From Candidatus Heimdallarchaeota archaeon (GTDB taxonomy: Archaea; Asgardarchaeota; Heimdallarchaeia; JABLTI01): a stretch of 64,000 bases of DNA. The DNA lies in the NCBI GenBank assembly GCA_019058275.1, contig JAHLVW010000053.1, positions 33,361 through 97,360 of the forward strand, read 5' to 3'. Positions within the stretch are counted from its first letter, which is position 1; each line of letters opens with the position of its first letter. This document shows positions 1-64,000 of the stretch, in pieces. The position numbers were made by a program, and so were the translations under genes. The notes under the pieces were generated by a model. The model worked only from the letters and a program-made list of their open reading frames with translations, was not told the DNA's origin and made no database searches.

Positions 1-1
1 A

Positions 2-841
2 ACAATTCAAAGAGGAGATCGTTATTCTACAATCATTCCAACTGCTTCAGCATACACTTCATGGTATGATTTAGTTGGATTACAGGTTGGAATTAAATGG
101 GGAACCGGTGCAGAACAAGTTTGTGCAAGATACTTCGATACCGTTTCAGATCTCGATTTTGATAATTTCACTTGGATACCATTAGAAGTTACTCAGATGG
201 TTGCTTCCTTAGAAGCAGATGATATTCAAGCATTCACTGCTTGGGAACACACACCATCTGTAGCTGTTGATCAAGGTGTTGGTAAAGTGATGATGAATTA
301 TGGTGCTTATGCTATGACACCAGCTTCACTACACACAACAACTGATTTTGCTTATGCAAACCCACAATCAATTATTGCTTTCTTAGCAGGTCATCTTGAC
401 AAATTTGATCTAATAACAGAAGACAAAAATGGTGCTGCCAATGTTGCATCTGACGCTGCAGAAGAAATTGGTGTTGCCATCTCTGCTGGTGCATTTGAAT
501 TGATATTTGACAAGATTAATTTCCAAATTGATTTCAATGAAACAGTCATAGATGCTATAGAAGACACTGCAAACTTCCTCTTATCCAAAGAGAAAATCTC
601 TGAAGTACCAGACTTAGTTTGGGATGCTCGATTCATTGATGCAGCAAAAGAATTGCAAGAAGACTTTGGAATACCAGCAACCGGAACCTCAGTTGATTCA
701 TATGGACAAGCTTTAATCAAAGTAACTGAGAAATACTTCGGATTAATGTCTGATAAAACAATATTAATGGGCTTCTTTGCATGCACATTTGGTATCGGTG
801 CAATAATAACAAGAACAACATTAAGAAAAAGAAAAGAATAA
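2..841 (+). CDS. NitT/TauT-family ABC substrate-binding protein, 5' truncated by window edge, with C-terminal membrane anchor
   Basis: Frame is open from position 2; AFTAWEHTPS motif; hydrophobic C-terminus plus RKRKE; directly upstream of permeases and ATPase. Confidence 0.75.
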   Translation, partial: TIQRGDRYSTIIPTASAYTSWYDLVGLQVGIKWGTGAEQVCARYFDTVSDLDFDNFTWIPLEVTQMVASLEADDIQAFTAWEHTPSVAVDQGVGKVMMNYGAYAMTPASLHTTTDFAYANPQSIIAFLAGHLDKFDLITEDKNGAANVASDAAEEIGVAISAGAFELIFDKINFQIDFNETVIDAIEDTANFLLSKEKISEVPDLVWDARFIDAAKELQEDFGIPATGTSVDSYGQALIKVTEKYFGLMSDKTILMGFFACTFGIGAIITRTTLRKRKE

Positions 842-935
842 AGCTTCGAGCTTTTTCTTTTTCATTTTTTAATGCAATTCTTAAGAAGTATAATTTCGAT
901 ACAATTTTATTCCTTCCTAAAGGTGCTAGATTGAA

Positions 936-1928
936 GTGGCAGATAAAAATTCCATTAAAAATGAAACTAGTTTAGAATTTGATTCTGATACTAGTAAATC
1001 AAAACGTAAAGAAAGTTTTTGGATTAGATTAGACACTTTATGGAGGAATCTTAACAAAGACATAAAGTCTGTAATTTATACTATTTTATCAATAGTTATT
1101 TTCTTATCAGTATGGGAAATTCTTTGTGTAACTAATATTTTAAGAGAGCCACAAATCTTTCGACCAACTGATATTTTTGCTGAACTCTGGGTTTTACTAA
1201 CAACAAATAGTGCAGCATTTGGTAATCTAGGTCTCCATTTACTAGCTAGTTTTACAAGAATGTTAATAGCATTTCTTATTGCTGTTATTCTTGGTTTAGG
1301 CATTGGGTTATTGATGGGCTGGAGTAAAAGAGTTTACGAATTTTTAGATCCAGTTGTAACATTCTTGATGCCGATACCGGGTATAGCATGGGCACCATTA
1401 ATCTTAATTTGGATAGGATTTGAACCTTTATTTTCCAGATGGGGATGGGTTACAAGTTCTGGTTGGTGGTGGGATTATGGTTTGGGAAATCCAGTTTTGA
1501 TCTTAATAGGGATTATAGCAGGTATTTTTCCAATTATACAAAATATTAGCATGGCAATTCGTGCAACTGATAAGAAATTAATTTGGGCTGCAAGAACTAT
1601 GGGAGCAACTGAACAAATGGTTTTCAGGAAAGTTTTGTTCCCAAATTCTTTGCCATATCTCTTTACAGGTTTAAAATTAGGTTTAGCAAGATGCTGGAGA
1701 ACGATAATAGCTACTGAATTTTTATCTGCAGCAGCTGTAGGATTAGGTTGGTTCATAATTGGCTTAAGTAAAACATTAGAGACTAGAGAAACTAAGCTGT
1801 ATGTCTATGCAGGTATATTCGTCTTATCAATTGTGTTTTACTTAATTGAACAGGGTATTAAACAGATTGAGAGACAAACAATCGAAAAATGGGGGATGGT
1901 TCGCAAAACAGAAGGAGGATTTGAATAA
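936..1928 (+). CDS. NitT/TauT ABC transporter permease
   Basis: Multiple TM helices, PIPGIAWAP, EAA-like loop LIWAARTMGA. Confidence 0.9.
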   Translation: MADKNSIKNETSLEFDSDTSKSKRKESFWIRLDTLWRNLNKDIKSVIYTILSIVIFLSVWEILCVTNILREPQIFRPTDIFAELWVLLTTNSAAFGNLGLHLLASFTRMLIAFLIAVILGLGIGLLMGWSKRVYEFLDPVVTFLMPIPGIAWAPLILIWIGFEPLFSRWGWVTSSGWWWDYGLGNPVLILIGIIAGIFPIIQNISMAIRATDKKLIWAARTMGATEQMVFRKVLFPNSLPYLFTGLKLGLARCWRTIIATEFLSAAAVGLGWFIIGLSKTLETRETKLYVYAGIFVLSIVFYLIEQGIKQIERQTIEKWGMVRKTEGGFE

Positions 1929-2858
1929 ATGAAAAAGGATTCAAACATAGAAAATACTGAAGAACCATCAAAAGAGGTTATTAAAGATACAAGTGCTAAT
2001 GGCGACGGTTCTAGATTACTAGATAAATTAAATGATGCGCCAAAGTATTTTCTAAATGTTGGTAAAACATTATTACCCTTTTTAGTCATCTTTGCTCTTC
2101 TTGAAGTTTTATTATTAATTCTTCATGCAACAATCCCAGACTTAAGTCATAATCTCTATCCAATACCTCATGATATAATTATCTACACCTGGAAAGCTTT
2201 CTTCCCAGGTAAAGATTCTGCAGCTACATCTGTATTTATACAAATTAGCTGGAGTTTTGCTAGAGTACTTCTAGGATTTGTTATTGGGACATTAGGTGGT
2301 TTAATTATCGGAATATTGATGAGTTTAAGTAAATGGCTCTATCGATTACTAAATCCAATATTTAGCTTATCTATTTCCATTCCCACTCTTGCATGGGTCC
2401 CAATATTGTTAATCATATTCGGTTTAAATGCCAGAACAATCATTGTTACAATTGTATTAAGTTGCTTCTTCCCAATTGTTTACAGTACAACAAACGGTAT
2501 TAGAAGCATTGATAAGAATTTAATTTGGGCAGCACGAATTATGGGTGCAAGTAATTTGGAAATATTCTTTGATGTGCTTTTACCCGGATCATTAGTTTCA
2601 GTTATTACAGGATTAAGATTAGCGATAGGCTATTCTTGGAGAGCAATTGTTGGTGCAGAAATGTTAGTTGCATTAACAGATAACATTGGTATAGGTTATT
2701 ATATTGTTGGTGGACAAATAGCAAATCAAATACCACAAGTAATAATTGGTGTTTTCTTGATTGCTTTAGGTGGTTTGCTTTTAGATACTGCGTTAATGAG
2801 ACCACTCGAATTGGTAACAATAAGGCGTTGGGGAATGATAGAAAAAACAAAACAATAA
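1929..2858 (+). CDS. NitT/TauT ABC transporter permease (second)
   Basis: SIPTLAWVP, LIWAARIMGA, WRAIVGAEM; abuts previous gene. Confidence 0.9.
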   Translation: MKKDSNIENTEEPSKEVIKDTSANGDGSRLLDKLNDAPKYFLNVGKTLLPFLVIFALLEVLLLILHATIPDLSHNLYPIPHDIIIYTWKAFFPGKDSAATSVFIQISWSFARVLLGFVIGTLGGLIIGILMSLSKWLYRLLNPIFSLSISIPTLAWVPILLIIFGLNARTIIVTIVLSCFFPIVYSTTNGIRSIDKNLIWAARIMGASNLEIFFDVLLPGSLVSVITGLRLAIGYSWRAIVGAEMLVALTDNIGIGYYIVGGQIANQIPQVIIGVFLIALGGLLLDTALMRPLELVTIRRWGMIEKTKQ

Positions 2859-2870
2859 AGGTGTTAGAAA

Positions 2871-3701
2871 ATGGCAAAATATGATGATAGGAAAACAAAA
2901 ATTCAAGCAACAAAACTAAGAAAAGTATTCAAAGAAAGACAGCATGAAGTTGTTGCAGTTGAAGATTTACACATTGATATTAAAGAGGGGGAATTTTCAG
3001 TTATTGTAGGACCAAGTGGATGTGGGAAATCAACTTTCCTTTATATGATAGCTGGATTTGAAAAAGTTACAGAGGGAGAATTGTTGCTTGATGGAGAGCC
3101 AGTGTTAAAACCTGGTAGAAACAGAGGATTTGTTTTCCAAGAATTTGCTTTATATCCATGGAAGACTGTAAAAGGTAATATCCGAATGCCATTAGAAATT
3201 GGTGGTGATATAAGTGAAGAGAAAATGGATGCCAAAGTTCAAGATTACATCAATCTAGTAGGATTAGAAGGATTTGAAAATGCTTATCCTCATACCTTAT
3301 CAGGTGGTATGAAACAAAGAGTTGGTTTAGCGCGTGCATTAGTTTATGATCCTGATATTTTGCTTCTTGATGAACCTTTTGGATCTTTGGATGCTCAAAC
3401 AAGAAAGATTATGCAGCAAGAATTAACTAGGATTTGGCAAGAAGTGACTTCTCATAGTGAAAAGAAGACTGTTGTTTTCATTACTCACTCTGTTATTGAA
3501 GCAGTTTATCTTGCAGATAGGGTCTTTGTTATGAGTGCAAGACCTGGACATATTAAGGCAGTAATTGATGTAACTATTCCAAGACCTAGGTCTTATACTG
3601 GAGATGAGTTCATACAAATTAGGCTAGAAGTTCTTAATCATCTCGAGGAAGAAGTACTAAAAGCAGCTGAAATGAATAAAGGAGAATTATCTGCAAAGTA
3701 A
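2871..3701 (+). CDS. NitT/TauT ABC transporter ATP-binding protein
   Basis: Walker A GPSGCGKST, signature LSGGMKQR, Walker B LLLDEPF, H-loop ITHS. Confidence 0.95.
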   Translation: MAKYDDRKTKIQATKLRKVFKERQHEVVAVEDLHIDIKEGEFSVIVGPSGCGKSTFLYMIAGFEKVTEGELLLDGEPVLKPGRNRGFVFQEFALYPWKTVKGNIRMPLEIGGDISEEKMDAKVQDYINLVGLEGFENAYPHTLSGGMKQRVGLARALVYDPDILLLDEPFGSLDAQTRKIMQQELTRIWQEVTSHSEKKTVVFITHSVIEAVYLADRVFVMSARPGHIKAVIDVTIPRPRSYTGDEFIQIRLEVLNHLEEEVLKAAEMNKGELSAK

Positions 3702-3714
3702 AAGCCTATTTTGG

Positions 3715-4308
3715 TTATATCTTTGGTTGAGCCTTTTTCAAGGCATTAACTAAAGATTCTTTACTAAAAGCTATACCTATCACAGGAATTTCTAAAATTC
3801 TTTTCAAGGTGTTAGCAGCTACTGGACCACAAACAATTGCGTCCACACCGTCTCTGACTGCTCTAACACCAAGTATAATTCCTTCTTCAATAGTATTGGC
3901 TAAATATTCTCTTATTCTAATTGTTTCACCATCAATTTCTATAACATTGCCAAATTCATCAAGAACATCTCTGGAGGTAATTAATCCAATAACCTTTCCC
4001 TGAAGTTGCTCTTTTTTCTCCTCTTCTCTTACAAAAGTAATCAGTTTCTTAAAGGTTGATAACCGAGTATCAGCTTCAGCTGAACTCAATTTATACATAG
4101 TGCTTATCGGAATATTGGCTTTTTCAGCTAATTCCTTCAATGTTAGATTTAATTCTTGGGAGACACTTTTTAATATTTCAGCAAAAAGGGTAGTATCATC
4201 TACAATTGCGTATAATAATTGCTTCCACAAAGGTAAAGCTGAATCTGAATAAAGATTTGACACATTAATTCTTCCAGAGTTTTCTATCTTCCTTTTGATT
4301 AAATACAA
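3715..4308 (-). CDS. XRE-type HTH transcriptional regulator with C-terminal ligand-binding (PrpR-N-like) domain
   Basis: LTLKELAEKANIPISTMYKL HTH; DGVDAIVCGPVAA...EIPVIGI C-domain; real start may be the GTG at about 4263. Confidence 0.75.
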   Translation of the reverse strand: MYLIKRKIENSGRINVSNLYSDSALPLWKQLLYAIVDDTTLFAEILKSVSQELNLTLKELAEKANIPISTMYKLSSAEADTRLSTFKKLITFVREEEKKEQLQGKVIGLITSRDVLDEFGNVIEIDGETIRIREYLANTIEEGIILGVRAVRDGVDAIVCGPVAANTLKRILEIPVIGIAFSKESLVNALKKAQPKI

Positions 4309-4310
4309 CT

Positions 4311-4335
4311 CTATATAATTTTTGTATAGATTCCT
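4311..4335 (-). promoter_or_regulatory. Promoter/operator motif of the HTH regulator, shared with both DUF2229 operons
   Basis: Minus strand AGGAATCTAT-N4-AAATTATATAG; 19/21 match to the cores at 11073 and 14773. Confidence 0.45.
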
Positions 4336-4413
4336 ATAATTAGACTTAAATAAAAAATCATAGTGATTTCATAAAGGGAACATATTTATTAACAGTTCAG
4401 AGAAGATTTAACA

Positions 4414-5277
4414 ATGAGCAAAAAAAAAGTCGTCGTAGTAATTTCTGCGAGAAATGAAGAGAATTTTATTTCTAAAACAATTGATAGTTTACTTGCTCAA
4501 GATTTACCACCTGAATTAATTGTAGTTGTTGATGACGGTAGCACAGATAATACAGCTAATATAGTTAGAAAATATGAGAAAAAAGGAGTAGTTTTAATCA
4601 TGAGGGAAGATCGTATAGGTGATCCCAGTCTTTTAGGAACACCAATGATGGCTATTCCATTCTATATAGCATTTAAGTATATTGAGAATTCAAATACAGA
4701 TTTTGATTATATTATGATTTCTGGGGCAGATTGTGTTTATCAAACTAATTATATTGAAAAGCTTACAAAAAGATTGGATGAAAAGCTAAAATTGGTTATT
4801 GTTTCAGGATTTCAACATGGTGAGAGTTTGAATAGAGATCATGCTCGTGGAGCTGGAAGGATTATTAAGAAAAGTTTCTGGCAAATTTATGGTTCAAAAT
4901 ATCCGTATCCTTCTTATTTGTGGGAAAGTGGAATTATATTCACTGCACAAATGCATGGTTTGCAAGTCAGAGGTTATCGGGATGTATTCTTTACTTCTCA
5001 AAGAATAAGTGGAACAAATATTAACATGATTAGATATGGTCGAATGTTAAGAGCAATCAAATACCCATTTTTAATTGTAATAGGACGAGCTGTAAGAATT
5101 ATTAAGAAGACAGGAATAAAATCAGCAATTGACTTGCTTGCAGGATATTGTCTGAAACCCATACAGTCTTTTAAAGTAGACAGAAAAATTAGTGAATTTA
5201 TTTCAAAGCATTATCTAATACAAAAAATACGTAATTTTTTTCTAAGATATGATAAGAATAATTTAAAGAGCATTTAA
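4414..5277 (+). CDS. Glycosyltransferase family 2
   Basis: VVISARNEE, VVVDDGSTD, GAD motif. Confidence 0.9.
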   Translation: MSKKKVVVVISARNEENFISKTIDSLLAQDLPPELIVVVDDGSTDNTANIVRKYEKKGVVLIMREDRIGDPSLLGTPMMAIPFYIAFKYIENSNTDFDYIMISGADCVYQTNYIEKLTKRLDEKLKLVIVSGFQHGESLNRDHARGAGRIIKKSFWQIYGSKYPYPSYLWESGIIFTAQMHGLQVRGYRDVFFTSQRISGTNINMIRYGRMLRAIKYPFLIVIGRAVRIIKKTGIKSAIDLLAGYCLKPIQSFKVDRKISEFISKHYLIQKIRNFFLRYDKNNLKSI

Positions 5278-5283
5278 ACCCTA

Positions 5284-6426
5284 GTGAACAAAATGAATAG
5301 AGTACTCCTAGTAACCCACAGTTTAACTCCTGATAAACGAATTGATCAAGAGGCAATGTCATTAGTGGAAGCTGGGTATGAAGTCTATTTGATTTGTAGA
5401 GGTAAAAAGAAAGATAAAATTCCTGAATTTTACAAAGAAATTTTCCTTGTTCATCTTACAAGAAAACAAATGGCTTATTTTCCAGGTGCTGTAAGAAAAG
5501 CACGAATGAAATACACAGAGTTAATAGAGAATGTCAAACCGGACATAATTCATGCAAATGATCTTCCAGCAGCAAACATTGTAAGAAAGATCATACCGAA
5601 AGGTGTGAAGTTTATTTATGATGACCATGAAGTATGGGAATTATATTATAAGCTATATGCTGAACGAACTGCTGATTGGTTTAAAAAAATTCAAAGAAAA
5701 TATTTGCAATTAATAGCAAAATATCTTTCTAGAAAAGTAATGAAACAAGCAGATTTAGTAATTTTTGTGAATGAATATTGGGTTAAATTTTATAAGAAAA
5801 AAGGCATAAATCCTAATAAAATTATTTTTATTGAAAATTTTCCCATGAAGAAGGATATTGATACTGCTCTTAGTACTAACATTGACTTAGATGAATTCTT
5901 TAAGAAAGATCCCCGTAAGAAAATTGTTACAGCCTCTAAATTTGCTAAATTATCCGAGGGAACATTGAGAAACATTGACAATATCGCAAAAGCGGTCAAT
6001 GAGCTTGATGATTGGGTTATTGTCAATTTTGGTGTTTCTGATGAAAAATATAAGAAGTTGGGTGTAGTTTCTGTTGGATTCAAACCCAGATTTGAGTTCA
6101 TTGCTAGTTGTAGTAAATGTGACATAATTCTTAATCCTCTAATTTTAGATGAGCTTATGCACCATAGCTCACCAAACAGACTTTTTGAAGCAGCTTTGTT
6201 AGGTGTAAGGATTATTTCATCAAAAGTGAAAACCTTAGTGGATAAATTTGATGATTTACTAATCTGGGTTAATTCTGATACACCAAAAGAAGATGTAAAG
6301 AAAATTTTGAAGAATGTAGATGAATATCCTTCTGGAGAAGAAATCCGAAAAGTAGCTCAGATATTTACTTGGGAAAATGAAGGAAAGAAACTGATTGCAA
6401 AGTATAATGAATTAAGCACTAACTGA
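5284..6426 (+). CDS. Glycosyltransferase family 4 (GT-B)
   Basis: DKRIDQEA, PDIIHAND, IYDDHE, SPNRLFE, FTWE. Confidence 0.85.
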   Translation: MNKMNRVLLVTHSLTPDKRIDQEAMSLVEAGYEVYLICRGKKKDKIPEFYKEIFLVHLTRKQMAYFPGAVRKARMKYTELIENVKPDIIHANDLPAANIVRKIIPKGVKFIYDDHEVWELYYKLYAERTADWFKKIQRKYLQLIAKYLSRKVMKQADLVIFVNEYWVKFYKKKGINPNKIIFIENFPMKKDIDTALSTNIDLDEFFKKDPRKKIVTASKFAKLSEGTLRNIDNIAKAVNELDDWVIVNFGVSDEKYKKLGVVSVGFKPRFEFIASCSKCDIILNPLILDELMHHSSPNRLFEAALLGVRIISSKVKTLVDKFDDLLIWVNSDTPKEDVKKILKNVDEYPSGEEIRKVAQIFTWENEGKKLIAKYNELSTN

Positions 6427-6435
6427 ATATCAGGT

Positions 6436-7488
6436 TTACATTGATTCTTCTATTATCTTTACAATTCTTTTACTGGTATCCTCATAACCGTAAAGGTTCT
6501 CATCAAAGTCTATGTCCTTCGTTGTGATTTCTTCAAATCTTTGATGTATAGTATTAGGTTCTGCCAAGAAATTACCACCACTTCTGATAGTTTCAAGCCA
6601 TTCAGTACTATCCCTTACAGTAATACAAGGTGTTTGATTCCAATAAGCTTCTTTTTGAACACCACCAGAATCAGTGATTACAATTTTTGCTTCTCTTAAT
6701 AATTTTGTAAACTGAAGATAACCTAGAGGTTCAACTACAATCAATTTTTCTTTTACTTTATCAAATAAATCAAGTTCAATCAATTTACTTTTCGTTCGAG
6801 GATGAATAGGTAAGATTATCGGTTTTTTAATTTTAAATAAATCTTGAACTATAATGGGTAATCTTTCTTGATTGGTATTTTCAGCTTGGTGAATGGTTAA
6901 AAAGATAAATTCATCGGGCAATTCAAAATCAATTTTAATATTTTCAACTTGCTTTTTCATTTTCATAGCAATTTCAAACATTGTATCCCCTACAGAGTAA
7001 ACATCTGATGTTATACCCTCGTTTTGCAAATTTTCTATTGCCACATTTGTTGGGCAAAATAAAAGATTAGAACAATGATCTGTTAAAATACGGTTGATTT
7101 CTTCAGGCATTCGTTTATCAAAACTTCTTAAACCAGCTTCCAAATGACCTAATTTTACATGGAGTTTTGTTGCTGCTAATGCTCCACCTAAAGTTGAATT
7201 TGTATCACCAGGTACAAGCACTAAATCAGGTTCCTCTTTTAGGATTACATCTTCAACTCGTTTTAATATCTCTCCAGTTTGATAGCCATGTAGACCAGAA
7301 CCAATGTCCAAATTGTAATCAGGCATTTTCTTACTAAGTTCTTGAAAGAATACATCAGACATTTGAATATCATAATGTTGCCCTGTATGAACAAGAATGT
7401 GTTCATGTTTGTTTTCAATAATAGCATCTATAAGAGGAAACATTTTGATGAAATTAGGTCTTGCTCCAACGATTGACAGAATTTTCAA
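6436..7488 (-). CDS. wecB: UDP-N-acetylglucosamine 2-epimerase (non-hydrolysing)
   Basis: GARPNFIK, HTGQHYD, GDTNST, HLEAGLRS, PEEINR, TDSGGVQKEA; has HQAEN instead of usual HRAEN. Confidence 0.93.
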   Translation of the reverse strand: MKILSIVGARPNFIKMFPLIDAIIENKHEHILVHTGQHYDIQMSDVFFQELSKKMPDYNLDIGSGLHGYQTGEILKRVEDVILKEEPDLVLVPGDTNSTLGGALAATKLHVKLGHLEAGLRSFDKRMPEEINRILTDHCSNLLFCPTNVAIENLQNEGITSDVYSVGDTMFEIAMKMKKQVENIKIDFELPDEFIFLTIHQAENTNQERLPIIVQDLFKIKKPIILPIHPRTKSKLIELDLFDKVKEKLIVVEPLGYLQFTKLLREAKIVITDSGGVQKEAYWNQTPCITVRDSTEWLETIRSGGNFLAEPNTIHQRFEEITTKDIDFDENLYGYEDTSKRIVKIIEESM

Positions 7489-7724
7489 AGTGAATTACCA
7501 CATTATAGTTTTAATGAATATTATCAATTTAACATTTCGATTTCTAAAAGAGTTAATAATTCTTTCTGAGCGATTTTGATTGCTCTATTACTCATAAACA
7601 ATGTAAATATTTATCTAAATGCTAGTGAATAAAAACGATTATTTTGTTAGCTAACTATTGAAGAAAAGCTAAAATGGCAAATAAAATTTATACTTAATAA
7701 AGACAACAATACTGATGTGAAATA

Positions 7725-8069
7725 ATGGGTAAAATTCTAATGCTAAAACACAGCGATCTACCAGATAATAGAGCAGATCGAGAAGCTGTAGCATTAAAAA
7801 AAGCAGAGCACAATGTCTTTATGATTTGCACAGGGGTAAAGAACAAAGATTCTGATGACATTTACGAAAAGATTTTCTTTGTGGATAGGAATGGCAAAGT
7901 AAAATTTTATCTGCGTAAAGAAGTGAAAAAAGTAGCACAAAAATACCAACAAGTGATTGATGAAATAAAACCAGATATTGTTCATGCTCACGATATTGTT
8001 ACAGCAAATGTTGTTAGATATTTAGATAAGAAAAATTGGTTTTTTGTCTATGACAATCATGAAGTTTAG
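7725..8069 (+). pseudogene. Truncated paralog of the GT4 at 5284 (N-terminal third only)
   Basis: KPDIVHAHD..YDNHEV*ELY versus KPDIIHAND..YDDHEVWELY; TGG>TAG, and homology ends soon after. Confidence 0.85.
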
Positions 8070-8157
8070 GAATTATACAAAAAAGGGGATTTGAAAGAAT
8101 TAAGTTTAAGATTAAATTTTTAAACAAGTAGTTCAGTTTAAAGTTGGAAAAATTGTT

Positions 8158-9363
8158 GTGAACAATATGGCAGTTTTAATAACAGATGGAGCTTACAAAA
8201 ATGCTTTAGCTATTCTTAGAGCTTTAGCAACAAATGATGTAGAGGTTTACTGCTCAAGTACGAAAAAAAAGTCTGTCAGTTTTTATTCTAAATACTGTAA
8301 GAAGCACTTTATTTATTCAAATCCTGCTTCTCAACCTGAGAAATTTAAGAAAGAAATGTTGTCCATTGTTAAAAACTATGATATTGATGTTTTAATACCA
8401 GTAGGTGTATCTACAACTGCATTGATTTCTCAGCAAAAATCTGATTTAGAGAAATATACTCGTGTACCAGTTGCTGACTACCAAGACTTTGCTAAAGCGC
8501 ATGATAAGCAAATTGCTAACGATATTGCTCGAGACAATAAGGTTCCAGTACCATTAACATATACTCCTACAACCGAGTCAGAGCTAAAAAAACATCTGAA
8601 AGAACTTGGTTTACCAGTTATGTTAAAAGCACGAAAAGGAAGCGGAATTTTTAGCTTAGCAAGAACTAAATCTGAAGCATTTAAAATTTGGAGAAATTAC
8701 GAGAAGAAATCTAAAGAAACGAAAAGCATTGGGATAACAGATTATTTACCAGTTATTCAAGAATACTTGTCAGGAGAGATAATAGATGTCTTATTTGTCT
8801 TCAATAAAGGTCAACTTAGAGGATTATTAACACAAAGACGATTTTTGACCTTACCTCCAGAAGGTGGAGTAGGAGCACTAAATATTACAGTAAATGATCC
8901 TCAAACTGCTCGACATGCAGCTAATCTAATGAAAGCATTAAATTGGCACGGAGTAGGTATGGCAGAATTTAAACGAGATGTTAATGGTGTTCCAAAATTA
9001 ATAGAAATTAATCCAAAGTTTTGGGGAACAAGTGAAGTATCAATAGCTGCAGAAATGAATTTCCCATATATGCTTTACAAGATAGCCATGGATGGTGATA
9101 TAAAACCAAAATTCAGTTTCTTGTATCCAAAGAGATTTGGTTGGCCAGTTCCAATGGGTGTGAAACAAATAATTGAATCTGATACACCAATTGAATCATT
9201 AAAAGAATATTTGAAGCTTTTTACAGAAGCAAATAGTCATGACATCAGATTGTTGTCAGATCCAAAACCATTTTCATTTCAACTTTATCAAACAGCAAAA
9301 GTGATTTTGAATAAAATACTTCAAAGCAGATCAAAGAGGATTGATTTAGACAGCTTCCGTTAA
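8158..9363 (+). CDS. ATP-grasp carboxylate-amine ligase (polysaccharide-cluster type)
   Basis: PVMLKARKGSG, VIQEYL, GMAEFK, LIEINPKFWG. Confidence 0.85.
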   Translation: MNNMAVLITDGAYKNALAILRALATNDVEVYCSSTKKKSVSFYSKYCKKHFIYSNPASQPEKFKKEMLSIVKNYDIDVLIPVGVSTTALISQQKSDLEKYTRVPVADYQDFAKAHDKQIANDIARDNKVPVPLTYTPTTESELKKHLKELGLPVMLKARKGSGIFSLARTKSEAFKIWRNYEKKSKETKSIGITDYLPVIQEYLSGEIIDVLFVFNKGQLRGLLTQRRFLTLPPEGGVGALNITVNDPQTARHAANLMKALNWHGVGMAEFKRDVNGVPKLIEINPKFWGTSEVSIAAEMNFPYMLYKIAMDGDIKPKFSFLYPKRFGWPVPMGVKQIIESDTPIESLKEYLKLFTEANSHDIRLLSDPKPFSFQLYQTAKVILNKILQSRSKRIDLDSFR

Positions 9364-10778
9364 TTTTGCTCTTCTTTTATTTTACAATAGCCCAAAATCT
9401 TCTTGTAAATTGAACGCCAAGGATATTGAAATTGTTCAAATGAATGATTATGAACTAGAAATACAAATGTACCTTTATAGAAAGAAATTACATCTATTTG
9501 TTTCTTGATAGCATCTAAAACTTTCTGAGGTTTATCCAATTCAGGATAATTATCGATTATTGTCATATCCATTATTATGAGTGGGTACTCTTTTATGTTT
9601 AATTTTCTGTTTTCCAAGATATCAAAGAAATAGTAAGGATAACAAGTACCAGCTCTATAACCATAGCATTTTGAGTAACCTAAAGAAGAATCATGGACCA
9701 AATTTGCTTTCTCATAATTCCTGAGTGATTCAGGTACTTTAATTCTTAAGTAATGGTTTCTAACCCCAAAGTTTTCTGAATCTATAATATCTTTTAGGAT
9801 GTTTTTCTCTTTGAGTAGTTGATCAAAATCTAAATATGAGCTGTAGGAAGAATGAAGACCAACCTTGTGACCTTTCTCAATTATTTTCTTAATAATTCCT
9901 CTAACCTTAGCTGAATAAGGATCATATCTATTATCTAACTTTGATGTACCATTAAGAAGAAAATAGAAAGTTGATTGAAAACCATATTTCTCAGATGTGA
10001 ATAGAATATAGTTGAATGTGTTTTTACGTAATGTAAAAATCCAAGCGAAATTTCGCCATAATTCACTAAGAAAACCTCTAAGTGATTTTTTTCTGACAAT
10101 CTGACTGATAATAGATCTAACCCGTTTCTTAAAAGTACCCAGCTTTAAATCATCGATGTCATGAGTTAGAAATAGTTGAAAATTCATTTCCTTTCTTTTT
10201 AATACTGGTTGCAGTTTCTTCAGTAAAAACCATAACAATTCAACATACTCATTAACTATTGGTCTCTCAAGATAATTCTCGATATAAGCTAAGCTCTTTT
10301 TACAAGGGAAATTAGCATCTTCATCAGTTATTTGATTGACAATTTCTTCATATCTTGTCAGCATAAAGAATGCTGAAGCAAAGAAATCGACATTTGTAAT
10401 GATTTTTTCTTGTGAATAATCAATGAATGGTTTTTGTGGTTCTTTTTGTTCTCCAGAATAAATAATTGGTAATTCATCAAAATCAATAATATCTAACAAA
10501 TCCTTATTTCGATATTTCTGTAATGGTGAAGGTGGTAAAGAATCCTTTTCCAGATAATTATCAATCCAAATTTTGTTGCTATAAATAATTAAATCAAAAT
10601 CATTCTCGTTTTTTTTGTCAAATCCATAATAAATCTTGATTAAATGTTTAGAATCCTTTTGATAATCATTAATACTAATTAAATCATATTTAAGACCAAG
10701 AAAATCCTCTAGTAGAGTATTAATAACATATTGTACTGAAGGTTGATTAATTTCCGAATCAATAGCAACTAAAATCAT
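9360..10778 (-). CDS. Polysaccharide deacetylase-family protein with N-terminal extension
   Basis: FFMLTRYEE, LTHDID, VGLHSSY, RNHYLR, DSSLGY, GYRAGTCYPY. Confidence 0.85.
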   Translation of the reverse strand: MILVAIDSEINQPSVQYVINTLLEDFLGLKYDLISINDYQKDSKHLIKIYYGFDKKNENDFDLIIYSNKIWIDNYLEKDSLPPSPLQKYRNKDLLDIIDFDELPIIYSGEQKEPQKPFIDYSQEKIITNVDFFASAFFMLTRYEEIVNQITDEDANFPCKKSLAYIENYLERPIVNEYVELLWFLLKKLQPVLKRKEMNFQLFLTHDIDDLKLGTFKKRVRSIISQIVRKKSLRGFLSELWRNFAWIFTLRKNTFNYILFTSEKYGFQSTFYFLLNGTSKLDNRYDPYSAKVRGIIKKIIEKGHKVGLHSSYSSYLDFDQLLKEKNILKDIIDSENFGVRNHYLRIKVPESLRNYEKANLVHDSSLGYSKCYGYRAGTCYPYYFFDILENRKLNIKEYPLIIMDMTIIDNYPELDKPQKVLDAIKKQIDVISFYKGTFVFLVHNHSFEQFQYPWRSIYKKILGYCKIKEEQN

Positions 10779-11071
10779 TTCGAGTAATCCATTATTATTG
10801 TACTATAAATGATATATATCATAAGAAAGTACTATTTATCATTAGCTTTTTCTTTTATCTTTTTTTCTCTTTAGCTTTTATTTGTTTATTTCTAGAAGAA
10901 CGTCTAATTCAATACTAATATCTTCTAATTCTAATTTTTCATGTTGTATTTTAATTCTATCCAACCTATCCTTTTCAGCCATTTTGAAGCTTTTAGCACT
11001 TTTTTTGCCATGTTAGTTTTCTCCAAAATTAAAATATCAGCTTTTAGGTTGTTTTAACTCTATTTCTCTTG

Positions 11072-11111
11072 CAAGAATTTATTGTTAAATTATATAGGGA
11101 TTTCTATTTTA
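11072..11111. repeat. 40-bp conserved upstream element, copy 1
   Basis: 39/40 identical to 14772-14811. Confidence 0.9.
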
Positions 11112-11236
11112 TGGAGAAATAAAAAGAACCTAGCTGTTAAGCAACTAGATAGCTTAATCATAAGCAAGAAAAATTTTTAAATTTGTACCAAAAAGTACAA
11201 TTAATTGATAGTTAATCAATTCATTAAGTTAAGTGA

Positions 11237-12274
11237 GTGGATTTTTTGGCTCCGTTAAAAGTTGGTTTACCAAGAGCGTTAGTGCACTACAAATTTTTCA
11301 CCTTGTGGGAAACTTTCTTTGCAGAATTAGGCGCAGAAGTTATTGTTTCTCCTGAAACTAATAAAAAAATTCGCGAAATGGCTATTAGAGCTGCACCTGA
11401 TGAAGATTGTTATTCTACAAAACTTTACTTTGGTCATGTACTTGCTTTGAAAGATCAAGTTGACTATTTGTTTATTCCTCGTTTTGGGAGTAATCACAAA
11501 ATAAACGTTGGTTGTCCAAAATTCTTAGGACTTGCAGAAGTTTTACGATCAATATTCCCTGATTTACCACCAATAATTCGACCATACTATTCAAAGGCAA
11601 AAAGTGGTCACAAAAATATTCGTCTCTTGTTTATCGCCTTTTCTGTAGGTTATAAATTTACGAAGAACCCCTTCAAAATTTTACATGCTTTCCGGAAATC
11701 AGTTAAGGCCTATAAAAAATACAAAAAGAATCTAATTATTGATGAAAATACCCTTCACCAATGGGAACATTCAGAAGAAGTTCTTAATGATCGCCCCATT
11801 TTAACAGATAACGAGAAACCGCTTAAAATTGCTCTAGTAGGCCATTGCTATGTAATAAATGATGGTTATGCATCATTAGATATCAGAAAAAAACTATGTG
11901 AACTCGGAGCTGATGTTATTACTTCAGAACAAATGCCACGAAACATTATTGAGCAATATATGGAAACACTTGATTTCAATATGTATTTTGATTACGAGAG
12001 AGAAATACTTGGAACAATTATGCATTTCCTCGAATCGAAAACAGTTGACGGGATAATTCACTTAATGATTTTTGGATGTGGACCTGACTCCATAGTGGGA
12101 GAAATGGCTGCAAGATTCTATAAAAGAAAACCAGAAACCCTATTATTACAATTAGTGCTAGATGACCTAACAGCAGAAGCTGGTTTACGTACAAGAATAG
12201 AAGCTTTTATTGATATGATAAAAAGGAGAGAAAAAAAAGTTGCCATTCACCTTCCCACACTTCGGATCTCTTAA
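11237..12274 (+). CDS. DUF2229 / acyl-CoA dehydratase activase-related Fe-S subunit, copy 1
   Basis: VGLPRAL, DEDCYSTKLYFGH, GCPKFLG, FGCGPDS, AGLRTRIEAFID. Confidence 0.85.
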   Translation: MDFLAPLKVGLPRALVHYKFFTLWETFFAELGAEVIVSPETNKKIREMAIRAAPDEDCYSTKLYFGHVLALKDQVDYLFIPRFGSNHKINVGCPKFLGLAEVLRSIFPDLPPIIRPYYSKAKSGHKNIRLLFIAFSVGYKFTKNPFKILHAFRKSVKAYKKYKKNLIIDENTLHQWEHSEEVLNDRPILTDNEKPLKIALVGHCYVINDGYASLDIRKKLCELGADVITSEQMPRNIIEQYMETLDFNMYFDYEREILGTIMHFLESKTVDGIIHLMIFGCGPDSIVGEMAARFYKRKPETLLLQLVLDDLTAEAGLRTRIEAFIDMIKRREKKVAIHLPTLRIS

Positions 12275-13331
12275 GTACGTGTTCAAAGTATTATTGAACG
12301 AATTGGGACGTTTTGATTTAATCATGCCTACTAAACCAAATAAGAAAACAGCTCAATTAGGAGCAATTCATTCTCCAGAATTCATTTGTACCCCATTTAA
12401 AATAACTCTTGGTACTTTCATAGAGGGATTGGAAAGAGGAGCAACGGAGCTAGGTATGGGGGGTTGCAATGCTTATTGCCGTTTTGGTTATTATTGGCCT
12501 GTACAAAAACTCATTCTCGAAGATTTAGGATACGATTTCAAATTTATAGCTCTAAACTACGAGTCTCCAAAAGAAATAATTCAAGTGATTAAAAAAGAAA
12601 TAAGTCCAGATTTGAACCTACTTCAAATAATAAGAGCATTTAGAATCATGTGGTTAAAAAATCGTTTAACCGATTTAGTTGACAAATTAATCTACAAATA
12701 TAGAGCTATTGAAACTACGAAAGGAAGCACAGAAAGAGTAGCCCAAAAAGCTTTCAACATGATAGTTGAATTAAAAGGTATTCGAAATATAAAGAGGTCA
12801 ACTAGAACATTACCACAAATGTTTGAAAATGAAATTGACTATGATAAAAAAGCTAATCCTTTGAAAGTTTGTGTTAATGGAGAAATCTATGTTGTTTTAG
12901 AACCCTCATTGAACTTAGATATTATGAAAAGATTGAATGAAATTGGTGTTCATGTTGAAACTCCGATTAGTCTGGGAAGATACATTGATGTTGGTGTAAA
13001 ACTGAATCCTTTCAAGAAATTTCATTCTCAACATTCAGTAGCTGCAGCAAAACCTTACGTCGAACATCGCTGTGGAGGAGAAACACAAGAAAATCTTGGA
13101 GACGTAATCATGTACAAAAAAGAAGGGTGGGATGGGATAATTCATCTTTATCCTTTTACTTGTATGCCTGAAATAATCTCGAGGAGCATTTTCCCACAGT
13201 TAAGTAAGAAATATGACATGCCAGTCATGTCTCTAGTTTTAGACGAACAAACAGCTGAAGCTGGTTTACAAACAAGATTAGAGGCTTTTATTGATCTTCT
13301 AGCTCGGAAAAGGGATGCAAATGGGAATTAA
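12240..13331 (+). CDS. 2-hydroxyacyl-CoA dehydratase-like (PlsR-like) subunit, copy 1
   Basis: SPEFICTPFK, CRFGYY, GEIYVVLEP, PFTCMPE, DEQTAEAGLQTRLEAF. Confidence 0.85.
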   Translation: MPFTFPHFGSLKYVFKVLLNELGRFDLIMPTKPNKKTAQLGAIHSPEFICTPFKITLGTFIEGLERGATELGMGGCNAYCRFGYYWPVQKLILEDLGYDFKFIALNYESPKEIIQVIKKEISPDLNLLQIIRAFRIMWLKNRLTDLVDKLIYKYRAIETTKGSTERVAQKAFNMIVELKGIRNIKRSTRTLPQMFENEIDYDKKANPLKVCVNGEIYVVLEPSLNLDIMKRLNEIGVHVETPISLGRYIDVGVKLNPFKKFHSQHSVAAAKPYVEHRCGGETQENLGDVIMYKKEGWDGIIHLYPFTCMPEIISRSIFPQLSKKYDMPVMSLVLDEQTAEAGLQTRLEAFIDLLARKRDANGN

Positions 13332-13355
13332 AACAGCAAAATGAGGAGATAAAAT

Positions 13356-14320
13356 ATGATTAAAAACAATAGAGAATATTATCTTGGTGTGGATGTTGGT
13401 TCAATTAGTACCAATTTAGCACTTATTGATAAAGATCGTGAATTATATGAATCAGTTTACATTCAAACAGAAGGTCGACCTGTAAATTCGGTTCAAAAAG
13501 GTATAACTCTACTTAGAGAAAAAACATAAAAATTTCTGAAGCAGAAGCGACAAGCAGTGCACGTCAATTAACAGGAGTAGTGATTGGTGCAGACATCGTA
13601 AAAAATGAAATTACTGCTCATGCATTGGCTTCTTTGCATTATCATCCTGATATACAAACAATTATTGAAATTGGTGGTCAAGATAGTAAAATAATCATCA
13701 TTCGTGATGGTGTAGCAGTTGATTTTGCTATGAATACTGTTTGTGCAGCAGGAACAGGCTCCTTCCTTGATATGCAAGCAACAAGATTAGATATCCCAAT
13801 AGAGAATTTTGGTGATTTAGCTTTGAAATCAGAATCATCTGTTTAAATAGCTGGTCGATGTACTGTATTTGCAGAAAGTGATATGATCCATAAGCAACAA
13901 TTAGGTCATCCTACAGAAGATATCATCAAAGGTTTGTGTGAAGCATTAGCAAGAAATTACCTTAATAATGTTGGTAAGGGTAAAGATATTAAACCACTTA
14001 TTATGTTCCAAGGAGGAGTTGCTTCAAATATAGGTATGCGAGTTGCATTCAAGAAATACCTCGAAGAAGATATTATAGTTCCAGAACATTATGATGTAAT
14101 GGGAGCAATAAGGGCAGCTATTCTAGCTTTAGAAGATATGACAAAAAATCCTCATGAATCTTTATTTTATGGTTGGGATATTCCAGAAATGTCTTTTCAA
14201 ACAACTGGTTTTGAATGTGAAGGATGTCTCAATGTTTGTGAAATAGTTGAGATTAAAAAAAATAATGAATTAGTAGCTCGTTGGGGTAGTAGATGTGGTA
14301 AGTGGGATTTAGCTGATTAG
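13356..14320 (+). pseudogene. Acyl-CoA dehydratase activase (HgdC/BcrAD-BadFG ASKHA Fe-S ATPase), disrupted
   Basis: LGVDVGSIST, EIGGQDSK, CAAGTGSFLD, AGRCTVFAESD, FQGGVA; frameshift at about 13520-13530 and in-frame TAA at 13844. Confidence 0.9.
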
Positions 14321-14404
14321 TTAATAATTCACTTCCTTTTTTCTCATTCTATAATGCTCAATCCTTAATATAAAATATGAACTTTGTTTTAGTGGTGACT
14401 AGAT

Positions 14405-14566
14405 TTGAAGAACTATGATATAATAGCAATTGGAACTGGTTCGTCTATGAACATCGTTCCTACATTACTTAATTCCAACCCGGATTTGAAAATTGCAGTA
14501 ATTGATAAGGATGAACCTGGTGGGATTTGTTTAACTAAGGGGTGCATTGCAACAAAGATTTTGTAA
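14405..14566 (+). pseudogene. 5' remnant of dihydrolipoyl dehydrogenase-like gene (paralog of 17168)
   Basis: YDIIAIGTGSSMN..AVIDKDEPGGICLTKGCIATKIL* matches the N-terminus of the 17168 gene. Confidence 0.92.
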
Positions 14567-14711
14567 ATCCATATTGCATACGATACAGCTGTCTGACTAG
14601 AAATTTTGGTACTTTCCAAAGAGTTCTAATTGTATCCTTTTTTTCCTTAGTTTAATTAAGCTCTATTTTTTCATCATTCTGTTCACTTTTTTTAGAGGTT
14701 TCTTTTGTCAT
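14567..14711 (-). pseudogene. 5' remnant of an unknown divergent gene
   Basis: GGAGA RBS, then MTKETSKKSEQNDEKIELN*TKEKKDTIRTLWKVPKFLVRQLYRMQYGF running into the lpd remnant. Confidence 0.4.
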
Positions 14712-14771
14712 AATTTAATTCTCCCATACTTGTAATTATTAACTGAAGCAATTGAGAAATATCTTATCTAC

Positions 14772-14811
14772 CAAGAATTTATTATTAAATTATATAGGGA
14801 TTTCTATTTTA
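14772..14811. repeat. 40-bp conserved upstream element, copy 2
   Basis: 39/40 identical to 11072-11111. Confidence 0.9.
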
Positions 14812-14942
14812 CAGATAAATAAAAATCATGTAGTCGAACAACGACTAAAGAGAGTAATCATAGATTACATCAAAAAAGAAAGAAAAAGATATCAATAAGT
14901 AATATATAATACAAATATTGAGATTATCAAATTCGAGGTGGG

Positions 14943-15974
14943 ATGTTTATGTCTCACAAAATTGGAATACCAAAAGCATTAATTTACTATAAATTTGCTC
15001 CAATGTGGAGAACATTTTTTGAAGAACTGGGATTGGAAGTTATCATTTCACCAGAAACAACGAAAAAGATTAGAGAATTAGCAATTAGCTCAGCTCCAGA
15101 TGAGGATTGTTATACAACAAAGTTATACTTTGGGCATACAATGTATTTGAAAAATAAAGTGGATTTTTTATTCATTCCTCGTTTTGGTAGTAAACATAAA
15201 ACAGATATTGGTTGCCCAAAATTCATTGGTCTAGCTGATGTTTTACGTTCGATGTATTCAGATTTACCAGAAATTATTATGCCTCACTTTAATATTGCAA
15301 AAGGTAGGGACAATAAAATATCATTCTTTATCAAGGCATATTTAGTAGGATTAAGATTTACTAAAAATCCTATAAAAATAATTCAAGCATTTAGAAAGGC
15401 TATGATTGCATATAAACAATACAAAAAACAGTTAATTGTAGATATTGAAACTCTAAGCAGATGGGAACAATCAGAAATTATGGTTAACGATTTTCCTATA
15501 CTAAAGAAAGATGAAAAACCATTGAAAATAGCTCTAGTAGGGCATTCCTATGTTATTAATGATTCTTATTGCTCATTAGATATTCGTAACAAACTAAGGG
15601 AACTTGGAGTTGATATTATCACTTCGGAGCAAATGCCACGAGAGTTGATAGAAGAACAATTAGCAGAACACGAAGCAAATTTATATTTTGAATTCGAACG
15701 AGAAATTCTTGGAACAATTCTTTATTTCATTAACAATAAAACAATTGATGGAATTATTCATTTGATGATTTTTGGCTGTGGACCAGATTCACTTGCTGGT
15801 GAAGTAGCATCTAGATTCTCAAGACGTAATCCTGTTGTACCATTATTACAGCTTGTTATTGATGATCTAACAGCTGAAACAGGATTGAAAACTCGAATTG
15901 AAGCTTTTATCGATATGTTAAGACGGAGGGATAGTAGCTTTGCCTTTCAGTTACCCGCACTTCGGATCACTTAA
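14943..15974 (+). CDS. DUF2229 / acyl-CoA dehydratase activase-related Fe-S subunit, copy 2
   Basis: Collinear paralog of 11237 with the same Cys motifs. Confidence 0.85.
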   Translation: MFMSHKIGIPKALIYYKFAPMWRTFFEELGLEVIISPETTKKIRELAISSAPDEDCYTTKLYFGHTMYLKNKVDFLFIPRFGSKHKTDIGCPKFIGLADVLRSMYSDLPEIIMPHFNIAKGRDNKISFFIKAYLVGLRFTKNPIKIIQAFRKAMIAYKQYKKQLIVDIETLSRWEQSEIMVNDFPILKKDEKPLKIALVGHSYVINDSYCSLDIRNKLRELGVDIITSEQMPRELIEEQLAEHEANLYFEFEREILGTILYFINNKTIDGIIHLMIFGCGPDSLAGEVASRFSRRNPVVPLLQLVIDDLTAETGLKTRIEAFIDMLRRRDSSFAFQLPALRIT

Positions 15975-17043
15975 TTACATTTTTGAAGTGATCTTTAGGG
16001 AAATTGGTAGAAATGATTTAATAATACCCAATAAACCAAGCAAAAAAACAATTCAATTAGGAGCAAGATATTCACCAGAATTTGTTTGTACACCATTTAA
16101 AATGACTCTTGGTACTTTTATTGAAAGTTTAAATAGAGGTGCAACAGAATTAGGAATGGGTGGAGGTAATGGTTATTGTCGTTTTAGGTATTATTGGTTT
16201 GTCCAAAAACTAATACTAGAAGACCTTGGTTATGATTGTAAATTTGTAACTTTTGATTATGAAGATCCTTTACAACTTTTGAGAACTTTCAAGAATGCAG
16301 GAAAAGATGTCAATTATTTGCAAACATTTAGAGCATTCAGATATGCCTGGGTAAAAAATAGGTTAACAGATAAAGTAGATGAATTGCTTTACAAATATAG
16401 AACAATAGAATCTGAAAAAGGAGTATCCGAAAAATTTGCAGAGAAATTATATCGAGACATAGTCGAAATTAAAGGATTTAGAAATTGTCGAAAATTCCTT
16501 AGAAATTTACCTGAAATATTCGAACAAGAGATTGATGTGATAAGAGATACTGACCCATTAAAAATAGCAATAAATGGTGAAGTCTATGTTGTTTTAGAAC
16601 CAGCATTAAATCTGGACATAAACAAGAGGTTGAATGAACTTGGAGTCATTACTAAAGCAACAGTAACATTAAGAAAATTTCTTGATATTGGACAAAGATT
16701 GAATCCATTCTATAAAATGGAACATGAAAAAGCAATAAAATATTCACGTAAGTATGTACCATATAACATTGGTGGCGAAACTCGCGAAAACCTTGGAGAT
16801 GTAATTTTATATAAAAAGAAGGGTTGGGATGGGTTGATTCATCTTTACCCATTTACTTGCATGCCTGAAATAATTACTCGCAGCATTTTTCCCCAAGTAA
16901 GTAGGGATTATGATATGCCTGTTTTGTCGTTGGTTTTAGATGAACACACTGGAGAAGCGGGTTATCAGACAAGACTTGAGGCATTTGTTGATTTGCTAAA
17001 ACGAAGAAGAGATATTTTGCGAGAGAAGAAAAGATTAACATAA
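15940..17043 (+). CDS. 2-hydroxyacyl-CoA dehydratase-like (PlsR-like) subunit, copy 2
   Basis: Collinear paralog of 12240; PFTCMPE, DEHTGEAGYQTRLEAF. Confidence 0.85.
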   Translation: MPFSYPHFGSLNYIFEVIFREIGRNDLIIPNKPSKKTIQLGARYSPEFVCTPFKMTLGTFIESLNRGATELGMGGGNGYCRFRYYWFVQKLILEDLGYDCKFVTFDYEDPLQLLRTFKNAGKDVNYLQTFRAFRYAWVKNRLTDKVDELLYKYRTIESEKGVSEKFAEKLYRDIVEIKGFRNCRKFLRNLPEIFEQEIDVIRDTDPLKIAINGEVYVVLEPALNLDINKRLNELGVITKATVTLRKFLDIGQRLNPFYKMEHEKAIKYSRKYVPYNIGGETRENLGDVILYKKKGWDGLIHLYPFTCMPEIITRSIFPQVSRDYDMPVLSLVLDEHTGEAGYQTRLEAFVDLLKRRRDILREKKRLT

Positions 17044-17167
17044 TTTTTTTAAGAGAAAAAGTAGCAGTTTTTGTCTTTCAGTTTAAGCTTTTATTTTATT
17101 TTTTTCTCATATTCTAATACTTAATACTTAATATAAGTACTATTAATCATGAATTGGAGATGAAATC

Positions 17168-18601
17168 ATGAAAGAGTATGATATAATAGCTTTTGGAACT
17201 GGTTCTGCAATGAATATTGTTTCAGCAGTTTTGGGAGCTAAACCCGAATTAAAAGTTGCTGTAATTGATAAGGATGAACCTGGGGGTATTTGTTTAACAA
17301 AGGGATGTATTCCAACAAAGATTTTACTTTATCCCTCAGAAATTATTAGAACAATTCAGAGGGCTAGTAATTTTGGTATAGATGTTGATTTAAGGAAAGT
17401 TGATTTCAAATTTGTGATGGAAAGAATGCGATCACTTATTGGACATGATATGAGCAATATCAGTCAGGGATTATCTCAAACAGAGGAATTAGATTATTAT
17501 AAAGATATGGCAGAATTCATAGGACCTTATACGCTAAAAGTTGGAGATGAGAAGATAAAAGGGAAAATGATTCTTCTCTGTACGGGTTCTAAACCAAAGA
17601 TTCCTAAAATTAAGGGATTAGAAGAGATCGATTACCATACAAGTGACAGTATACTACAGATTAGTGAATTACCAAAAACAATTGGTATTGTTGGAGGAGG
17701 ATATATTGCAGCTGAATATGGTCATTTCTTTTCTACAATGGGATCAAAAGTATCAATCATTGGAAGAAATCCCCAATTTTTACCTCAAGAGGAACCTGAA
17801 GTTTCTGCATTAGCCAAAAAAGAACTGAGCAAACACATGGAGATAAGAACTAATGCTGAAGTTAAAGTAATTGAAAAAACAGCTGATGGGAAAAAGAAAA
17901 TTATCTCTACAAACCGAGATACTAATGAAACAATCGAATTAATAGTAGATGAAGTTTTCATAGCAGCTGGAAGAAGTTCAAATTCAGACATTCTTCATCC
18001 CGAAAAAAGTGGTATTAAGACTGACAAAGATGGTTGGATTATAGTTAATGAATTTCTTGAGACAACAAAACAAAATATCTGGGCTTTTGGTGATGCAAAT
18101 GGTAAATTCCTATTCAAACATGCTGCAAATTATGAAAGTCAGATTGTTTATTATAATGCAGTTCAAGAACAAGAAAATAAAGTAAGCTACCACGCCATAC
18201 CCCATGCAGTTTTCACAGATCCAGAAGTTGCTGGTGTTGGTCTTAGAGAAGCTGAAGCAATAGAGCAATTCGGTATCAAAGATGTCATTATTGGTTTCCA
18301 AAGATACCAAGATACAGCCAAAGGAATGGCTATGGATGTAGAAGATTTCTTTGTAAAGATAATTGTTCAGCGTGAAACTATGGAAATTTTAGGAGCACAC
18401 ATAATTGGTCCACAAGCATCAGTTTTAATTCAAGAAGTTATCAACTTGATGTATACTAATGATAGAAGTGTTTTGCCATTAATGCGAGGAATGCATATTC
18501 ATCCTGCTTTAAACGAAGTTGTGGAAAGAGCAGCTGGAAATCTAATGACTGTCGATCATTATCATCATCTATTAGAGCAAATGGGTTTGAGTGTTGATTA
18601 A
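17168..18601 (+). CDS. Dihydrolipoyl dehydrogenase / mycothione-reductase-like pyridine nucleotide-disulfide oxidoreductase
   Basis: Redox disulfide GGICLTKGCIPTK, GGGYIAAE, HIHPALNE. Confidence 0.9.
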   Translation: MKEYDIIAFGTGSAMNIVSAVLGAKPELKVAVIDKDEPGGICLTKGCIPTKILLYPSEIIRTIQRASNFGIDVDLRKVDFKFVMERMRSLIGHDMSNISQGLSQTEELDYYKDMAEFIGPYTLKVGDEKIKGKMILLCTGSKPKIPKIKGLEEIDYHTSDSILQISELPKTIGIVGGGYIAAEYGHFFSTMGSKVSIIGRNPQFLPQEEPEVSALAKKELSKHMEIRTNAEVKVIEKTADGKKKIISTNRDTNETIELIVDEVFIAAGRSSNSDILHPEKSGIKTDKDGWIIVNEFLETTKQNIWAFGDANGKFLFKHAANYESQIVYYNAVQEQENKVSYHAIPHAVFTDPEVAGVGLREAEAIEQFGIKDVIIGFQRYQDTAKGMAMDVEDFFVKIIVQRETMEILGAHIIGPQASVLIQEVINLMYTNDRSVLPLMRGMHIHPALNEVVERAAGNLMTVDHYHHLLEQMGLSVD

Positions 18602-18685
18602 CCAAAAACTCATCCTACAATTAGCTTATAAGTATTAATGAAAACATTTTAAGAATGGATAAATCACTACATCGAGAGGATAAAA

Positions 18686-19672
18686 ATGAGCGAAACTACT
18701 CCAATAGACACAGAGCTGAAAACAATCTTAACAAAAGAATATCGTTGGTCTACTTATTCATTTCTTGTTAATTTAGCTAGTTTTTCTACCCTAACTGTTT
18801 TGATTTGTGTGCTTATGCAAATGCACAAAATAGTACCTGATGGACATCCAGAATTAGAAAGTTGGATAATTATTGTCGTTGGAGTATCTTTAGAAGTTTT
18901 CTTTGCAGGTTTATCAGCATTAGATGCTTACAGACGAAATCCCAGTGATAGGAATATTAATTCACGAATCTTTAATTTACCTGTTTTTTCAATTGCCGCA
19001 ATTATAATAGCAGTAATCTTTTGGGGACAAGACATACAACTAACAATAGTCTATGGAGGAATATGTGGTGGTTTTGCAGGATACCTAGCTGGGGGATTGG
19101 CTTATGCTAATTTCTTTATCCATATCAAAGATATTGTTTACAGAACAATTTTTGGAGGTTGGGTCGGAACTTTCCTAGGAGCTATTTTTGGAGCACTCAT
19201 AGCTGGATTAGTGGATCCAGTTTTTGGCGAGGGTTTTGGAGGGATTTTCATGGGCTTTTGGGGAGGAGCTATTGTATCAGGACCAATTGCCACAGCACTG
19301 CTTTATTACCTAAAAGATAAGAAAAAATTCACTGATTTCTTTTCAAAAGTACAATATGATGGACCAATTAGAGAATTAAGAAAAGATCTTGTTATTTATT
19401 TTGAATCAAATTCAAAAATCAAAGAATTACATTTGAAAGACACAGTTTTGTATCAAGAGATAGTTGAGAAAGATGTAAAACTAAAAGATGAATCAGATAA
19501 GACAAATTGGAATAAACTATTGCGTGGTCTGTTGTTCATTCTTTTCTTAATTAGTCCATGGTTAATTCGAGACGAAGCTCAGAGAATTATAGATAATAAT
19601 CTAATAGTCGATTTTGCACTTGAAAATACTATTTTGACTCGAGAAGAAGATATTGTTAAAAAAGCAGAATGA
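18686..19672 (+). CDS. Hypothetical multi-pass membrane protein with glycine-zipper helices
   Basis: Repeated GxxxG hydrophobic segments. Confidence 0.7.
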   Translation: MSETTPIDTELKTILTKEYRWSTYSFLVNLASFSTLTVLICVLMQMHKIVPDGHPELESWIIIVVGVSLEVFFAGLSALDAYRRNPSDRNINSRIFNLPVFSIAAIIIAVIFWGQDIQLTIVYGGICGGFAGYLAGGLAYANFFIHIKDIVYRTIFGGWVGTFLGAIFGALIAGLVDPVFGEGFGGIFMGFWGGAIVSGPIATALLYYLKDKKKFTDFFSKVQYDGPIRELRKDLVIYFESNSKIKELHLKDTVLYQEIVEKDVKLKDESDKTNWNKLLRGLLFILFLISPWLIRDEAQRIIDNNLIVDFALENTILTREEDIVKKAE

Positions 19673-19738
19673 GTTTTCTTATTCATTATCCTTTTTCAAA
19701 AAGCTATATTAGTTCAACTCATTTTAGATTAAATTGAG

Positions 19739-21175
19739 TTGAATACATTGAACTTGGCAATAAAAAATACTAGATTGTTAACTTTTAAGGGAGAAAATCT
19801 TGGTATAATTGATGATGGTGCAATTGGCATTGATGGATCTAAAATCTGCTTTATTGGTGAATCCAAGAATCTAGATCAAAAGAATTATGACAAAGTAATA
19901 GATGGGTCGAAGCACGTTATTATGCCTGGTCTAGTTAACGCTCACATTCATACAGTTTTAACTATTCTGAGAGGAGGAGCTCAAGATTTACCAGAACTGC
20001 AATGGATGAATAAAGGGATAGGACCAATTTCAAAACATATGAAATCTGAAGATTTCATTGTAGGAGCAAAACTTGGTGTGTTAGAGGGATTAAAATCAGG
20101 CACAACAACTTTTGCTGAATATACAAGTAATGTTTCAATTTTAGTTGAAAAGGTATTCCTTCCATTTAATGCTCGAGTTGTTGCTACTGAAACGATCAAT
20201 GAAGTAAATAGAAATAGAGCTCATTTAAAACCAACAGATATTTATGAATTCGATAAAGAGAAAGGAGAAGCAGCTTTTAAGAGAGCAAATGAATTATTTG
20301 CCAAGTATCAAAACTCAGAGCTAGTTAATTGTATGTATGGACCTCAAGCAATAGATATGATTTCTTTAGATTTATTGTCTTCAATAAGAGAAGAAGCTAT
20401 TGCTAGAAAAAGCAAAATATATGTCCATGTTGCTCAAGGTGGTAGAGAACGACTTCAAATTCAAGGTCGTTTTGGTAAAGATGCTTCTACAGTAAAAGTT
20501 CTTGATAAAAATAATTTATTAGATGAAAATTTGCTTGCAGCACACTGTCATGACACTAGTGAAGATGAAAGAGAGATTATGGTTAAGAAAGGAGTAAAAA
20601 TGGTAGGATGTCCGAGTTCAATATGCATGATTGATGGAATAGTTCCACCGGTAGGTCATTTCAATTCGTTAGGCGGAGATGTTGGTTTAGGTTCAGACCA
20701 AGCCCCTGGTCCAGGATTGCACAACATGTTTTGCGAAATGCGTACAATTAGTGTTCTTACAAAAGCTATGTTAAGAGATCCAACTGCATTGCCTGCATGG
20801 GAAGTTCTTAGAATTGCTACAGTTGGTGGAGCAAAAATCCTTGGTTTAGATAGTAAAATCGGCAGTTTAGAAGTTGGAAAGCAAGCAGATGTAATAATGG
20901 TTAACTTGAACAGTTTGAATCTTGCACCTGCAGTTCAAAAACCTTTTAGAAATTACATTCCAAACCTTGTTTATTCATCAACTGGTTATGAAGTTGATAA
21001 TGTAATAATCAATGGAAAGGAAATTATTGTAAACAAAAATTTCGTATCAATAAACCAAGAAGAGGTACTAAAAGAAGCTAATTTGAGAGCACAAAGAATT
21101 TTTGGAGATGCAACAGAAGATTGGACTAAAGCTGGTTCTCAATTAGTTAATTATGCAAAAAAGGGATTTCTTTAG
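19739..21175 (+). CDS. Amidohydrolase, MTA/SAH-deaminase-like
   Basis: MPGLVNAHIH, SGTTT, HVAQ, GLGSD, IGSLEVGKQAD. Confidence 0.9.
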   Translation: MNTLNLAIKNTRLLTFKGENLGIIDDGAIGIDGSKICFIGESKNLDQKNYDKVIDGSKHVIMPGLVNAHIHTVLTILRGGAQDLPELQWMNKGIGPISKHMKSEDFIVGAKLGVLEGLKSGTTTFAEYTSNVSILVEKVFLPFNARVVATETINEVNRNRAHLKPTDIYEFDKEKGEAAFKRANELFAKYQNSELVNCMYGPQAIDMISLDLLSSIREEAIARKSKIYVHVAQGGRERLQIQGRFGKDASTVKVLDKNNLLDENLLAAHCHDTSEDEREIMVKKGVKMVGCPSSICMIDGIVPPVGHFNSLGGDVGLGSDQAPGPGLHNMFCEMRTISVLTKAMLRDPTALPAWEVLRIATVGGAKILGLDSKIGSLEVGKQADVIMVNLNSLNLAPAVQKPFRNYIPNLVYSSTGYEVDNVIINGKEIIVNKNFVSINQEEVLKEANLRAQRIFGDATEDWTKAGSQLVNYAKKGFL

Positions 21176-21190
21176 AATAACTAATGATTA

Positions 21191-21682
21191 TTATGAAGTT
21201 AATTGTTCATTCTCATAATCCATAGTATACATACGACAAGTTTGTTCTCTTTGCTCTGCACGAATTCTCATTATAAAATCATCTAAATTATCATACCAAG
21301 TCTTTGGTGGTTTTCCCTCTAAATCATCTTGATTTCTTCTTCTGGCTTCAAATCTAGATCTCAAATATTCACCAAAGGTCATTTCATATGGATCTAAATA
21401 AAATCGTTTCACAAAATACTGAAATGCGAGAATTTGGAAGAATGCTATTAAAACACCAAGTAGTATAAAAGGCCATAATTGGAAATACTTGACTAGTGTA
21501 AAATAAATTAGTACTGGAATTGATAACAGTGCAAGAACTAGAACAGGGATAGCTATTATTATGAATCCTATTTCAAAGAAATAGAAATTTTTCTCGTAGA
21601 ATTTTTCTTGAGCAAAGAGCTTCCGAATATTTGTTTTCTTTTTCTTATCTTTTCGGAATCTAGCTGCTCGCATAGAATTCAT
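21191..21682 (-). CDS. Hypothetical two-TM membrane protein
   Basis: Two hydrophobic helices, basic N-terminus. Confidence 0.65.
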   Translation of the reverse strand: MNSMRAARFRKDKKKKTNIRKLFAQEKFYEKNFYFFEIGFIIIAIPVLVLALLSIPVLIYFTLVKYFQLWPFILLGVLIAFFQILAFQYFVKRFYLDPYEMTFGEYLRSRFEARRRNQDDLEGKPPKTWYDNLDDFIMRIRAEQREQTCRMYTMDYENEQLTS

Positions 21683-21863
21683 AACTTTTGCATCCTTCTA
21701 CTTAAACAATTAATAAAATAGTCAATCATCCTTTTTACTTTTATGATTTATACTATAAAATTTTATTCAATTCTGAAATAATATTCTAAGAAAGTGTTTT
21801 TGAAAGAAAAATATATATCAGTAACAGTTTAAGAAATGGTAGTTTAATTTAACTGCTTCAGAA

Positions 21864-22487
21864 ATGGAGAAACAAACATTGGACGAAAATAAAGATTCAT
21901 TACCAATTATTAATTTTAAACTTCATCTTATACTATTCCTTGTAACTATATCTCGTTGGACACCTTTCTACAACTTGCTATGTTTTTTGGGTTTAAACAA
22001 AATCGCTAACAAGTTTGTACCAGAAGGAGTGATTTCACCAAAGAATTCTGCAATAGGAAACTTCCTAATTGCTGCAACAATAATTGGAGCACCATTTGCT
22101 TTTTATCGTCGTTTCCAATTACTCAAAAACTATATTGAAACCGTAAATTCTCATTTGGATCCATTACCTAAAATAAAAGATGAGAATGGTAAAGAAGTAG
22201 AACAAGAAAGACCAACTTGTTTGGAACCAAAGAAGTTTGTAGGTTTTGCAATAACAACTTTCTTGCTAATAGGTACACTTATTGCTTCTTTAACAATAGT
22301 AATCTATTACTTGGTGCAAAATTCATTACCAGATACTATTTGGGGAAATGGAGTATACATGATCTTTGTACCAATAGGTATAGCTGCTCTCTTTACAGGA
22401 TTTGCTTTTAGTGTTAGAATAACAAAAGAAGAACAAAAATGGGTTAAAGCATATAATTCATTAGTTTCTGAAATTTCAAAGAATTAA
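21864..22487 (+). CDS. Hypothetical membrane protein
   Basis: About 4 hydrophobic segments; fills the space between neighbours. Confidence 0.65.
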   Translation: MEKQTLDENKDSLPIINFKLHLILFLVTISRWTPFYNLLCFLGLNKIANKFVPEGVISPKNSAIGNFLIAATIIGAPFAFYRRFQLLKNYIETVNSHLDPLPKIKDENGKEVEQERPTCLEPKKFVGFAITTFLLIGTLIASLTIVIYYLVQNSLPDTIWGNGVYMIFVPIGIAALFTGFAFSVRITKEEQKWVKAYNSLVSEISKN

Positions 22488-22553
22488 TAAAATTACAAAT
22501 GTCTTTAATTGAAATTCAATTAAAGACCCGATATAATTTTCTTTTATCTACTA

Positions 22554-23647
22554 TTAATCAAGCTGATTACATTTTAGCATTTGTTTTCCAAATACATCAG
22601 GGTGAAAGACACTTTCTACAATCAATACATTCTGATGAGGATTGTCCTCGCTTCAACCTATTTGGAAAATCCTGCTCAATTATAAGTGGTTTGCTCATAG
22701 AGATGAGATCTGCTAGATTATTCGAAAGAATTGCTTCCATTGCAGTTTTATTTCTTATTCCATCAACTAAAGCAAGTGGAACTGATGGAATACCCTTTCT
22801 AATCTTCTCAGCATGGCCTGCAAAATTCGCTTCATAGTAAGGAGAATTCTCATCAGGTTTTGCTCTAACCTTCCGAATAGATCTATCTTGTTTAGGACCA
22901 CCTCCAGAAATCTCAATTAGATCTATGCCTTTCTCATCCAACCAAATAGCGATTTGTACAGATTCACTAATTGTGATCCCTCCATGAGAAGCAAAGTCAT
23001 CACAATTCATTTTTATAGCTATTATTGGTCCATTCCCAATTCGTTTCTTTATTGCTTTAAATACATCAAACAATAACCTTGCTCGATTTTCTATTGTACC
23101 ACCATAATCATCTGTTCTTTTGTTTACATTATCTGAAAGGAATTGACTCAATAGATAACCATGAGCACCATGTATTTGCACTCCATCAAAATCCGCTTGT
23201 ATAGCCAATTCAGCTGCATTTGCAAAACTATCTATAACCAGTTCAATATCATCAATTGTTGCTTCCCTGGCTTGCAAATTGTCTATTTCATATGTTGATG
23301 CAGTCATTCGATTAGCTTTACTATTATAACCTGCATGATTGATTTGAGCTATGATGGGAACTTCATGAGAATGAACAATTTTTGTTAATTCTTTCATTTT
23401 TGGGATGTGGTTTTCATTCGTTAAACCAGATTGACCTGTGTGCGCTTTACCACTTTCGATAACATAAGAATGCCCCTTTAATAAAACCTAATCCACCTGC
23501 TACTAATTTCTCATAATAATCTAGTATAGGTTGTCGTAAAACACCAGCCTCATCAGACCAGTAAGAAGTAGTTGCAGATCTGATTAAACGATTTTTTAAT
23601 TCAAAATTTTTTAAATTAAATGGAGTGAATATTTTTGACAAAGGCAA
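22554..23647 (-). pseudogene. NADH:flavin oxidoreductase (Old Yellow Enzyme family), two frameshifts
   Basis: LKNRLIRSAT, QINHAG, IHGAHGYLLSQFLS, RTDDYGG; shifts at a GGGG run near 23475 and a CCC run near 22600, so assembly error is possible. Confidence 0.85.
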
Positions 23648-23748
23648 ACCTCAAAAGAGCTTCTAAACGCTTAATCTTAAAACCTTCGATTAACAAATAA
23701 TGTAATAAGAGATAGAATTAGGCGATTTATGAATAAAGTAAATTCAAT

Positions 23749-24042
23749 TTAAGCACAAATGGGGCAATCTTTGCATTTTTCTTCTCGATTATCCCAGCAT
23801 TTCTGACAGATTAGCAAGTCACATTGTTCACAACGATGGAATTTTCCATCCATGTCTTTTTTTAATTCATCAAAGATTTCATGAAAAGATTTTTCTAATT
23901 TAGCTATTTTTTCTTTTAATTTACGAGAGACTTTGACTTCATTACCACAACAGTCACAGAAGAAATTTAGTGTCATTTCACCGCTTTTTACTTGGTAGTT
24001 AAAACCTGTAGGGAGCTTTAAATCGATTGTTTCTTTGGTCAT
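23749..24042 (-). CDS. Small Cys-rich zinc-finger protein
   Basis: CDCC...CEQC-x3-CQKC-x7-CKDCPIC. Confidence 0.75.
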   Translation of the reverse strand: MTKETIDLKLPTGFNYQVKSGEMTLNFFCDCCGNEVKVSRKLKEKIAKLEKSFHEIFDELKKDMDGKFHRCEQCDLLICQKCWDNREEKCKDCPICA

Positions 24043-24221
24043 GATTTGTTCAACTTTTTGCTATCATTCATTTTATCTTGTTATTAATTTCAATGTACCA
24101 TGTAAGTGGTTTTTTTAAAACATAATGCTTTAGTTTCTAAAATCCTAAGACTAAATACATTATCAAATTTTTATTACTTGATAAACGGAATTGCCAAAAA
24201 TCTTTTGATTTAGCATTTTAA

Positions 24222-24662
24222 GTGGTAATTGAAATGTCTGAGAAAATCCTTGATTTAATATGGTCAATGGATATCGAAAAAATGAATGACCACCTTCCTA
24301 CTGAGAAGAAATCATTGAAATCACTACTTGCAGACGAGAAGCTTTTGATTAAAACTAAATCGAAAAGATTACACAAAATTAAGAGAAAAGACCTCGAGAT
24401 AATTAGCAAATTAATTCCTGAAGAAGAATGGGAGAATCTCAAACTACCAATTATTATTTTGAGAAGAACTAGTTTAGATAAAGGAATTTACTCTATATCA
24501 GGTGGTTTAAGAGAATTATATATTGTTCACCGGATAATAGGTAAAACAAAAGACGAATTTAGTAAATTTATTTTGGAGGAACATAAACCCTATATTTGGA
24601 AACCTGAAGCATTTACTGCAGTCCGGAAAATCGGTTCCTGTGTTATAATAGGATTTACCTAA
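24222..24662 (+). CDS. DUF61 (UPF0216) family archaeal protein
   Basis: MNDHLPTEKKSLKSLL...LKLPIII. Confidence 0.75.
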   Translation: MVIEMSEKILDLIWSMDIEKMNDHLPTEKKSLKSLLADEKLLIKTKSKRLHKIKRKDLEIISKLIPEEEWENLKLPIIILRRTSLDKGIYSISGGLRELYIVHRIIGKTKDEFSKFILEEHKPYIWKPEAFTAVRKIGSCVIIGFT

Positions 24663-24692
24663 ATGAATAGAGGAATTTTGGAAGAATAAGAG

Positions 24693-26027
24693 ATGGATGA
24701 AACAATCATAAATGAAACAATAACATTACTTCAAGAACTTATAAGAAATGAATGTGTTAACCCTCCTGGTAATGAACTTAGAAGTATTAAAACTATAGAG
24801 GAATTTCTAAAGAAGAAAGGTGTTAAATGTGAGGTTTATGAATCAGCACCAAATAGAGGAAATCTAATAGCAAAAATAAAAGGAACAAAGAAAAGTCCTT
24901 CCTTAATGTTCGGACCATCTCATGTTGATGTAGTTCCTGTTGAAAAACCCGATGAATGGATAGTTTCGCCTTTTTCAGGTGAAATAAAGGATGGTTATAT
25001 ATGGGGCAGGGGAGCATTCGATATGCTATTTATTGTAGCAGCTCAATGTCAAGCATTTGCTATGCTTCATAATGAGAAATTCAAACCAAAAGGAGATCTA
25101 GTATTAGCTATTGTTGCTGATGAAGAAGCAGGTGGTAATTTTGGATGTAAATGGATGATTGATAACCATCCTGAAGAAATGAAAATAGAAAATGCTGTTT
25201 CTGAATTTGGTGGATTTGAAATATCTGAAAATAAACTCATTTTACCTTATTGAGAAAAAGGAGTTGTTGGAATTCATTTGACTTTCAAAGGTGAAAGTGG
25301 TCATGCTTCAATGCCTTTTGGTAAAGATAATTCTATTGAAAAAATGTCTGAAGCAATAATTCGAATTAACAAATACAAGATGCCATATACTATTAAATTC
25401 CTAAAGCACCTAGCTAAAGGTTTAGGAGTTGGCTTCTTTCAATGAATGTTAATAACAAGGAAAATGTTCTTCCCTCTTGCTTTGAAAATCTTGAGTAAAA
25501 CTACACCATCAATGGCAACGCCTTTACACAGTATGAGTAGAACTACATTTGCAACAACTATAGTTAAAGGTGGTCAAAAAATAAATGTTTTACCTTGTTC
25601 TAGTAGAGTAGATATTGACTGTAGATTATTACCTGGACAAGATTTCAATTATGCTGAAAAGCACATAAAAAAAGCACTTGGTAAGAAATTAACCAAAGAA
25701 GTTGAAATTACTCTTCTTAAAGATTCATTAGCTAATATTGGATCCGCAAGTCCATTAAATACAGAGTTTGTCGATGCGATAAAACGTACATTTCAGAAGC
25801 TTATACCAAATAGCTCAGTTGTTCCGGTAATAGCTTATGGTGCAACAGATCTTAGATATATTAGACAAAATGGTGGAAATGGTTATGGTTTCAGTTTAGT
25901 TGAACCAAAAACTCCAGCAGTAGAAATTTCTGAAATGGCACATAATGTAAATGAAAGAGTAAGAATAAAATCTGTTGAATTAACAATAAAAGCAATGTAT
26001 GAACTAGCAAAAGAGTATCTTAGTTAA
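24693..26027 (+). pseudogene. M20 metallopeptidase/deacylase interrupted by two in-frame TGA codons
   Basis: SHVDVVP, WGRGAFDM, ADEEAGG, GHASMP, AHNVNERV all in one frame; TGA at 25251 and 25443. Confidence 0.9.
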
Positions 26028-26031
26028 GGTT

Positions 26032-28452
26032 TCATGGAAATTTCTGACCAGATTTTTCCAGTCTGGTTTTAACCAAGCTAATCAGGAAATCATATAGAAA
26101 TTGAATTTCCTCTTCATCTAATTCTAAAAAGCTAAAAATAATTCTATCAAATGATATTCTATCATGAGATTGGCATTCATCGAAAATGGATTTTATATCA
26201 CGGTTGAGTAGTGGCTTAAAACTCTTCCAAATTTCCTCTTTAAGATTTTCATTCATAAGTTTTAGATCTATCACTAATAATTGCTCATATTCATACTTTG
26301 CATATTGCAATGCTCCCTTCCCTAATGAAATCCGTCCAAATAATTCTAGCATTAAGTAGACTATTGTGCTGTTGAGCAATGCAATTATGAGCTCTTTATA
26401 TGCGCGATAATCGTCATTTAAGATCACACCATAAAATGTTTGATCTACGACAATTAATTCATTTGCATAAGTGAAAAAGTATCTTCTATCAAAAAATCTA
26501 TTGCAGAAAATATCTGCTGATTGAACCTTTCTAACAGAATACCAATATGGTTTATTGTTTTGAACAGAGGGAACTTTAAACCAAGGAATGCCAACAAATG
26601 ATTGTTGTTTGGGACTCGTTTCTTGTTTTTCTCCCCAATGAATGTATCTTAAAGCATTAGATTTTTTATTCTTTTGTAATTCGTTTTTAGATTCTGAGCA
26701 GAGAAATAATTTCTTCTCCAATTTCTTAGGAGCAATAAATATTCTATTAATTTTCTTTGGGCTTTTTAGTACAGGTATCAAAAATTCCTCTTCAATCTTG
26801 AAATGATCTAATTTTTCTTTATCAAGATAAAAGAATTCATTTATGCCAGTCTTTACAGAATATCGTACCTTTCCAAGTTTTGCTAATGGAACTAATTTAT
26901 CTTCAATTTTTTTGATTATTTTAAGGATTTTAGGTGTGACTTTGAAGAACTTTGCACTCCATTTATCTCGCAAAACACTTCTTTCTTGTTTATAATCAGT
27001 AATAAGCTGATTTTGTTTGATTGTTCTTACAATAACATGATCATTTTCAAAATCAGACTTGGATATATGTATTTTCTGAAGACTATTATCAGACAATTGA
27101 AAAGTGAAAGGATGTTTTAGTGTAACGAATCGTACTACTGATGTAGCAATTGCTTTGACATCTAATGGTTTAACAATTATAGTAACTGCTACATTAACAC
27201 TTGCTGAGAATAGTTTTCTTGTTAGGTTTATGATGACCGTTTCTAACAGGAAGTGTTTTGTAAGAATCTCCTTAAAACCTTCACCAAATTTCACATCTAG
27301 CCATGAATTGGATGATATAAAACATAAAACTCCTCCCTTCTTCAACAGGCTAATTCCTTTATAGAAGAAATAAATGTAGAAATCACTTTTCAAGCTCTTT
27401 GGCAAAGATACTTTCTGATCAAAAGACTTCTCCAGATTTTTCATAATATCTGTTTTAAAATTAAATGTTGAATCAATTTGCCCATTTTGTTTTACAAATT
27501 GTTCTTGTCTAATAAATGGAGGATTTCCTATAATAATTTCAAATGTTTTAGGAAAATTAGCTATAGTTTCTAAGGAGTTTAATATTGCATTTCTACTATA
27601 GAGATTAAATTGATTGCACTCAGAGAAGTATTTACTTTCTTTTAATGTAAAATATGTTTTAATAAAATTTAATCTCAATTTACATATTGATAAAGCCTCA
27701 GAATTTATGTCCAAACCATAAAGATTTTCGGAAATTATCCTTTCTATCAGCTCTTCATCTTGAATTTGATTGACCAAAAGATGATTCAACATTGAATTTA
27801 TATCTCTTAAAAGCAAAAACATCCCAATGATAAACGCACCAGAACCACAAGCAGGATCAAGAATATTAATCTCATTCAAACAATTTCTTATGGAATTCAA
27901 TTCAGTAATTGTTATATCAAGTTTACTATTACCATCACCTCTAATGAAATCAATTATCTTTTCAGGTAAAATTGGTGTATTTTTAATTAAATAGTGAATT
28001 AATGCTTCTTTGCACATGAAATTCACTTCATCAGGAGATGTGAAAAAAATGCCACCCTTCTGTTTAGCAGAGCTTTTTAATGAGTTTTCAAATAATAAGG
28101 AAAAGATAAATGGAGAGATATTCTTTTGCAAGTTTTCTTCAAAGTAAGTAAAAGAATATTTTGATATCAGCTTTTCTAAAATATAATTATAGAAATTTTT
28201 TTTCAGATAGTGAAATGAATCTTTATTCTTGTTTTCAGATTGTAGAAAGTCAATATCATTACTTGTATCAAATAAAGAGATAAACGATTTGTAAAGAATT
28301 TCTTTGACTAGAGCATACATATTTTCCTGATGTGTTGACAATGAAATGTTCTGTGATTCAGGAATTTGATTAAAAACTTCATTAGAAATCACATTATAAT
28401 CTCTTAAAAAATTTGTAAAAATGTTAATTTCATGGCTTATGATTCCACTCAT
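26032..28452 (-). CDS. N6-adenine DNA methyltransferase (Eco57I/TaqI-like with specificity domain)
   Basis: GIFFTS, ILDPACGSGAF, IIGNPPFIRQE, FISSNSWLD. Confidence 0.88.
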   Translation of the reverse strand: MSGIISHEINIFTNFLRDYNVISNEVFNQIPESQNISLSTHQENMYALVKEILYKSFISLFDTSNDIDFLQSENKNKDSFHYLKKNFYNYILEKLISKYSFTYFEENLQKNISPFIFSLLFENSLKSSAKQKGGIFFTSPDEVNFMCKEALIHYLIKNTPILPEKIIDFIRGDGNSKLDITITELNSIRNCLNEINILDPACGSGAFIIGMFLLLRDINSMLNHLLVNQIQDEELIERIISENLYGLDINSEALSICKLRLNFIKTYFTLKESKYFSECNQFNLYSRNAILNSLETIANFPKTFEIIIGNPPFIRQEQFVKQNGQIDSTFNFKTDIMKNLEKSFDQKVSLPKSLKSDFYIYFFYKGISLLKKGGVLCFISSNSWLDVKFGEGFKEILTKHFLLETVIINLTRKLFSASVNVAVTIIVKPLDVKAIATSVVRFVTLKHPFTFQLSDNSLQKIHISKSDFENDHVIVRTIKQNQLITDYKQERSVLRDKWSAKFFKVTPKILKIIKKIEDKLVPLAKLGKVRYSVKTGINEFFYLDKEKLDHFKIEEEFLIPVLKSPKKINRIFIAPKKLEKKLFLCSESKNELQKNKKSNALRYIHWGEKQETSPKQQSFVGIPWFKVPSVQNNKPYWYSVRKVQSADIFCNRFFDRRYFFTYANELIVVDQTFYGVILNDDYRAYKELIIALLNSTIVYLMLELFGRISLGKGALQYAKYEYEQLLVIDLKLMNENLKEEIWKSFKPLLNRDIKSIFDECQSHDRISFDRIIFSFLELDEEEIQFLYDFLISLVKTRLEKSGQKFP

Positions 28453-28606
28453 CTCAATTACACAATGAAAGTAAAATTTCTTTATTTTTATTATTTCTGT
28501 AGATGATTTACTTTTATTTGAAAATCAACAATTTTGTAAAGCTTTTTTAATTTAATTGACTGAATAATAATTAGAATTTAATATTGAGGATTATATTCTA
28601 GGAGCA

Positions 28607-29383
28607 TTGCTGAGAAGGATGAAATGGAGAACTAGCTATAAAAAGTATAAAAGATATTCCGTTAACTATCTAATTTTCATCATAATAGGATTAGTGCACT
28701 TTACTAATGTCAATCCAATAAATACTAGTAATAAAGTCGTCTTAAATGCAATAATTAAAAATGAGAATCAGAGTACTATTTTAATTAAAAATGATGGTAA
28801 TAGTACCGTAGATGCCGGAAATAATATTACGAATGCCATGTCTATAAACTTTGGAACCTATATTTGTACTATGCCTGATGGAGATTCTAATGATTTCTAT
28901 AGGATAGATATTCCAATAGAAGCTCAAATAACAATTGAAATAGCAGGTGAAAGTGATACAAATTTCGATCTATTTTTATACAATCCATTTCAAACAATAA
29001 TAGCTAATAGCTTAAATGATTATTCAATTGAGTATTTATCTATGTATATAACTGATCCAGGAACATATTATATCCAAATTCTAAAAATAAGTGGTTCTGG
29101 CATTTATTATTTAGCTACTAGTTCAGATATACCAGAAACATATACTGAACCTACTACTACTGAAAATCCAGATAATACACTAGTAAATTGGTTAGTTCCA
29201 ACAACACTAGTTACTGTTCTATTAATTGGAATTTTAGTTGGTATTATACAGGTGAGTAAAAGAGCAAAGGAAAAGAAGAAGGTAAAAATAGTTTATACAA
29301 AATCAGAGAAGACTAAATTTAAAGAAGAGCTTCAAGAGAATGACCTACAAGGATATTCATTTGGATATGAAAAAGAGAGTTAG
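28607..29383 (+). CDS. Membrane protein with extracellular PPC-like beta-sandwich, Thr linker, TM and cytoplasmic tail
   Basis: DAGN..A, DFYRI, TNFDLFLYNP, GTYYI, EPTTTE, TM helix, tail GYSFG. Confidence 0.75.
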   Translation: MLRRMKWRTSYKKYKRYSVNYLIFIIIGLVHFTNVNPINTSNKVVLNAIIKNENQSTILIKNDGNSTVDAGNNITNAMSINFGTYICTMPDGDSNDFYRIDIPIEAQITIEIAGESDTNFDLFLYNPFQTIIANSLNDYSIEYLSMYITDPGTYYIQILKISGSGIYYLATSSDIPETYTEPTTTENPDNTLVNWLVPTTLVTVLLIGILVGIIQVSKRAKEKKKVKIVYTKSEKTKFKEELQENDLQGYSFGYEKES

Positions 29384-29394
29384 ATAGTGGTATT

Positions 29395-30177
29395 TTGTTA
29401 GAGTCTAGATTGATTCATACAAGAAAAGAACTATTCCTTTTTGTATTTTTGATACTTTTCTCTATAATTACTCTACATCATAATTTAAATTCTAATACTC
29501 AATTTAATGATGCAAAATATGAAAATAATGTTATGCCAATTTATGTTAATCCAGAAGATGGAACAGGCGGAGATGCAGGGGACAGTTTTCAAGATGCTAT
29601 GCTAGTAAATGAAGGGACGATTCTAGGATCATTTGAAAGCGGGGATGAAGATGACTATTATACATTTACAGCATTTAATGGTGATGCAGTAAAAATTAAT
29701 CTAACTGCTGATTCATTGACTGATTTTGATTTGATGTTATATGAACCAAGTACAGATCAAAGAAGTTCAAGCATGAGACCAGATTCAATTGAATTTATTA
29801 TATCTAATATAGACAAAACAGGTGACTGGTATGTTCGTGTAAGAAGATATTCAGGTTATGGAAATTATACATTAACATTGGATTTATTTGATACTTTTGC
29901 AACTCCCCAAACAACCACTTCAGAATTGTCAAACGGCTTAACAAAATTTATTTGGATTATAGCAACCATAATTCCACTAATTTTTATAGGTGCGATAATA
30001 GTTTTCATGAGACGTAAAAAGCAAGAAGAAAGAGAAACCACACCTATTTCATATACTCAAGATGAACCTGAAATTGATGATATAACAATACTTGAAGAAC
30101 CAGAGATTAAATCAGATGATACAAAAGAAGATATTTATCGTGGATATTCTTTTGGATTAGATGAGGAAGAAATCTGA
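29395..30177 (+). CDS. Paralogous PPC-like membrane protein
   Basis: DAGDSFQDA, DDYYTF, TDFDLMLYEP, GDWYVRV, PQTTTS, TM helix, tail GYSFG. Confidence 0.75.
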   Translation: MLESRLIHTRKELFLFVFLILFSIITLHHNLNSNTQFNDAKYENNVMPIYVNPEDGTGGDAGDSFQDAMLVNEGTILGSFESGDEDDYYTFTAFNGDAVKINLTADSLTDFDLMLYEPSTDQRSSSMRPDSIEFIISNIDKTGDWYVRVRRYSGYGNYTLTLDLFDTFATPQTTTSELSNGLTKFIWIIATIIPLIFIGAIIVFMRRKKQEERETTPISYTQDEPEIDDITILEEPEIKSDDTKEDIYRGYSFGLDEEEI

Positions 30178-30235
30178 AGGCAAAAAACTGATAAAAACTC
30201 GTTCGTTTATTTACTCATAAGGAGGATTAAGTAAG

Positions 30236-30553
30236 TTGTTTGTTGTATGTGTAACTGTTAATGTGAAAGAAGAATATCTAGATGAATTTATCAAAGCTAC
30301 TTTAGAGAATGCTAAAAATACTCGCGAAGAACCTTTGAATTTTCGATTTGATGTTCTTCAATGTCTAGATGATCTAAATAGATTCTTTCTTTATGAGGTT
30401 TATAAGAATGAAGAAGGGATGTTTGCTCACAAAGAAACTGACCATTACAAAAAATGGCGAGAGATTGTTGCACAAATGATGGTAAAACCTCGAGAGGGAA
30501 TTAAACACAAGAATATTTTCCCAACAACAGAAGAAGCATTTATTGCCAAATAA
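30236..30553 (+). CDS. Antibiotic biosynthesis monooxygenase (LsrG-like)
   Basis: TREEPLNFRFDVLQ, FFLYEVY, AHKETDHYKKWR. Confidence 0.88.
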   Translation: MFVVCVTVNVKEEYLDEFIKATLENAKNTREEPLNFRFDVLQCLDDLNRFFLYEVYKNEEGMFAHKETDHYKKWREIVAQMMVKPREGIKHKNIFPTTEEAFIAK

Positions 30554-30609
30554 ACAAAAATCGGTTGTGATGTAGGCTGTCTGAAGATATTTCTTTTGAA
30601 TTTTTAAAT

Positions 30610-31767
30610 TTGCCATATATTCATTTTGGTAAAGGTACTATTGAAAAAATTGGAAATATTCTTACGACCTATGGGTCAAAAATTCTAATTGTTGCAAGTA
30701 AAAGCGTGTTAAATCAATCATTAGTAGAATCTAAATTGGAACAAATTTCAACTGAACATAAAATTGTCTTTGAAAATATCATCATTCAAGGTGAACCGGA
30801 CGTAGAGCAAATTGACCAAGGTTTAGATAAGGGTAGAAACCACAAATCACAAGCTGTAATTGGATTAGGAGGAGGAAGTGCAATTGATGCTGGAAAAGCT
30901 ATTGCAGGATTGCTAACAAATGGTGGTTCAGCAATAGATTATATGGAAGTAGTTGGTAAGGGAAAGAAAATAACAAAACAATCTCTGCCATATATTGCAG
31001 TACCTACAACTGCTGGAACTGGTAGCGAAGTAACCAAGAATGCAGTTATACTATCAAAAAATGATGGTGTAAAGGCAAGTATTCGAAGTCCGTTATTAGT
31101 TCCAAAAACTGCTATTATTGACCCATTACTAATGGCTAGTGCACCGAAAGATGTGACAGCAAGTTGTGGACTTGATGCATTAACACAATTGATAGAAGCC
31201 TATACATCAATTAAAGCACAACCTTTAACTGATGCTTTAGCAATACAAGGTATTGAGTGTGCTTCAAAATCATTGTTGTTTGCTTTTGAGGATGGGAATG
31301 ATATATCTGCGAGAAAAGATATGGCTTATGCTTCACTTCTAAGTGGTATTTGTTTAGCAAATGCAGGACTTGGTGCTGTGCATGGTTTTGCTTCACCGGT
31401 AGGTGGTATGTTTTCAATTCCTCATGGAGTAATTTGTGCTGCACTTTTGGCTCCGGTAATAGAAGAGAATATTCGAAATATGATAAGCCAAGTTCCATTC
31501 AGCGAAGCACTAACAAAATACAATAGAATTGGTGAAATAGTTAGTAATCTAATTTTTGAGGATATTAGAGAAGGTGCAAGTAGAGTAATTGAATATACGC
31601 AGAATATAACAAAACTGCTTAAAATACCTAAACTATCAAAATATGGGTTAGCTGAAAAGGATTTTGATAAGATTATTGAAATGGCAAAGCTATCATCTAG
31701 CATGAGATATAATCGAGTTGTATTATCAGATGAGTCTTTATATCGAATTCTCAAAAAAACATTATAA
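30610..31767 (+). CDS. Iron-containing alcohol dehydrogenase
   Basis: GLGGGSAIDAGK, PTTAGTGSEVT, GLGAVHG, IPHG. Confidence 0.93.
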   Translation: MPYIHFGKGTIEKIGNILTTYGSKILIVASKSVLNQSLVESKLEQISTEHKIVFENIIIQGEPDVEQIDQGLDKGRNHKSQAVIGLGGGSAIDAGKAIAGLLTNGGSAIDYMEVVGKGKKITKQSLPYIAVPTTAGTGSEVTKNAVILSKNDGVKASIRSPLLVPKTAIIDPLLMASAPKDVTASCGLDALTQLIEAYTSIKAQPLTDALAIQGIECASKSLLFAFEDGNDISARKDMAYASLLSGICLANAGLGAVHGFASPVGGMFSIPHGVICAALLAPVIEENIRNMISQVPFSEALTKYNRIGEIVSNLIFEDIREGASRVIEYTQNITKLLKIPKLSKYGLAEKDFDKIIEMAKLSSSMRYNRVVLSDESLYRILKKTL

Positions 31768-31879
31768 TTTTCCTAAAGAATAGTGCTTATAATCTAGCAT
31801 ACGAAAACTACTTTAATCGACAAAATATAGAAGGTTAGATTTGGCATTAATATAGTTTTTATAAACAGGAGATTCATCA

Positions 31880-33178
31880 ATGTATTACCATCGAACTGGT
31901 AATTTTCCCAAGAAGATTTTGGCATCACCTAATGATAATTTGAATTATCTATTACGATGTGGAACAGATCAGCAAATTAACTTCATATTTCAATTAGATG
32001 GACAAGTTGATGCAGAACGTATGAAAAAAGCAGTTAGATTAACACTTGATGCGGAACCTGTTTTAGGATGCAGATTTGTAAAGGATCGTAGGAAAACATA
32101 TTGGGAAAGAAGAGATGATATTGATGGTTTAAATTATTTTGAAGTTATCGAGACAACTAAAGTAGAAAATGAGTTAAATAAATTTATTTTAAGTCAAATT
32201 GATCCCAGTCTTGATTCCATCATTCAAGTTAAGATATTTCGCTCAGAGAAAGATACTCTCATGATAAAATCTGATCATAGTGTTATGGATGGTGGAGGAT
32301 TTTACGATTATCTTACTTTGCTGTGTGATATATACAATAAACTGACAGAAAATCCTAGCTATAATGTTCAACCAAATATCCAAGCATCTCGAGGATTAAA
32401 GCAAGTATTAAAACATTATAGTTTCAGAAAGAAAATGTGTTCATTACTACGTGAAAGAGGATATACGCCTACTTGGTCATTTCCATCGATTGGAAATGGT
32501 CGAACAAAAAAGACTTTCACATTAAGAAAAATATCACCTGAAAGATTCGATAATATCAAACAATATGGTAAACAACGCAATGCTTCTTTAAACGATATGT
32601 TTCTTACAGCTGTTTTCAGAGCATTATTTGCTATAAATAAACCTCATAAAAACAAGCCAATGACTATTGCTGTACCAACTGATTTATGGTGTTTGATGCC
32701 AACTAAAAAGGCAGAAACAATTACAAATTTAGTTTCAACAACTTTTGCATCAACAAAATATGACCCAACAATAACTTTTGATGAAATGTTGAAAGATATT
32801 AGCAAGCAAATGAAGAAGAAGAAAGACATATATTTGGGACTTGGTCAAACATTTGTTCTCAATAACTTGTTTAGACTAAGATATTCATGGATTGAGAAAT
32901 TACAGAAAGGAATATTCAAAATGGTTTATAAAAGCGGAAAGATGCACCCTATAGTTACCAATGTGGGAATGGTAGACGCGAAAAAGAGACATTTTGCTGA
33001 AGTAAATGTTGAAGATGGTTACATAATAACTCCAGTTAATTGGGCAACATCATTTAGTATGGGAATAAGCTCTTTCAACAAACGAATAACTATGAGTATA
33101 GCATTCTGCGAAGATTCATATGACAAACGAACTATAGAACTCTTTCTAGATCTTATTATGAGTGAATTTCCTGAGTAA
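31880..33178 (+). CDS. Stand-alone condensation-domain / CoA-dependent acyltransferase
   Basis: SDHSVMDGGG (HxxxDG), SLNDMFLTA, TNVG. Confidence 0.8.
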   Translation: MYYHRTGNFPKKILASPNDNLNYLLRCGTDQQINFIFQLDGQVDAERMKKAVRLTLDAEPVLGCRFVKDRRKTYWERRDDIDGLNYFEVIETTKVENELNKFILSQIDPSLDSIIQVKIFRSEKDTLMIKSDHSVMDGGGFYDYLTLLCDIYNKLTENPSYNVQPNIQASRGLKQVLKHYSFRKKMCSLLRERGYTPTWSFPSIGNGRTKKTFTLRKISPERFDNIKQYGKQRNASLNDMFLTAVFRALFAINKPHKNKPMTIAVPTDLWCLMPTKKAETITNLVSTTFASTKYDPTITFDEMLKDISKQMKKKKDIYLGLGQTFVLNNLFRLRYSWIEKLQKGIFKMVYKSGKMHPIVTNVGMVDAKKRHFAEVNVEDGYIITPVNWATSFSMGISSFNKRITMSIAFCEDSYDKRTIELFLDLIMSEFPE

Positions 33179-33237
33179 GTAGAAGATCTAAATGAAATGT
33201 GAAGAGAAAATAATCTCTTCAAAACTTGATTTGAAAA

Positions 33238-35022
33238 TTATTGATTAGCACCAATTTTTCTTTTATTAATAAAAATAAAACATCCACCAATTAACGAAAT
33301 AATTCCAAGAATAATTGGAAAATTGATACCAACTAAAATGGACGGTTCTAATGGCACATCATATCCTGCTAATCGCAAATAGTTTTTAGCTGTAGTAATA
33401 GAGTAGTTGTAAGGTTCAAGTGATTCATCGAAAATTGTTGCAGTTTTAGGACAGGGTGTAACACCTGGACTACCTAAACCTAGTAATATCTCATCAGCAA
33501 TTATTTGTCTTGGAATACAGTGAGACATTGCTTTTCTAACATAATTAGCTGATTTTGGACCAGCAATTGGACACAGTTCTCCTGTCCCTAGGATGGGATG
33601 TTCCATGTTTATTGCTATTTCTTTAGTACGAGCTTCGTCTATTAACGAATAACTAGTTCCAGATGGTATTTCATATAGTTGAGCTTGGAATTGTGCATCA
33701 ACCATGTCAAGGACTCCTGCTGCTAGTGCTGAGAGAGCACCTTCTTTATTGGACCAAAATTCAAAATAAATATCATTAAAATAGGGAACATCACCAGACC
33801 AATCATCAAAGAAATCATTCCTTTCAAGATGGATAACCTCACTTGTAAAATTAAATTCAACAAAAGAATAAGGACCTGCACCAATTAACTTCTCTGGATT
33901 GCTTATCGCCCAAGTAGAAGCTTGAGTTTTATGATCTGCTGGATTCACTTCTTCCCAAATATGTTTAGGTAAAATAGGTAGTGTAAGATGGTTATTTTGA
34001 AAAATATATTGCTGCAAAAACTTAATTTTCACATGAAATTCATCAATTATGGAAACTGATTCATTGCTAATGTAAACACAATAATCATCATAATAATGAC
34101 TGCATATATCAATATCAGCAAATAATTCATAACTATATTTAACATCTGAAGCATTTAAGACATGTCCATCTGCAAACTTTGCATTTGGATTAATATAAAC
34201 ATCATAGGTAATTCCATCAGAGCTACTTATGGAAGAAGCTAGTCTTGGAGCATGACTCCTATTGTAAGGAGCTAATGGATTTCTCTCGACTAAACCAGTA
34301 TAAATCTGATTTAGCCATTGAGCATCATGATCTGATTGATATAAGTAAATATGAAAATCCTCAAAATCAGATGGAATTGCTTCTGACCCGGTATAGACCA
34401 GTTCTCCATCGATTGGAAATCCTCATTCCAAAGTAAAATATCCCAACTTGTTGTATCAAAATTAATATCATGAGGAATGAGATCAATTGGATATACTATT
34501 GAAATTGCTGGAAGATCTTCATAAAGTATCTTTTGTATTTCTTTACCCCAATAATCTTGATTTTCAAAATTAATGGATTGAGTATAATTACCAATAGCAC
34601 AATCCATAGCATGATTTGAATACTGATAAAAATTATCACCATTAGGAGTTATTGATTGTGAGTCAAAAAATCCTAATGGACTCCAATCCCCAACCCCAAC
34701 CAACAAATAGAACATCATAACCGCCCTCCATATAGGTTGGAATAGGATATGGTCCCGGATACCCCCAAGATCGAGGACTGATTTGAGACCAACTAGTGTG
34801 ATCAAAGACATCGATACCGATTCCAGCTTTTGGCCATTGTTCAACCATCATGGTAGCCCATTGATTTCTAGCTGGACTAGTATTAGGAGCTAAAACACTG
34901 ATATAAAATAATGGTTCAATCTCTACTTCTTCAGCGGTAGTCAATTCTGAATTAAGAAATGGCAAAAATCCTAAACAAAAACCCAAAATGAAAAATACTA
35001 AAAACCTGTTCCTTTCAATCAT
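33238..35022 (-). pseudogene. Family-5 (oligopeptide) ABC solute-binding protein, circularly permuted, three frameshifts
   Basis: Signal peptide, KFADGHVLNASDV, GAGPY, RKAMSH, C-terminal TM; shifts near 34685, 34375 and 34265. Confidence 0.85.
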
Positions 35023-35082
35023 ATTATTCCCCCACAATTCTTATTATAATATCTAATATTTCTTTTTCGTTTATTTTGTTAA

Positions 35083-36069
35083 TTAATTTTTATGGTTAGA
35101 ATCTTGAACATACTTTTGAAGACCTTCTGGAACCTTTTTTTCATCAATATCCTTGTTTTTCCAAATGATTTTCTCCAAAGGATTATTTGCTAAATTAAAT
35201 TCTTGGAGATTTTCACATTCAATTAGCGGAGTGATATCAACTTCTGTAAGGTTATTATTTGTGAGCCAAAAATCTTCTAATTCTTGACATTTTTTCAAAG
35301 GTCCAAGATCAATAGTTTCTAGTTTATTTTCTTCTAAGTAGAGATTCCTCAGATTCTTCCAATTTTTAATTGGAGATAAATCTATAGTTTTGAGTTTATT
35401 CCCCCTTAATGAAAACCATCTTAGGTTTTCAAGATGTTCCAGCGGTTTTAGGTTTATATTTTCAAATTTATTATCAGCCAACCATAGCTCTTCTAGATTT
35501 GTACATTCTCTAATTGGTTCTAAATCGATACTGGAAAGATGGTCATTTTCCAGATAGAGATTACGTAATTTCGAACTTTTCCTAAATGGGGATAAGTCAA
35601 TTCTTTGAAGCTTATTACCTGATATCGAAAACCAATTCAATTCTAAGCAACTTTCCAAAGGTGTTAAATCAGTAGGTAGCAGCTCATTATATTCAAGATT
35701 GATTCTTTCAAGATTTGAGCATTCTTTTAGCGGATATAAATCAATTGAAGTGAATTTATTGAAATCCAAACATAATTCCATTAGTTTTTTACAGCTTTTC
35801 AAAGGTGATAGGTCGACTGATTTCAGCTTATTGTTGTCTATATACAACTCCTTTAAATTAGTGCATTTTCTAAGTGGATATAAATCAAGTTCGGTATAGT
35901 GATTTGTTGAAAGCATTAGGTGTTTGAGTTTTTTACACTTTTCAAGTGGAGAAAGTTCAATAGATTTCAATTCATTATAAACTATTACTATTTTCTCAAC
36001 ATCTTCTTCAAATTCGTATTTTCGTTTTTCACCCTTGAGATTCTCAGCTTCTATTATCACTAATGACAA
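35083..36069 (-). CDS. Leucine-rich repeat protein (about 12 repeats of 22 aa)
   Basis: LxxLxLxxNxLxxIDLxPLxxC repeated. Confidence 0.93.
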   Translation of the reverse strand: MSLVIIEAENLKGEKRKYEFEEDVEKIVIVYNELKSIELSPLEKCKKLKHLMLSTNHYTELDLYPLRKCTNLKELYIDNNKLKSVDLSPLKSCKKLMELCLDFNKFTSIDLYPLKECSNLERINLEYNELLPTDLTPLESCLELNWFSISGNKLQRIDLSPFRKSSKLRNLYLENDHLSSIDLEPIRECTNLEELWLADNKFENINLKPLEHLENLRWFSLRGNKLKTIDLSPIKNWKNLRNLYLEENKLETIDLGPLKKCQELEDFWLTNNNLTEVDITPLIECENLQEFNLANNPLEKIIWKNKDIDEKKVPEGLQKYVQDSNHKN

Positions 36070-36179
36070 GCATCCTGCTGTTAATAATAGGTCTAAATGG
36101 AGATAAGAGAATAATTGTTTTTCTCTAATGGTTCATTTCCATAGAAAGAAGTCTGTTTTTTATCTCTCAAATCTTTTTC

Positions 36180-36878
36180 TTATTTATTTTGAAAAACTAA
36201 ACAATAGCTGTGATCATAACCATAACCAAAAGTTCCATCAACACGCCAAGGTTCTGATTGACCATCTACAGTATCACTCTCTCGAAATTCCCAAATAATA
36301 ATTACTTCACCAACAAAATGCAATACTTTGGTGATAGATTTGCCTACATCCCATGCTAACGTAGTGATAATACCTTCCTTGTTTTTCAGATTAGCAATAT
36401 CAAGAACAATGTAAGAATCTGGTTTCATCTTATCCTTGACTTGGGAATAGATCTTTTGATAATCAAGTAGATATTGCTGATAACTTCCATCCGATTCATA
36501 TGCATTGTATGGATTTTCTTTATGATCTTTCATTGTAAAAGGTGGAGATCCATAACAAAAATCGCATTTTGGAATGTTATACTCGACTAATTTTGTAGAG
36601 TCTCCAAGAATTATATTATCTTTATGTTTGAGATTTTCCTTAATGTAGCTATAACGTTCTTTGGTAATTTCAACACCGAATGGAATCCTCTCGTTCTCTT
36701 CAGCAACAAATAAAGTTGTTCCTAGTCCTGCAAAAATATCTAGAACTCTATCACCCTTTTTTGTAAAATTCTTTATGAAGTATTCAACGAGGTTTTCTGG
36801 AGAACGATTATCATCACCCTGGAATTTTTTAGGGAGAATTCTATTCTTCATTTTGGGTAGAATCAAATAAGTTTTCAT
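36180..36878 (-). CDS. Amino-methyltransferase (N4-C/N6-A DNA or Trm11-like RNA methylase)
   Basis: VLDIFAGLGTT (motif I), SPPF (motif IV). Confidence 0.78.
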   Translation of the reverse strand: MKTYLILPKMKNRILPKKFQGDDNRSPENLVEYFIKNFTKKGDRVLDIFAGLGTTLFVAEENERIPFGVEITKERYSYIKENLKHKDNIILGDSTKLVEYNIPKCDFCYGSPPFTMKDHKENPYNAYESDGSYQQYLLDYQKIYSQVKDKMKPDSYIVLDIANLKNKEGIITTLAWDVGKSITKVLHFVGEVIIIWEFRESDTVDGQSEPWRVDGTFGYGYDHSYCLVFQNK

Positions 36879-37017
36879 CGGTATAACTAAGTTAGACTAC
36901 AAAAGGAAAAATCTTTCCTTTTTCATAGAAAAGGATTCTTTAGAACGATTTCTATTTTTGATACTTAGAACCAATGAATCAATTATTCCAACCAAAATGT
37001 CAACATATTAGTTACTG

Positions 37018-38130
37018 TTAAAGCACTTTTAACGGATTAACCTTTCTTTTGAAGGCTTTCCTTAACATCCAAGAAGTTAATCCTTTTGGAGGTTTCTTAT
37101 TATCTTCAGATTTTCTTGGAATTAAGATCAAAGCATCTTCAGGACAAACAATTGCACAAGCACCACAACCAACGCATTTGTCATCTACAACACATTTTCC
37201 ATCAATGATTTCTAGTGCATTGAATTGACATCGTTCAATGCATTCACCGCAGCCAATACAAGAGTCATCATCAATATTTATTATATAATCAGAATTAACA
37301 AATGCATTAGGATGATCAAATTCTGTCAAAGCTCGAAGAACACCACAACAACATGAACAACAATTACAAATATAGAAATGGCCAGATGCAATATTCATTG
37401 TTGTATGGATTAAACCTGCTTCTCTAGCTTCTTTTAAAACTTCAAGTGCTTCATCTATGGTAATTGCTTTTGAGTGTGGATTATCATCATATTTGTTTTC
37501 TGTATCTGAAAAGGATAAACAGACATTCATTGGATATTTACAATGATTATCAATTAGTCTCTGCTGTTTTCGGCAAATACAATCTCTTATTCCCCAACTT
37601 TTAGCTTTTCGGACCATATCCTCTGCTTTGCTATAAGAATGAATTTTCAGATCAGATTGAATGACTTTTTCAATAGGCACAACTCGATGGATAGCAGGTT
37701 GAGACCTTGAAAGTATTGCTCCATTACTTTTTTGACAATACTCTTCAAAGAGCTGAGCAAAATCTGCATCCATTCGATCAATCTGCTCTTCATAGATACC
37801 CACTACAAAAGGCAATAAACCATATTTCTTCCCTCTCTTAGTTTTAATAACACGTATTTGACCTTTCTTATACATGGTTTCAATCTTTTGAGCTAATTCT
37901 TCACGAGGTATTTTCAATCGCTTGGACATTCTCTCAATTGTTTGACCTGTAAGCTTCATTCTACTTACTATTTCCGCTTCATCAGGTTCAAAAATCCATT
38001 CCAACACCTTTAAATGAGTTCCATCTTCTGTTGTTGGAAAACCATTTGGAATCTTGTTAAGTGTCTTAGCTAATTTTGCATATGAATCAGCAGTACTTTT
38101 GATTGCTTCAGTCATTGTAAGATATTCCAA
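37018..38130 (-). CDS. 4Fe-4S dicluster domain protein
   Basis: CICR, ICNCCSCCC, CIGCGECIERC, CVGCGACAIVCP. Confidence 0.9.
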   Translation of the reverse strand: MEYLTMTEAIKSTADSYAKLAKTLNKIPNGFPTTEDGTHLKVLEWIFEPDEAEIVSRMKLTGQTIERMSKRLKIPREELAQKIETMYKKGQIRVIKTKRGKKYGLLPFVVGIYEEQIDRMDADFAQLFEEYCQKSNGAILSRSQPAIHRVVPIEKVIQSDLKIHSYSKAEDMVRKAKSWGIRDCICRKQQRLIDNHCKYPMNVCLSFSDTENKYDDNPHSKAITIDEALEVLKEAREAGLIHTTMNIASGHFYICNCCSCCCGVLRALTEFDHPNAFVNSDYIINIDDDSCIGCGECIERCQFNALEIIDGKCVVDDKCVGCGACAIVCPEDALILIPRKSEDNKKPPKGLTSWMLRKAFKRKVNPLKVL

Positions 38131-38216
38131 GCAATTTGTAATGGTTGGATTTCAATATCATTTGAATTTAAGTAACTACCGATTAACAAAATGAAATCTT
38201 TGGAAAAAGGTCTGAT

Positions 38217-38663
38217 TTATAGATTAAGCTCAAACTCTATTTCATCAGGTTCTCCATCTTCTCGATATCGAAGAACCTTTCCATTTTCTTTGAATCCCTT
38301 ACTCTCAATTAAATTTCGCATTACAACATTTTCTACAACAATACTTGTTCGAGCAGTTTTTAGTCGACCATCTTTTCGTAAAATATCGAGTACTAATTCC
38401 ATTGCTCTTTTCCCATAACCTCTACCTTGATAACGAATATCTATCATTAATCGCCAGATGTCGTAATCCTCAAGATCATAAGCAATTAACCCAACTGCTT
38501 TATTGTCAACATACACTCCTTTAGCAATTTTCTCTTCTTTGAATTGCATTTGAGCGATTGTATAGAGGTTAGAAGCAACGAACTGCTCTTGTTCTTGGTC
38601 AACATGTAAAGAAACCAGCTCTTCGAAATTCTCTCGAGTAATATCCCTAAGAACAACTGACAT
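38217..38663 (-). CDS. GNAT acetyltransferase (spermidine/diamine acetyltransferase-like)
   Basis: QFVASN, RLMIDIRYQGRGYG. Confidence 0.88.
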   Translation of the reverse strand: MSVVLRDITRENFEELVSLHVDQEQEQFVASNLYTIAQMQFKEEKIAKGVYVDNKAVGLIAYDLEDYDIWRLMIDIRYQGRGYGKRAMELVLDILRKDGRLKTARTSIVVENVVMRNLIESKGFKENGKVLRYREDGEPDEIEFELNL

Positions 38664-38714
38664 GATAGTTACCTCTAATTATTACTAATTTTTTTTAATC
38701 AAAATAATTTCTCT

Positions 38715-40466
38715 CTAAATCTTTAAGGCAAATAATTTTCGATATTCGACTACTTTTCCAGTATCATCGTCTCGAACTTCCATGATAGTTTCATTAGCAA
38801 TTTGCTTAGCACTAGTATCCAAGTTTACTTGTTTTAATGCTTCCACCATTGGAGCTTTCTGTTCTCTAAGACGATTCCACATATTTTGTTGCTCAGCTAA
38901 TTTTGCTTGTTCCTCTTTTATGTTATGAGCTATTAAATCTAATTTCTTGTCTTCTGCCAAAGTTTTTGCAGTAATGAGCAGCTCTACAGCTTTTTCAGCA
39001 TCTAATTCAACTAACGCTAACTGTGATTTTAATCGATAAATGTTTATTATTAAATTGAACTGTTTCCTCTCTTCAGCAAATGATTGAATCTTTTCTATTT
39101 GTTTCTTTACTTCAGTCAATACTTCTTGATCTGCGGTTAATTGTAATTCCTTTAAGCGTATCTCAACTAAATGATAAAGAGCATCTATTTGAGAATCAAT
39201 TGGGAGAGTTTCATCCTTTAGGAGTTTCTCTAATATTTCTACTGCATTAAGCCAATCTTGTATACGAGTACTTTCTTTTAAAAGAAGGACTTTAGCAAAT
39301 TGGTATTTTCGAGTTACAGCTTCTAAACCTGTCTCCTTACTTAGCTTTTCAAGCTCCTTAAGATATTCCTCAGTTTGAGGTATATTATTTAGTAAAATTG
39401 ATGTAAAAATAAGACTATAAATAATACCTGGTCTGACCCTTTGTTCACCCATTGATTTGCTTTCTTCTAGAGCCATAATGTAATATTCTTGTGCTTTTTT
39501 AATTTCATTTTTCAATAGATAAATTTCACAAATATTAGTATAATATAAATAACGACCTTCTTCTGTTTCATCTAAGGCTAATACGTAATACTTTAAAGCT
39601 TCATCTAAATTAAAAGACCTATTATGAATTATTCCAAGGTGTAAATAAAAGACTCGAAGGAGAATTCTTGTTCCAGTTTCTTTACAAAGTTCTATTGCTT
39701 TACAAAAATAATCTTTTGCTATATTATAATTTCCAAGTGTCATTTTTGCTGATGCAGCAGGAAAATAAACAAATACTTGAAATGTTTTCTTCTCAGAAAG
39801 ATCTACTATTTTTAGAGTTTCATCAGCCAATTTATCAGCAAGAGCTTTTTGGTCTGTTTGAGATAACATATAACTATACCATCCTTTTGCTAGAGTGATA
39901 TAATCTTTATTCTCACTTTTTTCAGCACTTTCATAACCAGCTTTAAACAACTCAATAGCAGAAGCAATATCTCCAAGTTCATTTACCATAATACCCTTAT
40001 TTATGAGAAAATAGGATTTTCTTTTAGAAATCTCTTTTAGGTCAACTTCTTTTGCAGCTTCAATCATTCCCAAACCTTTTTCGATTGCTGCCATACACTC
40101 CTTATATTGTGCTGTATAAGTAAATGAGATAATTTGTTGCCAATAAGTGTCAAGTACTAGGAAGAGATTATCTAGTGACGCACTTTCTTTCAAAACCTTG
40201 CTTGTTAGTTTTAATGACTCATGGAACTTTGCAGTATAATTCAGAATTTCACTTTGATAGACAATAATTCGTAGTTCCTGTTCTTTCGATAGATTGCCAC
40301 TTTTAAGCAAGTCTTCTGCCTTTTTATCTGACTCTTTTAACTTTCCAAGCCAAATTTGAGATTCTAATTCTACTATCTGTTTCTCCAACTCTGTTGACAA
40401 AATAACTACCCATACAATAAATAAAGGTGATAGGATAAATCTTTTTCTCAAAAAAATAACTCGCAA
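38715..40466 (-). CDS. Tetratricopeptide-repeat protein
   Basis: All-helical TPR pattern (LGIIH..NLDEALKYY, AKDYFCKAIEL); start may lie further downstream. Confidence 0.8.
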   Translation of the reverse strand: MRVIFLRKRFILSPLFIVWVVILSTELEKQIVELESQIWLGKLKESDKKAEDLLKSGNLSKEQELRIIVYQSEILNYTAKFHESLKLTSKVLKESASLDNLFLVLDTYWQQIISFTYTAQYKECMAAIEKGLGMIEAAKEVDLKEISKRKSYFLINKGIMVNELGDIASAIELFKAGYESAEKSENKDYITLAKGWYSYMLSQTDQKALADKLADETLKIVDLSEKKTFQVFVYFPAASAKMTLGNYNIAKDYFCKAIELCKETGTRILLRVFYLHLGIIHNRSFNLDEALKYYVLALDETEEGRYLYYTNICEIYLLKNEIKKAQEYYIMALEESKSMGEQRVRPGIIYSLIFTSILLNNIPQTEEYLKELEKLSKETGLEAVTRKYQFAKVLLLKESTRIQDWLNAVEILEKLLKDETLPIDSQIDALYHLVEIRLKELQLTADQEVLTEVKKQIEKIQSFAEERKQFNLIINIYRLKSQLALVELDAEKAVELLITAKTLAEDKKLDLIAHNIKEEQAKLAEQQNMWNRLREQKAPMVEALKQVNLDTSAKQIANETIMEVRDDDTGKVVEYRKLFALKI

Positions 40467-40492
40467 GATTTATCCATTTTTGATAATAGAAA

Positions 40493-41458
40493 TCAACTAT
40501 TTTTCAAAGTTTCTTCAATTTTTTCGAGGATTTCTCTGCTTAAAGTAACTTCACTTGCTTGAGCATTAGAAATAACATGCTCTGGTTTGGATGCACCCAT
40601 TAAAGAAGAGCTTACTTCAGGCAATCTTAGAGTCCATGCTATTGCCATTTGACTTATTGGTATCTCTAATTCCTTAGCAATTGGAAATAATTTGTTCACT
40701 CTATTTCGATATTTTTCCATTACTTCATCAGTGTAGTCATCATTTCTACTTGCTCAAGATCCCTTTGATTTTCCTTTAAGATATTTATCTGTTATTAATC
40801 CAGTTGCTAATGCTTCAAAGGTTACTAATCCTAGTCCATGATATTTAGCTACTTCTAGTAAATCCTCTTCTATGAATCTTGCATACATATGATATGGTGG
40901 TTGCTCCGCATGTGGTGGATGTGCACCAAGATTTTTAGCTATCCAAATTGCTCTTTCCACCATTGTTGGTGACCACCAGCTTGTTCCCCAATGATGAATT
41001 GTTCCTTCTTCAATCAAGTCACTCATTGTTAGCACGGTTTCTTCAAGAGGAGTAGTTCGATCTGGTCTATGACAATAATAAATGTCAATATAATCCGTTT
41101 GCAACAATCTAAGTGATCGTTTGACTGCTTCATGAATATGCTTTCGACTTAATCCTCCACTGTTAGGGCTTTTCCTCATCTTGTAGAAAACTTTTGTACT
41201 AATAACGAGATCATCACGACTTTGTCCTTGTAGGAATTCACCTAGATATTCTTCTGCTGGTGTTCGTTCTTCCATTGGAAGTTCTGAGTCAAAGATTCCA
41301 TATCTATCTGCGCAATCTATGTAGTTAATTCCTTGATTTAATGCTTCTTCCAAAACACTGAAGGATGTTTTCTTGCTGAAATACGATCCATGATACATTG
41401 TTCCAATACTTATTTCTGAAACCTTTAATCCTTGTTTTCCTAAATTACGATACTTCAT
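40493..41458 (-). pseudogene. Aldo/keto reductase with one in-frame TGA
   Basis: MKYRNLG, LQTDYIDIYYCH, GASKPEH; TGA at 40754 where the paralog has CGA (SRA). Confidence 0.9.
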
Positions 41459-41468
41459 TTTACACTCC

Positions 41469-42452
41469 TCACCTATAACTTGATCTTGGTTTGTTTTGCA
41501 GAACCTCTTCGACTTTCTCAAAAGTTTCCTGAGAGAATTCTATTCCACTTGCTCCAGCATTCGATTTCACATGTTCTGGTTTTGATGCACCAATAATAAT
41601 TGAGCTAATTTCTGGTTTCTGAAGTGTCCAAGCAATTGCGAATTGATTCAATGGTATTTCTATGGATTCAACCAAAGGCACTAATTCAGAAACTTTATCT
41701 CCAAACTGTTCAAGCATTCCAGCTTGGTAATTACTTACAGCAGCTCGACTGGTTTTCGGAACCTTCTAGAGATATTTTCCAGTAAACACACCACCAGCAA
41801 GTGGTTGATAAGCAATTAATCCTAAACCATGATAAGTTGCTAGTTCTAAAATATCAACCTCAATGGATCTTTCTAATAAATGATACTTTGGTTGTTCAAC
41901 ATGAGGAGGATACATCCCAAGATTTTTCGAAAGACCAATCACTCGTTCAATAAGTGTTGCTGGCCAACGACTTGTTCCCCAGTAATGAATTAATCCTTCA
42001 TCGATTAGATTAGTCATTACAGAGATGGTTTCCTCTAATGGAGTTGATGGATCCGGTCGATGACAATAATAAATATCAAGATAATCCGTTTGCAAATGGT
42101 TCAATGAGTCTTCTATTCCTTCTCTAATGTGTTTCCTACTTAATCCTCCACTATTCACACTTTCTTGCATTTCAGTGTAAACTTTGCTACTAATAACAAA
42201 GTCTTCTCGAGTATATTCCTTTAGAAATTCTCCTACAATTGCTTCAGCTCTCACTCGCTTCTCATTATCCATCTTTGTATCATCGATTATACCATACAAA
42301 TCAGCATTATCAATATGGTTTATTCCTTGATTATGCGCTTCTTCCAAACACTTCAAAGCATTTTCTTTCTTTACTTTTGATCCATGGTACATTGTTCCTA
42401 TGCTTATCTCTGAAACTTTCACACCATGTTTTCCAACATTTCTATATTTCAT
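41469..42452 (-). pseudogene. Aldo/keto reductase with one in-frame TAG
   Basis: ORFs 41766-42452 and 41469-41717 are in the same frame: GKYL*KVPKTSRAA. Confidence 0.9.
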
Positions 42453-42467
42453 CTAATTCCTCCTATT

Positions 42468-43481
42468 TCAATATGCTTTGCTCATATCCATACTCAATTC
42501 TGAAAAAATCTTGTCAATTTGCTTTACTAGTTTATTTGATAGTGGTCCTAATTCCATTGCCTTCGCATTGTCCTCTACTTGTTTCACATTCTTAAATCCT
42601 GGAATTGGAACTATATGTTCATGTTTTGCTAAAATGTAATCCAGTGCAGCTTGTGCTAATGATCTTCCATCACTTGTCATTAATTCCTTAATAGCATTCA
42701 TTGCTTCGAATGTCTTCTTATATCTTTCATCACTAAAGTTCACTCTTTGTAAATAATGATCCTTTGATGATTGACTCTTTTCGTTATACTTCCCAATTAA
42801 AATACCCATACCAAGTGGTGATCTAATTAATCCACCAATTTTGTGCTCATCTAACAATTCTAACATTGGAGTGTTTGAACGAGTGAAGTTAATGGAAAAT
42901 TGCATTGAGGAACAATTTTTACTATCAGCAAAATTCTTTGCACGTTCAGTTGAATCTGTACTCCAACCATAGGTACGAATTAGCCCCTCTTCAACTAAAT
43001 CTTCTAAAACATCTCGTACTCCAGCAGCTTCTTCAATTTTCATTGATGACCAGTGTAGTTGGTAAATGTCAATGTAATCTGTTTGTAATCTCTCGAGACT
43101 TTCTAAACAACAATTCTTGATATATTCAGGAGTAATGTTCTTCTCTCCTGTTGATTGGCAAGGTACTTTTGGATCACCGGAATTCATATCCCAAACTGAG
43201 CTGAATTTTGTAGCAATGACAACCTCATCCCTTCTTTCTTTTATTGCTTTGCCAAGTAGCAATTCACTTCTACCACATCCGTAAACATCTGATGTATCAA
43301 AGAGATTGATTCCTAAATCCAATCCTTTTTGAATTGCTTCAATTGCATCTTTTTCATCAACATGACCATGTGACCAAGGTTCTCCTATGTGGTAAAATAA
43401 TCCACCAATAGGGAAACAGCCCAATCCTATAGCACTTACTTTAATGTTTGATTTACCTAAATTTCGAATCATCTTCATCAC
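42468..43481 (-). CDS. Aldo/keto reductase
   Basis: FDTSDVYG, IATKF, LQTDYIDIYQLH, PIPGFK. Confidence 0.93.
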   Translation of the reverse strand: MMKMIRNLGKSNIKVSAIGLGCFPIGGLFYHIGEPWSHGHVDEKDAIEAIQKGLDLGINLFDTSDVYGCGRSELLLGKAIKERRDEVVIATKFSSVWDMNSGDPKVPCQSTGEKNITPEYIKNCCLESLERLQTDYIDIYQLHWSSMKIEEAAGVRDVLEDLVEEGLIRTYGWSTDSTERAKNFADSKNCSSMQFSINFTRSNTPMLELLDEHKIGGLIRSPLGMGILIGKYNEKSQSSKDHYLQRVNFSDERYKKTFEAMNAIKELMTSDGRSLAQAALDYILAKHEHIVPIPGFKNVKQVEDNAKAMELGPLSNKLVKQIDKIFSELSMDMSKAY

Positions 43482-44488
43482 TCCTTTACTTGAGATTGAT
43501 CAATTTGAATCTCAGAAAATAACTTGTCAATCTGACTGACGAGTTTATTTGATAATGGACCTAACTCAATAGCTTTAGAGTTTTCTTCAGCTTGTTTCAC
43601 TGTTTTAAAACCAGGAATTGGAATTAATCTATCATGTTTTGCAAGAATATAACCTAGTGAAGCTTGAACTAGTGTTCTACCATCATTAACTAGAAGCTCT
43701 CGCAATTCTTCTAAAACTATTCTTGTTTGCCCAATTCTACCTTCTGTAAAATCTTTCCCATGCCAATTGTGATCTCGAGGTACAGTTGAATCATCTTTGT
43801 ATTTCCCAGTTAGTAATCCTCCGCTTAGAGGATTTTTTATTAGACCAAAACCGTTGTTTTCATCAAGGGATTTAAACATCTCATTATTGCTATGAATCAT
43901 GTTTAATCGAAACTGTGCTCCAGCAAAATGCTTGCCATGAGCAAGTAATGCACTTCGATCAGGAAAATCTGTGCTCCATCCATAGTATCTTATCTTTCCT
44001 TCACTTACAAGTTCCTCCAATGTATCAACAACTACTACTCCTTCTTCTGGAGTCATATTTCCTGAATGAACTTGATAGAAATCAATATAGTTAGTTTGGA
44101 GATTCTCTAAGCTGATATCACAAGCTTTTCGAATACCTTCTGGAGTAATATCCCTACCAATTAATCGCATAGGAACATCAGAATCACCAGAGTTGAAATC
44201 CCAAACGGTTCCAAATTTAGTAGCAATTACAAAATCCTCTCTTCTTCCTTTCAAAACTTTTTCAAGAACTTTCTCGCTTCTTCCGCCACCATAAGCGTTG
44301 GCAGTATCAAATAGATTAACACCTAATTCTATTCCACGTTCTAAGGCTTGTATAGATTCTTCATCTTTAACTTGACCATATGATATAATACGACCACCAC
44401 TATGATAAAATGGTCCTCCAATTACCCAACAACCCATACCAATCGAACTAACCTTCAAATTTGTTTTTCCTAGTATTCTTGTTTTCAT
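43478..44488 (-). CDS. Aldo/keto reductase
   Basis: MKTRILG start, FDTANAYG, IATKFG, PIPGFK. Confidence 0.93.
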   Translation of the reverse strand: MKTRILGKTNLKVSSIGMGCWVIGGPFYHSGGRIISYGQVKDEESIQALERGIELGVNLFDTANAYGGGRSEKVLEKVLKGRREDFVIATKFGTVWDFNSGDSDVPMRLIGRDITPEGIRKACDISLENLQTNYIDFYQVHSGNMTPEEGVVVVDTLEELVSEGKIRYYGWSTDFPDRSALLAHGKHFAGAQFRLNMIHSNNEMFKSLDENNGFGLIKNPLSGGLLTGKYKDDSTVPRDHNWHGKDFTEGRIGQTRIVLEELRELLVNDGRTLVQASLGYILAKHDRLIPIPGFKTVKQAEENSKAIELGPLSNKLVSQIDKLFSEIQIDQSQVKE

Positions 44489-44507
44489 TTCTATCCCATC
44501 TTTATTG

Positions 44508-44569
44508 TTCAAAGTGAATTTGAACTATTCAAATATTAATTGAACGGTACCGTTCAAGTAACTATTGAA
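44508..44569. promoter_or_regulatory. Three tandem TTCAA-N7-TTGAA operators in a divergent promoter
   Basis: Copies at 44508, 44528 and 44553; perfect 18-bp palindrome TTGAACGGTACCGTTCAA at 44540-44557. Confidence 0.8.
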
Positions 44570-44629
44570 TGGTCGAAACATATATATTTCGGTTAGGATT
44601 CTAAAAGTAGAAATGAAGAAGGTGTATCC

Positions 44630-45316
44630 ATGAGCAAGAAAAGCAGTAAAAAAGAGCTTGAGAAAAAGGAACTACTATACAGCTATTGGAATAAATTACC
44701 TTTAGTAGTAAGTATTGATATTCCATATGATGAAGTTTTTACACATGAAGTTCGAAATTTAATTATTTATTTCATAAGAAAAGGCAAGGAAGAAAAATGG
44801 TTTGAGGGGACGAAAAGAATAAGGCACGCTTTTTCAGCCAAAGAACTATTGGAAATGTCTAACAAAAAGCTCGATGAAAAAATGAAATTACAAAGTATGT
44901 ATTTTCATATACAAAAATTGCAGGAATTTGGCATAATTGATGCTGTTACTACATTACATAAAGGCAGACACAACATTGCTTATTTTGGTCGTACAGCTCG
45001 TGGATTTATATTTGAAAGTAAAAAAGAGAAATCAAAATATATTGACTATTTTGCTGAAGCAGGTAGATATGCAAAGGCATTAAATCCAGATGTTTCAGAA
45101 GCACAGTTCAAAGCATTTCTTGAAGAGTTTAAGTCAATTAACATTGAATCTGACAGAGATACAATTCAATGGTTGCAAGAAAGAGTAGATTTCATTAATG
45201 AAAATAATATTGATACTGCTACAATGTATAGCTTCCTTCGTAGAATTAATTATCAAAATCGCAAAATGACTACTTTATTGAAGAAAGTAGCTGATTTAAT
45301 AAGTTATGACATCTAG
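44630..45316 (+). CDS. Winged-helix (ArsR-like) transcriptional regulator
   Basis: SAKEL..LQSMYFHIQKLQEFGII..YFGRTAR; divergent from the AKR array. Confidence 0.75.
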   Translation: MSKKSSKKELEKKELLYSYWNKLPLVVSIDIPYDEVFTHEVRNLIIYFIRKGKEEKWFEGTKRIRHAFSAKELLEMSNKKLDEKMKLQSMYFHIQKLQEFGIIDAVTTLHKGRHNIAYFGRTARGFIFESKKEKSKYIDYFAEAGRYAKALNPDVSEAQFKAFLEEFKSINIESDRDTIQWLQERVDFINENNIDTATMYSFLRRINYQNRKMTTLLKKVADLISYDI

Positions 45317-45395
45317 TCAATCATTATAGTTACTTTTAAAAAAAAGATACTCAATTTATGTACGGATTAAACTATTTCTTTTAGGAATGTAAAAA

Positions 45396-46880
45396 ATGAA
45401 GTTTGGAAAAATAACTCCGGAGATAATTCAGGAGCTAAAAGATGCTGTAGGCAAGGATATTGTCTTCGATGAAAAGATCCATCGAATGGCTTATTCACGA
45501 GATTGGTCTCCTCGAGATGATTCAAATACTCATTTGCCTGATCTCGTTGTAAGACCGAGAACAACAGAGCAAGCAGCAAAAATAGTTGAGATTGCTAATA
45601 AACATCGAATCCCAGTGACACCAATTGGTGGTTTAACTGGAATGGGTGGCGGAGCAGTACCGATTTATGGTGGAATAGCTTTTGAAACAAAAGGCATGAA
45701 CAAAGTCATTGAAATTGATGTTGCCAATATGACTGCAACTGTTCAAGCAGGAATTACCCTTTGGGACCTGAATCATGAAGCTAAGAAACATGGTCTTTAT
45801 TTACCTCAAGAGCCTGAAAGCAAAAAAGTAGTTACAATTGGATCTTCAATTACCTGCAATAATGATTCTGCTTTTGGTATAAGACATGGACGAATGATAG
45901 ACCATTTAACAAATGCTGTTATTATTACTGGTGAAGGGAAAATTGTTCGTGCTGGTCGCAGAAAAGCCATGTGCTCTAATTCTGGTTACCAATTGAATTG
46001 GTTACTAGTTGGTTCTGAAGGGACATTAGGGATTATTGTTGAAGCAACAGTTAAGCTAATTCCAGTTCAAAAGACTCGTATGGTTGATATGATCGTTTTT
46101 CCATCATTAACTGATTCTATGAATGCTATAAGAGACATTATGCATTCTGGTTTAGCCTTAGAATCTGCACACATTAATTGTAAAAAGCGTCTTAGTTTTT
46201 ACACTCATTCATATCGAAAAAAACATGGCAAGGAACCAGATATTCCTGAATGGGCAGAAGCACTACTAGGTATTTCATTTGCTAGTATGGAAGAAACAGA
46301 TAAAGTAGTAAAATTCTCTCGAGACTATGCCTTGAAAATCTGTGCAAAACATAAAGGATTACCAGTCAAAGAAGTGGAAATTACAGATGGTTGGTGGGCT
46401 TCTAAATACACAGTTATCTTCACACCCTTCAAGCAAAAATGGCCTGATTCACAAAGGGAGAAGAAATTTGGAGCGGTTGATTGTGGGATACCAATTGGTA
46501 GGATAGAAGAGGCATATGATGCATTCCTTAAAACCGCTGATAAATATAATCAGCAAATTCTTGGTATGTGCGTCTATCATGAAAGACCAAATAGATTGAG
46601 TCCAAGTATTAGTTTTGCAGTATTCGTTGATGATAAAGATCCTGAAAATGTTCAAGGATTTTACAAGTATGTCAGAGAAATGAGTGAAACAGCAATTAAA
46701 CTTGAAGGAACATCAGCAACCTACATTGGAGATTCAGAATTCAAAACACCTTGGATCGGTGAACTTGAACACCAAGAAGCCTATGACTATATGTTCAATA
46801 TAAAGAAAGTATTCGATCCCAATGGTATCATGAATCCTGGTAAGAAATTCCCAATCAAAATGTTTGGGTATGATGAGTGA
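45396..46880 (+). CDS. FAD-binding oxidoreductase (GlcD / D-lactate dehydrogenase-like)
   Basis: PDLVVRP, GGLTGMGGG, GSEGTLGII, FDPNGIMNPGK. Confidence 0.9.
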   Translation: MKFGKITPEIIQELKDAVGKDIVFDEKIHRMAYSRDWSPRDDSNTHLPDLVVRPRTTEQAAKIVEIANKHRIPVTPIGGLTGMGGGAVPIYGGIAFETKGMNKVIEIDVANMTATVQAGITLWDLNHEAKKHGLYLPQEPESKKVVTIGSSITCNNDSAFGIRHGRMIDHLTNAVIITGEGKIVRAGRRKAMCSNSGYQLNWLLVGSEGTLGIIVEATVKLIPVQKTRMVDMIVFPSLTDSMNAIRDIMHSGLALESAHINCKKRLSFYTHSYRKKHGKEPDIPEWAEALLGISFASMEETDKVVKFSRDYALKICAKHKGLPVKEVEITDGWWASKYTVIFTPFKQKWPDSQREKKFGAVDCGIPIGRIEEAYDAFLKTADKYNQQILGMCVYHERPNRLSPSISFAVFVDDKDPENVQGFYKYVREMSETAIKLEGTSATYIGDSEFKTPWIGELEHQEAYDYMFNIKKVFDPNGIMNPGKKFPIKMFGYDE

Positions 46881-48045
46881 ATTGAAAATGGAATTATCTA
46901 AAACTAAGAAACACAAAGATGAGATTTATACTTGCAATAGAACACGCTGTGGTTTCTGCATCCAGAGATGTCCTGTTTACGAAGTTACATGTTTAGAAAC
47001 CCACTCCTCCAGAGGAAGAAATCTGGTTGCTCGAGGAATAATGGAAGGAACTGTAGAAGTTGACAAAGAAGTAATAGATTTAGCTAATACTTGTTTACTC
47101 TGTGGTTACTGCGAAAAGAACTGCGCTCTTGATAACACTCAAATTTTCCGAGATTTCAAATCAGATCTAGTAGAAGCAGGTATGACAGATAAATATCTCG
47201 AAGAAGGAGTTGAATCAGTTAATAAGTATGGTAATCCTTTTAAAAAGCTTCCAGAGACTCGAGAGATTCCAGAGCTAAAATCCAATCCTAAAAGTAAAGT
47301 TTTGCTCTATGGTGGTTGTACTTATGCCATCACCCATAAAGAGACTTTGATACTCATGGCAGAATTGCTAGGTGATTATAAGTATCTTGGCAAAGATGAA
47401 CCTTGTTGCTTAAACATTCTTTGGGATTCCGGTCACAAGAAGGATTTCAAGAAGAAACAAAAAGAGGTTGTCAAAATTCTCAATGATGCCAATGTAGATG
47501 AACTTGTTACTGGCTGTCCGACTTGCTTTAGAACTTACGAAGAAGAATATGGTGAGATTCTCAAGCCAAAACCAATACATTTTGTTACTAAACTTCATCA
47601 AATGGTTAAAGATGGCAAATTAAAATTCGCAAGTAAAGAAAAAGTCAAAGTGACATGGCATGATCCTTGTCATTTAGGCAGATTTGGTGGTATCATTGAT
47701 GAACCACGAGAAATCATCAAAAGCGTAAAGAATGTTGAATTCGTTGAAATGCCTAATTCTGGTTTAGATAGTCACTGTTGTGGTGCAGGTTCTGGTATGC
47801 TTATGTCTTATCCAGAAATTGCTATTGAAATCTCTAAGAAGAGATATCGAGAGGCAGAATCAGTTGGTGCAGAGATAATACTCACATTTTGTCCAACATG
47901 CGAGCATACACTCAGAAGAGGAGCAAGCACTATTGCACGAGATGAAATGGAATTTGATGACGATTTTGATTTTGACAAAGAACCTGAACCCAAAATCAAA
48001 GTTATGAATCTCTTAGAATGGTTAGTAAAAAGGAAAGTAAAATAA
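46864..48045 (+). CDS. Fe-S oxidoreductase, GlcF/HdrD-like (CCG domains)
   Basis: CGFCIQRCP, CLLCGYC, HDPCHL, CCGAG, CPTC. Confidence 0.9.
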   Translation: MGMMSELKMELSKTKKHKDEIYTCNRTRCGFCIQRCPVYEVTCLETHSSRGRNLVARGIMEGTVEVDKEVIDLANTCLLCGYCEKNCALDNTQIFRDFKSDLVEAGMTDKYLEEGVESVNKYGNPFKKLPETREIPELKSNPKSKVLLYGGCTYAITHKETLILMAELLGDYKYLGKDEPCCLNILWDSGHKKDFKKKQKEVVKILNDANVDELVTGCPTCFRTYEEEYGEILKPKPIHFVTKLHQMVKDGKLKFASKEKVKVTWHDPCHLGRFGGIIDEPREIIKSVKNVEFVEMPNSGLDSHCCGAGSGMLMSYPEIAIEISKKRYREAESVGAEIILTFCPTCEHTLRRGASTIARDEMEFDDDFDFDKEPEPKIKVMNLLEWLVKRKVK

Positions 48046-48047
48046 TT

Positions 48048-49843
48048 TTACTTTTTCTTTCTTTTCTTATTAGTTAGCAAGATTATACAAGTTGTGAATG
48101 TAGTTAAACAAATTATTAGAGGTAAAGATAAACTAGATAACTCTGTTGTAGTACAATTTGCATAACAGAATCCAGCAGCTTCCATCTCAGCTTTTGCTAG
48201 ATCTATTGAATATTCATGTGGTTCAAGAGATTCATCAAATCCAAAACTAATACTTGGACAACCAGTAACACCCAATCGACCAGTTCCATTCATTATATCA
48301 TCAATTATCTGCTGTCTAGGAATAATATGACTAATAGCTTTTCGAATGTGTTTTGCAGATTCAGCTCCAGCTATTGGACATGCTTCTCCTGTTCCTAAAT
48401 ATACATGATTGTTATTTATTGATAGTTCATTTAAACTACCATCTTCAATTATTGTATATCATACCGTTCCAGGTATATCATCAATATCAAAATTAAAGTG
48501 TGCATCAACCATATCAACTATTCCTGAATCAAGAGCATTAAGAGCTGCTAGTGAAAAGCCATAGAATTCAAAGTAAATATCTTCAAAATATGAAGTAACA
48601 CCTGACCAATCATCGAAATAATCATTCCTTTTTAAGTGTATGAAATAGTTTGTATCGAAACTATAATTGTACAAATAGTAAGGTCCAGCTCCCATGATAT
48701 TGCTATCTAAAGAATCATCAGTAGCCCAAGTAATTGCTTGTGATTCTTGATCTTCAGGTAAAATGTTTTCCCAAATGTATTTTGGTATAATAGGAATTGC
48801 AATATTACTATCTTGGAAGACATAGTCTTGTAAGAAAGTAAGAGTGAGTTCAAACTCAGAAATAATATCAGTATTGGCGTCAATATATTGGTAATACAAA
48901 CCATAATCTGGTGGTTCTAAAGCAGGGTTAATAATCAATTTGTATGTATATTCTACATCAGAAGCATTCAAATATGTTCCATCAGCAAATCTAACATTTG
49001 GATTAAGCTGAACATCATATGTTAACCCATCCGTGCTACTATATGACGTAGCTATTTTTGGACGATAAGAATTATTATACGGATGTGCAGGATATCTTTC
49101 TATCAATCCAGTATAGATTTGATGAATCCATTGTTTGTCATAAACTGATTCAGTCATGAAAATATGGAAATCTTCAAAGTCTGATGGTACTGCATATTAA
49201 AAATCAGTTTGTCCTAGTATTGTCCAATTTTCCATTGATTGATAATCACGAGCCATAGATCACTATTCCAACTATTAGTATCAAAATTGATATCATGTGG
49301 GATAATGCTTAATAAGTCAACAATTGATATTGCAGGTAAATCTTCATATAATAATGATTGAATTTCTTTTCCCCATGGTATTCTATCTGTAACATTCCAT
49401 GATTGTTCATAATTGCTTATCAACCCATCCATTACAAGCTTACTATATTGATAGAAATTGTCACCCATAGTCGGAATTGATGAAGTATCAAAGAGCCCAT
49501 TTGGTGTATAGTCCATTCCAAAATTCCAACCGATAAAGAGTACATCATATCATCCTTCTGTATAAGTTGGAATTGGATATGGTCCTGGATAACCCTATGT
49601 TCTTGGTGAAATATACCTCCATCCAACGTGTTTAAATTCATCAATACCAATATCTATCTTCATTAATTCAGTTGTAATCAAAATTACCCAAGCACTTCTA
49701 TCAGTGTTTGTGTTAGGACAAAGTACAGTTATTGAAAAGAAAGGAGTTGGATTCTCAGTTTTTGTTCTTTTTACAATTAGTGTAGGTGCTAAAGCTATGC
49801 AAATTATTATAGCTACAGTAAATAGTTTTGAAATTCGTTTCAA
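48048..49843 (-). pseudogene. Second circularly permuted family-5 solute-binding protein, decayed
   Basis: Collinear with 33238-35022; stops TAG 49595, TGA 49550, TAA 49197, TGA 48459 and a frameshift near 49248. Confidence 0.88.
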
Positions 49844-50010
49844 AAAACAATATTCCCTCCTTTATGTTAGCATTATTTCTCTTCTATTCTTATAATTCTT
49901 TTTGAAGAATTTAATCCAAAGAAAACCACTCATGTTCAAAATAACTATAATTTTTTCTTGCTAGTTTTTCCTAGGTAACATTTTTCTAGAATTAAGCTAA
50001 TAACATTTTT

Positions 50011-50766
50011 ATGAACTATAAGAGAGCTTTAACTCGCAAACCTGGACCCAGTTTTGATCGTTGCATTTCTGATCATCCTCTTAAAAAATACTTGAATATT
50101 GGTCAAGCTCGTCGTCAACATGAAATCTACTGCAATACTCTTACAGATTTAGGTCTGGAAGTAATTACTCTTCCTCAAGAGGATAATTATCCTGATGCTT
50201 GTTTTGTTGAAGATACTGTTGTTGTTCATGGTAACAAAGCTTTCTTTACTCGTATGGCCAAGGAAAGTCGTCAAGGAGAAGAGACAGCAATCATAGAGGT
50301 TCTTGAGAACCATTTTAGAATTAAAACAGCTACTGCTCCAGCAACTATCGAGGGTGGAGATGTTATTCATCTTGATGACCGGCTTATTTGTGGTCTTACT
50401 CAAAGAACAAATTTAGAGGGAGTTAAGCAGATGAATAGATTTCTCGGAGTTCCTATAGATACTATTGCTGCTACTCACGTAATGCATCTTAAAAGCCATG
50501 TTACTTATCTTTGTAGAAATACGATTGCTGTTACTGAACCTTTTTCTAATCTAGCTGTCGTTCAAAACTTCAATCATGTAATTATTCCCAGTTTTGAAAA
50601 ATATGCCGCTAACACTTTAACAATTAATGATGTTGTTTTGATGCCCAAGATGTATCCTAAATCTCAGGATCGCGTTCGTGAAGCAGGTTTTGAAGTTATC
50701 CCAATTGATACTTCAGAATTTGAGAAATGTGGTGGAGCTCTAACCTGTCTTTCTATTCTTTTCTAA
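50011..50766 (+). CDS. Dimethylarginine dimethylaminohydrolase (amidinotransferase fold)
   Basis: PDACFVED, EGGDV, HLKS, GGALTCLS. Confidence 0.9.
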   Translation: MNYKRALTRKPGPSFDRCISDHPLKKYLNIGQARRQHEIYCNTLTDLGLEVITLPQEDNYPDACFVEDTVVVHGNKAFFTRMAKESRQGEETAIIEVLENHFRIKTATAPATIEGGDVIHLDDRLICGLTQRTNLEGVKQMNRFLGVPIDTIAATHVMHLKSHVTYLCRNTIAVTEPFSNLAVVQNFNHVIIPSFEKYAANTLTINDVVLMPKMYPKSQDRVREAGFEVIPIDTSEFEKCGGALTCLSILF

Positions 50767-50858
50767 ACCAATTCTACTTATTTGGTTTAAAAGTGAAAAA
50801 GATTTATTAGTTTGGAAAGAGTTATTGACTAGTTCCTTAAATTAGGAGTTATTATATC

Positions 50859-51116
50859 ATGACTGATACTAGAGATACCACTATGGGTACGGTTTCCCTT
50901 ATTTTCGCCATTCTTGGATGTGTCCAAGTATTGCCTTGCATTGGTCCACTTGTAGCTGTAATAACTGGTTACATGGCAAAAGGTACAGCTGGTGAATCTA
51001 ATGGTCGAATTGGTCGTATTCTTGGTTGGTTAATGATCTGTGCACCCTTAATTGTATTTGGTATCTGGGTTATACTTGTCTTCGTCCTTTGGGGCGGACA
51101 ATGGTGGCCATGGTGA
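50859..51116 (+). CDS. Small two-TM membrane protein (DUF4190-like)
   Basis: VSLIFAILG..AVITGY..GRILGW; AGGAG RBS. Confidence 0.75.
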   Translation: MTDTRDTTMGTVSLIFAILGCVQVLPCIGPLVAVITGYMAKGTAGESNGRIGRILGWLMICAPLIVFGIWVILVFVLWGGQWWPW

Positions 51117-51145
51117 CCATAGAAACAATTAGAATTCATATAATT

Positions 51146-51172
51146 GGGAGTGAATTATTCCTCCCCTTTTTC
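51146..51172 (+). terminator. Hairpin plus T-tract between convergent genes
   Basis: GGGAG..CTCCC stem followed by TTTTTT. Confidence 0.55.
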
Positions 51173-51191
51173 TCACATTAGAAAACAGATG

Positions 51192-51875
51192 TTATGCTTT
51201 TATCATAAATCTGAATAGTGATAAATCCTTCAGGGAATAAAATGATTGATCTTTTCTAGCATTTTCTTGTAGAGAAGGATCAATTAGTAAAGCCTTTTCA
51301 AGAGCAATTAGTGCTTCACTGAAATTATATTCTTCAGAATAGATAGTTGCTAAAGTATACCATGTTTCAGCACTTTCATCATCTAAGGTTGATGAATGTT
51401 CCATGCTTTCCAAGGCTTGATCATGATAACCTAAATTGTAATATGTTAATCCTAAATTATGCCAAGCAATTTCATTATATGGTTCTCTTTCTGTAAGTAA
51501 TTTGAAAGCATCTAAAGCATCTTCGAAATTCTCTAGAACATAAGCCATTTGTCCATATTTTCCGATAGCATTCAAACTATCAGGATTAATTTCGACTGCT
51601 TTACCATAATAATAGAATGCGTGTTCTATTTCACCTATGAGTTCATATGCTTGAGCAACCTTCATTAGAACTCTATAGCTATCATTTACTACTCTTTTTC
51701 GTAGAATCTTTTTCCAGCAATGAATTGCTTCTACATATTCTGCTTGTCTAAACAAAGCATCTGCTAGGAAGTTCAAATAAGAATATCGATTTGGTGATTT
51801 CCGAAGTAACTGCTTATAGTAAGCTATTTCGGATTCCTCGTTTTGAGGTTTTTTTTCTAACCTTCCTAGGGTCAT
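51192..51875 (-). CDS. TPR protein
   Basis: AWHNLGLTYYNLG, TWYTLATIY, KAVEINP. Confidence 0.9.
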   Translation of the reverse strand: MTLGRLEKKPQNEESEIAYYKQLLRKSPNRYSYLNFLADALFRQAEYVEAIHCWKKILRKRVVNDSYRVLMKVAQAYELIGEIEHAFYYYGKAVEINPDSLNAIGKYGQMAYVLENFEDALDAFKLLTEREPYNEIAWHNLGLTYYNLGYHDQALESMEHSSTLDDESAETWYTLATIYSEEYNFSEALIALEKALLIDPSLQENARKDQSFYSLKDLSLFRFMIKA

Positions 51876-52074
51876 ACGGCGTTTATCCTAGCATGCACTC
51901 TTCGCCATTATGAGAAATATTGGTCTACCTCGCTCCAGTTTCATGTTAATATAGTCTACAACCTATATAAACATAATTTTTAGTACGCTAATTATTATTT
52001 GGTCATAAAATATAGAAAATATAGTCTCTGAACTATCAGTAAGAACATTTTTAGAGAAAATTTTCACAATATTA

Positions 52075-52986
52075 GTGATGAAAATGAGTCAGAATCCAGT
52101 TGTTAAAGATGCATTTTTTAATTCTCTAACTGAGAGCCTTAATTTTGCTAATATGTGTGTTCTAGGTCTTCCTTGGGATAATTCTTCTACTTTCCGCAAA
52201 GGTGCAACACAAGGACCAGAATATATTAGACATGCAACTACAGGTAGTTTATACAACTCGTATGCTGAAACAGGTATTGATATAAAGAAGGTTTGGCAAA
52301 TATTTGATCTTGGAGATGCTCCAATATCTGATTTATCAGCAATTGAAGCTAAAGAAAATATCTTTCAGATTTTAAGTAAATATAATCAGTATAATATGCA
52401 TTACTTCTTTCTTGGTGGAGATCATTTATCGACTTATTTCAATTTTACTGCTTTAAAACGATTAGCTGACAAAAGATTAGGTTTGATTTACGTTGATGCT
52501 CATCCTGATTTATACGAACATTATGAGGGAAACCCTTACTCACATGCTTGTGTTGTGAGGAGAATAATTGATGAGACTAACATTGAACCTGAAACTATAT
52601 TCCAAGTAGGGATTAGAGCACCAACACCTGAACAAACAGAATTTGCAAAATCAGTAGGAATTAACACTATCACTACTAAAGATTTTCAATTAAATGGTGC
52701 AAAAGCAATCGCTGAAAGTATTAAAGCTAAAATTCCTAAATATCTTGATGGAGTTTATCTTTCAATTGACATGGATATTCTTGATCCTGCATATGCACCA
52801 GGTGTAGGTAATCCTGAATCTGCAGGTCTTACAACTCGAGAGCTAGTTGATTTTATCCAGGGTTTACAAGGAATAAAGTTACCAGCTTTTGATTTAGTAG
52901 AATACAGCCCAAAATTTGATTTTTCAGGGATAACAGCTTTTGCTACAGCTAAAATCATTAAAGAAGTTCTTAGTATCATAGTGTAA
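52075..52986 (+). CDS. speB: Agmatinase (ureohydrolase family)
   Basis: GGDHLST, DAHPD, SHAC, SIDMDILDP, VEYSP. Confidence 0.85.
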   Translation: MMKMSQNPVVKDAFFNSLTESLNFANMCVLGLPWDNSSTFRKGATQGPEYIRHATTGSLYNSYAETGIDIKKVWQIFDLGDAPISDLSAIEAKENIFQILSKYNQYNMHYFFLGGDHLSTYFNFTALKRLADKRLGLIYVDAHPDLYEHYEGNPYSHACVVRRIIDETNIEPETIFQVGIRAPTPEQTEFAKSVGINTITTKDFQLNGAKAIAESIKAKIPKYLDGVYLSIDMDILDPAYAPGVGNPESAGLTTRELVDFIQGLQGIKLPAFDLVEYSPKFDFSGITAFATAKIIKEVLSIIV

Positions 52987-52994
52987 ATTTGATA

Positions 52995-53789
52995 CTAAAA
53001 TTTCCTTTTTCTATCTTTAAGTACAGGTATGTATTCTCTTGTTTCAGCTAATTTTTCTGCTCTTAGTATTGCTGTTAAGACCTGTTCCTTTTTGGCAGCT
53101 TTAGCAATTACCTCACCCATAGGATCTATTATCCTTGATGAACCAGGGTAAATTGTCTTAATAATATCCTCTTCTTCACCTGTGCGAGTCAATGCAATAT
53201 GAAAACAAGTGTTTTCTAATGCTCTTGCTGATGCTAGAAGATTGAAATGCTCAATTCTAACTCCTGGCCATGCAGAGGTTGTAATCAGAACTTCTGCACC
53301 ATTTACAACTAGATTTCTACTTACTTCAGGAAATCTCAAATCATAACAAATTGATAATCCAATTTTAGCTTTGTTCTCAAAATTTATTGGTTTTGGAATT
53401 TCTTGGCCAGCAACAAAGTAATCTTTCTCTATTCCCCACAAATGGATTTTCTTATATTGATAAACTAAGCCTTTTGATGGGCTAATGATAAATCCTAAAT
53501 TGTAATATTTATTTTCATTTTCTACTATCAAATGTGAACCTGCGATTCCAATTGTATATTCTTGACTTAATATTTCTAAGAAATTTATTGTTTTGCTGTC
53601 GAATTTTCTTTCTGCGATTTTAGAAAAGAGACTATAAGTAAAACCTGTTGTAAACAACTCCGGTAGAATCCACAGATCAACGTTGGAAAATTCTTTGCGT
53701 TGAATTTCCTTTTCCACTTTTTTCAAATTTTTCTCTTTCTCACCTGAGATAATACTCATTTGAAACGCTGCTACACTCAAATCCTTCAT
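52995..53789 (-). CDS. Carbon-nitrogen hydrolase (nitrilase/omega-amidase family)
   Basis: LPELF, YKKIHL, ICYDLRFPE (Glu-Lys-Cys triad). Confidence 0.92.
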   Translation of the reverse strand: MKDLSVAAFQMSIISGEKEKNLKKVEKEIQRKEFSNVDLWILPELFTTGFTYSLFSKIAERKFDSKTINFLEILSQEYTIGIAGSHLIVENENKYYNLGFIISPSKGLVYQYKKIHLWGIEKDYFVAGQEIPKPINFENKAKIGLSICYDLRFPEVSRNLVVNGAEVLITTSAWPGVRIEHFNLLASARALENTCFHIALTRTGEEEDIIKTIYPGSSRIIDPMGEVIAKAAKKEQVLTAILRAEKLAETREYIPVLKDRKRKF

Positions 53790-53967
53790 AATAGTCAGTC
53801 TAGTAACATTGATTAATTAATTTTCGTAAGAAATTTGCTTTGTTTTGCGAGATAATTTCTACATATTTATTAAATTGAAAGCAAGTTGGATTAAGCAATA
53901 GTCGAGTAAATCAGACTAATAATAATTACTTAAAGAGATACTTTTTTCATAACTAATGTTGAATTAA

Positions 53968-54576
53968 ATGACTTTACACTTAAGGGATACTCCTATTCTT
54001 AATTTTCTTAATGAGTGCAATAAAACTTCATTGGAAAAAAAGATCTTGGATTGTGGAGCTGGAGGTAGGAATCCACCACTAGCAATTTTTTATAGAGATG
54101 GTTACGAAACACATGGAATAGAGATTTTGGATAGTCAAATAGGGAAAGCAGAAAAATATGCTAAGGAACATGACATGGATTTTAACATTATCAAAGGTGA
54201 TATGCGAAAATTACCTTATGAAAATGAATCCTTTGGCTTTGTTTTCAGTCATCACACAATATTTCATTTGCCAAAAGCTGAAATTGCTTTAACTTTGAAA
54301 GAAATGGAGCGAGTGCTTAAACCAGGTGGTCTTATCTATGTTAATCTTCAATCACATGAATGCATTGGTTATGGAGAAGGTGAAGAAGTAAGAGAGGGAG
54401 AATTCATTGCCGAGGAACACGGTGAGATGGTCCTACATTCCTATTATGATGACGATGAAGCTGATGTTTATTTTGAGAATTATGACATCATAATGAAAAG
54501 AAAATTCAATTTGCTAATAGCAGCAAATTGGTGTAATAATATGGCAATGATCGAATATATAGCAAAGAAAAAATGA
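53968..54576 (+). CDS. Class I SAM-dependent methyltransferase
   Basis: ILDCGAGG, GDMRKLP, RVLKPGG. Confidence 0.9.
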   Translation: MTLHLRDTPILNFLNECNKTSLEKKILDCGAGGRNPPLAIFYRDGYETHGIEILDSQIGKAEKYAKEHDMDFNIIKGDMRKLPYENESFGFVFSHHTIFHLPKAEIALTLKEMERVLKPGGLIYVNLQSHECIGYGEGEEVREGEFIAEEHGEMVLHSYYDDDEADVYFENYDIIMKRKFNLLIAANWCNNMAMIEYIAKKK

Positions 54577-54586
54577 AAAGATTGAA

Positions 54587-55384
54587 CTAGAGCATTAAAT
54601 CTAACCCTACTGGACAATGATCTGATCCCATAACCTCAGGAAGTATATATGCTTTAGTTACTTTCTCGATTAAATCTGAGGAGACAAAGAAGTAATCTAA
54701 TCTCCATCCAACATTTCTTTCCCTAGCACCAATGTTTCTCACTGACCACCACGTATATTTCTCTGATTCATTTGGAAAGAAATGACGAAATGAATCAATA
54801 TATCCTAACCCTATTATCTTGTCAATCCATGCACGCTCAATAGGTAAGAATCCTGAGATTGTTTCATTTGCTTTTGGATGTGTTAGATCCATAGGTTTGT
54901 GAGCAGTATTTACGTCACCACAGAAAATAACTGATTTCCCCTTCTTCCTATAATTCTCCATTACTTCCAGGAATTTGTCATAATAATCTAGTTTGTATTG
55001 TAATCTCTCTGCATTTTTCTTACCATTTGGGAAATAGGCGTTCGCTAAAACAAAATCTGAATATTCTAAAATTACATATCTACCTTCGTTGTCTAGTTTT
55101 TTTGAACCAAGTTCTGTAGCTACATTTAATGGTTCTTCCTTTGCAAAAGTAACTACACCACTGTAACCTTTTCTTTCTGCTGCACTCCAGTAACCTTTGT
55201 AACCTGGTGGATTAAGCAATTTATCAGTTACTTGTTCAGGGTGAGCTTTTGTTTCTTGAAGACAAAGAAAATCAGGAGATGCAGTCTCAAGCCATTCAAA
55301 GAAATCTTGTTCGTCAACAAGTTTTTTCTTAACTAAAGCCCTAACCCCATTAACATTCCATGAAAATAATGTTTTTTCCTTCAT
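54587..55384 (-). CDS. xth: Exodeoxyribonuclease III / AP endonuclease
   Basis: SWNVNG, LQETK, YFPNG, GDVNTAH, WRLDYF, SDHCP. Confidence 0.95.
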   Translation of the reverse strand: MKEKTLFSWNVNGVRALVKKKLVDEQDFFEWLETASPDFLCLQETKAHPEQVTDKLLNPPGYKGYWSAAERKGYSGVVTFAKEEPLNVATELGSKKLDNEGRYVILEYSDFVLANAYFPNGKKNAERLQYKLDYYDKFLEVMENYRKKGKSVIFCGDVNTAHKPMDLTHPKANETISGFLPIERAWIDKIIGLGYIDSFRHFFPNESEKYTWWSVRNIGARERNVGWRLDYFFVSSDLIEKVTKAYILPEVMGSDHCPVGLDLML

Positions 55385-55553
55385 ACAATTAAGATGAAAT
55401 TCTTATTTTTTGAAAGTATCCCTTATTTTTGATAATATAACTTCTGATTGCTATCTATACAAAGACTTTTAAAAAAGTTCGGTTGACCTAACTTTGAAGG
55501 TTATTAGAATAAATATTAATATCCAGAAGAAAGAGTGAATTAGTTGAAAACCA

Positions 55554-57572
55554 ATGGCTAGAATAGCTTTACTTGGAAATCCAAATGTAGGAAAAAGTGT
55601 CATTTTTAATGCTTTGACTGGTTTAAACCAGACAATAGCGAATTTTCCAGGATGTACTGTTGAGAAAAAAACAGGCGGGATGACACATGAGGACAGATCT
55701 ATTGAAGTCATTGATTTACCAGGAATATACTCACTATCTCCTCATTCTATTGATGAAGAAATCTCGAGAGAATACATAATTGAGGAAAGTCCTGATTTAG
55801 TAGTTGGTGTTTTAGATGCATCTAATCTAGAGAGAAATCTCTATTTAACAATCCAACTTATGGAGCTTGGTTTAAATCTCATTCTTGTTTTAAATATGGT
55901 TGATTTGGCAGAAGGAAAAGGTATTATAATTGATACAAATCGACTTTCACAATCATTAGGAGCTCCAATTATAGAGACAGTTGCCTCAAAAGACAAAGGT
56001 ATTGATGAGCTGAAAAGCGCAATTTGTCATTTCTTGGACAATCCAGTTGGACCTAGACCTATCAAATGGACTGGGGAAATTGCAGAAAGTATAGCACTGA
56101 TTCTCGAGGAAATTGCTCCTTATTCATCAAGAATAGAGAGGAAGTATCCAATTAATTGGTTGGCTATTTCCTTATTAGAAGAAGATGCATATGTTTGGAA
56201 TATCTTACGAGATATAGGCGTCCCTCACGAGGAGCTTGAAGATAAAATCAAGAAGATTGTTGAAGAAAAGTTTGATGGGAATACAACAGTTCCAATTGTT
56301 GATGCTCGCTATGATATCGTTAAAGAATTTATGAAGAATGTTCAAACCGATTATCGAGGGAAGAAATGGGCTCTTACTGACATGCTTGATGAAGTCTTAA
56401 CAAATAGATTTCTTGGCATACCCATTTTTCTAGGTATCATGTGGGGAGTATTTCAATTGACTTTTACAGTTGGTCAACCTTTAGTTGACTTAATTGGATT
56501 ATTGTTTGCTAAACTAGGGGATTTGGTTTATATAATCTCAAATGCGCTAGATGGATCTGGCAATGGCATTAATCCGATATCCGATTTTATTGTAGGAGCT
56601 TTAATTGATGGTGTAGGAGCTGTTATTGCTTTTCTACCATATTTAGTAATTCTGTTCATAGCTATTGCCATACTTGAAGATACAGGTTATCTCTCTAGAG
56701 TTGCTTTTATAATGGATAAATTCATGAGTCGTATAGGATTGCATGGACATTCAATGATCCCAATATTATTAGGATTTGGTTGCAATGTTCCAGCTATTAT
56801 GGCTACGCGTTCAATCAAGAATGAACAAGATAGAAAAACTACGATATTAATAAATAGCTTTATGTCGTGTTCAGCACGATTACCGGTTTATGTTTTAATA
56901 GCTGGTGTTATTTTTCAAACGTATGCTGGTCTTGTCACTCTGAGTTTATATGTTCTTGGAATTGTGATTGGTATTTCTTTTGCTTGGATTTTCCGTAAAA
57001 CGCTATTCCGTGGAGAAACAACACCATTGATTATTGAAATTCAACCATTTACTGCTCCAACACCAAAAGGTGTTTTTATCAAAATGTGGCATCAAACCAA
57101 AGAGTTCTTCAAAAAAGCAACAACTTTGATACTTGCATCAGTTGTAATCATCTACTTATTAAATGAATCAGGAATTTTGGAGTATTTTGGTCGCGGAGTT
57201 GCATACCTATTTTGGTGGATGAAAACAAGCGATGGAACAGCTATAGGTTGGGAATATGGTGCTGCTTTAATCTCAGGTCTAGTTGCTAAGGAGGTTATTA
57301 TAGGAACACTTGGAACATTACTGGGTTTTGAGTCCATAAATCCTATGAGTCCCTCATTGCAAGGTACTGTAGGTGCTTTAGGTCCAGCTGCAGGTTTTGG
57401 ATTATTAGTATTTATCCTACTTTATGTTCCTTGTATAGCGGTATTAGCAGTAATTAAAAAGGAAACAAGGAGTATTTGGTGGATGTTATTTTCATTTGCA
57501 TTCACTACAATTGTTGCGTATGCATTTTCAGCAGCAGCATATTTCCTTGTTAAGGTAATTGTAGGTATCTAA
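55554..57572 (+). CDS. feoB: Ferrous iron transporter FeoB
   Basis: [42 protein letters not shown]. Confidence 0.96.
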
Positions 57573-57576
57573 GAAG

Positions 57577-58443
57577 GTGGAAACTAAAATGAGAAAAAAG
57601 AAAAAAGAAAGGAAACTTGCATTAAACTCAAAAACTGATGAGGAAAATTCCACCAAAGAAGAAAAGAAAATTATCTCTACTGAGGAAATTGAATTACATC
57701 CTGAATTAACAAGAGCAGCAGATATTGAAGAGAAACCAAAACGCAAGAGGCGTTATCATGTTACAAAAGAAATTATAGATCATTTCAATAAACCTTATTA
57801 TTCTAATATTATTTTAGGAGCTGCGATTTTACTTGGTTTGGCAAATATTTGTTTTGGTTTATTAGGGGTTTTAGCGATTTTTGGTTTGAGTGATGAGAAC
57901 TCATGGAAAATCTTTCAAAATACTGCAATATTTGGTTGGGAGCAACTTAAAGTTACAGGTTTTGTTCTTATCATAATTGGAATTGTGATGTTTTGGTCTG
58001 TTCCTCTTTATCTTATGGATAAATCCCAAAGAGCAGATTCATATTTGGTGATTGCATCAGGTATAGGTATTTTGTTTGGATTCATCTATATTTTAATTGT
58101 AATTGGAGATATACTAACAGCAGTTGTTTCGATGGCAACAATGAATGAACCTTTTGCAATACAAACTCATTTCTATTTACCAATTATGCTAGGATTTATT
58201 GCTGTACCTCTTTTCAGAGTTTTAGCAATTAGACATATGGTTGAGCTTCCAGAAAGAGATGATGAAGATGATTTTGCAGATGAAGCAGAAATAAAGTGGG
58301 GGTATTGGAGGAAACATCAATGGAATGGAAAACCTGGGTTCAAATACCACCATAGACACCAAAGAAAGAAAATACGAAAAGAGCAAAGAGAAAAAGCTAT
58401 TAAAAGAAAATGGGAACGATGGAATGAAGAAATGGACAAATGA
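57577..58443 (+). CDS. Hypothetical four-TM membrane protein in the feo operon
   Basis: 4 hydrophobic helices; acidic then His/basic C-terminal tail; 4 bp after feoB. Confidence 0.75.
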   Translation: METKMRKKKKERKLALNSKTDEENSTKEEKKIISTEEIELHPELTRAADIEEKPKRKRRYHVTKEIIDHFNKPYYSNIILGAAILLGLANICFGLLGVLAIFGLSDENSWKIFQNTAIFGWEQLKVTGFVLIIIGIVMFWSVPLYLMDKSQRADSYLVIASGIGILFGFIYILIVIGDILTAVVSMATMNEPFAIQTHFYLPIMLGFIAVPLFRVLAIRHMVELPERDDEDDFADEAEIKWGYWRKHQWNGKPGFKYHHRHQRKKIRKEQREKAIKRKWERWNEEMDK

Positions 58444-58469
58444 AAAGTATATGAAGGAAGATATCTAAA

Positions 58470-58727
58470 ATGCTCTCAAAATTATTGGCATATCTCCGTG
58501 CAGGTGGAGATGCAAATATTTCAACAATATCACGTAAATTGGAAATAGAAGAGGGAACTATAGTAATGCTTCTTGATCAATTGGTAAAAATAGGTTACCT
58601 AGAAATTATTGACCCTTTACAAGAGGATCTTGATAATTGCCCACCAGCCAAATGTTCTAGTTGTTCAAAAATAACTAATTGTTCTTTATTATTGATTGCG
58701 AAATATCGATTAGTCGAAAAAAACTAG
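58470..58727 (+). CDS. FeoC-like winged-helix protein with Cys cluster
   Basis: ISRKLEIEEGTIVMLLDQLVKIGY plus CxxxxCxxCxxxxxC; feoB context. Confidence 0.75.
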   Translation: MLSKLLAYLRAGGDANISTISRKLEIEEGTIVMLLDQLVKIGYLEIIDPLQEDLDNCPPAKCSSCSKITNCSLLLIAKYRLVEKN

Positions 58728-59731
58728 AAATTCTTAATGATATCTGGAAAGTTAAAAGGTAGCATGTTTTTTTCATACAATGGTTTCAAGACCTGTTTAG
58801 GAAATTTTGGACTAACAGTTAACAACGGATAATCATTATTTGGAAACTCATTTTTTATTGTTTCAAACTCAGAAGTTGTTAATGCTCTACCAGTAAACCT
58901 CAGCAGTGTTCTTACAAAACCTCTTTCAATTTTGTTACTTAGTTCTCCAATATCGAGTTCTTGTTGTAGGAGGTTAATTTCCATTACATCCATTTTAGTG
59001 GAATTCAATTTATTAAATTTAACTGACAATGAATTGCTATCAATATCCATAAGCAGAAAACCTTTTGGTTCAATAACCTCTACAAAACTCGTTCTTTCTG
59101 TGGAACCAGGATAAACTACAAAACCGTTCATTAAAGCTTGTGCCCTGTGAATATGACCAGTAACAATTAGCTTAACATTTTGGGGAAAAAGCAAAGGATC
59201 AATTGCTCCATGAGTAATACTAAATCGAAATTTGTGTGGACCAAATTCTGACCCATCAAAAAGCTGGTGACATAAAATAAGACAGGATTTTTGATCAAGC
59301 TGTTTAACCAAATTGGACAATTTCGTCTGAGTTGCTCCACCCAGATTTGGTTCAAAAGGGAATCCCACTATTGTGCACACATCAAAATCAACTGAAGTCA
59401 TTGCAAAGAAAAAATGGCTTTTTGGATGATAGCGCAATAATGTAGCAGGCAATTTTGATCGCTCATGATTTCCAGGAGCAACAAGGAAACCAATGTCTGC
59501 TTCCAGTAGATCTTGAATTATCTCATAAGTTCTCTTTACAACTTTTTTGCGTGGTTTACTTCTATTGAAAATATCTCCACCATGTAATAGATAATCAACA
59601 TTTTTTTCTTTAGCTATTTGCGAAATTTCTTCAAATGCATTAAACATTCTTTCATAGATATATTTTCTAGCTGCAGAGGTTTTTCCAGCTTCAAATCCCA
59701 AATGAGTGTCAGCTATTGCAATAAATCGCAT
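58724..59731 (-). CDS. Mre11/SbcD-like metallophosphoesterase nuclease
   Basis: ADTHLG, GGDIF, PGNHE, GHIH, YPGSTER. Confidence 0.88.
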   Translation of the reverse strand: MRFIAIADTHLGFEAGKTSAARKYIYERMFNAFEEISQIAKEKNVDYLLHGGDIFNRSKPRKKVVKRTYEIIQDLLEADIGFLVAPGNHERSKLPATLLRYHPKSHFFFAMTSVDFDVCTIVGFPFEPNLGGATQTKLSNLVKQLDQKSCLILCHQLFDGSEFGPHKFRFSITHGAIDPLLFPQNVKLIVTGHIHRAQALMNGFVVYPGSTERTSFVEVIEPKGFLLMDIDSNSLSVKFNKLNSTKMDVMEINLLQQELDIGELSNKIERGFVRTLLRFTGRALTTSEFETIKNEFPNNDYPLLTVSPKFPKQVLKPLYEKNMLPFNFPDIIKNF

Positions 59732-59810
59732 ATCCTTTCTACCTTGTTTTTCTCATTAAAACCTTTCTTTGTTATTTTTCCCTAGCAATGAATAGCTTTA
59801 TGTATGTAGT

Positions 59811-59831
59811 ATACTATATGTAATATAGTAT
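59811..59831. promoter_or_regulatory. Inverted repeat, probable PadR autoregulatory operator
   Basis: ATACTATAT-gta-ATATAGTAT, perfect 9-bp arms just downstream of TATA-like TTTATGTA. Confidence 0.55.
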
Positions 59832-59885
59832 TATTCAAATAGTGTATGAAGAATACTAAAAAAACTAATATTAAGGTGATAGCGA

Positions 59886-60407
59886 TTGTTAAAAAAGATA
59901 AAAACATTCCATCCGGAAGCACTCATAGGTGATGACCACTTTAGAACATATGTGGAAAGCTTCGAATCTGAATTGCTTCGAGGGATTTCTACTGTTGCTG
60001 TACTACAGATCATTAAACGCTATCCAGACGAAGGTATCTATGGCTATCAATTACTAAAAGAATTAGAAGAAGAAGCACAAAACGTACTAATCGTTGAAGA
60101 AGGTACGGTTTATCCACTGCTACGAAAAATGGAAAAAGACGGTGTCTTAAAATCACTAAAAAGAGAATTAGGTGGTCGTCCAAGAAAGTACTACATTCTC
60201 ACAGAAGAAGGAATAAAATTATTAAACCATATGTCAGGTTTTTTTGCTAAGTTATTGGAAGCAATCTCCCCATTAATGGACTTCCAAATTTCGTTGCCTG
60301 AAGATATGTTTATGTATTGTCCTAATTGTGCTAATAAGATCAAATTAGATGATTTCTCTAAATTCTGTGAAGTTTGTGGGTTGTATATTGAAGAAATTAA
60401 GAATTAG
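59886..60407 (+). CDS. PadR-family regulator with C-terminal zinc ribbon
   Basis: YGYQL, EGTVYPLLRKME, RPRKYY; CPNC..CEVCG; AGGTGA RBS. Confidence 0.92.
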   Translation: MLKKIKTFHPEALIGDDHFRTYVESFESELLRGISTVAVLQIIKRYPDEGIYGYQLLKELEEEAQNVLIVEEGTVYPLLRKMEKDGVLKSLKRELGGRPRKYYILTEEGIKLLNHMSGFFAKLLEAISPLMDFQISLPEDMFMYCPNCANKIKLDDFSKFCEVCGLYIEEIKN

Positions 60408-60419
60408 AGGCTGTGAGCA

Positions 60420-61691
60420 ATGAACGAAGAAAATAATCAAAATAAAAATCAAGAATTAATCAATAATTTCCTAGCTGAAGTAGAAAGGAAATTACCCTTT
60501 TGGTTAAAAGATCAAAAAGAGGATATTGAGGAAATCTTAGAAGAACTTGAGACTCACATCTGGGATAAAGCGACTGTATTAGCTGAAGAATTGGAACCCT
60601 CTGAACATCACATTAGACAAGCTATTGATCAAATGGGATCCCCAAGTAAAATAGCTAGTGAATATAAAAGAAGAGGGAAGCCTAAATATTACATCACAGA
60701 AGAATTGTTCCCATTATATACTCGAGTAATGATAATTACTGCAGCAGTATCAATAGGAATTAATTTACTAATATTCGTATTCAGTTTTGCATCAAGCAAA
60801 TCTGTAGGTGATATATTTGGCTCATTCTTTTCAGGAGTATTCACAAGTATTGCTATTGCAATAATTCTAGTATCAGCGATATTCGTTTTTCTATCTTATG
60901 AAGGATATCTTCCAGATGATTTGGGAAGATTTGCACAACGTTTCCCAAGAATCAATGTATTACCAATAATTAGATTTGATAAATCTAAAGATGTAACAAC
61001 TACTCAAGCAGATCCTTTAACTGTTGAAACAGAAGTTCCTATTTCAAATACAGCGACATCTACAGCTGTTCCTTCAAGGAAAGTTTCAGTTGTTGAACCA
61101 AGAGCAGTTAAGGAAACAATAATTATTAAAGAGCCAAGAGTTATTCAAGAAGTTCAACCAAGAAAGAGAGTCAAAAGAGTTAGCTATGTTTCAGGTAGAA
61201 ATTATTTATCTGAAGGCATAACTGGCATGGTATTTGGAACTGTTTTTGTCGTACTTCCATTTTTACCAATACTCGACTTTATACAAGAACCATTTAGAAT
61301 CTGGATTACAATATTTGGTGCATTAATGCTATTAGGAGGAGTAATAAAATTCCTTCAAGCAATGGTAGGCAGATTACTCAGACTACAACAGCTCTTAATG
61401 TTCCTAGGATTAATACCAACTGCTGCAAACATTCCACTGTTCCTAACAATTATCGGTAAAGCTCAAATCTTTACTACAACCAATGTTTTGGATGCAGTAT
61501 TAGATTTACTTGATCTAATCATAAGAAAAATCGGTTACACAATGGATACAGGGACAGCAATACTAGCACTAACAATAACAGTTTACATATTGGTAGGACT
61601 CTTGTCAATATCATTATTGACCGTACTAATCAGAATAGTCAAACTTGAAGTGCAAGGTTTTCCTGAAAAAGAAATTACTTACTACGATTAG
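60420..61691 (+). CDS. Membrane protein with N-terminal HAAS signalling domain (PadR partner)
   Basis: EILEELETHI..AIDQMGSPSKIASEY followed by several TM helices. Confidence 0.78.
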   Translation: MNEENNQNKNQELINNFLAEVERKLPFWLKDQKEDIEEILEELETHIWDKATVLAEELEPSEHHIRQAIDQMGSPSKIASEYKRRGKPKYYITEELFPLYTRVMIITAAVSIGINLLIFVFSFASSKSVGDIFGSFFSGVFTSIAIAIILVSAIFVFLSYEGYLPDDLGRFAQRFPRINVLPIIRFDKSKDVTTTQADPLTVETEVPISNTATSTAVPSRKVSVVEPRAVKETIIIKEPRVIQEVQPRKRVKRVSYVSGRNYLSEGITGMVFGTVFVVLPFLPILDFIQEPFRIWITIFGALMLLGGVIKFLQAMVGRLLRLQQLLMFLGLIPTAANIPLFLTIIGKAQIFTTTNVLDAVLDLLDLIIRKIGYTMDTGTAILALTITVYILVGLLSISLLTVLIRIVKLEVQGFPEKEITYYD

Positions 61692-61742
61692 GGTTATTTT
61701 TCACAATCCTTTTCACTATTTTTTTATTAAATTAAAATTAGT

Positions 61743-61763
61743 AAAAATGGGGGAGACCCCCAT
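61743..61763 (-). terminator. Intrinsic-type terminator for minus-strand mini-ORFs
   Basis: Minus strand ATGGGGG-TCT-CCCCCAT hairpin running into a T-tract. Confidence 0.65.
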
Positions 61764-61860
61764 CAACGACCATTCTCATTATCGATGCTATTGTTCTTGG
61801 TGAATAGTTCTATGAATAGTTTATATCAACAATTTTGTGTGTAGTTTATAAATCATAGAT

Positions 61861-61989
61861 CTATTTGTTAATGCTTCTATTGTAAATGTTAATTGCGCTT
61901 TCAATTCTTGCTTTATCTAATTCATTTCTAAATTGTTTTTTATAGATTACTTTTCTGCTTGTCATTATAATCATCTCTTGATTTTCCAT
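61861..61989 (-). CDS. Mini-ORF 3 (42 aa) MENQEMIIMTSRKVIYKKQFRNELDKARIESAINIYNRSINK
   Basis: TAATG stop/start overlap with mini-ORF 2; alternative start at M9 after GAGATGA. Confidence 0.45.
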   Translation of the reverse strand: MENQEMIIMTSRKVIYKKQFRNELDKARIESAINIYNRSINK

Positions 61990-62078
61990 TATGCTTTCAT
62001 TCTTTGAGGAATTTCCATTCCTGGTCTTACTAATACCTTTCCAATTTCGGATTTCATATTTAATTTTCTTTTATTCAT
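61989..62078 (-). CDS. Mini-ORF 2 (29 aa) MNKRKLNMKSEIGKVLVRPGMEIPQRMKA
   Basis: AGGTGA RBS 5 nt upstream, overlapping the stop of mini-ORF 1. Confidence 0.5.
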   Translation of the reverse strand: MNKRKLNMKSEIGKVLVRPGMEIPQRMKA

Positions 62079-62083
62079 ACTAA

Positions 62084-62143
62084 TCACCTTATTATCTCAC
62101 ATTCATCTGATTGTTCGTTAAACTCACAATCCACTTTTTCCAT
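62084..62143 (-). CDS. Mini-ORF 1 (19 aa) MEKVDCEFNEQSDECEIIR
   Basis: Stop codon lies within the RBS of mini-ORF 2; own RBS is weak. Confidence 0.3.
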   Translation of the reverse strand: MEKVDCEFNEQSDECEIIR

Positions 62144-62228
62144 TGTAACTCAAAAAACCGAGTTCAGGTCAACACACTAAACTGCTCAAAAAGAATTTCT
62201 TTATGAGCGAAAAGAAAGTATACAGTCT

Positions 62229-62254
62229 ACTATATAAAGTCATCGTTATATAGT
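62229..62254 (-). promoter_or_regulatory. TATA box within an inverted repeat upstream of the mini-ORFs
   Basis: ACTATATAA-N8-TTATATAGT; minus-strand TTTATATA at 62231-62238. Confidence 0.5.
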
Positions 62255-62435
62255 TGAGAATCAAAATATATAGCAATACTGTTTTGTTTAAGGTGTGTAT
62301 ATAAAACAGAAAATAAACTATATACATAAAACAAATTCACTGGCTTTTTTTATATCACATTTCAAATCATGTTTTAAGAAGAATAAGTATCAGGTCTATT
62401 AGTTACCTAACACATTTATTCTTGTTAAACTTGTT

Positions 62436-63675
62436 TTATCTTTCAGATAATTTGGTAATCAAAATTCCAATTGTAAAGATTACAATACCAAAAGCAAAGA
62501 TTATTCCAATATTAAACCAAGCAACACTTGTGTTTATTGTTATCATTGAAGCTCGATATGCATCTACAATATATGTCAGAGGTAGCATTTTAGAGACTAT
62601 ATTTATTACCGGAATATGAGCTACCTCAAAGAAAGCACCACTTAGAAACATCATTGGAAATGTTAGGAAGTTTCCAGCAGCAGTAGCGGAATCTGGGTTT
62701 TTAATCAATCTTGAACCGATCATACCAAGACCTGTGAAATTTAATACTGCTGAAATAGTAATTGGAATAATCTTCCAATCCAAGACATCTATAATCCACA
62801 TGAAATTTCTATCACCGATCTTAAATACTAACCAACCTACAAGCAAGATGGCAACTATCGAAATTAATCCTTGAAGGAAAGTCCATGAAGCCTCACCAAA
62901 AACTACTTCTCCTTTCTTCATAGGTGAGGAAGATAATTTTCTAAATAATCCCTTTTTGTCAAAATAGGTATAACGATTGATTGTCCCAATAACACCATTA
63001 TTCATTATTGCTACTCCTATAATACCTGGAATAAGAAATTCGAAATATCGATATCCTCTTCTAGGAAAATATTCGTTGATTCCATACCTATTTGTGTGTC
63101 ATTGTAACCTGCTACTCCAAGATTAAAGCTGTAAATAACATTATCTAGTATCTTTAATGCAATGTTTGCTTGTTGAGAATTTTCATCTATAATCACAGCT
63201 AGGTTAATAGGAGAATTAAACAATAATTTTTGAGTGAAATTTTCGGGTATAACAATAGCAATATACCCTTCAACTTCCTCTAAATACTGACCAGCATCAA
63301 TAGGGTTGTTTTGCTCATCTTTTAATGATATGTTATTAATATCAAAAATTGATGTACTATCATTTCTTTCCATTTCTTCTAATATAGTGATAAAATCATC
63401 TGTGAAGTTCAAATACTGTGTTGGTGCTATTTCATACCCTTCATCAACTCCACTTTGTAGATATAAGGATCAGATGACAAATTTTCATTGCTGAAAATTG
63501 CACCAAATAGCAGGATTAGGATGATAGGATATGCTATTGTAAAGAAGATTGTTAAAGGTGATCTACTGAAGTCCTTAAGTGCTACATTGATATAGGCACA
63601 TACACGTTTGAAAATGAGACCAAATTCAACAGCGAAAGTGTTTTGCTTCTTTGGTTTATCGTTAGTTTCAACCAT
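62436..63675 (-). pseudogene. ABC-2 type exporter permease, two frameshifts
   Basis: FFTIAYPIILILLFG, then (reframed) YFEFLIPGIIGVAIMNNG, PMMFLSGAFF, PLTY; shifts near 63465 and 63048. Confidence 0.85.
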
Positions 63676-63688
63676 AGTTATACCTCCT

Positions 63689-64000
63689 TCATTCTTTCCT
63701 CCAAACAGTGATTATTGATCCAATTATGAAGAAAACAATACCCATTGCAATAGTTACACCAAATGGAACCCAGACATTACTAAAGGTAGATTCAAGCATA
63801 ACTGATCTCATTGCTTCACTAATATAAAGTGGGAAAAATTTAGCAATTAATTGCATATATTCTGGCAAAGTTTCAGGAGGAAATAGTGCTCCTGCTAAAA
63901 ACATCTGTGGAAAGACAAAAGACATGGTAGCTGCCATAGCTGCTTCAGGACGTTTTACAAATCGTGCTATAATTAAACCCAATCCACCAAATGTCATTGA
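63689..64000 (-). CDS. ABC-2 type exporter permease, 5' truncated by window edge
   Basis: FPQMFLAGALFP, AKFFPLY. Confidence 0.85.
   Translation of the reverse strand, partial: SMTFGGLGLIIARFVKRPEAAMAATMSFVFPQMFLAGALFPPETLPEYMQLIAKFFPLYISEAMRSVMLESTFSNVWVPFGVTIAMGIVFFIIGSIITVWRKE

Follow-up and report, generated by a model that had tools for sequence, protein, structure and literature searches.

Two paralogous gene pairs of a putative split ATP-dependent Fe-S enzyme and a broken activase gene in a Heimdallarchaeota genome

Genes and repeated sequences at the locus

Positions 11237-17043 of the window (the whole stretch of 64,000 nucleotides that was analysed) contain two paralogous gene pairs, A1/B1 and A2/B2 (Table 1). 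An earlier note on this DNA had reported two copies of a DUF2229 gene plus a dehydratase-like gene, and one activase with a Cys tail, and ORFs, Pfam and NCBIfam confirmed this description. A1 and A2 are 64% identical, B1 and B2 63%, and the A1 and B1 reading frames share an overlap of 35 nt. DUF2229 is recognized by Pfam in both A subunits (E 1.5e-44 in A1, 2.8e-46 in A2), followed by a C-terminal HGD-D tail (E 3e-7 and 3e-8, respectively), while B1 and B2 score below the Pfam gathering thresholds for DUF2229 (27.0 and 28.9 bits; threshold 29.4) and for HGD-D (25.3 and 23.5 bits; threshold 28.4). The A and B subunits are distant paralogues, B1 being 28% identical to A1 across the C-terminal half. 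Residues C58, C93 and C281 of A1 are invariant across 83 A sequences of the split family, and the B1 motifs FICTPF, YCRF and FTCMPE are the counterparts of those of Red2 in fused proteins. The AlphaFold model of A1 has a pLDDT of 93.9, and its nearest solved folds are HadBC, DCCP and BzdNO/MbdON (TM 0.46-0.58).

The two units also have homologous flanks, with a 99-nt upstream stretch at 78% identity. Downstream of the activase pieces, a 53-aa ORF (14405-14566) resembles the N-terminus of a 477-aa Lpd-like protein, and this 5' fragment is a leftover of the duplication; concerning the second copy, neither ORFs nor flank comparison revealed an activase gene after B2. The 40-nt elements upstream of A1 and A2 are identical at 38 of 40 positions, as against 72-75% identity for the coding DNA. 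Allowing up to 6 mismatches, the element occurs only twice in the genome, both times here; it recurs 5' of A1 and A2 in the sister genome G004 and was absent from 18 other loci searched. It may represent a promoter or an operator.

Table 1. Features of the locus and of the genes downstream
Feature	Position	Strand	Basis or remark
40-nt upstream element, copy 1 (AT-rich, TATA-like core)	11073..11112	+	~125 nt 5' of A1
A1, Red1-type subunit (DUF2229 + HGD-D tail), 345 aa	11237..12274	+	ORF and Pfam
B1, Red2-type subunit, 363 aa	12240..13331	+	weak DUF2229/HGD-D, Cys motifs
Activase pseudogene (BcrAD_BadFG ASKHA ATPase, C-terminal Cys4 tail)	13356..14320	+	Pfam/NCBIfam, G004 alignment
Remnant, 5' end of Lpd-like gene	14406..14562	+	157 nt, 78% identity to 17169-17325
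40-nt upstream element, copy 2	14773..14812	+	match to copy 1
A2, second Red1-type subunit, 343 aa	14943..15974	+	ORF and Pfam
B2, second Red2-type subunit, 367 aa	15940..17043	+	63% identity to B1
Lpd-like flavoprotein disulfide reductase	17168..18601	+	NCBIfam NF004947, 740 bits (cut-off 592)
328-aa glycine-rich predicted membrane protein, Lpd block	18686..19672	+	sequence, orthologues
TRZ/ATZ-type amidohydrolase (deaminase-like), Lpd block	19739..21175	+	Pfam Amidohydro_1, E 4.5e-40

The activase pseudogene and selection on the pairs

The activase gene between the pairs is broken into three pieces, one of 57 aa followed by two of 88 and 145 aa in another frame. A 10-bp deletion after position 13517 causes the frameshift, and a TCA>TAA nonsense mutation, giving an in-frame TAA at 13844-13846, separates the 88-aa from the 145-aa piece. 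These two pieces match BcrAD_BadFG in Pfam (E 8.6e-18 and 2.4e-8) and TIGR00241 in NCBIfam. The 57-aa piece has no activase-family match in Pfam or NCBIfam and was assigned to the gene because of its identity to the N-termini of intact activases, which is 61-72% for six of the seven compared and 42% for the seventh (actC96). The terminal sequence of the activase is FECEGCLNVCEIVEIKKNNELVARWGSRC, in agreement with the earlier note.

In the sister genome G004, 95% identical at the DNA level in this region, both lesion sites are intact. Among the public contigs aligned to the region, both lesions are present in X1, which may itself be the source of this DNA, and in X3, from a different sample of the same study; X5 has the deletion only and X6 neither. 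The lesions are real and not assembly errors, so that the gene is indeed broken, as the earlier note had proposed. The 10-bp slip deletion came first and the nonsense mutation later. The decay is recent and confined to this strain lineage.

Both catalytic pairs are under purifying selection, with dN/dS values against G004 of 0.19 for A1, 0.125 for B1, 0.18 for A2 and 0.10 for B2. The activase pieces give 0.21, 0.39 and 0.27, modestly above the pairs and from small counts; it should be noted that these ratios average the whole divergence between G000 and G004, which is older than the activase loss, so that a very recent relaxation of the pairs would be invisible. The genome, a MAG with an estimated contamination of 6.8%, keeps two intact A-B-activase operons, on contigs C55 and C96, and the C55 activase shares 69-85% identity with the pieces of the pseudogene. 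Pairs with no adjacent activase are also found in other genomes, for the A2 type in both G009 and G010 and for A1 in G010. The idea that this lineage may have lost the activity is thus not borne out: the decay of the activase is limited to this strain lineage, the pairs are constrained and two intact operons are present.

Relation to fused proteins and to enzymes of solved structure

PlsA/PlsR and Ger are described, in passages of PMC13159169 and PMC12838417, as built from BcrAD_BadFG activase, DUF2229 and HGD-D parts. The systems considered are PlsA/PlsR of C. perfringens (CPE1194/1195), PlsA encoded by a single gene in Enterococcus and Lactococcus, and Ger of T. maritima (Tmari_0479) and D. 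alkenivorans; our comparison was made with the class of proteins of fused architecture (25 proteins for the Cys), standing in for verified sequences. Both they and the genes found here belong to one superfamily and combine a DUF2229-type Red1 with a second subunit, Red2, that ends in an HGD-D tail, and with an activase; however, PlsA and Ger have two fused activase domains, whereas the locus has three separate genes and a single activase domain. In the fused protein of this genome, A1 is colinear with residues 651-951, at 26% (BLASTP) or 30% (genome search) identity, and among the fused proteins of ~860-1490 aa that were listed it is 27-30% identical to 55 of 57 and 26% and 31% identical to the other two. 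The six invariant Cys of the fused proteins (n=25) correspond to the three of A plus the three of B, and the Cys4 tail of the activase to the Cys4 motif after the second activase domain (Act2). The closest PlsA/Ger-like gene of this genome lies on contig C16 and encodes a fused protein of 1463 aa; for Loki- and Heimdallarchaeota, the existence of Ger homologues has already been reported (PMC13159169).

In our tree the A/B pairs fall outside the clade of fused proteins, the BBD clade (SH-aLRT 100), and form part of a separate Asgard clade (SH-aLRT 100) within a very large split family, which counts 2366 clusters at E<=1e-3 and 390 at E<=1e-30. A2 clusters with unlinked A genes of G009, G010 and G003 (SH-aLRT 99 and 97). 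The tree comes from a quick search with SH-aLRT support only, and 54-56 of its ~121 inner branches are below 80, so that the deep branching order is tentative. These comparisons place the pairs in the DUF2229 branch, to which the fused PlsA/Ger architecture also belongs, and apart from classical dehydratases of the HgdAB type. A duplicated PlsA/Ger-like module, as claimed earlier, therefore stands as regards the DUF2229 branch, the colinear Red1, the six Cys and the Cys4 tail, but not as regards membership of the BBD clade.

An operon of three genes is the usual arrangement in the split family. We mapped 25 metagenome loci out of 57 returned and found the activase inside the module in 18: A-B-ACT is contiguous in 13, three (L133, L135 and L137) read ACT-B-A-A-B, L140 reads B-A-ACT, and L136 has B and then A-B-B-ACT. 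The remaining seven are cut by a contig end, broken or activase-less. One activase for two pairs, as proposed, is thus known independently from L133, L135 and L137. The operons annotated as 'acyl-CoA dehydratase activase-related protein' in Asgard archaea, Bacillota and Chloroflexota are the family to which these genes belong; compared with other split A-B-activase operons, the present locus has the catalytic pair twice in tandem and a linked activase pseudogene.

Concerning enzymes of solved structure, the best match of the A1 model is to HgdAB/HadBC with HgdC/HadI (PDB 3o3m, 3o3n, 4eht, 1hux; TM 0.55-0.58, E ~2e-8), which share the activase family and the heterodimer of two paralogous subunits. 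However, identity is 11-16%, the HGD-D match is restricted to the C-terminal tail, the activase ends in a Cys4 tail that is additional with respect to HgdC/HadI, and no CoA-transferase was found among the annotated neighbours of the pairs. DCCP/DCCP-R (PDB 6eno, 7yyl, 7yzm), an ATP-dependent reductase paired with an activase, is the sole PDB sequence match of A1 (E 0.008-0.036) and its fold matches the A1 model equally well, but the NCBIfam double_cubane model gives 15 bits (cut-off 350). In the DCCP homodimer each chain carries six Cys, whereas here three Cys lie on each of two different chains. The class I benzoyl-CoA reductases BzdNO (8s02) and MbdON (9g87/9gai) share the A1 fold (TM ~0.5) and the same activase logic, but they showed no sequence-level match, their heterodimeric activating module is fused into the complex and their substrates are aromatic CoA thioesters.

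Proposed activity, alternative readings and downstream genes

The best explanation, to which we give a probability of about 0.7, is that the locus holds two catalytic cores of a split ATP-dependent Fe-S radical enzyme of the BCR/HAD/PlsA-Ger superfamily and a wrecked dedicated activase, the pairs most likely being still in use. The activase would be an ASKHA homodimer with a bridging [4Fe-4S] cluster that accepts an electron from a low-potential donor, and ATP hydrolysis would push this electron into the A/B heterodimer. Each subunit may hold an Fe-S cluster by its three conserved Cys, as the residues themselves and the modelled fold suggest, and the reduced cluster would then act on a carbonyl (ester-like) substrate by ketyl-type reduction or by dehydration. 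The pairs of this genome could plausibly be fired in trans by the closely related activase of the intact C55 operon or by the C96 activase. The single likeliest substrate class would be a fatty-acyl ester, as for PlsA/Ger, although its probability is rather low.

A possible but rather unlikely specific version is that the pairs are glycerolipid ester reductases like PlsA/PlsR or Ger, converting an sn-1 fatty-acyl ester, supplied for instance by the many PlsY-like acyltransferases of the genome, into an alkenyl or alkyl ether; if true, an Asgard archaeon would possess an ether-lipid route of bacterial type. The Red1+Red2 order, the six Cys and the Cys4 tail shared with the fused architecture agree with it, and so do the 13 PlsY-family matches and the acyl-ACP thioesterase of the genome. 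In G010, G008 and G001, which represent one related lineage, PLAT, DegV/FakB and PlsY-like genes precede, in the same orientation, a sister paralogue group whose A is ~47% identical to A1; the genome studied here has lost the matching A-B-activase, and its DegV and PlsY orthologues are broken. Moreover, the bacterial two-pair modules L133, L135 and L137, together with L140, lie amid PIM/LpxL-type acyltransferase, B12-radical SAM, CrtI-family and FabD genes. However, the pairs lie outside the BBD clade and the genome has its own BBD protein. The DegV-PlsY adjacency concerns just 3 of 15 loci of the sister group, and with a mutual identity of 91-92% these loci count as one event; no lipid gene was found among the annotated neighbours of A1-, A2- and C55-type loci. 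Elsewhere the split family adjoins sporulation (spoVA-lysA), glycolysis and pyrimidine genes, and the lipid analysis of a cultured Lokiarchaeon, as cited in a passage of PMC13400652, showed archaeal phospholipids only.

That the whole locus is decaying, with A1/B1 and A2/B2 unused after the death of the activase and next to be lost, is improbable. The two successive lesions, the loss of another A-B-activase module and the broken DegV and PlsY genes in the same genome, and other probably broken genes within the window are consistent with such a course, but none of the four catalytic ORFs is broken and their dN/dS is 0.10-0.19, the upstream element is preserved before both copies, activase-less pairs persist in other genomes and two intact paralogous activases are available. 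Least credible is an ordinary 2-hydroxyacyl-CoA dehydratase (HgdAB/HadBC-like) of amino-acid fermentation, which the earlier note too generously called equally possible: the fold and the activase family are the same and NCBI names some relatives '2-hydroxyacyl-CoA dehydratase', but HGD-D is matched over the last ~100 residues only (23-34 bits) beside a main DUF2229 domain, the PDB sequence search returns only DCCP, the Cys4 extension is common to fused PlsA/Ger-type proteins, and the genome search found no full-length HGD-D protein and the annotated neighbours include neither a CoA-transferase nor a 2-hydroxyacid dehydrogenase, making a 2-hydroxyacyl-CoA an unlikely substrate.

The Lpd-like gene comes after the A1-type module in G010, G011 and L136, but in G009 and G005 no A, B or activase gene precedes it; it is a conserved neighbour and no obligate partner. 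The 328-aa protein has no Pfam, NCBIfam or PDB match, and its orthologues in family f1 are 43-52% identical. For the amidohydrolase, the NCBIfam deaminase and chlorohydrolase models all score under their cut-offs; 22 of 41 related genomes have an orthologue, among them 10 of the 14 from a genus for which the A1 query gave no split-type match.

Two catalytic pairs and a broken activase

The earlier note had described two gene pairs and a single activase with a particular ending, and this was borne out in every detail by the open reading frames, by the Pfam and TIGR00241 matches and by the terminal sequence FECEGCLNVCEIVEIKKNNELVARWGSRC (see the table). Each pair consists of a Red1-type protein (A1 or A2) and a Red2-type protein (B1 or B2); A1 and A2 are 64% identical, B1 and B2 63%, and A and B are distant paralogues of each other, with 28% identity across the C-terminal half. 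The flanks of the two tandem units are also homologous: a 99-nt upstream stretch is 78% identical between the copies, with 38 of 40 nucleotides shared in its core, and after the activase 157 nt remain from the 5' end of an Lpd-like gene, 78% identical to the intact gene 3' of B2. Copy 1 is thus ordered putative promoter, A1, B1, dead activase and Lpd relic, and copy 2 putative promoter, A2, B2 and Lpd, a layout that is identical in G004, the genome of a close relative. Used as a regulon probe, the 40-nt upstream element revealed no additional sites in the genome and none in the loci of other genera. In the trees, A2 clusters with unlinked A genes from three other genomes (G009, G010 and G003; SH-aLRT 99 and 97) and A1 with genes of G010 (contig C20), G011 and two metagenome loci; since each of them groups with genes of other genomes, the duplication is old. 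The homologous flanks would point to a duplication in place, yet A2 groups with genes that are unlinked in those three genomes.

Alignment to G004, 95% identical in this region, shows that the window has lost 10 bp after 13517, GAAAAAATAG, by a slip between two GAAAAAA runs, and that its codon at 13844-13846 is TAA instead of TCA. Among the public contigs aligned to the window, both lesions are present in X1, possibly its source, and in X3, a different sample from the same study. In X5, which is 40.6 kb long and shows 9 differences, the deletion is present and position 13845 is C, leaving the codon intact; X6 (~95% identical) has neither the deletion nor the nonsense codon. As X5 has the deletion only and X1 and X3 have both lesions, the frameshift came earlier and the nonsense mutation later. 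The activase is a genuine pseudogene of recent date, and its death is a strain-level event. An intact orthologous activase follows the A1-type pair in G011 (332 aa) and in the metagenome loci L126, where A is 85% identical to A1, and L136, while at the G010 locus on C20 the activase gene has been cleanly lost.

We then considered whether the pairs are still used. Their dN/dS against G004 is 0.19 for A1, 0.125 for B1, 0.18 for A2 and 0.10 for B2; the three activase pieces give 0.21, 0.39 and 0.27, with small counts. The genome holds two more intact A-B-activase operons, on contigs C55 and C96, and the C55 activase shares 69-85% identity with the pieces of the dead one. Seven intact activases were compared, representing the C55 group, the A1 group (through G011) and C96; six proved mutually 73-85% identical and that of C96 was the outlier (50-53%), A and B subunits being ~60-70% identical across groups. 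Pairs with no adjoining activase are also found on G009:C22, G010:C21 and G010:C20. From the purifying dN/dS, the intact related activases and the activase-less pairs elsewhere, we infer that A1/B1 and A2/B2 are probably functional and served in trans by another activase, the window being a natural case which suggests that activases may act in this way. The same values, together with the intact C55 and C96 operons and the strain-level death of the activase, give no support to the suggestion that this lineage may have lost the activity.

Coordinates of the genes and loci discussed (window positions where no contig or locus is named)
Feature	Position	Strand	Remarks
A1	11237-12274	+	intact ORF, 345 aa; DUF2229 E 1.5e-44, weak HGD-D tail
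B1	12240-13331	+	intact ORF, 363 aa; weak DUF2229 and HGD-D matches
Activase, BcrAD_BadFG/TIGR00241	13356-14320		between the pairs; three pieces; ends in FECEGCLNVCEIVEIKKNNELVARWGSRC
A2	14943-15974	+	intact ORF, 343 aa; DUF2229 E 2.8e-46, weak HGD-D tail
B2	15940-17043	+	intact ORF, 367 aa; weak DUF2229 and HGD-D matches
Intact A-B-activase operons	C55:99546-102717; C96:51153-54420		same genome
Fused 1463-aa protein	C16:10950-15341 (= L011 5950-10341; L011 = G000:C16:5001-22000)	-	two activase domains, DUF2229, Red2
PLAT, DegV/FakB, PlsY-like, A, B, activase, 389-aa no-family protein	L202 (G010:C1:101000-116000) 3589-10913	-	also L203, L204
Broken DegV and PlsY	C52:56226-57859		window's genome
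Lipid-biosynthesis-like clusters with split DUF2229 modules	L133 5422-13715; L135 1409-10572; L137 4180-12143; L140 5366-13591
spoVA-linked modules	L142 4282-10957; L144 5680-12587; L139 731-5274; L145		directly after SpoVAC, SpoVAD, SpoVAE, GerA-like SpoVAF
Module with extra B genes	L136 6742-16273
HEAT_2/PBS-lyase-type repeat proteins	L013 9672-10520; L039 5610-6356; L133 3322-3960
Glycosyltransferase-4 fragment	7725-8069		114 aa
Oxidored_FMN ORF	22597-23397
M20 peptidase parts	24693-25253; 25446-26027		N- and C-terminal

A split branch of the DUF2229 proteins

Ger is described in the accessible text of PMC13159169 as two activation domains followed by DUF2229 (BBD), an architecture kept in all alkyl-ether producers, and PlsA/PlsR in that of PMC12838417 as Act1-Act2-Red1 plus Red2. 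The window shares with them a Red1 DUF2229 protein (E 1e-44 to 1e-46 for A) followed by Red2, of which B is the colinear counterpart; in the fused protein of this genome, residues 651-951 are the colinear match of A1 (26% identity) and the C-terminus aligns with B1. In an alignment of 25 fused proteins of ~1400 aa, this architecture class standing in for verified PlsA/Ger enzymes, the invariant cysteines are C720, C762 and C931 in Red1 and C1047, C1082 and C1336 in Red2, with a Cys4 motif (C603, C606, C610, C629) after the second activase domain. All have counterparts in the split proteins: DEDC, GCPKF and FGCGPD in A, FICTPF, YCRF and FTCMPE in B, and, for Cys4, the tail of the window's activase and of 7/7 intact split activases inspected. 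C58, C93 and C281 of A1 are invariant across 83 split-family sequences. The arrangement is where the window departs from PlsA/PlsR and Ger: there two tandem BcrAD_BadFG domains are fused N-terminally, whereas A1 and A2 begin at DUF2229 and a single activase is encoded by a separate gene.

The AlphaFold model of A1 (pLDDT 93.9) resembles HadBC, DCCP, BzdNO and MbdON about equally (TM 0.46-0.58, identity 11-16%), and a PDB sequence search with A1 returned DCCP alone, at E 0.008-0.036. Membership in DCCP is contradicted by scores of 15.3 and 15.6 bits against NCBIfam NF040772, which has a cut-off of 350. An ordinary 2-hydroxyacyl-CoA dehydratase role, which had been put forward as equally possible, has little support: HgdAB and HadBC carry a full-length HGD-D domain (PF06050) in both subunits, whereas the window genes match only positions ~240-342 of this profile with 23-34 bits, and no CoA-transferase or 2-hydroxyacid dehydrogenase context was found among annotated neighbours in the window, C55, C96 or relatives. 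A 2-hydroxyacyl-CoA is thus an unlikely substrate. Canonical HGD-D proteins were not found in the genome, where PF06050 matches DUF2229-protein tails only. Taken together, the shared cysteines, the colinearity, the predicted fold and the lack of canonical HGD-D proteins place the module in the DUF2229 branch of the BCR/HAD/DCCP/PlsA-Ger superfamily.

An exhaustive search with A1 gave 2366 clusters (50% identity) at E<=1e-3 and 390 at E<=1e-30; the best 150 are nearly all standalone proteins of ~300-400 aa, with a few A+B fusions of ~700 aa. Among the 120 longer proteins listed, 63 are A+B fusions of ~600-790 aa that lack an activase (E 1e-74 to 4e-42), those with names coming from Chloroflexota or Dehalococcoidia. 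The other 57 measure ~860-1490 aa (50 of them 1370-1491 aa) and contain activase domains in 56 cases, the remaining one being partial; against A1 their best E is 1.4e-31 and their identity 26-31% (27-30% in 55/57). The comparison of subunits with PlsA/PlsR and Ger that had been proposed was made with two Red1-domain trees, rooted on Red2 and obtained by a quick IQ-TREE search with SH-aLRT support only, in which the fused class takes the place of verified enzymes. The fused proteins form a single long-stemmed clade (SH-aLRT 100; 37 and 22 rows), and the window's A proteins fall outside it, in a separate clade that takes in all Asgard split A proteins (SH-aLRT 100; 15 and 16 rows). Support is weak for the group in which the fused clade joins some split and A+B-fused sequences, and the deep branching of the split proteins lacks resolution.

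Of the proposed likeness to PlsA/PlsR (Ger), the relationship within the DUF2229 branch stands, with Red1, Red2 and their cysteines, and orthology does not. The module belongs, in duplicate, to a large split family and is not an orthologue of PlsA/Ger. It has the features of that family: a standalone DUF2229 protein of ~300-400 aa, a paralogous B and one ~325-aa activase ending in a Cys4 tail, here a pseudogene. NCBI labels this family 'acyl-CoA dehydratase activase-related protein'. The analysis thus reveals a split A-B-activase family much larger than the fused PlsA/Ger forms; a three-gene form is not described in the accessible literature on DUF2229, PlsA/PlsR and Ger, but the supplements of PMC13159169 (table S21, data S2) may list split hits. 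A scan of contigs gave 80 loci, mostly from MAGs but also from Ca. Brocadia pituitae, Methanolobus vulcani and Desulfocarbo indianensis; T. maritima and C. perfringens are not among them. The DUF2229 profile does match the control genomes of T. maritima and L. lactis, in agreement with the PlsA/Ger papers.

Asgard genomes carry multiple paralogous split modules alongside one fused protein. Ger homologues in Loki- and Heimdallarchaeota are already reported in the accessible text of PMC13159169, and the fused protein on C16, a long branch within the fused clade, is the obvious candidate for such a homologue. Its neighbours include two adjoining genes for APH-family phosphotransferases and, at a distance of three genes, an acyl-ACP thioesterase.

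Genomic contexts and the lipid question

To our knowledge, the PlsA/Ger family provides the sole route by which ester lipids are converted anaerobically into ether lipids, and the tested forms are all fused. If any split module acts on lipids, this would bear on the 'lipid divide' and on the handling of fatty-acyl lipids by the archaeal ancestor of eukaryotes. The search for PlsY beside such modules in other Asgard genomes, suggested in the earlier note, succeeded in part. Loci of the A2 and C55 types have heterogeneous annotated neighbours, with no lipid genes among them, while a PlsY-like gene accompanies a fifth paralogue group (A of 384-411 aa, ~47% identical to A1). This group occurs in 15 of 301 sampled genomes of the phylum, 6/10 in family f1 and 9/29 in family f2; no member was found in the window's genome. 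All five loci that extend far enough have an intact A-B-activase, and three others end at a contig edge. In three of the 15 loci (G010, G008, G001) genes for a PLAT-domain protein, a DegV/FakB-type fatty-acid-binding protein and a PlsY-like acyltransferase precede on the same strand. These three loci are mutually 91-92% identical, and the DegV-PlsY adjacency therefore counts as one lineage. In the window's genome the orthologous DegV and PlsY are broken and the A-B-activase of that cluster is absent.

The PlsY family (PF02660) has 13 matches in the window's genome, on contigs C69, C54, C115, C8, C52, C70, C109, C42 and C34, comprising ~10 intact ORFs of 226-258 aa and 2 broken loci; there are 4-11 in relatives of the same genus and 0-3 in other families of the class. 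PlsC (PF01553) and PcrB/GGGPS (PF01884) had no match in this genome, which is 92.8% complete. PlsY has been published for Loki- and Thorarchaeota, according to the accessible text of PMC6737245.

Among bacteria, the metagenome loci L133, L135 and L137 share the order radical SAM/SPASM, activase, B, A, A, B, PIM/LpxL-type acyltransferase, B12-radical SAM, and are independent instances of two catalytic pairs with a single activase. The next gene in L135 and L137 encodes a CrtI-family or SRPBCC protein, and L140 adds FabD. The B12-radical SAM proteins score 81-124 bits against TIGR04072 ('lipid biosynthesis B12-binding/radical SAM protein'), below its cut-off of 360. These clusters, like the DegV-PlsY adjacency and the PlsY matches, are indirect leads towards lipids that come from outside the window.

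Other contexts direct away from lipids. In Bacillota-type loci the split module lies between spoVA/spoVAF and lysA (L142, L144), L139 and L145 showing the spoVA side and stopping at A; this linkage suggests forespore expression of these operons. In L144 the A-B-activase operon is upstream of a diaminopimelate-decarboxylase-like gene. In L151 and L155 the module is beside PFK and FBA and a DD-carboxypeptidase, and in L163 beside pyrC and carA.

A lipid substrate for the window's pairs is possible, but we consider it unlikely. Also unlikely, at a probability of about 0.18, is the wider reading that the split modules expanded in this Asgard lineage, among them A1/B1 and A2/B2, would be ester-to-ether lipid reductases acting on fatty-acyl glycerol phosphates made by its likewise expanded PlsY-like and DegV proteins, with paralogues divided by acyl chain or head group and an interchangeable pool of activases. 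If it were true, archaea closely related to eukaryotes would have an anaerobic route to plasmalogen-like ether lipids built from fatty acids. The DegV-PlsY-A-B-activase cluster of the relatives offers a concrete operon candidate; the window's own result, a duplicated family member with a recently dead activase, is more modest.

Source genome and neighbouring genes

The MAG from which the window comes spans 4.12 Mb in 118 contigs (contamination 6.8%), and the window lies on contig C44. For the genes studied, the nearest homologues carry the NCBI names Heimdallarchaeota, 'Asgard group', Lokiarchaeum ossiferum or Promethearchaeota, and for this reason 'Asgard-like' seems a reasonable label for the genome.

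Upstream lies a divergent glycan-type cluster with a UDP-GlcNAc 2-epimerase, glycosyltransferases, an ATP-grasp protein and a DUF7033/VimE-like deacetylase. Downstream are the Lpd-like flavoprotein (NF004947, 740 bits), a 328-aa membrane protein, for which no match was found in protein families, PDB or NCBIfam, and a TRZ/ATZ-type amidohydrolase. This block follows A1-type modules in four loci (the window, G010, G011 and L136), but in G009 and G005 it stands with no A, B or activase gene for 7-8.7 kb upstream, and the amidohydrolase is present in 22/41 relatives, including 10/14 genomes of a genus with no split-type match to the A1 query. We therefore rejected the block as a functional partner and regard it as a synteny block of the family. 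At the L136 locus, where A and A1 share 74% identity, a B gene comes first and A-B-B-activase-Lpd-membrane protein-amidohydrolase follows, with extra B genes that have no A partner.

In three unrelated contexts, HEAT_2/PBS-lyase-type repeat proteins are encoded one to three genes away from a split module: the C96 operon of the window's genome, an A2-type pair of G010 and the bacterial lipid-type cluster L133. Within the window, the Oxidored_FMN ORF lacks the first ~80 profile positions, a fragment of a glycosyltransferase-4 gene is present, and the two parts of an M20 peptidase, ~190 nt apart, probably represent a broken gene.
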